NCBI GenBank assembly: GCA_046563655.1
Contig: CM102290.1
Coordinates: forward strand, 124,001-188,000
From: Yuukianura sp. NJ FZ-2021
Taxonomy: Eukaryota
Reading direction: 5' to 3'
Length of the DNA stretch: 64,000 nt
Below, piece by piece: positions 1 to 64,000 of the stretch; position 1 is the first letter of the stretch; every line of letters starts with the position of its first letter. Below the pieces are notes generated by a model. It was not told where the DNA came from and did not search any database. It worked only from the letters and a program-made list of their open reading frames with translations. Position numbers and translations under genes: made by a program.

Positions 1-43
1 TCCATTCTAAAATTAATTTGAATTGTAGAATGTTGATTGTAAT

Positions 44-443
44 TAGGGGTGTAAATCCGGATTTTTGTTCCGGATATAAATCCGGATTTCTGACGGATTC
101 CTATTCTTCTAAATCCGGATTTCAAAAAAATGGAATCCGGATTTTGACGGATTTTTCGATTCATTTGAGGGTATGTACATTTGAAAATTTGACGCCTAAA
201 ACTGAAAAGTTGAGTTTACATAAAAAATGTTTTTCAAATTAAGTTAATCAAAAAGTAACATCCCGAACGTCCACTATCAACTTTTTTTGGTACTTGGAGT
301 TTAAAACCAACGTTGTTCATAATTTTGAAAAACTAAAAAAATTCTTATGCGAAATACTATGTATTCTGAAATCCGGATTTTTTAATAAAAATCCGTCAAA
401 ATCCGAAATCCAGATTTGGAGAAAGCCGTAACGGATTTACATA
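44..443. mobile_element. Non-autonomous hAT (Ac-type) element in a furry intron
   Basis: Perfect 8-bp TSD ATTGTAAT (36-43 and 444-451). Left end TAGGGGTGTAAATCCG, right end CGGATTTACA--TA (CCCC missing). Many subterminal AATCCG/CGGATT repeats. Confidence 0.85.
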
Positions 444-463
444 ATTGTAATCTTGTTTTGCAG

Positions 464-2467
464 AGTCTGTCTCTGCTCCATCGCTTCATTCCTGCGCTGG
501 ACATGAGTTTGGTGGACCCCTCTGGAGAGACTGGATTCCCAATGACTGTGATGGCTTTCATGCCCTACCTTCTCTCAAGATACGATGATCCAAATGCCGT
601 CTGCATCGAGGCAGCACAACTCATCGCAGAGGTAAGTCCATCCACGAATTTCCAAAAGAATAAGAGGAGATGGTAAGTGATTGATTTGTTTTAGGTGGCT
701 GGTGAGAAGAAGGACAATGGGAATGAGCCTCTGCAGCACTTGGCCACAGTGATGACCCTCTACAGTCGGCGCAGTTTCACGAAAGAGAGTCACCAGTGGA
801 CAAAGTGTGTCATCAAGTACCTCTACGACTCCTACGCTCATCTCGCCCCCCTCCTCCTCGGCTGTCTCTTTGACGTGCTGGAAAAGGGGCCTCCCTCCAT
901 CCAAGCAGCCACTCTCAGCATCCTCCACTGCTCCTTCACTTACGTCGACCTCACCATTGTGGGCACAGTCAGTCCCGATCTCCTCAAAGCCATTCAGAAG
1001 CATCTCGACGTAAGATCTCGCATTTATCACTTCTGAAGCACTTGAATAGGCTCATGTGGGGGCAAAGTGAGAAAAATGTGGACTATTTCTTATAATCTTG
1101 TGTCTTTCCAGGGTCCGCATTGGAAGGAGTCTCTTCGCATTTTGAAGCTAGTCGTCACTCGATCTTCCTGTTTGGTGGCTCCTGCACCGCCGCAGCCACT
1201 GAGTTACCCCAGCATGGGACTACTCAACTCGGGTCCTTCATCCATGGCCTACGACTCTGTGAGCATGACTTCGTCTGCCTTCACGTCCGAGTCTGAATCT
1301 TTTAGCAAGAAGGAACTTCCGGGGCGTACGATGGAGTTTACATTCGACGTCTCTCAGACGCCTGTCATTGGCCGACGACATGCCGCTCCGACGAACACAA
1401 GGGACGACCACAACGTTGTTTCTCGAGCAAGTGGAGCTGGACTCACTGGGCTGCATCAACGCTCAGGTTCAGTCGGTGAAATGGGCCCAACTTGGACGAG
1501 TGGAGGGGTCATTCAAAGTGCTTGGAAACGGCCGTGGCAGTGCCAAAGCAGAGTTCGGGAGTGTCTCGTCAGTGTGCTCAATGCCTGTGGCCAAAGAGTC
1601 GGCTTACCAAAAAGTCCCTCGGTAAGTTTCGCTTCCAAAATTGTCCAAATTTAAAAAAAAAAACAACAAAAGTGGAAGTTTTTAACAATTTTCCTTTTGC
1701 ATGTTCAGGTCATCTTCAGCCAGAGTTCGGAACTTCTGGAGAGACGGAGTTCTGTGGCATCTTCAACAGAAGAAGTTTCAGTGGCTATCAACGATGGATC
1801 TGGAGGGAGTCGCCTGGAGGAAGGTTCAGCGAGCGACGCCCACTTCCGTGTCTTCCGTGACTTTGACTTTTTGGAGTATGAACTGGAAAGTGTTGACGGA
1901 GAGAGTAGTGACAACTTCAACTGGGGCGTTCGGAGACGTCCACTTTCCGAACTCGGCACAGAACCAGAGACGGATGACAATGACGGTCTCATGGCCAGTG
2001 TCCAGTCAGCAAAAACATCCGGCTCTGAAACTAGCATTGAACAACCCACTGTCGTCTCCATGCCAAACACCCCGCGGCGTCCCACCGACATCCTTCCCCT
2101 GGACCTGACTGAGGACTTTATCGAGTCCATCCAGACGGCAGAAGACTCTTCTGACGAAGACGACCTGGGCATGTCTCCACTGGACGAAGTGGTTCCGCAA
2201 CTCCAGGAAATTGTGTCCTCTGACCCACCCACTCCGCAACCTCACTCTCTCACCATGATCGAAATCCCCTCTTCACAAACTTCTCCTCGCTCCAGAAGAC
2301 TGTCTGACACGAGTGACGACGACAACACTCCCCCCAACACGAACTTGTCTCCGCAGCCACCGGAAGGACCAATGGCGGAAGAGGATGACGAAGACCCTCT
2401 CCTCAGCAGCAGCGACCACTCAGCCTACAAATACAAACCGCCATCCAACGAAAGTGGCAGTGAATAA
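464..2467 (+). CDS. fry: Furry (FRY/FRYL, MOR2-PAG1 family), last four exons; 5' part lies outside the window
   Basis: GT-AG exons 464-631, 695-1009, 1112-1621, 1709-2467 join in frame. Motifs LATVMTLYS, ELPGRTMEFTFDVSQTPVIG, WKRPWQCQSRVRECL and FRDFDFLEYELES..DNFNWGVRRRPL are characteristic of Fry. Confidence 0.93.
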
Positions 2468-3175
2468 TCACAACTCAACCGTCACTTTGGCACTTCGCCT
2501 AAATCCATGGCAACGGCGTTGCACACACTTCGAAATGAAAAGGCAAAGTAGGCTATATCCTAAGACAAAGATACGTTCATGTTATTTGTACAGCGCAAAC
2601 TCATAAGTTATGATTGACTCTTAACTTTTGACATGATGAGGAGACAAAGCCATGTTTAGTTAGGAAACAAACGAATTTCTATGATCCATATCGTCACACC
2701 TTAAGAAATAAACAGTTCAACTTCCAGCGGATTCTGTATCCTTCCGTAGCCTCGTATTGTTAACTTTTTAAAACAATTTCTCAGCCTTTCCATTTGTACA
2801 ATGAGAATAATTGAAAAAAAAAATGAATGAAATGAGAATGAGTAAAAAAATGTCCATTTCATTTCATTTAAAAATCTATTTCAAAATGAAATTCAAATTA
2901 AAAAATGGATCCCGAACTTTTCACTTCTTTGCGGGTTTAAATTTTAACATTTTATTTTTTTTAAATAAACAAATTATTTCTGTAGTAACTAGCATAATGT
3001 TAGTACTTTGCATGATTGCCAAAGGACATGCTGCCAGTTAAGAACGTGGACCAACAAATTTAAAAAAAAAATCAAAAATAAAGTGTTTCATAAGTAACTA
3101 ATTTCGCCATTATTTAAAAACATGCTACACGTGGATTAAAAATCTCTTGCGTGGTTACTTCATAGCTCTACAAAT

Positions 3176-6625
<3,450 letters not shown>

Positions 6626-7538
6626 TTTGGGGAGGTCAATTAGTGAAACAGGAGCGTTTTCATCAGTTGTTGTGTTGTTGTGAGGACAATGTCCAGTAGT
6701 GTGTCGGTAGGAATGTGACTGTGGATGATTGTTGGATCTGAGAGTAGCAGAGTGTTTTGGAGGTGGTGTTCTGCTCGTTTGTGAAGATGAAGTTCCCTTG
6801 TGGATTGGTGGGAGAGAGGGGTGATTGCGAAGTGGCCGACTACTTCCATGTGGACAGCTACTTCCCAATGATCGCAGTAGTTTCAGTTTCTCACGACTCG
6901 ATCTCATCACTATCAGTTTCAACTCACGTCACTCCTCAATCCTTATCAACACTTTAGTTATTCGTCATCATGCTCACGTAACGTTCCACTTGAGATAAAC
7001 ACTTGAGTTGTTATGCAATCGGATACCTAAACAACACAACAGTGTAGTCTTTTAGTCATAACTCGGGACATTATGGGTAAATTAGTAATTGAGGTCTTAC
7101 ACAACTGACACAGATGATTGGGCACTTGTGAGTGTGATGTTTTCGGTCGTAAGACGTAGATTCCGGAAAGATTGACGGCGGGACTAGAGCGACTTCGTTT
7201 GAAGCAGTAGATGTGTCTCCAGCAGAAGAGAAATCCTATCTGACGCCCGTGCGGGACTTGAATAAGTGTTTCCTGCTATTTTGGATCCTGTCGTCACACC
7301 ACCCGTTTGAGACCGAGATAAGTCTGTCTGACGGAAGTGGGACACAGGCGCGTGGACGTCGGAGAAAGGTCGGGTGAAGTAGAATCCGATTGACGACAGG
7401 GAAAGTCCCACAGTATGATAATGATACATCGCCATAATATAATCAATATCCACACAAATACGAACCACGTCCAGGAACCTGGAATTTCATACGTATTTAG
7501 AACGTCACAATGTGTAGTTCATGACGATTACATCTCTT

Positions 7539-7912
7539 GGTTATAGTAAAGCGATCTAGTCCGTTTTACTTAGAAATTTTTTTCGAGTGACATGACCTAT
7601 GACAACCCAAAAAATGACCTCTACAGAAGTTGTTGGCCTTGATGAGGGGATCATTTTTTGTCCTGTGACATATGACCCTGTGACCTTCCGTTGACGTCAC
7701 AGGTCAATTTGAAGTTTTAACCTAACCTAACTAACTTTCAAATTGACCTATGACCTCAACGGAAGGTCACAGGGTCATATGTCACAGGACAAAAAATGAT
7801 CCCCTCATCAAGGCCAACAACTTTTGTAGAGGTCATTTTTTTGGGTTGTCTGAGGTCATTTCATTCTCGAAAAATTTCTAAGTAAAACGGACTAGATCGC
7901 TTTACTATAACC
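7539..7912. mobile_element. Foldback MITE (374 bp), possibly Merlin- or Mutator-derived
   Basis: About 180-bp near-perfect inverted arms (GGTTATAGTAAAGCGATCTAG...CTAGATCGCTTTACTATAACC), 8-bp TSD CATCTCTT (7531-7538, 7913-7920), loop AACCTAACCTAACT. Confidence 0.92.
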
Positions 7913-9826
7913 CATCTCTTACCTCTAGAGTCAATCTATTCATTGTTCGAATCCACTCAATTGTTAATTGACTTCAGTTATCCTTAAGTAATTGCAGTTC
8001 TATGCTACCACAAACAGCTGGTGCCCACCCCACAAAGTCTAGTACCCCTGGTTGGTACGCGAGAAGGATATTCACGACACTTATACAACTTATACTTACA
8101 CTTATACACTTGTAATTGTATCATCAGTTGTAATTAGTTGACGTTAGGTTGTTAATTTTAGGTGTTGATTATAATTGAAAGAGCACTTTAAACAATTGGG
8201 TACCACTGGCAAAAGAGCCATAAAGTTGTGGCGAAATCGGTTCAAAATGACACTACAAAATTGCAAAACCAACATAAATGCAAGGGCGAAACGACAATTT
8301 GAAAACCTTTTTTTTACCCTTCGTGCTGTCTTTTGAAGATCTTGTTTATGTTTGAGATAAATTGTCCAATTCACACGATAAAATCAGCTGCTTAAACTAG
8401 TCACCGAAATATCCGGGATGATTGTGAAAATCCAATTTCTCATACTTCAATTGACAATTTGCCATGACAAAATAGGCTGCAAATGGCATTTCAGTTTAGT
8501 TTTGCCACAAAATCGAGATACAAAGTACAGTACCTATAAGATACATTTCATTGTAGCTAAGGTACCGTAAATGGTACCCATAGTCAAATTTCTGTATACA
8601 AATTTGAGCATCGATGGGTACAACTAGCTATAAGTATTTTTATCGACTAACTACTTTAGCGCGGAGGATACTAACCTCGGTTAGCTGGGCACATACTGAC
8701 AAATGAAAACAAAGCATAGCACGTCATAAGGATACACGGAGAGTATGAGGAATAGGAAAGCATAGAGTTAGAGAGTTGTGATTTGAGTTTTTAAATTTGG
8801 CGGGTGTGAAGTGTTTACACTTGAGAAATGCGTTGTTTGCTTAATGACCACTTACGCCGTACAAAATATTGATAAACGGAATTTCCAGTTGAGCAGAATG
8901 GAATGGTAGAATGCCTACGTGGTTACAAACCAGTAACAGACATTAGACTAATGTTTCCAGTGGCAGATAAGAGGATCCACGGGAATTAACTCTAATGACC
9001 TCATTTACGTGTCAACGCTAACGTAAACAACTCTTCTACTTAACAATTTACAATCACAAAGTGGAAATTACGCAACATTTGAAGAGGACAGTGAATAAGA
9101 ATAGAATAGACTGGACTCTTACTTTTATTACTCATTTCAATTAATGTCAACTACAACCAATGCTTAGAGATGTGACTCTTCTTCATTGAAGGATCTAAAT
9201 GGAAAAACAAAAGTGAAATGGATCAAATGAATTAGTTACTCGGGACTAACTAGGACTTGGGTTCCCACGAAAATAGAAATATTTCCACTTCAACAACGCC
9301 TACTCACTCTTAACTACTTTAACACCATTTAGGTTGTGTTTAGTGTCAACACTTCTCAAAAGACACTTTCTTTCCACCACTTTCACCTCCACTTCAAAGT
9401 GGATTCAAAAGTCACTGTTACACACGCCATACTCATGTTACCTAATGTGAAAGGCTGGAAAGGGGACGGAAACGTCCACAGTTGACCTCTGACCTACTTG
9501 GAATTATGGACGGCCCTTAAAGCACACTTCTCTTAAACCTAACAAGTTGGCCTCCAAATGTTACAACTAAACTTTGGAATTGAGAACTCTAAAATATATT
9601 AAGACAAAGGAGAGAGAAGGAAACTGAGGAAATAAGTTACATTAATGGACATGGAAATGATTTCAAAAAGTGGCGCACTTGGACACAAAAAGAGGTCAAA
9701 CACTTTGCCCATTTGTGAATTTAAAGTAGAGATGTGCTGCTCAAGTATGTACAATGGACGGAGGTTTGGCTTTTTAACTTCATTTGAGTAATTAATTACT
9801 AATTGAGTTTGTAACTAAAGTTGGAT

Positions 9827-20430
<10,604 letters not shown>

Positions 20431-20682
20431 CCCAGGTCCATTGCTCCTCCCAACACACTTAACTTTTTAATTCAAATTCAATCAATTAAAAAGTTAAATT
20501 AAATATTTATTTGTAAGATGAAAAGTAATAGGATAGGAGAGACTATAGTGTGATCATGTAAATTCCTCCACAACACCTCAGCAGATTCAACTTCCCTGCA
20601 TCATCCCCTGCCCAAACCACCCCCTGAGACAGGTGATTCCTCCCTCTTTTTAACACGACTTTCCATCCAAACACTTGGACTT

Positions 20683-21970
20683 CTATGTCATGAGTGGACC
20701 ACTTCTGCACTTCCCTTCCCTCTTCCCCTTCGTCATGTGGTGGCTCAAGTACTTGACAACATCTCCAGCAGCATTCCTTTTCGCATCTCTAAAAGTCTTG
20801 CCCTCTCCGAAGAAGACGAGCGGAGTGTCAAAGGTCAGTTGGACCAGGATCTGATGCTCCTCGTTCGTCGACTTGTCTTCTGAGTCAATGTACATGGCCT
20901 CAAACTTCTGCTCAGTCCCAAGTTTCTTCACGAACAAGATGGGGTCATCTGGCCAGAAAGAGGGGTCACGCAGGGAATCAATCAAGGGCCCACTCATCTC
21001 TCGGTAGTCCACACATCCTGCATTTCCAGTTGTCGTTTCTCCTTCTACTGGCTTTGGCTTCTGACTCTTCTTTCTCCGATTTCTCCTCTTGGCACTACTC
21101 TTCTTGGAAGAGCGCAGTCTCTCAATGATCACATCGTCATCGTCTTCGTACACTCGAGCAGTGGACTTGACGAGGGGCATTGCCTTTAGTCGCTGGGCCA
21201 TGTTGTGAGCTGACGTTCTTTTGGCCAACTTCTTGGACTTCCCTTTCCCTATTTCCACAAATTGGTCACCCACATGACACGCCATCGCAAACAGTCGCTC
21301 GTGCGGCAGACCTTCTTCTCCAGCCACCTAAAAATGGAAAATGAAAACGAAATTAAAACGACAGGGAAGAGTTTTGATGATGTTTGTAAATTGAACTAGT
21401 AATTAAGATTAACCTCATATGTCGGTGGGGGGTACTTGAGCTTCATGCACAGTTCCTGGAGGATTCCAACTGGATTTCCGTCTCCTTCGACGTCTGCCCC
21501 CTTCTGGTCCTCAGCAGCAGCTTCAATGGCCAACAATGGCTGCTCTTCCAGCTCAAACAGTTCGTGTGGAGCTACAACCTCCATGGAACGCAGCATTGCC
21601 CTCGCCGAGTTGTGTTTCGCCTCTTTCTTCGACCGACCAGTTCCAGACTCTAGGCATGAGAATACTTACTAAAGGAGGACAGAACGTTGTTTGAACGTTT
21701 ACCTTCGTACACACTGCCCTTGTACTCCAGAGTGAGTCGATACTGGAAAATGGGTTCGTGCACAGCCCCTTCGATCTGAAGTAAATCGTACTTGGGGCTC
21801 ACGTTGCTCCGAGTGCAAATCTCTTGGAGCCATGACACAGGAGTTTTGTTGGCTCCACAGGAGTCCCCACGACTAACTACAAACAATTTCCAATTCATTA
21901 CTTCCACACCACTTTCTAAAATTGACATGAATTTTTGATTAAGATGCTTACTGGTTGGGATACGTGCCAT
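20683..21970 (-). CDS. loqs: Loquacious/TARBP2/PACT-like triple dsRBD protein (RISC-loading partner of Dicer)
   Basis: dsRBD1 KTPVSWLQE..IEGAVHEPIF..GTGRSKKEAKH; dsRBD2 NPVGILQELC..EEGLPHERLF..GKGKSKKLAKR; a divergent third dsRBD. Small exon 21970-21952 (MARIPT); a possible ATG-only exon at 22166-22164. Orthology to loqs versus a paralogue is not established. Confidence 0.85.
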
Positions 21971-22204
21971 CCTCTTGATTAATGAACCGATTGAAATTGA
22001 AGAGATGAGTGAGTATTGGAATTGAACAGTGTCTTCCAACCTCCGTCCTTTACTTGATTCTTGTAATTAAGACTATGCTCCAATGTGGACAGAGTTTAAC
22101 AGACAGTTAAAGTCAATTCAATTAAAATTAATTTCACCAACAATTAATTACGCTTGTCTTTACCATTGTTTTGATTTTGGATTCACAAATGTCAACAGTA
22201 GAAA

Positions 22205-22300
22205 TTTGAAATAAGAATTTGGGAGGCCAATTTCCCGCTCAAATTCGAATTGAGATTATTGAGAAAGAACCACTTTCCTTTCAATTTTGCAGCGGGAGTT
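22205..22300. promoter_or_regulatory. Short bidirectional promoter region with E2F-like and CHR-like motifs
   Basis: TTTGAA (22205-22210), TTTCCCGC (22231-22238) and GCGGGA (about 22292) between head-to-head genes. Confidence 0.45.
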
Positions 22301-22538
22301 TCAATTTCTCAATTTCATAAACTTTATGACATCACGATCATGTTTGTTATGTAATGAGCAATTTAGATTTAAAATGAAAATTAATTAGACTGTTTGCATA
22401 GTAGTTAACTTCCTTATTTTAATGCTCATAAATTGCTTCTCTTAACTTAAGCTTAATTAGGTTAGTAGTGAATGAACTGCATAGTTTAGACGTCAGAAGG
22501 AGGGGTGCTCTGAACCCCTCAACTTTTAGACATTTCAT

Positions 22539-24919
22539 ATGTTAGTGTGCAGCCCATTGATCAAAGACTGTGAACACTACAGCCACAAATGGCAGTGTAA
22601 GTCAATCTCTGCATCAAGCACAACTTTAATTAAATTAAACAGGACGATTACTTGTTTCAGTTGACTCTGGGCAACAAATTCCATCAACTACGTGTCCACA
22701 TCATCAGAGGGTTTCAACTTGGTCCAGCACTGGAATGGCTGATCAAAATTGGTCTTTCGGAGGAGGTTATGGCGACTGGAACTCAGAGTACTCACGAAGG
22801 AATGACGATTGGACCAACAGATCAGACACAAAGTAACTCCAGCACCTTCCATCACATAAACTAATGTCACATGAGGCTAATTTCACTTTTTGGAATGTTG
22901 GTTGCAGGTATTGTGCTGCTCCAAGAAAGATTGTCCCAATACCAGACAATTGGATGGCACCCGGCTCAACTTCTGACTTTAATTGGGACGGAAGTTCTGT
23001 ACCACCAAGGCCGATTCCTCCTCAGTCTCCGTGGGGCCAGCCTCAGCCTTATTACCACGACAGTGACGATTTTGGTACGAATGACGCTGTGTATCATGAA
23101 CCACCACCACATTATCCCAGTCAACATGACGGATACTACCCTGATCATAATCATTCTGCTCCAGCCTCACCAGAACCCATCCCAACTGGCTCCACCTCCA
23201 CGGTGTCCAACACTGCAGCGGAGAACGACAAAGTCCAAAGTAGCCAAGACACACACAAACCCAAACCACTCGCTGCAAAGTTAAGAGAGAGTGTGCTTGA
23301 CGCACGGTCATATAAGGCCTTCGGCTTACCCAACCTGGATGATGACCTCAAAGCCAAGGTTCAAAAATCAATCAAGTCAAAGGAAGGAGATGGCAAGTCC
23401 AAGAAATTCGTTAAAGTAGTTGGTCGGAGGGGCGACAAGAAGAAGAGGCCAGGAGTGATTAAAGTTAACAAACCTTACTATGCCAACGCTCCGAAAGGCC
23501 CTCCTCAGCACCTCATAACCTCCACTCCAACTTCAGACCAATCTCAGTTGCCCCAACCACCGCCCAAGGTCAAGGTATTTGAGCCTCGTCACAGAGAAAT
23601 CAAAATGACACAACCACACTTTGAAGATCATCATCGCAAGGCTACCAGTAGGAAGAAGCTTCAAAACCGGGAACCTCCACCTTCAAAACCAGTTCAACAC
23701 CGGGAACCTTCAAATTCCAAATCTGTTCAAAACCGGGAACGGGAAGAGCCAAGTTCAAGTTCAAATTCCAAATCTGTTCAAAACCGCGAAGGTTCAAACT
23801 CCAATTCGAAACCAGTTCAAAAGCGGGAAACTTCCAGTTCGAATCCGAAATCTCAAAACGGCGAATCTTCAAATTCAAATTCGAAATCTGTTCAAAAGCG
23901 TAAATCCTCCAACTTGAATGCGAAGGGAATTGAATCGGATGAATTACCATCCAGGCCTAAATCCGTTTCAGCTCCTCCTCCTCGAGAAATAAAGATGACT
24001 GAACCACACATTGAAGTTCGTCGTCGCAGAATGGACAAAAACAAAAAGCGTCAGGCGGGAAAAATTGCACTCAATTTTCCTGTCCCAAAACCCAGCCAAG
24101 GAAATCGTCCTGCTCAATCCCGCCAAGTTTCAGATTCAATGGAAAGTGAGACGACTGAGACTGAAGTACATTTGGATTCTGAGTCAGAACCTTCTCCTGC
24201 CAGGGAAATTGGAAAGTCAAAACGACCACAAACTGAACCTGCTCAACCCAAGCGTGTAGCAATGAAGAAGAGAAAAAGAAGTGGAACTGCCGAACCGGAG
24301 CGACGGCAGGAACCGAGTCAAGTGGAGCCACAGAAGAAAGCGAAGGTGGTGCTGCAGAGACTTCCTGAGGCCTTCTTAATGGCAAATGCTCGTGTGGAAG
24401 CTACGCGGTTGGACTCATCGGGGAAAAGTAGGAGTGTTCAGCAACCGCCGCCTCTCAAACCCACCAAGGTCATTGGACCGCGTGATGTCATTGTCAATCA
24501 AGGTCTCATGAAGATCAAGATAGAGTCGGACTATATTCCACCGGCCACAGTCAAAGAAGAACCGAAGGAGAGCATTACGACAGGTACTTTACTTTCTCAT
24601 TCTTTTTTCATCGCCAAAATTATACAAATTCAAAGTTTTAAAATATTTTTGGGCAGGTCCTAATGAACCAGAGGAAGTTGAAGGTGAACTTTTCGGTGGA
24701 GCTTTAGCCACTATGGGCCCACCGACTACTGAAGGAAATGCGGGAGGTGAATCCTTTTCTAACGCAGTCGCAGCACCTAACTTGACTTTGCTGAACGATA
24801 AGGACGGCCATGGAACTGTACCTGTCGGGGGTCAATTTGAAGGTGACGGAGTGGTTGGAAGTGTGGCCAACATGGGTGTACTCATTGTGAAGCAGGAGTA
24901 CTGCGACGGAGGACTGTAG
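22539..24919 (+). CDS. Uncharacterised, largely disordered P/S/K/Q-rich protein
   Basis: In-frame GT-AG exons about 22539-22596, 22661-22832, 22909-24583, 24658-24919. Long open exon; tandem SNSKSVQNRE-type repeats (23660-23910); duplicated REIKMTxPH; basic NLS-like KKRKR. Start could instead be 22735. Confidence 0.75.
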
Positions 24920-25079
24920 AAGTGGACTTTATTTGTGATTAACCTTTGTTTTCAAATGAACCACCACTGTGTTCATTCAATTAAATTTACTTGTTGCCAC
25001 TTACGTGTGCAAGGAGGCTGGAAACGTTGGATTATTGTGCCTTGTGGGTGGCATGGCAAGAGAGGACTTGAGTAATCAC

Positions 25080-25312
25080 TAGACATGCCAAAAATATTTA
25101 GTTCCCATGCCTGTAATGTTAGCAAAATCAATATTCTGGGCTTTTTTATTACTAAATTTTTATTGGTTTTCCCATGCCCGTAATGTTAAGTAAATATTTC
25201 GAGGTTTTTGATGAAAAATATTTAATATTTAAATATTTCGCGGGTTAGGTTAGGTTAGGTGTTAAATATTAAATATTTCTCGGGTTTTTAGTAAATATTT
25301 TTGGGATGTCTA
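25080..25312. mobile_element. hAT-like MITE (233 bp) with an internal (TTAGG)3
   Basis: TIR TAGACATGCCAAAAATATTTA / TAAATATTTTTGGGATGTCTA; perfect 8-bp TSD GTAATCAC (25072-25079, 25313-25320). Confidence 0.88.
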
Positions 25313-26796
25313 GTAATCACTAATTGGGGACTCAAGTCCCACCAAAACCAGTTCGTTAGGGTGGAATTGTGGACATTTGTGGTGGGAATTCCTTGTGGCA
25401 TGTCACATCCTCCATCCTGTCTCAACATCTAAATCTCAATTAAATTAACAGGGATTTAGCAACATAAATTCAACATGAGTTGCATCATGTTCAAATGATG
25501 AGAATGGAATGATCATGCTGGTTGGACATGGAAATGGAAGTGACCTCGTTTTGAAGCTGAAGTGGGTGTTCCAGAATAGGCTAATTGTTCCATTGTTCTA
25601 CAAGTGGATACCCATGTGATAAGTGACATGTCACGTTGACTCAAGATGTCATTGTGTCCACTGACAGGAGACAAGATGAGTTGAAGAAAAGTCACGGAAT
25701 TGCATCCACGCCAACTTGTTCGCTTATTGGAATTCTTGCATCTCGGAATGCCATTCGTCGGAAATATGGTCTGATCCTCCGAAAAACAGGGTTCCCAAAA
25801 CACCACTCCCGAATTCGGGCATTCTCCAATACCCACCTTCCCCTCTCTCCACTATCCTCTTCTTTTTGTCTTAATTTCAATAATCTCCATTTATAATTTG
25901 AAACTTTAACAAAAACATAAGTTGCAAAAAGCTCAGCTTTTATTGTGCTATGAGGGGAAAACTTTGAAAAAAGTGGCTAAAGGACTAAATTGGAGAGAAA
26001 AGAGAAAGTTGTGCGGAGTGAAAGTTGATTGATGTGAAAGTATTGATGTGATGATTGACTGTTTGAGAAGGAAAAGCGAGTGATGATGTTGGTTGTGAGG
26101 ATTGGGTGACCCTGGTTGTGTTATAGACTTTTGAGATCAATAGGATCCGAATCAATATGACAGGCGGGAGTGAAGTCACTCCAGACACTCACAGGATAGT
26201 CCCGCTTCAGAACCATGGAGGGCAAACAGCCTCACAAACTATACTTTTCAACGGATTCGCAAAATTAACTTTCTATAAAAAAACACGCAAAATAAACTAA
26301 GTGGATACATCCGTACTTAATTAGTTTGTTCTCAGACCTTGATAATTGGCATTTCTAAGACTAGCGTAAGTTTTTCCATGTTCCATGTGAATTGTGAATG
26401 AATCCTCAAACTATAAAAGGTAAGGTAATCATAATCAACTTCACAGTATACAGAAACGTTTTGACAACTTTGGAGTTGTAATTCTCCCCTTTTTACTTGT
26501 CGCAATCTTTTCTCACTTTTTAAAAATGTTAAAGGTAAAATTGAATTTGAAAGTTGGGTGCGTAGCCCCCTCATAGAATTGTCTAAAGTAGAGTGATTTT
26601 AGTGGGTGCTAAGATCCGTGGTGTCTCCCACTTTAGTCTCACTTTCCGTTCGTGCGACAGCGGCACACATTCTGCTCAGTCTCCGTTGCGGTTAGAACTT
26701 GTACCATTTTTTACTTATTTCAATTACTAATTAACTTTGGTCTTGATCTTGGTCTTCTGTGACTGTAGGCCACTCCCTAGGATAACCTGCCTCCAA

Positions 26797-29247
26797 ATGG
26801 ACTCCAACTCCGACATTGTCCAGTTCTTTGCCAATCGCTCAGTATTCATCACGGGGGCCACTGGATTCGTGGGCAAGGCGACCGTGGAGAAGCTCCTCCG
26901 CACTTGTCCAGGAGTCAAGAGTGTCTATGTCCTCATTCGACCCAACCCCAAGCCTGGCTCAGACCCCGATGTGAGGTCAAGGCTCTCAGAACTAGTGGAC
27001 AACTCGGTGAGTCATTCCTACACAAAAACTATAAACATTGACACCCAAACCGGTTTTTTATTTGTTCCCACTCATTCCTTCGTCACACTTTTTAGTGGTC
27101 GTGTTCATTGGACCTTGGACAAGATGCATAACTTTAGTGGTTGTGCATAAGTGTTCTCTTATCTCACCACAAAAGGAACTGGACTCTTTGTCCATTAACA
27201 CTTCATACGTCAACAGACTCACTCATCAACTGTCAGTTTAGGATCTAATTTAACACATGTAATTCCAAATGAGATCAAAGATCAGGAGTTCTTAATTGAG
27301 TGGCAATGTGAAGTCACATAATTTTATGAAGGATTGTCTCAGTCTGTCGATTTTGAGTATAAAAAGTGTGACTGAACTTCTATTTTTACCCAAAGTCATA
27401 ACTCTTGTTAATACTGTCCACATGTTCTAATATGTTAATAATTTGTAGCTGTACGAAACTTTGCGACTGGAGAATCCTGATATTCTGAGCAAGATCATTC
27501 CTATTGCTGGTGATATCACACTGCCGGATCTTGGGATGAGCCAACAAGATCACAACCTCCTCTGTCAAGAAGTGTCCGTCGTCATTCACTCCGCAGCCAC
27601 CGTCAAGTTTGACGAAAAACTCAAGTTGTCAATAAACGTCAATGTCAACGGAACCAAGAGAATCATCGACCTGTGCAAGCGCCTCACACACCTTGTCGTA
27701 AGACACGAAAATAAAACTATTGGTCTCACTTTGAGTCTCTGACTTGTGTGACTTTTAGGCGTTGGTCCATGTGTCCACGGCCTATGCCAACTGTGAGCGT
27801 GACGAAATCGAAGAAGTGATTTATCCTCCGCCGGCGGATCCTCATAAGTTGGTCCAGAGTGTGGAGTGGATGAACGACGACATTGTGAACACAATTACGC
27901 CAGAGTAGGACTAATTAAGCTTAATTTCACAACTAACAAAACAGTTTTGGATTTTAAACTTTGATTTAAACTTTGTATTTGAGGTTGATTGGGAACAAGC
28001 CAAATACTTACACGTACACCAAAGCCTTGGCGGAGCATCTTCTGAGTGAAGAGAGTGGAGTTCTACCCATTTGTATTGTTCGGCCCTCCATTGGTAACAA
28101 TCATGTTTAATTGTTATGTCAATTCATTTTCAATTTCAATTCAATTGTTATGGAATTCATTTTTTGTGTACTTTTTTCCAGTGACGGCGACATGGAAGGA
28201 ACCAGTGGCTGGTTGGGTGGACAACATCAATGGACCCACTGGACTCATCGCTGCTACTGGCAAAGGGATCCTCAGAACCATCCTCTGCCACCGGACAAAA
28301 GTGGCTGATTTGATTCCACTCGATTTCCCTGTCAACCTCATTCTGGCCTCAGCCTGGCACACAGCCACAGCAAGGTAAAGTACACAACGCTTTAAACTTT
28401 TGAATGTAAAAATTGAACATTGTTTTGAATGTAAATTCATTGTTTTGAATGTTTTAGGCCGAATGGAATTCCGGTGTACAACTGCTGTTCGGGAGAGCAG
28501 AATCCGATGCTGTGGGGAGACTTGGAGCGGTGGGGCTACGCCCACTTAATCTCCAACCCCCTCAATGACGTCATGTGGTACCCCGGTGGGTCCTTCAAGT
28601 CCAACCGCATCTGGAACAACATCAACGACTTCTTTGTTCACTACCTCCCAGCATACCTCCTCGACTTGGCTGCAAGGGCTGCCGGCAGGAAACCAATGTG
28701 AGTTGGATTTAGAATTAGGATTTAAGAGTGGTGGCTTAATTTCTATTTTGTTGTTTAGAATGCTCAAGGTGTATCAAAAGTTAACCAAAGCCACCACTTC
28801 ACTCCAGTTCTTCACGACGCGTCAGTGGAAGTTCTCGACGTCCAACATGACGCTGCTCTACAACCAACTGTCGTCAGAGGATCAGAAGCTCTTTAATTTC
28901 AACATCAAGGAAGTCAACTGGCCCAACTACATTGGGAAATACTGTCTCGGCATGCGGAAGTATGTGCTGAAAGAGGACATCTCCACTCTCCCCGCAGCAC
29001 GCAAGAACATGAGAAAGTAAACACAAATCATGCCAACTTATTTCTAAATCAACTTTGATTTATTAGTTTTAACTTTGACTTTGTTTTCAGGATGTACTGG
29101 GTTCACAAGTTGACTCAATTTTTCCTGATCCTCCTCTTCTGGCGTGCCATCATGTTCCGTTCTGAGACTGCGCGTCAACTGTGGTACTTTATGTTTGGGA
29201 TGGTTCTGCGCATGTCCCGAATGCTCCCGATTGGGGAATCCATCTAA
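26797..29247 (+). CDS. Fatty acyl-CoA reductase (FAR1-like, Male-sterility/NAD_binding_4 family)
   Basis: [11 protein letters not shown]ossmann motif, [19 protein letters not shown], catalytic [21 protein letters not shown]-terminal Sterile domain and TM tail ending PIGESI*. Confidence 0.95.
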
Positions 29248-32167
29248 CCAACCACACTCCTCCAACTCTATTCTTATTTTGTACTCACCTTCACTTTGTT
29301 TAAGTCATACACTTCCACGACTGATTTGGACTGGAACGGTGCAATAATGCCAAGTCAACTCCTGAGTCACAATGTCCCTGGCGATTCTTATTTTTTGTGA
29401 TTTTTGTTACTTCCACTGTTCCCTTAGTTACCAACGTTTGTACAAAGGAGCAGTTGAGAGTCACAGTTCTTAATTCCTCCTTAATTAGCAGAGTATATTT
29501 ATCCCCCAACACAACTTCTTTTAACTTTTAACTCAAGGACGCCTTGGTTCAACCTAATCATTCACTATTAACTTGGACTTTTTAGTTTGAGACGAATAAC
29601 TTTGTTAGTTAGGCTAATTAGTCCGCCCTTCTCTTTTCCTCTTACTTTTAACTTGGAATGTAAAAGTAGTTAGTTTTTGTGCGTAGGAGGGGACAGACGT
29701 GTGTCATGTCCACCTTGGCTTCAAGTGTCAACTGCTCGTCTTAACTTTGACTTTGAACGTTTGAACTGTGAGATGAGAGCCTTTGAGTGCTGGATACTTG
29801 ACACACATTGTTACAGCTCCAATAAAGCCCCTCCACTCAAAGTCCTCTGAAACTGGACACACTTTCTCCCATTTCAATTTCCAGAGCAGAGGGAAAGTGG
29901 AACTTTATTGTTTCTTTTCCGCTTTTCATAAAATGTACTTTCATAAATATTGAGTTGGTGGTGACTCCCTCCAGGATGAGCCACCAGTTATGACTCCACA
30001 TCAAATATGGATCACATCTTGTCATCACTCAGGTCACCATCAAATTCCACATGAGGACACTTTGGAACAAGATGGTCCTTGTCTTTTATGTTTTCCGCTT
30101 GGTGTAAAATGTTTGATATTTTGGAGATTTTAGTTGTGCATGAGTCATGTGACCTTGTTTCCACATGGGGGACTCCATAAAATATTCACACAACTTTTTC
30201 CGCTAGTCTGTCCATTAATGTTCCTCCATTCTAATTATCCACGTCTTGATTTATGAACTATCGATTATCCAACTTCAATGGATGCGACAAAACAAAGTCA
30301 CTTACAAATCAATCCAATCCATAACCAACAACTTCTCCAAAGTTCAAACCACTTGGTGCTTTTCACAAACTTGGAAAATTAGGCCCTAACTTTCACAAAA
30401 GAAAGGTGAACAAACGCTCTTTCTGGAGAAATGAGTAGAGTTTTTCTTAAATTTAAAAAATGAAAAGTTTGTTTTGTTGAATTGATACTTTACTCCATTT
30501 GTAAATGAAATTATAATACTGAAGTGAAGTATGGGTAGAGTAGGAATTGAACCCAGAACTACTCTACTGTCGCCAGACACACTGTCCCCTTGTCTACTTT
30601 CTAAAAACTACATTTACACATGAGTTGAATTATGTACAGGTTGTAACATCAAAGGAATAACAAAAAATAAAGTTCCCACGACACAGTGGGGGTCAACTTA
30701 ATACTTGTTTGGTACTTTGACACTTCAGACCCACCTTGACCTCGAGCGGGGTCAACTTAACTACAAATCAGATACATCTTTGACAATATTTTGAAGGACA
30801 AGGAGAGATGCAGTAATTAGCACAAACATTCAGAGACAAAGTTAGGACTTTAGAAAGTGAAAGGACTACTTTTTGAAAAGTAGAAAAGAGAGAGGAAGCG
30901 TGCGGGGAGTAACTATTCAGCAACGGAGAATAAAGATGGAGATTGGAATTTTCAAAATGCTTAACATTTGTTGAGATCATCCAACTTAATTTATGAGGGT
31001 GAGATCTTTGATTGGTGAGACGACCAAAGTAATGGACATGCGAGCGTAAAGTGACCTGGACAGGTCAAAGGTCAGCAGTTTATGCAGGTACCCGTACATG
31101 TCCGGTGAGAAGCATTTGCGAAAGTTGAGATAGAAATGAGACTGCTTTCTTCTTCTCACTTTTGTTTCTTTCCAAAAATAAGAAATGAGAGAAACAGAAG
31201 TTGCGTGTCCATCATCTTCATCACCAGCTCACACGTCTTCCAATTCCACTTTGGCCCTAAACACAAAAAACGAATACAAGATCAACTTTACTAAAAAGTA
31301 ACAAAAAATTGGAAAGTGGGCGGATATTTCAAAAGAGGAAAAGTGGAGAGAAGTTGTTTTGTGAAAAAGTGAAAGTTTTCTTTCACCGTTTCACCCCCTC
31401 CCCCTCTGAAATGTCCAACAAAAGTCCTAGGCGGCAAAAATCAAGTTGACCTCGGGAGGTCACGTGGACTGGGTCAAAGGTCACGAGGTCACCAGTGGAA
31501 ATTTTTCATTGTGCAGTTTTTTACAAATGCAGAGAAAGTATGGAATTTCCCGGGAGATTTCCTGCCGAATGGATTTGGACATTGTGTTTTGTGTTGGTTT
31601 CCTAGATTTCTTGTTTACGCTTCTTCTATATGTTCTTTTTTAAGAACTTGAACACCTCTTTAGTTTGTTCTAAAAAGTGGGCGAAGTTGTTCAAAAAATG
31701 TAACAAAGGAAAAGGTGGATTGAGGTGAGTTTTTTGACTTTTGAGAAAAGTGGAAAGTTAATCTGCCACTTGACTAAACCGAGATTCCGTGAATAAAGTT
31801 TGGGTAAGTTTGTGTTTAAATTTGAATGTGTCAAGTGATGAGGCTCATGTTAATTTCCACCTCTGCTCCACATAAAACCTCAACCCAAAACTTTTCGTGC
31901 TCAGAATAATGTCAAATTAACCCACAAAACCTTCCGTTCCCTTAATTCCCACCTAAGGCTCAAGGTGGGGCTTTGGTGGGGCTGCGGGAGCCACCTTTCT
32001 TCAAATTTGATTCTGGAAAGCATGAAGTGAACTGGAAAGGACGCCTACTTCACTTAGAACACACCGGATTTGGATTAACTCTGCCCCAAATCTTCTGCTT
32101 CACTTCAACTACGGCATGATCACAACTGAAACTTCAAATTCCAAAGGAAACTCTATTCCGCTCTTTG

Positions 32168-32434
32168 CAAGGTTTGTTGACTTTGATTTTCTTTATCAGG
32201 TTGGGTAATACCTCACGTTTTTTTTATTTTTGCAAAAAAAAAAGTGTCTTTTTATTTCAGGGCATTGTAGTCATTACAATACAGCCAAATTTTTTAACTT
32301 TTTCATACGAATTGGCACCAATTTTTTGGATTGGTACTAAAATTGGTAGCAATTTTTTTTCGTGTTTCTGTCAACAATCTAGGTAGTGCCTAACCTGTTA
32401 AAGAAAATTAACTTTTCGTTGTCAAGAAACCTTG
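32168..32434. mobile_element. MITE (267 bp) with CAAGG termini and 8-bp TSD (P-element-like)
   Basis: TIR CAAGGTTT(G/C)TTGAC; perfect TSD GCTCTTTG (32160-32167, 32435-32442). Confidence 0.85.
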
Positions 32435-33043
32435 GCTCTTTGTGTCATGAACTTTGTGGATCACGCTGTACTTGACCACCACGTTTGAACTAAGACTTTG
32501 TGCGCCCAAGGCTTGAGAAAAGGCTGAAAGCGTTTGTTGCTAAACTGGATTTAAATTTGGAACAAAATTTGAAATGACTAGAAAGAGAAAGTGGAGAGAG
32601 AAAGATGTTTCTATTCGCTCATTCAAAATTTAAACTTTCCCGGCCTAAAAATTACGCTCTTCCTCTCAAAGTTGTTTGAGCTTGGATTGATTTGGATTTT
32701 CCTTTGATTTTTTAACGTTTTTATCCTCTCCATGCAAATCCTCCGCTTTCTCTCTTTTCAACACACAAGGAATCCTGATTGACTTGGATTTTTAGAACAA
32801 GTTTTAAAACTAGTTTGGTTTTGAACAAGATGTGACAATTCCAAGTGACCTTTGACCTTTTAAAAGTAGTGGCTGAGTAATTGGAATTGAATTTTAAATT
32901 TTGAGCTGGATTCTGAGAAGTGAAAAGTGGCACTCACCCCTTTGACTCTCACTTTCACTCCCGCGCTTCGTAGAAATGAACTTAATGAAATGAACAAGGA
33001 TCGTGGTGGGCTGAGGTTGGGTGGGGCCTAGAGTTGGTGGGTT

Positions 33044-34906
33044 TCAGTTGAGCCCCACCGGACTCTCGTCTATGAGTTCCTGCTGAACGTGGGGCGTGTC
33101 TGGTGGGTCCAACTGACGGTGGGACTGCTGTGGCTGCGGATGAATCCAAGTCCCACTTATCCAAATGCTTCTTTCGTCCTCTTCTCCGGGAGAGTAGCGA
33201 GTCGACTTTTTCTTTCTTCCGCTGAAAACAAAATTAAAATTTTGAAAAATTAAGGAAAAAATTGTTTCTAGGATTTTTTTTTAACTTGAGTTGAAGTTTT
33301 TCGTGGCTCTCAACTGGAGGTAAAATGTTTATGAAGTTTTCCAAATCTTTTGTTAAAGTGGCTTCGTTATAGCCATACAAACTCAAAGTTTTTAAAAAAT
33401 CAAACCATTTGAAAGAATACTTTTCAAAAAAAATTGGAGTTTTTTGTTATAAGAAGAGCAGGAAAAGTTGGAAGTTTTTTTAGGTGATTAATAAATGAGA
33501 AGAAGACGGAGAAAGTGTTTGCTCAAAGAACAATCGAGAGAAGAGAGAAAGTTGGGATTGATTCAAACTGTTGCTCGTGGTGGGTCCAAGGTGGGGCTGA
33601 ATTTTTAATGGTGGGGCTTACATCTTGTCAAAGTCAATGAGTCCATAGCCGGGTGGGGCCAGTTCCCTCCCACGGCCCCACTCTCGCATCCGATGCTGTC
33701 CGTACTTCTGGAGGGCCAACAGCGTTTCCAGCTCTGCTATCCGCTGATCAGACTGTCTCTTCTGTCGCTTCCTACAAAAAACGAACCAATCAGTGAACAG
33801 AACCATTAACTCCTTGGCGCCAAATTCAAACATTTCAAATTCTATAGACAACGACAACAAAGTACACACTTTCAATAAGAAATGAAGGCGCTACTTTTCA
33901 AAATAACAACTCAAGTACTTTTTCACTTTTGAGAGACTCCTTCAAAAAAGTTCAAAAGGAAACAAAACAAAAGGAAAATACAAAAATCGGCAGTCACAAT
34001 GAGCTTCTAATTTCTTAAAATTCAAATTTCCCGGGCAATTATTTTTTCCCGCCTACGTTCAAAATATTTTGCCGTGTTTTGACACGTGATTTTGGAAATT
34101 GGATTTCCCAAAACCAGCGTTTCAGAGTTTAGTTGAAAATATAACAAAACTGCGAAGATAAAGTTGTTTTAACAAGTTGGTTTAAATTTCCTTCAAAATT
34201 TGAGATCGGCTGGAAGGGATTGTGGCTGGAGCGGTTTTGGTTCAAAATGAAAAGCGTCTGAAAAGATGACTTTAGATGAAATTGGGTTTGGATAATAAGT
34301 GAAGAGGTGGAACTTTCACTCTCCAAAATTCATGACCACTTTTTAAAAAAAGAAACAAGAATTGAAGTTTTGAGAGATGAAAGTGAATTTTTGGAGGAAT
34401 GAGTTTGCATAATGTGGATGTTCACTTGTGCTCTCGTGGGAACTTGGTCCGTTGTGTTCAAAAAGACCCGCCAGATATGGAATTCCAAATGGAACTTTAA
34501 GCTAATTTACCTCACCAAAACCACATCTCCCTTTCACTCACTTTAACCAAAGTTACACTTACAATCACCTTAGCCCAATGAAAATCAAAGGTCAATTCAA
34601 AATCACAAAACACACATTTTTAATTTAAAAAAAAAGTTTCTAAAACAAAAAATTGTAAAATTGGACTTTCTCTTTGGTGTAAATCCTGATTTTGATTAGA
34701 ATCTTTTCACCACCAAAATCACGTCAAATCCCACCTCCCGACAAAAGTGGAATAAAAATCAAAACTTAAAGTTGTACTAAAACTGAAAACTTTTTGTAAA
34801 ATTTTGGGAATTGAAGTACTTACAGTTCCGTTGGTCGTGCGGAGACGCAAGAAAGTGCGATGAATAAAATGAGTCCGATGAAAAGTAGTTTGGTGATGCA
34901 GTTCAT
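33044..34906 (-). CDS. Neuropeptide precursor, insect parathyroid-hormone-like (iPTH/PXXXamide) family, 136 aa
   Basis: Exons 34906-34824, 33771-33622, 33221-33044 join in frame. They give a signal peptide MNCITKLLFIGLILFIALSCVSA, an RQKR cleavage site, the peptide QSDQRIAELETLLAL...GYGLIDFDKI, and a G-RKKK amidation/cleavage site. Confidence 0.88.
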
Positions 34907-35139
34907 GGTGAAGGAGGAGTGTGGTGGACGAGAGAGTGTCAATTTTCCAATCATTGAAAGTTGAACAGTTTGTGAGGTCAAGAGGAAGGTCACCCTAATC
35001 CTTGGAATTTGGCGGAAGTGGCTTCACTTTTGAATGGAGGAGACTCTTACTACAGAAACTATGACCACAGTGGACTTCCCGTGTGTGGTTGTCTGAGGAT
35101 TCAGAGGAAGAGTGGGGTCGTTGCTGGACGCAGAGCAGG

Positions 35140-35181
35140 CGGTGAATGTGCTCTCCAATGTCCCACCTTCCACTTTTATAC
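35140..35181 (-). promoter_or_regulatory. TATA box and initiator-like site for the neuropeptide gene
   Basis: Minus-strand TATAAAA at 35180-35174, CATTC about 25-30 nt downstream, and a GTAAG donor at 35050 consistent with a 5'UTR exon. Confidence 0.6.
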
Positions 35182-38100
35182 GCTCTCCACCACCCCTTCC
35201 AAGCCACGTAACTTCACTTTCGTTTTTACTCTAAAAACGTTTCTCCAAATTCAAACTTTGCACAATCATTGACAGTGTCACGCACTCGTGACCTCGGGTC
35301 ACCCACGCCTCCACACGCCCACATTCTTCTACAATTTAACATTCCGCTCCAATTTTAAACATTTTACTTTGAATTCCTCAAAATTAATCCAATTCCGCCC
35401 TGTCTTAAAATTTTTTTTAGCGTTTTGCAACTTTGCAAAGTTTCAAACCCTTGAAACCAAAGTTCAAATTTTTGCAGAGTTAAGAGGGTTGCGAATTTGC
35501 AGAGTTGCGGATTCGGGAATTGGGAGACGAATGATTTGCAGCGTGTTGAATTCTAGGCAGAGGTCAGACTCTGGGTTCCCAGAGTCCTTTTTGCGAGTGT
35601 GTGCAATTTCGAGGAAAAGAGTAAACGTAATGTTGAACCAATTCCACCAAGGTCACTTCCATAATTTCCTCATGATTCCTAAATGGAAAAACATGAGACT
35701 CTCATTGTTTTTGTATGAATTCATCTGGGTTCACATGATCTCTCAAAGATTCGTTTCTCAAATCAAAAAAAGCCCAGCGGCTTCTTCGTGTTGGGGTGAG
35801 TCAGGTTTTTTTCAGAATCACAATTCTCACAAATCTTGGAATCTTCGAGATGCCAAAAATTTGGCCCTATTTTCACTCCCCTCACTTTTGTGCGTCAAGC
35901 AAACCTTCATCCTCACAAAAATGTTCGTCTTTGTCCAAAATCACAAGAAAAAATGCATGACTTGGCTACTTCTTTTTTTTTTGTTCCGATTTCCCCAAAA
36001 TTTTAAGTTTTTGACTCATCTTCATCACCTGACAAAATTACTTCCTCCGCTGTCAGTTTAAGTACCCCCCCCCTTGTTCTGTGAATGGTTGATGGGGGGG
36101 GGTTGGAATGAATGAAGAGCGAGTCATGGTCCAAGACCGCAGACAGGGGGGGGTTGAGAAAGGGGGGGGGTCAATGGCCGGGGATTGCCTAGTTGCGGAG
36201 GGGGAGGACCCGTTTTTAATTGATTTCCTCACCGAAACGTTTTTCGTAATGGTTTTCAGTGGAAGTGGCCAGCGGATGAGGTCACTTGAGGGAAAAGGCA
36301 GACAGTCGCCAGTTGCATCAGCATTTGAAAAAGTGCACGATAGCTTAAAAGTTGTAACTTTGAAGATGAAGAGTGCGTGACGACTGATGAGTCAGAGATT
36401 TAGTGGACTTGACCTTGCCACTCCATTCCAAGGGTGTTAAACTGTGTTGAGAGCCTAATCCTCTGAATCTGTTGAATGTTTAGTTGAATCCCCTCTAATG
36501 TGGCCATTGACGCGTCCTTGGATGAAACCATGCCGTGGAGGTGGTTGACTTTAAAACGTTTCCTCAAATGAATGAACCTCATCCAAAGATCATCCACCTC
36601 CAATCACGAGATCACACAAAAAATTATGTCTCGCTCTTCTTAAGTTCCCATAATGCTCCGTCCAGGAAATCATCTCTACACTCACACAACTACATCTCTT
36701 CTTTTATTCTCAAAGGACTTGAGGCTACGAATTAACTACTTCAAATTAAATAAAGTTCACATTAACTTACGCACTTACCCACAAACTCACAAAAAAACAA
36801 CTAACGCAACACTTTTCTTCAAATTTCAAACCACACAGGAAAGTTTTTACAACAAAATAGAGAAGGAAAAAACACTTTTTGGGAAAATTTTGTTTTTCAT
36901 TTTCTGTTGAATTGTAATTAGTTTTTTAGAGTTATTTTGGAGTATAGACGGATGGGTTTGGTTCAAAGGTGAGATTTTTCGTCCAATTTCATTGTCACGT
37001 TTACTATATAGTTACTCCCTCCAATTACTTGCAAATGGAAAGGTGAAAACAAAATGTTCGTTAAAGATTGGAAGAAACGTTAATTTGTGTCTAAAACACT
37101 TTGAATTTGGAGAGAAAGGTTCCACGGAATTGAGTGTTTGAATGAGTGGATTTTGATGGATTTCCATTTGGATTTATTTTAAAAAGAGAAAGCGACTTTC
37201 TCCCAAAGAGCAAAATGAGGTTGGGAAAGTCTGAACCTGACTTTAAGCTCAGTCACATAATTGTGTCCTCTGTTGGAAATGTGCTTTTTAAACAAAAGTC
37301 CAACTTCTGTGAAAGTTAAGTGGTTGTTAGGCTGTTGGTAAGGCATTCCATGTTACAGTTTCCAAATGTAAAAACAGGGTTGTTTCCTTGGTCTGCACTC
37401 ACGTTCTGCCTTCGTTAAGGAATGGAGGAAATTCCTCCTGCGGTGGGATTGAATTACGCCGGAATTTTGAGGAAGGAAGGCGTATGTTCCTGTTATGCCG
37501 GAGGGGCTGATTTGAGTGATGGAGGTCAAAGGTCACTGGAGTTACCATGGAAATGGTGCCTACCTGTGCCAAAGTAGAGCTGGAGGCTCTGCTTTTCCAA
37601 TAGTCAATTGATACCGGGATTGGAGGAAATGTAACCCCAGTTCCAAACGACACGCAAACTTTCACTTTTCAATTCAAAGGAAACTCGATCCTGCGAATTT
37701 CACTTTTTACAAAAATTACAAAAACACTAAAGTCTCCCTTGGATTCGGCCAAAACACAACAATACTCGTGTGGGAGTGTGGCCACAGATACACTCAAACT
37801 ACTTTTGAATTCGTAAAAAAGAATGAAAAGAGGAAATTTAAAAATTTAGAGATACAATTTTTTAAAAACGCAATAACTTAGGAGAAGACATGGAAGAGGA
37901 ATAGTTTATGAAGATGTACAGTGTGTTTCTAAAGTTGAATAGTGGAGAGGGTGGAGCTTTTGAGTGTTGTTCACTCTACTCAATTTAGTTTCGATAATCC
38001 ATAACTTTCACCAGAGTTACAAAAACTCTCGACAAAAATAAGAGGTCAAGAGCACTTTCATTTCATAAAATTGAAAGTGATACATGTTGTAACTTTGTAA

Positions 38101-39492
38101 GTTAGGGATGAATGTTTGAATACTTGTTGAACATGGTGTACATTTGTGCAAAGACTGTTGGACAACAGTGTACATGGAATGATGATAGGTGAAAGTGTTT
38201 CTTCTTTTCTTAAACAAATAGAGCATTCTTCATCTTCTTTAGATCAAGTCGGAGAAAGCAGAGCACCAACTTTTGAGTTTTGGGTGTTAAATTTGTAATG
38301 GGTTATGACATTAAGTGATTGACACGAGATTAAGTGTCCATCATCCACTCCACATCTCACTCACAACTTCATTTACAATTCCAATCTCCCAATTCCACTA
38401 ATTGACTTTTTGTAATTCAAAAACAATCCAAAACAAGGACAACTAATGGTGACCTTCCTCTCTCCATTTAAATTAACCTTTCACATTCCACTTTCATCAC
38501 AATTACAATTTCTCAATTACATTTCGTGGAAATTGTTCTGACAAAAAAAATTTGTGAGAGTAAATTGTATATGGAGAGAGAGATGAATGGGGGTGTTTTC
38601 TTTGTAACTGATTAATCTCCACTTCATTTAAATAAATTAAACTCACATTTAAATAAATTAAAGTCACATTTAAATTGGAAGTTCCAACTAAATTTAAATC
38701 AACACCCTCCAACCGTTTCATTTGTGTTGTGCGGGGGTCCACTTTTCAACAGAATTGAGAACTTAATTAAACGTGCCCAGAGACATAATGTTTTCATTCC
38801 TCTCGTCATTATACACTCCGATGGTCGCCACATGAATAAATCTCACTTTTACGATCTGCCTTTTTGCGTCGTTCAAATCATGAAGCTCTTTGGTTCGTTC
38901 AAATGAAGAACCTTTTTGGTTCGTACTAATCCTGAACCGACTGTATATTTGTGAATGGGTCAAAGGTTTGGAGTGAAAGTGGAATTTGGTTGTTGATGGA
39001 GAGAAAGGACCAATCTAATTCCAATTCCAAATCTCATTTCATCCTCTTCTGTCTCACTTAAATTGGATTCAAAATTATTATTAACTTTCCAAATAACTTT
39101 TCATTCAAAATTCCAATCTGGAAAATTAGGAAAATCAAAAATACATGAGAAAATGAGATGAAGATGAAGATGTGATGACAGTTCTTTTCCTGGAAGTGGG
39201 TGACGATTGAATTGAGTGAGAGGATTAGTGGGCAACTCCATAAAGAGAACAATAAAATTACAAAAGTCAGTTTCTAATTCCAGAGTATCAATTCAAGTTG
39301 TGAAAATGCACTCCAGGGAAATACGTTTCCACACCTTAACCCTGTCGTTAAAAATGTACTTTGGAAAATCATCTTAAATCGGACACAAAATGAAGTTGTG
39401 CTAACGCAGTGGAGAATAAAAGAGAGACTTCGTGTGGTATTAAATTGTCATAGAAGAACTTTATTTAGAAACCTTATGACGGGGTAGTAAAA

Positions 39493-40670
39493 TTAAACGC
39501 TTTCACGAATTGGTGGTTCGTAGCCTTGTGGTTTGTCCGTCTTCTCCCCCAAGTCATCAGTAGTTCCGCTTCCACCGTCTCCGTGCAGGTCCAGCAGTTT
39601 GGAGATGTCGAACCTCGGCTTCTTCAACACCTTCACCTGGAAACAAAGTCAACAAGTTAGATTTGAGCCAGAAACCAACTTTGTTGCTAAGCAACAGTTA
39701 TAAACTCCTTGGAGACTTACTTTGCGGATATAGACGTCGTGGAGAGGATAGATTCCGTGACAGGCCTTTTCGATATCCTTGGCGATTGAATCTGGGATAA
39801 GTTTGTTTACTACTTCCTTCATGTCGTTCGTCCCAACTTCCTTCGTGATCGTGTCCACCATCTTCTTCCTGATAGCCTTCACCTGTAACAACAAATCAAG
39901 TGTCAAATATCCAAATGTTAATTAGTTAATTATGATTAATTAGTGATTTAAAGTTGAGATAATGACTGTACCTGCGTATGTTGGGCGTAGCACGTCTTTT
40001 TCTTGGATGCTTGATCTTTGTGGGTGTAGCCAATACAGAAGACACGGAGCAAGTAGCCATCTGTTGTCTTGACATCAGTGTTGGCTTCGATGAGAGTCTG
40101 CCACTTCTTGACCATTGAGCGCAGTTTGTCAGTGGTCAAGTTCATTCCATGGAAGTTTGTCAGTACGTTGTGTCCCTGTACATCTTCTGAGATGAGCTTG
40201 AACTTCCTGAATGATCTCTCAGCATCGTTGTCCGACTGCAAGTCTGCCAAAGACACTTCGAACACTCGGCCCTTCAAACCCTCGGAAGCAATCTCTGTTC
40301 CACACAAAAAGAACATTAAAATCATTTCATGAAAATTCACTTCCAGTTTCTTACTTGTTCCTTGAGTTCTGTTGACCAAGGTTTTGCCTACTTGCCGAAC
40401 CTTGAAGATGGATGGTGCCTTGACATCATACCAGTCCTTCCGTGTGAAAGGATCAATACTGCAAATCACAACATAATAATCGATTACTCACAACTGCAAA
40501 CATCATGCCCAACATTTACCTTACGAAATCATAACGTATTACCCGAGTACCGGTTCATTTTCATACTTTTAACTTTGAACAAGTTGATAGAAAATAGTGA
40601 CTACTTACATCTTTTTCTTGGCTCCTTTCTTGCCTCCCTTGGACAAGCCCTTGTTCTTGCCAACAGCCAT
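39493..40670 (-). CDS. RpS3A: 40S ribosomal protein S3a (eS1)
   Basis: [57 protein letters not shown]-terminal [10 protein letters not shown]. Confidence 0.98.
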
Positions 40671-40699
40671 CGTTAATCAGTTGAGTAACTAATTGATCT

Positions 40700-40712
40700 G
40701 GAACGAAAGGAC
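40700..40712 (-). promoter_or_regulatory. TCT/5'TOP-type initiator of RpS3A
   Basis: Pyrimidine tract TCCTTTCGTTCC about 35 nt upstream of the ATG, as typical of ribosomal protein genes. Confidence 0.55.
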
Positions 40713-41056
40713 TAACAATTAAAAAGATTCTCCTGCTGATGACTGCACGCCGGAATCTCCTTTTGCACAAAGTGAACTGGATGTCGTGCTCCTGCCCTCC
40801 GCCGTCGTCGCTTCAATCTCTTCTTCAAAGCCCCCTTTTCTCAAAGGCCAATTTTAGAGTTATGCGCCCTCTTTCCTCAAAATGAAATAATAAACAAATG
40901 ACACTACTTTTCAATAACTCACCATTAAATTCCACAAGTTCAATTGAACAAACTATCTATGAATACTTACATGTAACGATGTAAAGTTTAACATAGTATA
41001 CAATATGTTATGCGAATTGGTTTTCATTTTTTTGTTGTATGCAAATTAGTGGTGCA

Positions 41057-41955
41057 CATAGATGGGCGTCCTCACTCAAAAAATCCTCAAAGAGGACGAA
41101 ATCCTCAAAGAGGACACGATTTTGGATGAGGATTGAGTATAGAGGATTTGAGGACCGATTGCCGGAAAGAGTATAGAGGATTGAAGTTTTGAGGATGGAC
41201 TTTGAATGAGGATAGAGGTTTTGAGTATTTAAGGATACAGTATGAAGTGAGGATAGAAGATTAGAGTAGTTGAGGATTCAAATTTACTTGAGGATTGAGT
41301 ATTTGAGCACTCCTCAATTTCGAAATTCCTAGCAAATTGAGTCAAATGAGACATCCCCAGACATCCCGGTAACAACCGCGGTTGTTTCAAAGTTGAGCAT
41401 GAGCTTTGATCCTATTTCTTCTCTTCACTATTATTCTTTTGTATCATCAGTTGAAACTGCCAATAGTATAGTCCGAAGTGGTGTGTATCTTATTTAAATT
41501 AGTGAACAACATGTCGTCGAACTTAAAACAGGCAACACTCGAGTTTGGTCCTGTCGTGATTAATGACGAGGAAGTACAAGAAATCGAATCTTCGTCATCT
41601 GCAAAAGTTATCAACCGTCTACGTTACAAGAAAGTTACTGGTGGTGTTCCTGACGCTGTTAGGTTATGTTAATTAAATTGAATATTAGTCTGAAATAAAA
41701 TTGACTTGTTGAACCAAACTTTATATATAGTTATTTTCACTTAATTGAGGATAGAGGTTTAAGGATTTGAGGACATTATTGGGATTGAGGATAGAGGATT
41801 TGAGGTTTTAAGGATTGGGATACCAATGAGGATGAGGTTTTGAAGATTTGAGGACTAGAAATCGAGTGAGGATAGAGGAGAAGAGTACTTGAGGATCGGG
41901 AATCGATTGAGGATAGAGGATTTGAGGACGTCCTCTTTGAGGATGCCCATCTATG
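41057..41955. mobile_element. Internally deleted hAT-like DNA transposon (899 bp)
   Basis: TIR CATAGATGGGC(G/A)TCCTC; perfect 8-bp TSD GTGGTGCA (41049-41056, 41956-41963); dense subterminal GAGGA(T/C) arrays at both ends. Confidence 0.9.
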
Positions 41956-42141
41956 GTGGTGCATGACTATGTTCTAAAGAAAAAACCGGCAAAGGAGGCC
42001 TCTTACTTTTTGTCTCAAAATTTACACGAGATGACGCTCTCACAGCGTCACAATTAATTCTTTTCTAAATTGTGTAAAAAGTATCCAAAGTAACTTTAAA
42101 CATAGCTTCGAATTAACTTATTTTAATTACTTTTGAACATA

Positions 42142-42847
42142 CCCTAATTCCTCGCCTACAAGCCGCACTCGCGTATAAGCCGCACCCAGAAATTTTCAAA
42201 AATACCTTGATAGCGCAAAAACGCAAACTTTAAAGTTAAAAAGGACAGATTAAAAACTGTACAGATTACTACATTTTCAGGTTAATTGTACTTTCATCGT
42301 GCAACTCCATTTTTTAATTTTATTTTTCTAAAATACCTTATGGACCCCTGACCATGAAAAAATATTTTTTTTTACTACACTCTCAAAAACTGAAATTTTT
42401 AAAAAAGTTTGAAAATTGAAATGTCCCCATAAGGGCTCATGTCAATTTTTTCTCAATGTTTTACAACTTAACTCGGTTACGTTTTAAAGAGCTTAAACAA
42501 TGTTGGTAGGCTAGGTTAGGTTAATTTTTTTCAGAAAGAAATTATAAAAATCCGAGTTACCCGGTGAAAGTAAAATTATTCCCAGTTTCCTCAAAACATC
42601 TTTTATTTAATTATGCACGAATTCGTACAAATTTGATTCGCCAGACACCAGAACCGTGGCAAAAATGCTGGATTTGATGAATTAACATTAGATTAAAACC
42701 GTTTTAAATAGGATTTAGAACATTTACCGGCAATTCCGACAGATTTTTAACAAAATTCTTCAGTTTTCAGCGAAAAAAAATTATTTCATTTTCAAAATTT
42801 TTCGGAAATTCTCAGATAAGTCGCGGCTTGTATGCGAGGAATTAGGG
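42142..42847. mobile_element. Non-autonomous Tc1/mariner/pogo-type element
   Basis: TIR CCCTAATTCCTCGC(C/A)TACAAGCCGC flanked by TA on both sides; internal TTAGG-like tract near 42505-42523. Confidence 0.85.
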
Positions 42848-43787
42848 TATTCTGCACGAAGAGAAATTTCTTCTTCAAAATTGTGAACTACTGCTAATCA
42901 ATTACAAATTCGACTGCAACTCAACGGTTGGTGTGAGACGGATTCAAAACCACCAGCGGGAAATTAAAAAAAAGTTTTGCTAAATTTTATAACGAAAGTT
43001 TTGTCATGCAAAATTAAGTATTGCCATTGCTTTTCGCTATTTTTAAAATTGCAAAATGGCGAATCAATATGCAAATTCCACAAATGACGCCTTTAGTGCG
43101 AAAATTATATCGAACAAGACTAGAGTAATTGGAAAATTAACGTTCCATTCTCCCTTCAAGTGTTATTAGTACTTAAATTATTGTTAATTACTGCTTTTGT
43201 AATTGAGGAAATGCCATTCGAAGTAAAAAAAAATCCACGAATCGTCGTTGTTTACGTTTGTGTAAATGCCATTGTGCATAGCAAAACATTTGATTACATG
43301 GAGTTTGTATAGAATTTTGGTTTTTAGCATTGATTTATTCAAAACACGACATTTGCTGAATGTGATCTTCATCTTCCGTGAATCTGTCACCTGTCCAAAA
43401 ATAACAACAAACAACTAACCTACCAGCATCTGTCTGGATTCCCTCTTGTGTACTTTGTGTTGCTAGGCACCTCTTCTGTAACTCCAGCCAATATGGAAAT
43501 GCTTTCACAAGGTAAGGTCAATTACTTAACGAAAATCACAATACTAAATGATCAATTGAGTTACTTACCGTTAGTTTGGTTTTTGTAGTATCCAACGTAC
43601 CAAGTGCAAGTAATGGATGGATGAAGGATGGACAATGTTAGATGGACCCTCAAGTTGCTCAGTCTAGCTGTTCCGTTTTAGCCACTCTTAGTACCTCCTT
43701 ACCACAGTAACAGAAAGAGGTCGCAGATCTCCTGGAAGGACACAGTAGTATTATTACAAATCAATCAAGTATAACCATCCTGCCACT

Positions 43788-45227
<1,440 letters not shown>

Positions 45228-45696
45228 ATCCAGCCACTCAATTTGGAGGGTTTTGAATGCTGTTATTTATGCAAAGTGTCCAACGATATGGTATTTTATG
45301 TGAACAATCCGCTTGTCCACTCCACGATTCGTTGTTCAATTAAAGTTGGTCGTCGTCTCATGTTGATTTGTGAATAAATTTGGAAGGCGCTAAGGTGATT
45401 CAATTGCAAGGGAGCAATAGATGTCACTGAGGTCGAGATCTCACCATGCGGTTTATTCAAGTGCACAAGAACAAGGGAACGAAATGCGGAGAAATCCATG
45501 CATCATGCACCACGAGCGAAGTCACTCCTGTTCAAAAGCGGAGCGGCAAAACTCCAGATGATCCTGATCGGAATTTAATTGAAATTAGATTTTTAACATT
45601 TAATTTGATTTGTGGTAGTTAATTTAAATTTAAATTGACTAAATTTAAATTAAATAAATAATGGTTTAAGTTATCCAAATTTTAAAGTTAAATCAC

Positions 45697-46040
45697 GAAT
45701 ATCTAAAATTTCTTCTTAGTGAAATCTAGGTAAGTCTCTGGAATGTCTAAAATTTCTGCTTGATGCAATCTAGCTAAGTCTCTGAAGCCCAATTTATACT
45801 TTTCGTTTCCCTGACGTTTCCCAGGAAAAAGTTTGTCGTAGAGCACGATTTTAATAAAAGTTTCATTACATTTTTATTTAAAATTTCGTTGTTATAGACG
45901 TCTCTTTTATTAAAATCGTGCTCTACGACAAACTTTTTCCTGGGCAAAGTCAGGGAAACGAAAAGTATAAATTGGGCTTGAAATATCTAAAATTTCTGCT
46001 TGATGAAATCTAGCTAAGTCTCAGGAATATCTAAAATTTC
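45697..46040. repeat. About 44-bp minisatellite interrupted by a MITE
   Basis: Unit gaatatctaaaatttctgcttgatgaaatctagctaagtctctg: two copies left of the insertion, one and a partial copy right of it. Confidence 0.85.
45786..45978. mobile_element. PIF/Harbinger (Tourist-like) MITE, 193 bp
   Basis: About 75-bp TIR AGCCCAATTTATACTTTTCG...; 3-bp TSD TGA (45783-45785, 45979-45981). Confidence 0.88.
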
Positions 46041-46747
46041 CATTCGACTAGTAATTAGGATGAGTTATGATAATTTTTACAATTTTTTTTATTTTTTCAT
46101 GTTTTTGAATATTTTATTTAACACAGAACTGAAAAAAACTTACACCTGCCAGAGGCAGGTTGAGGTATTTAAAGACGTATTGAAAAAATTTTTTTAAATC
46201 ATATAAATGGGTCATTGTATGATAATTTGTAATTAATTATGGTAGGTGGTTTGTAGACTAAAAATGTTGCTAAGGTAACGCCGCACGCTGGAGGGTGCGG
46301 TGCTAAACGAGGGAAACCGCCAAACCGTTGCACAACTGTGGTTCATGTGAAGATTGAAGGAAAAGGAGGAAGATTCTCTCTTTCTTCTCCTGCGTCTTGA
46401 CAGAAGAACAACGATTTACAGAGGTCACCTCCTCCATTTCCATTCACAAACCGATTCATCACGAGAATAATTCACGTAAGTTCTCAGTTCATTACTAATT
46501 ACTTGGACAGTATAGTCATCAATTGGTTTCAAGTTACGGGCTGGTCAAAGTCAATCATAATCGTTGGGTTCAACTTGTTGATCTCATCTTTTTGGTTAAT
46601 CATCGAAGATGGAGCTGACATCATCACCAAACGAAAGTAGTTCGTTGAGTCATTCATGTTTCGGTCATTTGGTTGGACTGTCATGCTACTTTATAAAGAG
46701 ACAATGTGGACACCGTTTTTAACATTGTTCTTTGCTGATTGCAGAAA

Positions 46748-48439
46748 ATGGCGGATGCGGAGAATAACATTGTGGCTCAAGAGGACGGTGATGATTTGGA
46801 AGATATCGAAGTGGAAGTAAAAGAAGAGGGGCATGACATGCACGACGATGAATTTGATGGTGACCCAACGGACTTTATTGTAAGCACTCACTCTAATACA
46901 GTTATTATCCTCTCTTCTTTCCATTCAACTTAAGATTAACTTTGAGTATTTGTCAATGTAGAATCAGTTAGCCCCAGAAGTACGGCGTCGAGTTCTGGCT
47001 CTCAAAAAACTTCAGTTGGATTGTACGAATCTAGAGGCTTCTTTCTATGCTGAGATGCATGCCCTCGAGGTCAAATATGCTCCGCTTTATAAACCTATTT
47101 TGGAGAAGGTGAAACCGTCAACATTGTATACAAGTTTTAGTTTCCTGTTTTAACTTTTGTTATCTGCTGGCACAGAGAAATCAAATCACTAACGGTGAGT
47201 ACGAGCCGAATGATGCTGAGTGTGATTTCCCACACGATGAGGACGTTGCTACCAAACTCGAGGAAATGAAGTTGGATCAGTAAGGAAACCCTCACTTTAT
47301 ATTCCTTTCTACTTCAGTTCTTTATCTTTGACTGTTGCTTTTCAGGACTGGGGGAGCAGGGGAGAAGCTCCAAGGAATTCCCGACTTCTGGCTTAAGATT
47401 TTTCGAAACGTAGACATGCTGGAGTGTCTTACGGAAGAACCCGATCTGCCCATTCTCAAGCATTTGACTGACATTAAGGTTGAACTGTCCATTCAACCAA
47501 TGGTAACCACAAACTTTCTGTTCGATCATAAGTTCTCTAGAAAAGATGGATGCTAATTGTAACTTTTGTTCTCAATTTCAGGGATTCAAGTTACACTTTC
47601 ACTTTTCGCCAAATGAGTATTTTACAAACTCTGTCTTGACAAAATCCTACTTCATGAAGTGCGAAGTGGATCCGGAAGATCCATTTTCATTTGAAGGGCC
47701 AGAAATTGTCAAATGCCAAGTAAGTAACCAATAATAATAATAATAAATATTAAATTAAATAATCACTCTCCTCATCCACTGAAGCTATTCGTGCCATGTA
47801 GCACCTCAGTCAGCGATGGAGAGTAGACAAAAGGCAGGGTTCATTCTTACGGTTTTTCACTTACAATTGATCTACACACTAGAATGAACTCTGTACAAAA
47901 GTGTCTCATCTTTCCTTTTCGTTGACTAATCGTTTGTTGTTACAGGGGTGTGCGATTAACTGGAACCCAGGCAAGAATGTGACTGTGAAAGTTATCAAGA
48001 AGAAGCAAAAGCATAAACAGCGCGGCTCTGTTAGAACAGTGAGTAAAACAGTGGAGGCTCCGTCTTTCTTCAACTTCTTCAATCCCCCACAAGTGAACCA
48101 GGGCGAGGAGCTGGACGAGGAGATTCAGCTCAAGCTCACCAACGACTTTGAGGTAACATCCACACATAATGTCCAATGTTGAATAAGGAATTGATGAGTG
48201 AATTTAAATTTCAGGTTGGTCAGTACATTCGTGAGCGAGTTGTTCCGCGTGCCGTTCTATTCTACACGGGAGAGGCTCTGGAGGAGGACGATGATGAGGA
48301 GGAGTACGAGGAGGAGGAGGAGGACGAAGAGGAGGAGGAGGAGGATGACCATGGGGGGAAACATGTTCCGAATCGGAGTCGCAAATCTCCAGCCCAGAGT
48401 AAGGTCCCTCAACAACAGCAGGAGTGCAAGCAGCAGTAA
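46748..48439 (+). CDS. Nap1: Nucleosome assembly protein 1
   Basis: VRRRVLALKKLQ, GIPDFWL, FHFSPNEYFTNSVLTKSY, SFFNFF, PRAVLFYTGEA, acidic tail encoded by (GAG)n, C-terminal ECKQQ*. Confidence 0.97.
47765..47900 (+). ncRNA. Intronic box H/ACA snoRNA
   Basis: Hairpin 1 (ACTCTCC/GGAGAGT and ACTGA/TCAGT stems), H box AGACAA 47825-47830, hairpin 2 (GCAGGGTTCATTCT/AGAATGAACTCTGT), ACA at 47895-47897. It is sense to the host and sits in an intron about three times longer than its neighbours. Confidence 0.85.
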
Positions 48440-49351
48440 CTCGAGCTCTCTGTCATGTCAGGGTGAGGAAAGGCATTCGACTATTCTAAAAAAGTAAAAA
48501 GTTGCTCACGGAATGGATTTCCTCACTGAGGTCACACAGACTCGCATAGTCAAATGTTGCGATAGAAGGGACATCATATTTATCGCAATTCTTCATTCAT
48601 TTTTTCTAGATACCAACTACATTACCTTCCAATATCATTTTTCTGCTAGTGGTTTGTGAATATTTAAATTGAAGCGGCATTTTAGCCATTTAAAAAAAAA
48701 TATGTGAGTTTCCCTCGTGGATTAAATGAAGGTTTCAACGTTCTTCCAAAATCGGGAATTTCTAAGTCCCGACTTGAATTTTATGTGGATAACGAGATAT
48801 CTGTTATCTAATTTTGCTTAAGGTTGGTCGATATCCAGAATTTTGTAAGATGTTGGCGGTTTTAGAATGTTTTGAATGCTGTTGCTGGGGTAACGTGGTG
48901 ACTTTTGAGCAGAACGTACTCTGTCCCATACTAATCCATTCCGTGTGATCCACTTGACGTTTGACACTGATCTTTGCTCACCCTGGTTACTTCAGTTGCC
49001 TTGTTTTGAAAGTGACTAAAATGTGATGGTTACACTTTTGTTGCAGTGCTTAGTGAGTGGAAGGCAGCACGCAACACCTAAAACATTAAGTGTCATCAAC
49101 TAACTCCAGTAACTACACAACTTACTTAATTCTACCCCATACTCACCTAAATTATCAATGTGAACCAGTTTGTGTTGGGGCCTACAATAAATTCTTCAAT
49201 TCACTTTTCTCTAACTTCCAATTACAACTTTACTTTTCTACTTTTTACTTTTAACAGTTTCGTATCACTTCAGTTTGGTCGATTTTACATTGAGATTTGA
49301 TTTTGATTAGATTTTTAGAAATTTTTTGGTTTGTGGACTTGAGTTTGTGTT

Positions 49352-52334
49352 TCATGGGGTGTAGAGTTGGCGGTCGTCAGGAACAGCATCAAGTGGCGTG
49401 TCGTCTTCGTCACTGTCTTGTTCCTGTTCCGGTGCTTGGTAGTAGTCGGATTCCGTTCGTCGGCAGTATTCCGCAAGTATTTTCCCTCGTTGCTCGGCCG
49501 TCAGAACTGCGGATGTTCGTTGTGGCTGGAGATTTGTGTAGTCGCTGATGCTGGAAATGGAATTGGCACCCCATCCTTCCTTCCCAATGTCATGCCAGCT
49601 CATATAAGCACTCGAAATGTCATGCCGCTTTCGCTAATTCAAAAAGTTAAAAATTAGATTTCTAAAAAGTTAGTTGAATATAAGTATGCATTTAACTTAC
49701 ACGATCCCTTGGTGGTTCGGAGTGCGGAGTGGAGTGAGTGACATGGTTTCCAGCATAAGCGACGCAGTTGATGTCCCAAGTCCGAGTCTCTTCGTTGTAT
49801 CGCATGTTCTGTTTGATAGTTTTCAAATGCTCCGGAGGAATGTATTCTCCTAAAATGGCCTCCATTTTAGCATTTTCCCGACGCTGGACTCGCAGTTTCT
49901 CCTCCCATGCCTCCAGTTCCGCTCGTTCTTCTTCCATCGCCAACTGATCTTCGAGCTGCTCTTTCTTCATGATCCTCGACCACTTCCGAATGGCTCGTTT
50001 GTTTTCTCGGAAAGTCTCCTGCAGACGCAGAACATGAGCTTCTAGCTCAGCTTTCTCCGCCTCCATTCAAAAAAAGTACAAACAAAATTAGAAAATTGTC
50101 TTTTTTTGAAAATGTTCTCTTTTAGGAAACTGTTGTTGATTTACCATCTTGGAGGCAAGAGAATCCTGGAGTTTGAGTTGTTCCTTCCGACGTTGTTCCA
50201 GTTCCAGCATCGATTTCTGCAAAAACGCTTCTTGTTCCTGTGACTTGTCCAGCAGATTTTCTCCTCCAATCATGATCTTGTTCTGGAGTGCCTTCAGCTT
50301 CTCCTCCAAGTAAACTTTCTTCTCCCTGGACAAATTCAAACAGAAATGATGCGTGCTATACGCGAACGCGTGTTATACGCCGATAAATTATGGTAACGTA
50401 CTGTTGCTGCTTCCAGGTAAGCACATTTTCCTTGAGAGCGTTCAACGCGGTCTTCTTGCTCTCAGCTTCGGACTTGACGAGGCTGGACAGTCGTTCTTGC
50501 GTTTCAATTTCTCCGCGGATGCCCAATAACGTCTCTTCGTCCGGAACCAACAAACAAGGATCGTCGTCACCTTCATCTATGCACAAAACAATCAACAACT
50601 TGAAACTAACTATTATTAGATATTATATTATTATATTATTATTATATATAAGTAATTCATGGTAGTACCTCCAAGATGTGCTGCTCCTCTTCCTTCCACT
50701 TCCACAAAGTCCCCTTCTTCCAACTTCTTACGCAGTTCTTCAATCTCCCTCTCAAATTCACGCAGCATCGCATCCTTCGGATCTTCGTTGATGTGGGCTC
50801 TGTTCTTGATTTGCTTGGCTCGGTCGGCATAGCGTAGAGTGCTCATGGTCTCTTCGTAGTTGTCGTCGGCTGGCCCAACATTTGTGATCTAACACAGATC
50901 ACAAGTTACGATTTGTTACTTGAATTAGTAATTGTGAATAGAATCAATCTAGTAGTACCATAACAGTCTTTGAATTTCCCCCCAAGGAGTCCTGGAGTAG
51001 GCGAGTCAGTTTGGACCCCCGATACGGAATATGAGCTTGACCTTCGACCAAGGCCGCAATCACATTCCCCAAGCAGGACAACGACAAGTTGATCTTGGCC
51101 CCCTCTTTGAGTCTTTGTCCAGAAGCACCTGTCTTACTCACACGCTCCGATCCCTATGTTAAACAAACGTTTTTTCAAGTTTAATTACAGTAAAGTTAAA
51201 CTAAAAGAATTTTAGAGTCAAATTGAACTTGTCTTACCGCCAAATCCACCAAGTTGAGTTTGCCCATGCGAAGGGACTGTTGTCCACCGATGTCGGTGGC
51301 ACATTCCACATGAATTGAAAAAATGGCGTGGGATCGAGAACTCTTGTTGTTCATATTCGTACTTCCCACCACCCCTTAAAATTCACAATGAAACGTTTGT
51401 AGTGAGGCTTTTGACGTATACCGGGACAAACATTGTTCATTCCATTGTGTTTCCTGACTTACGATTTTTGTTTCCAATTTTGAGGACTCGTTCCATGTCA
51501 GCCTCGGAACGAACGACGAAGGATGAGAGGTGTTTGACATAAACTCCAGTGTCACTCCGTTCCTTGACCTCCAGTCTCTTCTGAGCATCTTTTCCCAACA
51601 GGTCACGCACATCTTCATTGTAAATCTCCAAGTAAGACACACGGACCAGAAACCTAAAGGAAAGTGAAGAATAAGAGTGAAATGACACTTAATTGATTAC
51701 TAATCGACACCTTACTTGGAATGATCAGACTCTCTTGAGATATGACTAAAGATTTGAGCAAAGGAATTTGGAATGATGCCTTTCAGCTCCGGCACAGATC
51801 GGTCCCCCTCCATGGTAAACGTTTTACCAGTTCCAGTCTGTCCGCTGAAAAATAAGACAACTCTTTAACAATCCGATTGTTAGTTATTCTAGTTGTTGAA
51901 ACTTACTATGCAAAAATAGTTCCGTTGTATCCTTGAATCACATTTTCAATGATTGGACGAGCAACTTGGTTGAACACTTCAGCCTGAGTTGATTTCGTAC
52001 AAAAGACACCGTCGAAGTTAAACGGTTTGAGCACTTCAGTCATTGGATTCAAAATGGTGAGTTGTCCCTGTCTTGTGTCAGCTTGAATGATGTTAACGAA
52101 TCCCTTGTCGATTTCGGATTTACTCATTGGACGGATTCGGACCACGACACGCACATTCTCTTCGTCTGAGCTCGGTCTCGCACTTGCGCAGACCATCGTC
52201 GGCATAATGGTCTCCTCCATGTCCACTGAATGGTGGTACCGTGCCGAATGAGGACCTGACTTGGAGTGATGGTGGCCTGATGAACGTGACGACGACGTTT
52301 TAGCGCTCCCAAGTCGTTTGGACTTGTTCTCCAT
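49352..52334 (-). CDS. Kinesin-2 motor subunit, KIF3A/Klp64D-like (divergent)
   Basis: [11 protein letters not shown]-loop [79 protein letters not shown]; stalk [17 protein letters not shown] as in KIF3A. Confidence 0.92.
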
Positions 52335-53562
52335 GATGAGACGAAGTCGTTGACCTCAAACGATGAACAAAGGAGAAAGGAGTGATATTTGTGGAAACGA
52401 TAGTGTCAATGTCAATGGACAGAACTCAAATGATTCTTTTAGAAAACCAACACCAATTATTTGTTTTTTGAGTGACAAGAGAAAAGGCGACACAAAAATT
52501 GAGCTGTGAGGAGACAGGCAAATGTATTGATTTTTCGGTTTTTCGGTGTTTTGCCCTTGCGTCGCGGGGTCAACCAATTCCATTTCATTTTAGCAAGCCA
52601 CGGAGAAGCACCGCCCTCTTTTGTCAGCATCTGAAAGCCCAATATACAACAAATTCTTTTGAGGTATGCACCTGCCAATACAATACCTTCATAATTTAAT
52701 TTATTAAAGAATAACAAACGCCGTAAGTAAGTAGCGAAAGGAAATTCAACGGGAAAGGACCTTGCTAAGTCCCATGAATATAAAAATTTTCACTGTGAAC
52801 CAAATCTTGCTAATTTCCTTGAGTATCATAAAATTTATTTGGCACGAGAGTTCTTAAAAAAATACGCTTATAGGTGGAGGAAGTATCAGGACGATTAAAC
52901 GGATCTGGAGCGAAGCCCCAGCAAGCATGCACAGCATACTTGTTTTTATTATTATTATTAATAAAATAAAATAATATTAAATATGATATGTCAATAAATT
53001 TTATTGACAAAGATTATGCAATGCGAGGCGCATAACTCTGGTGGTGGAATTTTGTTTTTCTGGGAGTTTTAATTTTGAATTTGCCACCAAATCACCCGCG
53101 CGCCAGAATTTGTTTCATTCGCAAAAACTATTTACAAAAAGAAACCCTCCCCACAATTTCGATTTTTGCATGCTGATCCTCGTCGTTTTTTTTTTCGCAT
53201 GGAGGAATTTGGTTGTAATCGATAACAATTTGGCAACAAACACAACCTATATAAACAAAACGAAATAACAAACATCCATCAGCCACCATCAATCAACGTA
53301 TAACCTTTGGTCATAGAACAACTGACTCCATCTTCAATCGCTTCTGAGGTAAGCCAACTTACGATTTGTTTTGACAGTGGTAATGGCCTATAATCAATCA
53401 GTTGTCACTTATCCGGGTTATTGTTGAATCCTACTAGGTTCCGAGGCATTTGAGACACAAAACCTCATTTCCGGCTTAATCGTTACATACAAATGAAAGT
53501 ATTGAATTGACAGTTAATTGGAAAGTAGCCTTTTTAAAGTAACTTGTGGGCTTGACAAGATA

Positions 53563-56500
53563 ATGTTTGGAGCAACTAGTACTTTCGGAGGTACTGCCCC
53601 TACCTTTGGAGCAAGTAAGATTGTTATGGAACATTATGATGTTACAAGGTTTCATGTTGATCAAAATACTCTTCTCATTTTGTAGCTTCGTTCACTGGCA
53701 CGAATACTGCCAACCCATTTGGAGCCACTCAGCAACCTGGAACCACTTCATTGTTCGGTGGAACTACTGGATTCAATTCACCCAGAGCTACTGGGTTCGG
53801 TGCTCCTTTTGGATCCCCACAACAATCAACGTCTCTCTTTGGACAACAAAATCGACTTGGAGGAAATACTACCATGTTCGGGAATACATCAGCAGTCGTC
53901 AGTCCTTTTGGAACTGCTTGTAAGTCTCATACAGCCCAACACTTTACATTCTACTTCAATCATAATTTTTAACTGTACTTTGCAGTACCTCAGGCCCAAG
54001 GCACGTCCATTCCGTTCACTGCCATCACTGGGAGTGACACGATGATGAAGAACGGCGTTGCATCTCCAATTAACACCAGACATCAGTGCATCACTTGCAT
54101 GAAGGAGTACGAACAGAAGTCTCTGGAGGAACTTCGTTTTGAAGATTATCAATTGGGTCGCAAAGGAACTAATCAGCAGCAGGGCACCGTATTTGGTACG
54201 TCTCAAGCTCAACCTACTGGACTCTTCTCATCAATTGCACCAGCAACTAACACAGTCACTGGATTTGGACAAACTAGACCCACTGCCACCTTTGGATCAG
54301 TTGCACCACAACCTTCAAGCACCGGTAAGTACTTTCAAAACACATTCCAAATTGTCTTATCTCTGTGTTCTAACGAATTGTGTGTAATTTTTATGGCAGG
54401 ATTATTTTCTAACTTGAATCAACCCAAGACAAATTTCTTTGGTACCCCCACTACGAACACGTTCGGATCCACTAATTCGGGGTTTACTGGATTCGCAGCA
54501 CCACAACCACAGCAACAGCAGAGTATCTTTGGACAAACAAATCCTGCTACTTCTACAATGGGTACAACTGGATTTAGTTTCAACCAACCCGCTCAACAAC
54601 AACCACAACAGCAGCAAATGGTAACAATTTAGTCCACCAATGACTCACTAACAACAAAAAGTGAATGAATAATCTAAAAACTACGCGAATAGTCTAAAAC
54701 ATTCAACGTTTTTCTTAGGGATTGGGCCCTTTTGGCCAAAAGCCATTGATTGCTACCGGGGCAACTTCTGCTCCATTTGGGTTTGGCACACAAACGAATC
54801 AAACCATGACCAAACCAAATACTCTTTTTAATACAACTCCAACATTTTCCAGTGGATTTGGAACTACTGCTCCACCCACCACCAACATCTTCTCCAACAC
54901 ACCCGTCTCCAAACCATTCTCATTCGGTAACACACTCACTTTTCAATCTTGTATCCTCATTTCACTTTAAAATGTTTTATGTTTAAATTTATATTTATGT
55001 TTAAATTTATATTTATGTTTAAATTTAAAATATTTGAAATGTGTAGGTATTCCTGCTTCGACTGCTCCCTCCTTCACATTTCCCAATCCAACTGTTCCAG
55101 CATTCAGCACTGGCGGCACTTCTTTATTTGGAGCACAAACCACAACGACTCCGTCCACTGGCTTCTCCGCCTTTGGCTCAGCCCCTATCACCACATCAAA
55201 CACAGGATTCACTGGATTCGGAAATACTTCCTTCGGAGCACCACCATCAACAGGATTCTCTTTTAATGCTGGCAGCACATTTGCTCAACCCAATCCTTTT
55301 CAGCCTCCGGCAGCTCCAGCAACTGGCCCTGTCCCCTTTGCTACTTCTCCATACAACGACTCTCCACTGTTCTACAATCTGGTGGTAAGTTCAATTTCAC
55401 AAACAAACAGATCACTTTCTTTCATATTTTTTCCTTTTCACTTTTTAGACTAACCGGAGTTTGGAGAACATGACAAAACCCACGAATCCTCTTGCCCAAC
55501 GAGCCATGAAGGAAGCTTCCAGAAGACGCTCGTCCACAGCAATTGGATCAAGCGCACAAACAATGTCCTTAAAACAAATGACTTTTCCTGTTACTAAACC
55601 AACTCCAAACAACAAGGTAAACCTTTCCATTTTTATCATCCACTTTTAACTTTCAGCTAACATTTTGACACTTTTCAGCAAAACTCCCTTTTTGACGGAT
55701 TTGAAGAAGAGGACCATGGGCCAGTCGTTGACATTTTGTCTCCAAAGACTTCCGTCAAGAAGTTGTCCATGAAAACTGTACGTGGAATGAGTCGACTTTC
55801 GCTTCCTTTGCCCTCAAACCGATCTATAAACGATACAGTTCAACTGGGATCCGTGTCGCTAACGGAATCTTCAGTTCTTGACAATTCCGTCTTGAGTAAC
55901 CGATCTTCAGAGGATGAAAATGCCAATGAAAGAGAAGCGGACATTGTTGGGCAGAACACAAGATCATCAGTTTCTCCAAGACAAACGGAATCGGGTGATG
56001 GAGACCGTGAAACAGTTCGTCATCTGTCTCCGCAGTCTGCTGTCGATGGTTCTGGCCAGACGAATTCAATTCATGAGCATAACACAGACACTTACGTCCC
56101 TCTGACACGTCAAGAGTTGGAGAGAGGAGGAGAGGGGAATCGGAGTCGTGTGATTTGTACAGTTCCAGGCTATTATGTCCAGCCATCCATCCCGGAACTG
56201 GATTTGTACACTGACAATGAAGGGAAGTGCTTCATTCGGGGTTTTTGTGTGGGCAGACACAACTATGGACAAGTGAGGTTTCTGGAGGCTGTGGACGTTG
56301 CTGGTCTCAACATTGACGAGCTAGGTATGAAATAGAATTTTTTAAAAGCTTCGAAAAAAAACTTAAAAAAAAATTTTTTTAGGTTTTTTTTTTTGGAAAG
56401 TAACTTTTGATTACTTTTGTTTACAGTGAAGTTTCGGCACAAGGAAGTGGCAGTTTACCCAGATGAAATGGAGTCTCCTCCTGTTGGCCAAGGACTCAAT

Positions 56501-59075
56501 GTCCCTGCGGAGGTTCATCTAGCTCGAGTGTGGCCATTCAATAAGAAAACACGAGAACACATCAAGGACATAGAGACAATTCGTGCGTTGAAGTACGAAG
56601 ACTTGCTCCGTCGATCCTGTGAACGCATGGACGTGGATTTTGTTTCTTATGATCCCGAAGAAGGTGTCTGGGTCTTCAGAGTGAGTCTATTTTCATCTAA
56701 TTCCCAATTCATTGTCTCGCATTCAGTGTAAGAACTGAAATATTTCACTTTTCAGTGAAAAATGACAAAAAAGGGGGGGAAACTGAAAGATTCACGAAAT
56801 AAACCTTTTCAGCATCTTTAATTTATTTCACTCATAAGCTGAAATATTTCGACGAAATATTTCAATTTCTTTCACTGTGTTTCAATTTGTTTCAGTGAAA
56901 TGAAAAAAAAAACATACTAGATGTACTTTTCAGTTAATTTCACTTTCTTTCGGTTTTTTTTTATTTCTTACAGTTTCTTCCACTGAAGCGTAAAAAACTA
57001 CCCGATCCTGAAATATATACAACACTGCTCTCATTTCTCATTGTTTTTGTGTTTCCTTTTAGGTGAAGCATTTTTCCAAGTATTCGTGTACTCCGGAAGA
57101 AGAAGATGAAGATGACATGATCCCTCCAGCACCAAAGATGCCAGCCAAAGGTCTGGGAGGATTGACTCCAGCCCAAATCCAACTCAGCTGCCCTCAAATC
57201 CCATTTGGCACCACTGACCAGACTCTGCAAGAAGAAGATTCTGGTTTGGGTATTCTGGAACACAACTCTGCCTACAAGAGGTTTCAAGGTTTGGATGATC
57301 TTTCGAAACAGTCAACCATGATGGTGTTGGAAGAACTTACACTTACAAAATCACAAGACATTTCAGTGGACATGGGCAGTAGAAGTATTCTGGAAAACAT
57401 TTTCTTCCCGGAAGATGAGCAGGGACGGACAGACAGACGACTTGTTCCGATGGACATGGAAGATGTGAGTGAGTACGAAGCCTTTCTGGAGAGATCAGGC
57501 ATTTATAGAGCAAGAGACGACTTTGAAGAGAAGGAAGATCGTATGATTAAGGCAGGATTTGGTCAACTGGCCATCAAGATTCCAGCTGTTGTCAAGGAGT
57601 CTGATTCTGTCTGTGTGTCAATGAAGAAGCCACCAAGTATCTGGAATCGCAGGAGAGAAGAAGTATCCAGAAAGCCAGTGTCAAAACCCTTCCAACTTTT
57701 CAAAATGATTGCCACTGATGGATCGTCGGTGAACGTCCCCCCGCGAAGTGCTCGTGTTTGCATGGGATCTAGAGGAAGATTTGTGCAAATCATGAACAAC
57801 CAAACTCCGTCTCAGTTTGTCCAGTTCAATGGCCAAGTTAGCCTCAATGTCATTTCCAACCCATCCAAGGAAATGATCAATTTCAAGCAAGTTTTGACGG
57901 AGCAGCTTGAACTTTACGTGGAACATTCGTTGGTGTCCAATGACACTTATGCCATTGGCGGTCCAGAGATCATTTTAGCCCATGCAGAAACGCTGTCGAC
58001 TATTCTTGGACATGGAAGTTTAGAAGCTGGCTCAAGTCTTGCTAAAAACCTCAAAGCGGAGAGAGAAGTTTGGAAGCTGATTGAAATTCTGAGTGGAAAT
58101 GGACAGGGGTTCCAGGGGGGCCCTGATCAAGAATTGGAACTTGTGCAGAGAGATCGTTTGGCGAAGTGGCTGCGAGGGAATGGAAGTATGCTGTTTTCCA
58201 CTCTGCATGTCCCTGGCGACACTTCAGTCAAAGGGTACCTGTTGAAGGGCATGAGACAAGAAGCAGCAAGACAAGCCACTCGGGACAAGAACTACACTTT
58301 GGCTTTGTGTCTTGCGCAGAATGGACTCCTGGCTAAGCTCCAATTGCGCTCTCAACTTTCATACTGGGAACAAGAGGGAGCTCTGCCGTTCGTCGACCCT
58401 GACTTGGTTGAATTGTATGGTCTCTGTGCTGGATTCCCCATTTGGGGTGACATGGACTTAAATAGAATGAGTACTTCTGAGTGGCTTCAACACTTTGCCA
58501 CTTTTGTGTGGTACGTCTGCCCGCCCTACTTTACAATTGACGAAGTTGTAGTCAATTTTCAAAATACTGTCAAAGACAACATTCCTGACGTTTCTGAGGA
58601 CTGGGCTGCTCCGGCGCTGGAAAATAGCGATTCATCTCTACCTAATCTCTGCATTCATCTTCTCAAAAAGTACTCTACAGTGGGATACCCGATGAACAAA
58701 CTCCTGTCTCCAAAAACTCTGACTCCGGATGTGCTGGACTACAAAGTATCGTGGTTTCTGCTCCAAGCTTTTCTTAAAGTAGGAGTTCAAATTGATGCAG
58801 AGTTGCTGGAGAGCATCACGACTGGATTTGCACAGCAACTGGAGATGCTTGGAATGTTTGAATGGGCTGTCTACGTACTCAAGTTTTTACCAAAGACGGA
58901 TGTCCGCCAAATCGCTGTGAAACGGCTTCTGGAGCGACATGTCACGCCGAGTCGTCGCTTGTTAACGGCGGACCAGTTCAAAGAAAAACTTGCACGTTTG
59001 GCGGACTTTGGTATTTCGGTAGAGGAACTAAAAGAATGCAAATTCCTGTACCAGAACTCTACGCAAGACGACTAA
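53563..59075 (+). CDS. Nup98-96: Nup98-Nup96 precursor (divergent)
   Basis: FG repeats, GLEBS motif (HQCITCMKEYEQKSLEELRFEDY), autoproteolytic domain (KPP-like PPVGQGLN, WVFR|VKHFSKY), and a helical Nup96 region (FAQQLEMLGMFEWAVYVL). Confidence 0.93.
56724..56974. repeat. Degenerate inverted-repeat element in a Nup98 intron
   Basis: TGTAAGAA...TTCTTACA ends with internal TGAAATATTTC and TTTCAG repeats; no clean TSD seen. Confidence 0.4.
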
Positions 59076-60720
59076 TTATAAATTTAATACACACAAAATA
59101 TAATGACGACCTTAGCCATAAACCTTCAAAAATTTAACTTTCAAAATTTGTAGTAATTTTTTTTGTGTGCACCGTACTATATGAAATTTGGCTTTTCCAA
59201 ATATTTTTCCCTCTTGTGAATGAATAGTGTACGATTTGTGTGAAAATATTTGTAAGACAGATCTTATTTTCCTGGTCTAAATTCCAGGGAGGTTATCCTT
59301 AATTTTTTTGTTTTCTCACTGGAGAAAGTAATTGTATGATTCTAAATTATTGAAAAAGATAGTGGAAATTGGAAATTCGGGAAAATTGGGAGTAAAACGT
59401 CGCTGAGTTTGAATTGAAAGTTTGAAACTTTGTTTGAGTTGGATGTGGGAGAGGGAAAGTGGGTCTTGTGAGCGTGTCTCCTTGGAACAACGTGAGTTTT
59501 GTTGCTTAAATTAAACTTTGGGAGAATGATGTTGTGATCTAAAAATAAATTGTTGGTTTTTAGGTTCAGTGATGACGGGATTCGTTTGGAGGAGCTCAAT
59601 TGGAAAGAAAAAGACGAAGAACAGGCAGAATCTCGACCAGGCGGAATTTCCTCTTTTCCTTGTTCGTTCTGTGCAAAATCAAAACCAGCATCTTCCTCAT
59701 CTTTACTTTCTCCAACCATCTTTTGTCAGATTCCACTTTAAAGTGGAAAGTTGAACTACATTGTTACAATTTTCAGCACCAAGTGGCTTATTCATCTAAA
59801 CTGCCGATATTACTGTTAATAAACGAATTCAACTTTTTGTTGAGTGCTCGATTTCAGTTTTTAAGTTGGAGAGAGGCTGGTAATGGCACCGGAATTAGAA
59901 GGTTCATCTTGTGCCAAAATTGGTTTGTGAAGAGATGATGACGCAGTGTGTCTCTTCTGTTTTGTTTCCACTGGAATTCAATTGGAAAATGGAAGTGAAG
60001 TTGTGCTGAATGATTTAAACGCAAAATCCTCCTCTTTTTAGCCAACTGATGATAGAAACAAAGCATTTTGTTCATTCTCGAGGTGAGTACAATTTATTTT
60101 ACAAACACAAATGAAGTGTGAAGGTTTTTCAAAATTTCAAATAGATTTGGCTCAGAGGAGGGGTCAAAGTTGTTTTGTAAAAAGTTAGGGAAAGTTTTGA
60201 ACTTTTGTCGTTCATCATCTCAACCTCTTCCCCCTCTTTTCATTGTCTTCCCTTTCACTTTCTCTCTATTGTGCGAAAAAGCTTTCTAAACTTTGGCTAA
60301 GTTTGTTTTAAAATGAATTTTGGAAGGAGGATGTTTTGAGTGTGTTTTGATGCATAAATGTCAAAGGGCATCTGGATCCTCTTCTGCCCAAATTGGATCC
60401 ACATTCTCAACATTTCAAACAAGATTTATTACAAACTTTGTCTTCAAAAGTTAAAAGTTAGGAAACTGGATCTACGTCCACTTCACCCACTTCATATTTC
60501 TCATTCAACACTTTTCCATTTCAAACAAATTCTAAACAAAGTTTCCACTTCCAACTCTTTCAAAACAACAACGTCATTAATTACAAAAACCAACCTAATT
60601 ACAACCTTTTGAGTCGCTCAATCCCAATCTCAAATCAGATTTCCGCCAACTCCAACATTTCACGAGTTACATCCGTATTTGTATGCATTCAGGTTTTTTT
60701 TTCACAAAAAAAATTTTTTT

Positions 60721-61290
60721 TTTTTAGAAAAACGGAAATTCAAAATGTCCCCTTTTGAATGTGTATTCACAGAGATTTTAAGTCGCTGCATCCGAATCTG
60801 CAATCAGATTCCCTGGCTCACGAGCCTTTCTCGAGATACCAACATTCTAATTTTTGTTGAAAAACTTTCAAAATTCATATTTTGGGAACGAAAAGCGATA
60901 GAGAGGTAAACTATTCGGATCTGAACTCATAAAAATATGCAGAATTTTTAGAAAAATTTGAAAAGTCCAAAATGAAACATCAAGTTTTTCGTCAAATTTT
61001 GAAAATAACCATGGACTATAGTCCATGGATTTTTTCCAAATTTGGTAAAAATTTGAGGCTATCTTTTTAAAATTTCTAAAATTACTTCATATTTTTGTGA
61101 ATTCAAAAGCGAAGAGTTTACCTCTCTATCGCTTCTCGTTCCCGAGTTATGAATTTTCATGGTTTTTCAAAAAACTTGGAATGTTTGTATCTCGAGAATG
61201 GCTCGTGAGCGAGGGAATCTGATTCCAGATTCGGATTCAGCGACTCAAAAGCTATAAGAATACACATTTCGAATTTTCGCTTTTCTAAAA
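60721..61290. repeat. Long imperfect palindrome (foldback element), with a further partial arm copy near 61360-61420
   Basis: Perfect centre CCATGGACTATAGTCCATGG (61009-61028); the arms match as reverse complements (e.g. aatcagattccctggctcacgagcc / ggctcgtgagcgagggaatctgatt). Confidence 0.85.
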
Positions 61291-61699
61291 TTTTCGAGAA
61301 CATTGGTTTTTTATATTTAGGTCAAAATGTTGGCTCCTCGTTTTAAATTGCTTTTTAAGTTCTTCATATTTTTATGAGTTCAGATCCGAAGAGTTCACAT
61401 CTCTATCGCTTTTTGTTATGGATTTTCAAAATTTTGAAAATTGAAATAAAAATTTCGAAAATTCCTGTATTCAGAACAAAATCCAGAATAACATGAACAA
61501 TTTGTTAAACTTAGTGTCAAAATCATTTTAATCAAAACTACTAATACAGGTAAAGAGTAAGAACAATTGACAAATTCTGATTTCCACGCACTCCAATATT
61601 TCCGGAGTTACATCGTTTCTTGTTTCCAAAAATAAATTGAATCAAGTTCAAATATTGGAAATTGTTTGGTTTCAGTTTGACCTTTGACCTCTTGAAATA

Positions 61700-62315
61700 A
61701 TGTCGTCTCCTGCCAAGGAGTTTTTGATTGACGCCGTGTATCCTGAGCATCTGTCGCGCCTGCGCAGAGGAGCGCCCAAGGCAGGCGACCATCCCTCTTC
61801 AGCAGCATGCAGACGCTCAGCCAGAAAACAACAACGCAAAGGGAACGCAGCCAGATTCAGAACTCAACCAGTCACTTTCCACGAAATTAAGGCAACAAAC
61901 ACACACGGAATCAACTTTTTAACAACATTTCTGGAATGAACTTTTAAAAAACACTTTTTAAACAAACTTTTGATATTTCAGGAAGTGGATGAGGACAATT
62001 TGGTAGAAGGAGAAGAATTGGGACCAGCCGCAGTCACTGCCGGATCAACAAGTAAATCCGAGTCTGACTTGAAACTCAAGTTTGAATTATTCTACAAATC
62101 AATCACCAGAGGTCAACTCTTCAAAGTTACACTTTTTTCAATGTTTTTCAAAAACTTCAAAATTTTTAAAACTTGTGTAAACTTTAGATTCTGGGACACC
62201 AGGAGACGGAGAAACGCCGAGTACAGCGTTAACTCAAATTCCGAAAGACGGAGAAAGCACCACTTTAAGTCCCGTCCCCCCTGGATTCAATCCCAGAAGT
62301 CGTCCGTCCCTGTAG
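61700..62315 (+). CDS. Small uncharacterised protein (about 149 aa) with an RFRTQPVTFHEIKEVDE motif
   Basis: Exons 61700-61891, 61982-62111, 62188-62315 join in frame, the first intron being GC-AG. Acceptor at 61675 and donor near 60082 suggest an upstream 5'UTR exon. Confidence 0.7.
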
Positions 62316-62790
62316 CCCTTAAGGGTCCTCTTTTTAAAAGACCGCATGTGATTGTTGCTTTTCCGTCGTTTTACGCTGCCATGTGACACGAAATCCAAAT
62401 GGCACATCCACTTAGAACTTAAGTAAACACAATTCACTTCCCTCCGGAACTTTTGTTTACTCTTTAGTCAAATTGTACTTGAGGTTAAATAATTTTAATT
62501 AATTACTTAAGTTATAAATGACAAGCACCGAATTCACTGGACAAGAATTTAACAGTTTCTACGACAAAAGGCAGTACAAACCTCTTAGGAGAGAGGGAAT
62601 ATTCAAACACACTTTCAGCACCTCCACAAACACTTACATCCACTTTAAAGGCATTAACTTCTGAATACTTAGACCAGTAAAGTTTAAGTTGACCTTGGAC
62701 CTGGAGGCCCAAAGGACAGGAGTGACCAGGAGTCGTTGTGGAGTAGTAGGTTGAGTGACCTCGAGATTCTCAGTTGGAGTGACCCCGAGG

Positions 62791-64000
62791 TCAAACCATG
62801 ACCTCAGTTGACGTAGTGGCAGACTTTCTCTCACGCAGGGAGTTCCTTGGTCCCATTGTCTGGAGCTCAGTCCCCTCCAGCCCCTCTACTATTGGATTCA
62901 GCCCAGTCGAATCCCCAACGGAACTTATCCTCGCCCGAGCCATCTCTTGCTTGATGATGATCTTCACAAACACAAAATTAAAACTAAATTTCCAGGAAAT
63001 CACTTTAAAAAGTAGACTTTTACCTCATTTGTCAAGTACGCCTCTCTCCGAACTTTCTCCGTTACGTTGTTCGGCACATCCGGAATTACCCACTTCAGAA
63101 CCATCACGGACAGGGCCACAAAGTTCTGCAATCAACACACCACAATCTCAAACTACAAATTTAAAATTTAAAAGTTTACATTTAAAAAAAAATAGGTTCG
63201 TACTTCAAAGATGACGATGAAAGCTAAGCGAGCCATCCACACCTACAAAATTTAAAAAAAGTAATTTTCAAAAAAATGTTGAGAAAATAAACTACAAATT
63301 ATTGGAAATACATCTCCTCCTCCATACTTACTTTCCAATAGTGTGTAGTTCGTTTATATCTGAAAAAAAGTTTTTAAAAAACGAAAAAAGAAGGTTAATT
63401 TATGAAAAATACTCTGAAAGAATATTTGAAATGAGTTTTTTAACGGTGACTGACCGTTCTCCCGGTGGCAAAGTGTGATTTGTACGGTACTCCTGATACC
63501 TGCTCATTCCAAAACAACTTTTTGGTACATTAAACTTTTAAATTTAAAGTTTGATGTGAATTTCGAAGTGTAAGATCCTACCTGCAGACAGTGACGACGT
63601 CCGTGTAGTTGGATATGAATGGCTTCGTGTTTCTACTAAACCCTTGTTCATTCACGTCAAAATAAGCCAAACTGTGCTCCAGGAATCCGTCCAGAGTTCG
63701 ATTCGGATTGATGTCTGGAAGGCCATACATGTACACCATCTTAGGAATGAAGTTGGAAGTGAAAGCAATGATAAAAGCCTACAAAAGTCAAAAGTCAAAA
63801 CTAAAATCACTTTCCTTAGTTGTTAAAATGTAATCACTTTGTGTTTTTACATTGGAAATGACAGCTAGTTTGCCTACTCCGTCCATGATTGCATACCACA
63901 CCCCAATGTCCCTCACTCGAGATCCCACTGGCCTTCGGTAGTAAGTGATCAGTTTCTTCGCATCCAGTCGCATTTCAAAGACGTTGTTAAGCAGGGCAAA
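62791..64000 (-). CDS. Anoctamin/TMEM16 family, 3' exons (partial)
   Basis: FALLNNVFEMRLDAKK, RRPV..RVRDIGVW, AFIIAFTSNFIP, CRY.EYR, ARLAFIVIFEN, WVIPDVP, RREAYLTNE; includes 28-, 39- and 45-nt micro-exons. Confidence 0.95.

What the first reader, a model, noticed from the sequence alone, without database searches (positions are those of the whole stretch)
33044..34906. iPTH-family neuropeptide gene with a non-canonical amidated C-terminus
The gene is split over three small exons, so the ORF track shows only a fragment. Predicted mature 45-mer: pQSDQRIAELETLLALQKYGQHRMREWGRGRELAPPGYGLIDFDKI-amide, between RQKR and G-RKKK. The SDQRxAELETL and G(F/Y)GxxD motifs match my recollection of the insect PTH-like peptide described in Tribolium. 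Here the family-defining Pro of PXXXamide is Phe (DFDKI-amide), and the middle is Arg-rich with possible extra cleavage sites. It may be a lineage-specific variant or paralogue with different receptor selectivity.
Basis: partly seen in the sequence, partly recalled or inferred. Interest (0 to 1): 0.75.

Follow-up and report, generated by a model that had tools for sequence, protein, structure and literature searches.

The report
Ordinary springtail iPTH hormone gene
This is a real, intact gene for a known arthropod peptide hormone (iPTH), and the supposedly unusual ending of the hormone is the usual form in springtail-type relatives, already listed in the paper that named the hormone.

Summary
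A three-exon minus-strand gene with GT-AG introns encodes a 136-aa precursor: signal-like N-terminus, KR site, 45-aa peptide, then Gly plus four basic residues. It is an iPTH/PXXXamide gene, by homology from a springtail. The claimed novelty fails. Xie et al. 2020 call the Pro at -4 only 'mildly conserved', and their S1 Table lists two Orchesella cincta genes, both with Phe there. Phe stands at -4 in 14 of 14 springtail-type proteins retrieved and in 6 of 6 related loci; an Allacma fusca protein ends in the same five residues. The middle is no more basic than in relatives and has no dibasic site. The genome shows one credible copy of the peptide gene and one PTH-receptor-like gene, so a paralogue with its own receptor is not supported. 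Splicing, processing and receptor activation were not shown in this species. Two look-ups of the scan's earlier findings gave no iPTH note. Verdict: ordinary new member of a known family.

The parts
34824..34906 (-). Coding exon 1: start codon, signal-peptide-like stretch, first spacer residues
   Evidence: an equivalent hydrophobic exon with a phase-2 GTAAGT donor in 5 of 5 related loci examined
34838..34906 (-). Predicted signal peptide, residues 1-23 (cleavage point inferred, SignalP not available)
   Evidence: Kyte-Doolittle 9-residue mean up to 3.34; coordinates
33772..34823 (-). Intron 1, 1052 nt, GT-AG, phase 2; no alternative peptide exon found in it
33622..33771 (-). Coding exon 2: N-terminal cleavage site and 44 of the 45 residues of the peptide
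33756..33761 (-). KR convertase site in front of the peptide
   Evidence: invariant in alignment A2
33221..33755 (-). Predicted mature 45-aa iPTH (last codon split by intron 2); N-terminal Gln; predicted helix over residues 2-32
33630..33632 (-). Phe codon at position -4 of the peptide, the state seen in all springtail-type relatives retrieved
33222..33621 (-). Intron 2, 400 nt, GT-AG, phase 2; same position in 5 of 6 related loci, the sixth has no intron
33044..33221 (-). Coding exon 3: end of the last peptide codon, amidation and cleavage signal, C-terminal extension, stop
33206..33220 (-). Gly plus four basic residues: amidation donor and C-terminal cleavage site
   Evidence: called strictly conserved in PMC7224569
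35175..35180 (-). Candidate TATA box about 270 nt upstream of the ATG (consensus match only)
32223..32256 (-). Two candidate AATAAA polyadenylation signals about 790-820 nt past the stop (consensus match only)

Best explanation
This is the ordinary, apparently single-copy iPTH (PXXXamide/QSamide family) neuropeptide precursor gene of a springtail. Shown in the sequence: three exons join to an open 136-aa precursor with a hydrophobic N-terminus, a KR site, a 45-aa peptide and Gly plus basic residues. Inferred from standard neuropeptide processing: secretion, convertase cleavage at both basic sites, trimming, C-terminal amidation from the Gly, and cyclisation of the N-terminal Gln to pyroglutamate. 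Inferred from the beetle and tick studies: the full-length amidated peptide, largely helical in its conserved N-terminal part, activates the PTH-receptor-like class B1 GPCR (one such gene lies on contig C6) and acts as a brain-gut hormone in moulting, cuticle maturation, feeding or fecundity. Phe at -4 is the normal springtail state of a position that varies across the family.
For: Gene model with canonical splice sites and open frame. Best full-length matches are springtail proteins: Orchesella cincta 59% over 97 aa, E 6e-34 in a local comparison; that sequence is printed as an iPTH precursor in S1 Table of PMC7224569. Phe at -4 in 14 of 14 springtail-type proteins, in 11 of 12 library hits (the twelfth is a locust protein) and in 6 of 6 metagenome loci. 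Same exon-2 donor in 5 of 6 loci; the sixth (L008) reads through without introns into the same five C-terminal residues and G-RRKK. Purifying selection: 12 synonymous and 0 replacement codon differences over 26 conserved codons against L003. One PTHR-like locus: best solved-structure match human PTH1R, E 4e-19; best database matches springtail receptors at 60-62%; one strong locus in the genome. Full-length iPTH activates PTHR-like receptors in beetle and tick.
Against: No transcript, peptide or receptor assay from this species was seen. Both peptides I saw reported as assayed on receptors (beetle, tick) carry Pro at -4, so activity of a Phe form on its receptor is inferred. Most of the 14 relatives are unnamed, so their springtail origin is inferred; only 4 carry names (Orchesella cincta, O. 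dallaii twice, Allacma fusca), and some are near-duplicates. The genome search scores only the best candidates and gives lower bounds on copy number. Orchesella has two genes, so loss or non-detection of a second copy here is possible. The physiological role is borrowed from beetle and tick; RNAi of the beetle peptide gene itself gave no phenotype.
Confidence: 0.92

Rival explanations
1. A divergent paralogue or species-specific variant with its own receptor selectivity: a canonical Pro-type iPTH exists elsewhere in the genome and this Phe form has split off to a different receptor.
For: Orchesella has two iPTH genes, many insects have two or more receptors, and the tree shows a separate well-supported group of Gly-rich springtail-type peptides (99/99), so paralogues exist in this lineage. 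Pro is the majority state in arthropods (35 of 44 entries of S1 Table, counted by eye).
Against: Both Orchesella genes and the Gly-rich group also have Phe, so Phe does not mark a paralogue. Two protein searches of the genome found only this locus as a credible match; the other hit, L002, scores 5.1 bits, below the window's best background segment. One PTHR-like locus only.
Confidence: 0.04
2. The Arg-containing middle is cut further, giving a shorter N-terminal peptide (possibly amidated at the internal Trp-Gly-Arg) and a separate C-terminal fragment as the real products.
For: Four single Arg in the 17-residue middle; Trp-Gly-Arg is shared by 4 of 15 rows (window, P0001, P0004, L003). True internal dibasic pairs occur in 4 of 14 relatives.
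Against: The window's peptide has no internal dibasic pair. The motif is absent from 11 of 15 rows. The basic fraction of the middle (0.24) lies inside the range of relatives (0.05-0.31). The tick peptide also has a basic middle and is active at full length. The most conserved residues lie at both ends, which fits one intact ligand.
Confidence: 0.07
3. The exon model is wrong or the gene is dead: intron 2 is retained or the locus is a pseudogene, so no amidated peptide is made.
For: Read-through of intron 2 gives a stop one codon after the exon, and several database proteins end that way. No transcript from this species was seen.
Against: Those truncated proteins are what intron-blind gene calling on contigs would give (inference); the DNA shows a GT donor at the same phase in 5 of 6 loci and a matching third exon in 3 of 5 (the other two contigs end early). 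L008 holds the joined form. Codon differences are almost all synonymous.
Confidence: 0.02

Closest known systems
Orchesella cincta iPTH genes in S1 Table of Xie et al. 2020 (PMC7224569); second entry = P0002, ODM97290.1
   Same: Same precursor layout, same first 19 residues of the peptide as the second entry, Phe at -4, G-RKKK, and a near-identical 8-residue stretch after the cleavage site.
   Different: The middle differs in sequence and is 4 residues shorter; the Orchesella second gene has an internal dibasic run, this one has none; Orchesella has two genes, one was found here.
Allacma fusca unnamed protein CAG7717015.1 (P0014) and its cluster representative P0005 / locus L008
   Same: Same last five peptide residues, followed by Gly and basic residues.
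   Different: Middle less basic (0.12 against 0.24 for P0005); 44 aa against 45.
Tribolium castaneum iPTH, ligand of Tc-iPTHR1 and R2 (PMC7224569)
   Same: Signal peptide, KR, single peptide with N-terminal SD, Gly plus basic residues, C-terminal extension.
   Different: The beetle peptide has Pro at -4, starts with Val rather than Gln and has a hydrophobic middle; the beetle has two receptors.
Ixodes ricinus iPTH (bioRxiv 10.64898/2026.06.22.733765)
   Same: 41-aa amidated peptide with the SDQR-AELETL core, a basic middle and a YG-hydrophobic-hydrophobic-D end; activates PTHR-like receptors at 52-63 nM.
   Different: Pro at -4; two receptors.
Lophotrochozoan PXXXamide / QSamide peptides
   Same: Reported orthologues of iPTH; many have a non-Pro hydrophobic residue at -4, Phe in one Capitella transcript.
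   Different: Those genes often splice alternative peptide exons, some with Cys pairs; no alternative exon was found in either intron here.

Membership tests
iPTH / PXXXamide neuropeptide precursors | N-terminal signal peptide | tested here: met
   Hydrophobic core, Kyte-Doolittle up to 3.34; by hydropathy only, SignalP not available
iPTH / PXXXamide neuropeptide precursors | Dibasic site before a single mature peptide | tested here: met
   KR at 33761-33756; feature stated in PMC7224569
iPTH / PXXXamide neuropeptide precursors | Conserved Ser-Asp near the peptide N-terminus | tested here: met
   Residues 2-3 of the peptide; invariant in A2
iPTH / PXXXamide neuropeptide precursors | Gly plus basic residues after the peptide (strictly conserved per the paper), then a C-terminal extension | tested here: met
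   33220-33206; depends on the intron 2 splice, supported by related loci
iPTH / PXXXamide neuropeptide precursors | Sequence homology to published members | tested here: met
   72% over 92% of exon 2 to P0002, E 1.4e-10; P0002 is printed in S1 Table
PXXXamide in the original narrow naming | Pro at -4 | tested here: not met
   Phe at -4. The paper that defined iPTH calls this Pro only mildly conserved; 9 of 44 arthropod entries lack it (counted by eye), so it does not define iPTH
iPTH signalling system | A PTH-receptor-like class B1 GPCR in the same genome | tested here: met
   G000:C6 about 4.935-4.948 Mb, minus strand; assigned by best hits, no receptor tree was built
iPTH signalling system | The peptide activates that receptor | not testable with these tools
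   Needs a cell assay
iPTH signalling system | Spliced transcript and processed, amidated peptide present in tissue | not testable with these tools
   No reads from this species were examined; joined form seen only in a relative (L008)

The most novel reading that the evidence does not exclude
Springtails as a group fixed a Gln-start, Asp-Phe-x-x-amide subtype of iPTH, and their PTH-like receptor co-evolved so that it prefers Phe and responds poorly to the Pro-type peptides of insects and chelicerates. The sequences are in print, but my searches found no paper that discusses or tests this; it would give a natural pair for mapping how the C-terminus of iPTH docks on the receptor's extracellular domain.
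Probability: 0.2. Interest if true: 0.35.

Novelty: new member of a known kind. Interest (0 to 1): 0.12.

Why it matters
Little beyond annotation. It adds a correct gene model for a hormone that automatic annotation leaves unnamed in springtails (the Orchesella and Allacma orthologues are 'hypothetical' or 'unnamed' proteins, and Pfam gave no match at its cut-offs). It also shows that Phe at -4 is the common state across springtail-type sequences. A genome with apparently one ligand gene and one receptor gene would be a simple system for testing iPTH function in a wingless hexapod, since the main beetle phenotype concerns wings.

Tried and rejected
Pfam on the three exon frames: nothing at curated cut-offs, two weak coiled-coil-type matches at E 0.12-0.15. 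Second copy at L002 (G000:C8 11.84 Mb, E 0.59, 31% over 32 aa): rejected, 5.1 bits against the family profile, no QSDQR core, frame stops before any C-terminal motif. Two further paralogue searches got no answer from the machine; a third query was answered and found only this locus. A profile search of the whole genome could not be run, so very distant copies remain open. Alternative peptide exon in either intron: none found by two simple scans. Widening the family sample with the locust protein returned only 2 locust proteins, so the arthropod-wide count rests on the paper's table. Synteny: no convincing match between flanks of the related loci and the window's other genes. Tree of peptides: 47 columns, 7 of 12 inner branches open, so it does not settle which Orchesella gene is the orthologue. 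Literature: three searches combining springtail or Collembola terms with iPTH or PTH gave 0 papers; the mussel study cited as Cardoso et al. 2024 was not found in the library and may hold assays of non-Pro peptides. No complex prediction was run.

Full report
Observation. The window holds on the minus strand three coding exons at 34906-34824, 33771-33622 and 33221-33044, separated by GT-AG introns of 1052 and 400 nt, both in phase 2. Joined, they give an open frame of 136 aa: a hydrophobic N-terminus (9-residue hydropathy up to 3.34), a short spacer ending in KR, a 45-aa peptide that starts with Gln, then Gly and four basic residues, and a C-terminal extension. A TATA consensus lies about 270 nt upstream and two AATAAA about 800 nt downstream; both are consensus matches only. 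A profile of 12 relatives that leaves out the window scores exon 2 at 95 bits and no other of 2823 segments above 5.9 bits.

Support for the exon model. No reads from this species were examined. Six related loci came from the metagenome collection (6 of 544 pattern matches confirmed). Five of the six have a GT donor at the same phase-2 point after the Asp-Phe-x-x codons, and three of those five show a third exon that begins with Gly and basic residues; the other two contigs end early. All five have an upstream hydrophobic exon with a phase-2 donor. The sixth, L008, has no introns and reads straight through the same C-terminal five residues into G-RRKK; whether it is a transcript assembly or an intronless copy was not determined. 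Over 26 conserved codons the window differs from L003 at 12 synonymous and 0 replacement codons, and from L004 at 15 and 1, as expected of a working gene.

What it is. Exon 2 found 3 proteins among 45 candidates in the word-indexed search and 12 in the full library scan. The named ones are from Orchesella cincta, O. dallaii, Allacma fusca (a cluster member) and one locust. The O. cincta protein P0002 is printed as an iPTH precursor in S1 Table of Xie et al. 2020, PMC7224569. Of that paper I read the abstract, sections 6, 7, 12, 17 and 21, passages, and S1 Table; its figures and one table page without text were not seen. The precursor meets the features the paper lists: signal peptide, KR, conserved Ser-Asp, Gly plus basic residues, C-terminal extension. 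That the window comes from a springtail is an inference from these matches and from the receptor matches below.

The Phe at -4. [quoted passage not shown] Counting by eye in S1 Table, 35 of 44 arthropod entries have Pro and 9 do not (Leu four times, Phe twice, Val twice, Thr once); the two with Phe are the two springtail entries. Among the proteins retrieved here, Phe stands at -4 in 14 of 14 springtail-type sequences (the two locust proteins were left out of that count, and P0013 has Val and Ala at that place in its two peptide copies). All 6 related loci have Phe too; four of them duplicate proteins already counted. Ten of the 14 are unnamed and some are near-duplicates, so the number of independent species is lower. 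Phe is therefore the common springtail-type state, is already in print, and does not mark this gene.

The Arg-containing middle. It has four Arg in 17 residues, a basic fraction of 0.24 against 0.05-0.31 in 15 rows, with 4 rows higher. The window's peptide has no internal dibasic pair, while 4 of 14 relatives do. A Trp-Gly-Arg that could in principle serve as an internal amidation site is in 4 of 15 rows. The tick peptide also has a basic middle and activates its receptors at full length (I read parts 1-2 of 5 of that preprint and passages). A single-sequence model of exon 2 gives a helix over residues 2-32 and a low-confidence tail (mean pLDDT 79.5); that long peptides of class B GPCRs are helical is recalled knowledge.

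Copy number and receptor. Two protein searches of the genome (98.7 Mb, 22 contigs) found this locus; the only other hit, L002, is at background level. Among 36 matches to the class B GPCR family one locus on contig C6 has human PTH receptors as its best solved-structure matches and springtail receptors as its best database matches at 60-62%. A search with the Folsomia receptor gave 7 of 18 matches at that locus (52-86% identity) and only weaker ones elsewhere (28-49%, E 3.6e-7 or worse). These searches give lower bounds, and Orchesella has two peptide genes, so a missed copy is possible. As far as seen there is one ligand gene and one receptor gene, which gives no support to a paralogue with separate selectivity.

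How it most likely works. Shown: gene structure, precursor layout, conservation, presence of a candidate receptor gene. Inferred from standard processing: secretion, cleavage, amidation, pyroglutamate formation. Inferred from relatives: activation of the PTHR-like receptor, as for the beetle peptide (EC50 63 and 413 nM) and the tick peptide (63 and 52 nM), and a role in moulting, cuticle, feeding or fecundity. Against over-reading: RNAi of the beetle peptide gene gave no phenotype, and the two assayed peptides I saw both have Pro. An iPTH precursor product was detected by mass spectrometry in Tenebrio (passages of PMC9552230). Orthology to lophotrochozoan QSamide and PXXXamide is reported in passages of PMC8557429 and PMC8398477.

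Novelty. New member of a known family. Three searches for springtail iPTH papers gave none, and the mussel study cited by the tick preprint was not in the library, so an assay of non-Pro peptides may exist that I could not see. The boldest reading left open is a springtail-wide Phe subtype with a co-evolved receptor (probability about 0.2, interest about 0.35). The scan's earlier findings held no iPTH note. Interest 0.12.

Noticed in passing
G000:C6 about 4,935,100-4,948,400, minus strand (L009, L032, L039, L040): PTH-receptor-like class B1 GPCR gene, the likely receptor; the only strong copy found.
   Followed up: partly
P0013 (Schistocerca gregaria protein), P0016: The locust precursor P0013 holds two iPTH-like peptides in tandem, with Val and Ala rather than Pro at -4. 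A larger departure from the usual layout than the window's gene; not checked against the literature.
   Followed up: no
P0009, P0011, P0012, L007:1976-2113: A separate, well-supported group (99/99) of springtail-type iPTH peptides with a Gly-rich middle and an Asp-Phe-Asn-Tyr end; may be a second paralogue group or another lineage. Not found as a second locus in this genome.
   Followed up: partly
L008:1-1315: Intronless form of a close relative (protein P0005, same cluster as an Allacma fusca protein); transcript assembly or retrocopy not determined.
   Followed up: partly
window 1046-2467 (+): Exons of a furry (Fry_C) gene.
   Followed up: no
window 3533-6928 (-): Choline/ethanolamine kinase exons (Pfam match at 3536-3925).
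   Followed up: no
window 11546-12034 (-): Peptidase_S74 (intramolecular chaperone) domain, probably part of a MYRF-like gene; the gene name is recalled.
   Followed up: no
window 20683-22066 (-): Double-stranded RNA-binding domain protein.
   Followed up: no
window 22837-24663 (+): 608-aa open frame, Ser/Pro/Lys-rich with short repeats, no Pfam match.
   Followed up: no
window 26731-29020 (+): Fatty acyl-CoA reductase-type gene (NAD_binding_4 and Sterile domains), the nearest identified neighbour downstream of the iPTH gene.
   Followed up: no
window 35273-36061 (+): 262-codon stop-free frame just upstream of the iPTH gene on the other strand, no Pfam match; probably non-coding.
   Followed up: no
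window 39948-59075: Ribosomal protein S3Ae (39948-40487, -), TMEM185-like (44118-44549, +), kinesin motor (51906-52355, -) and Nup98-96 (55661-59075, +).
   Followed up: no
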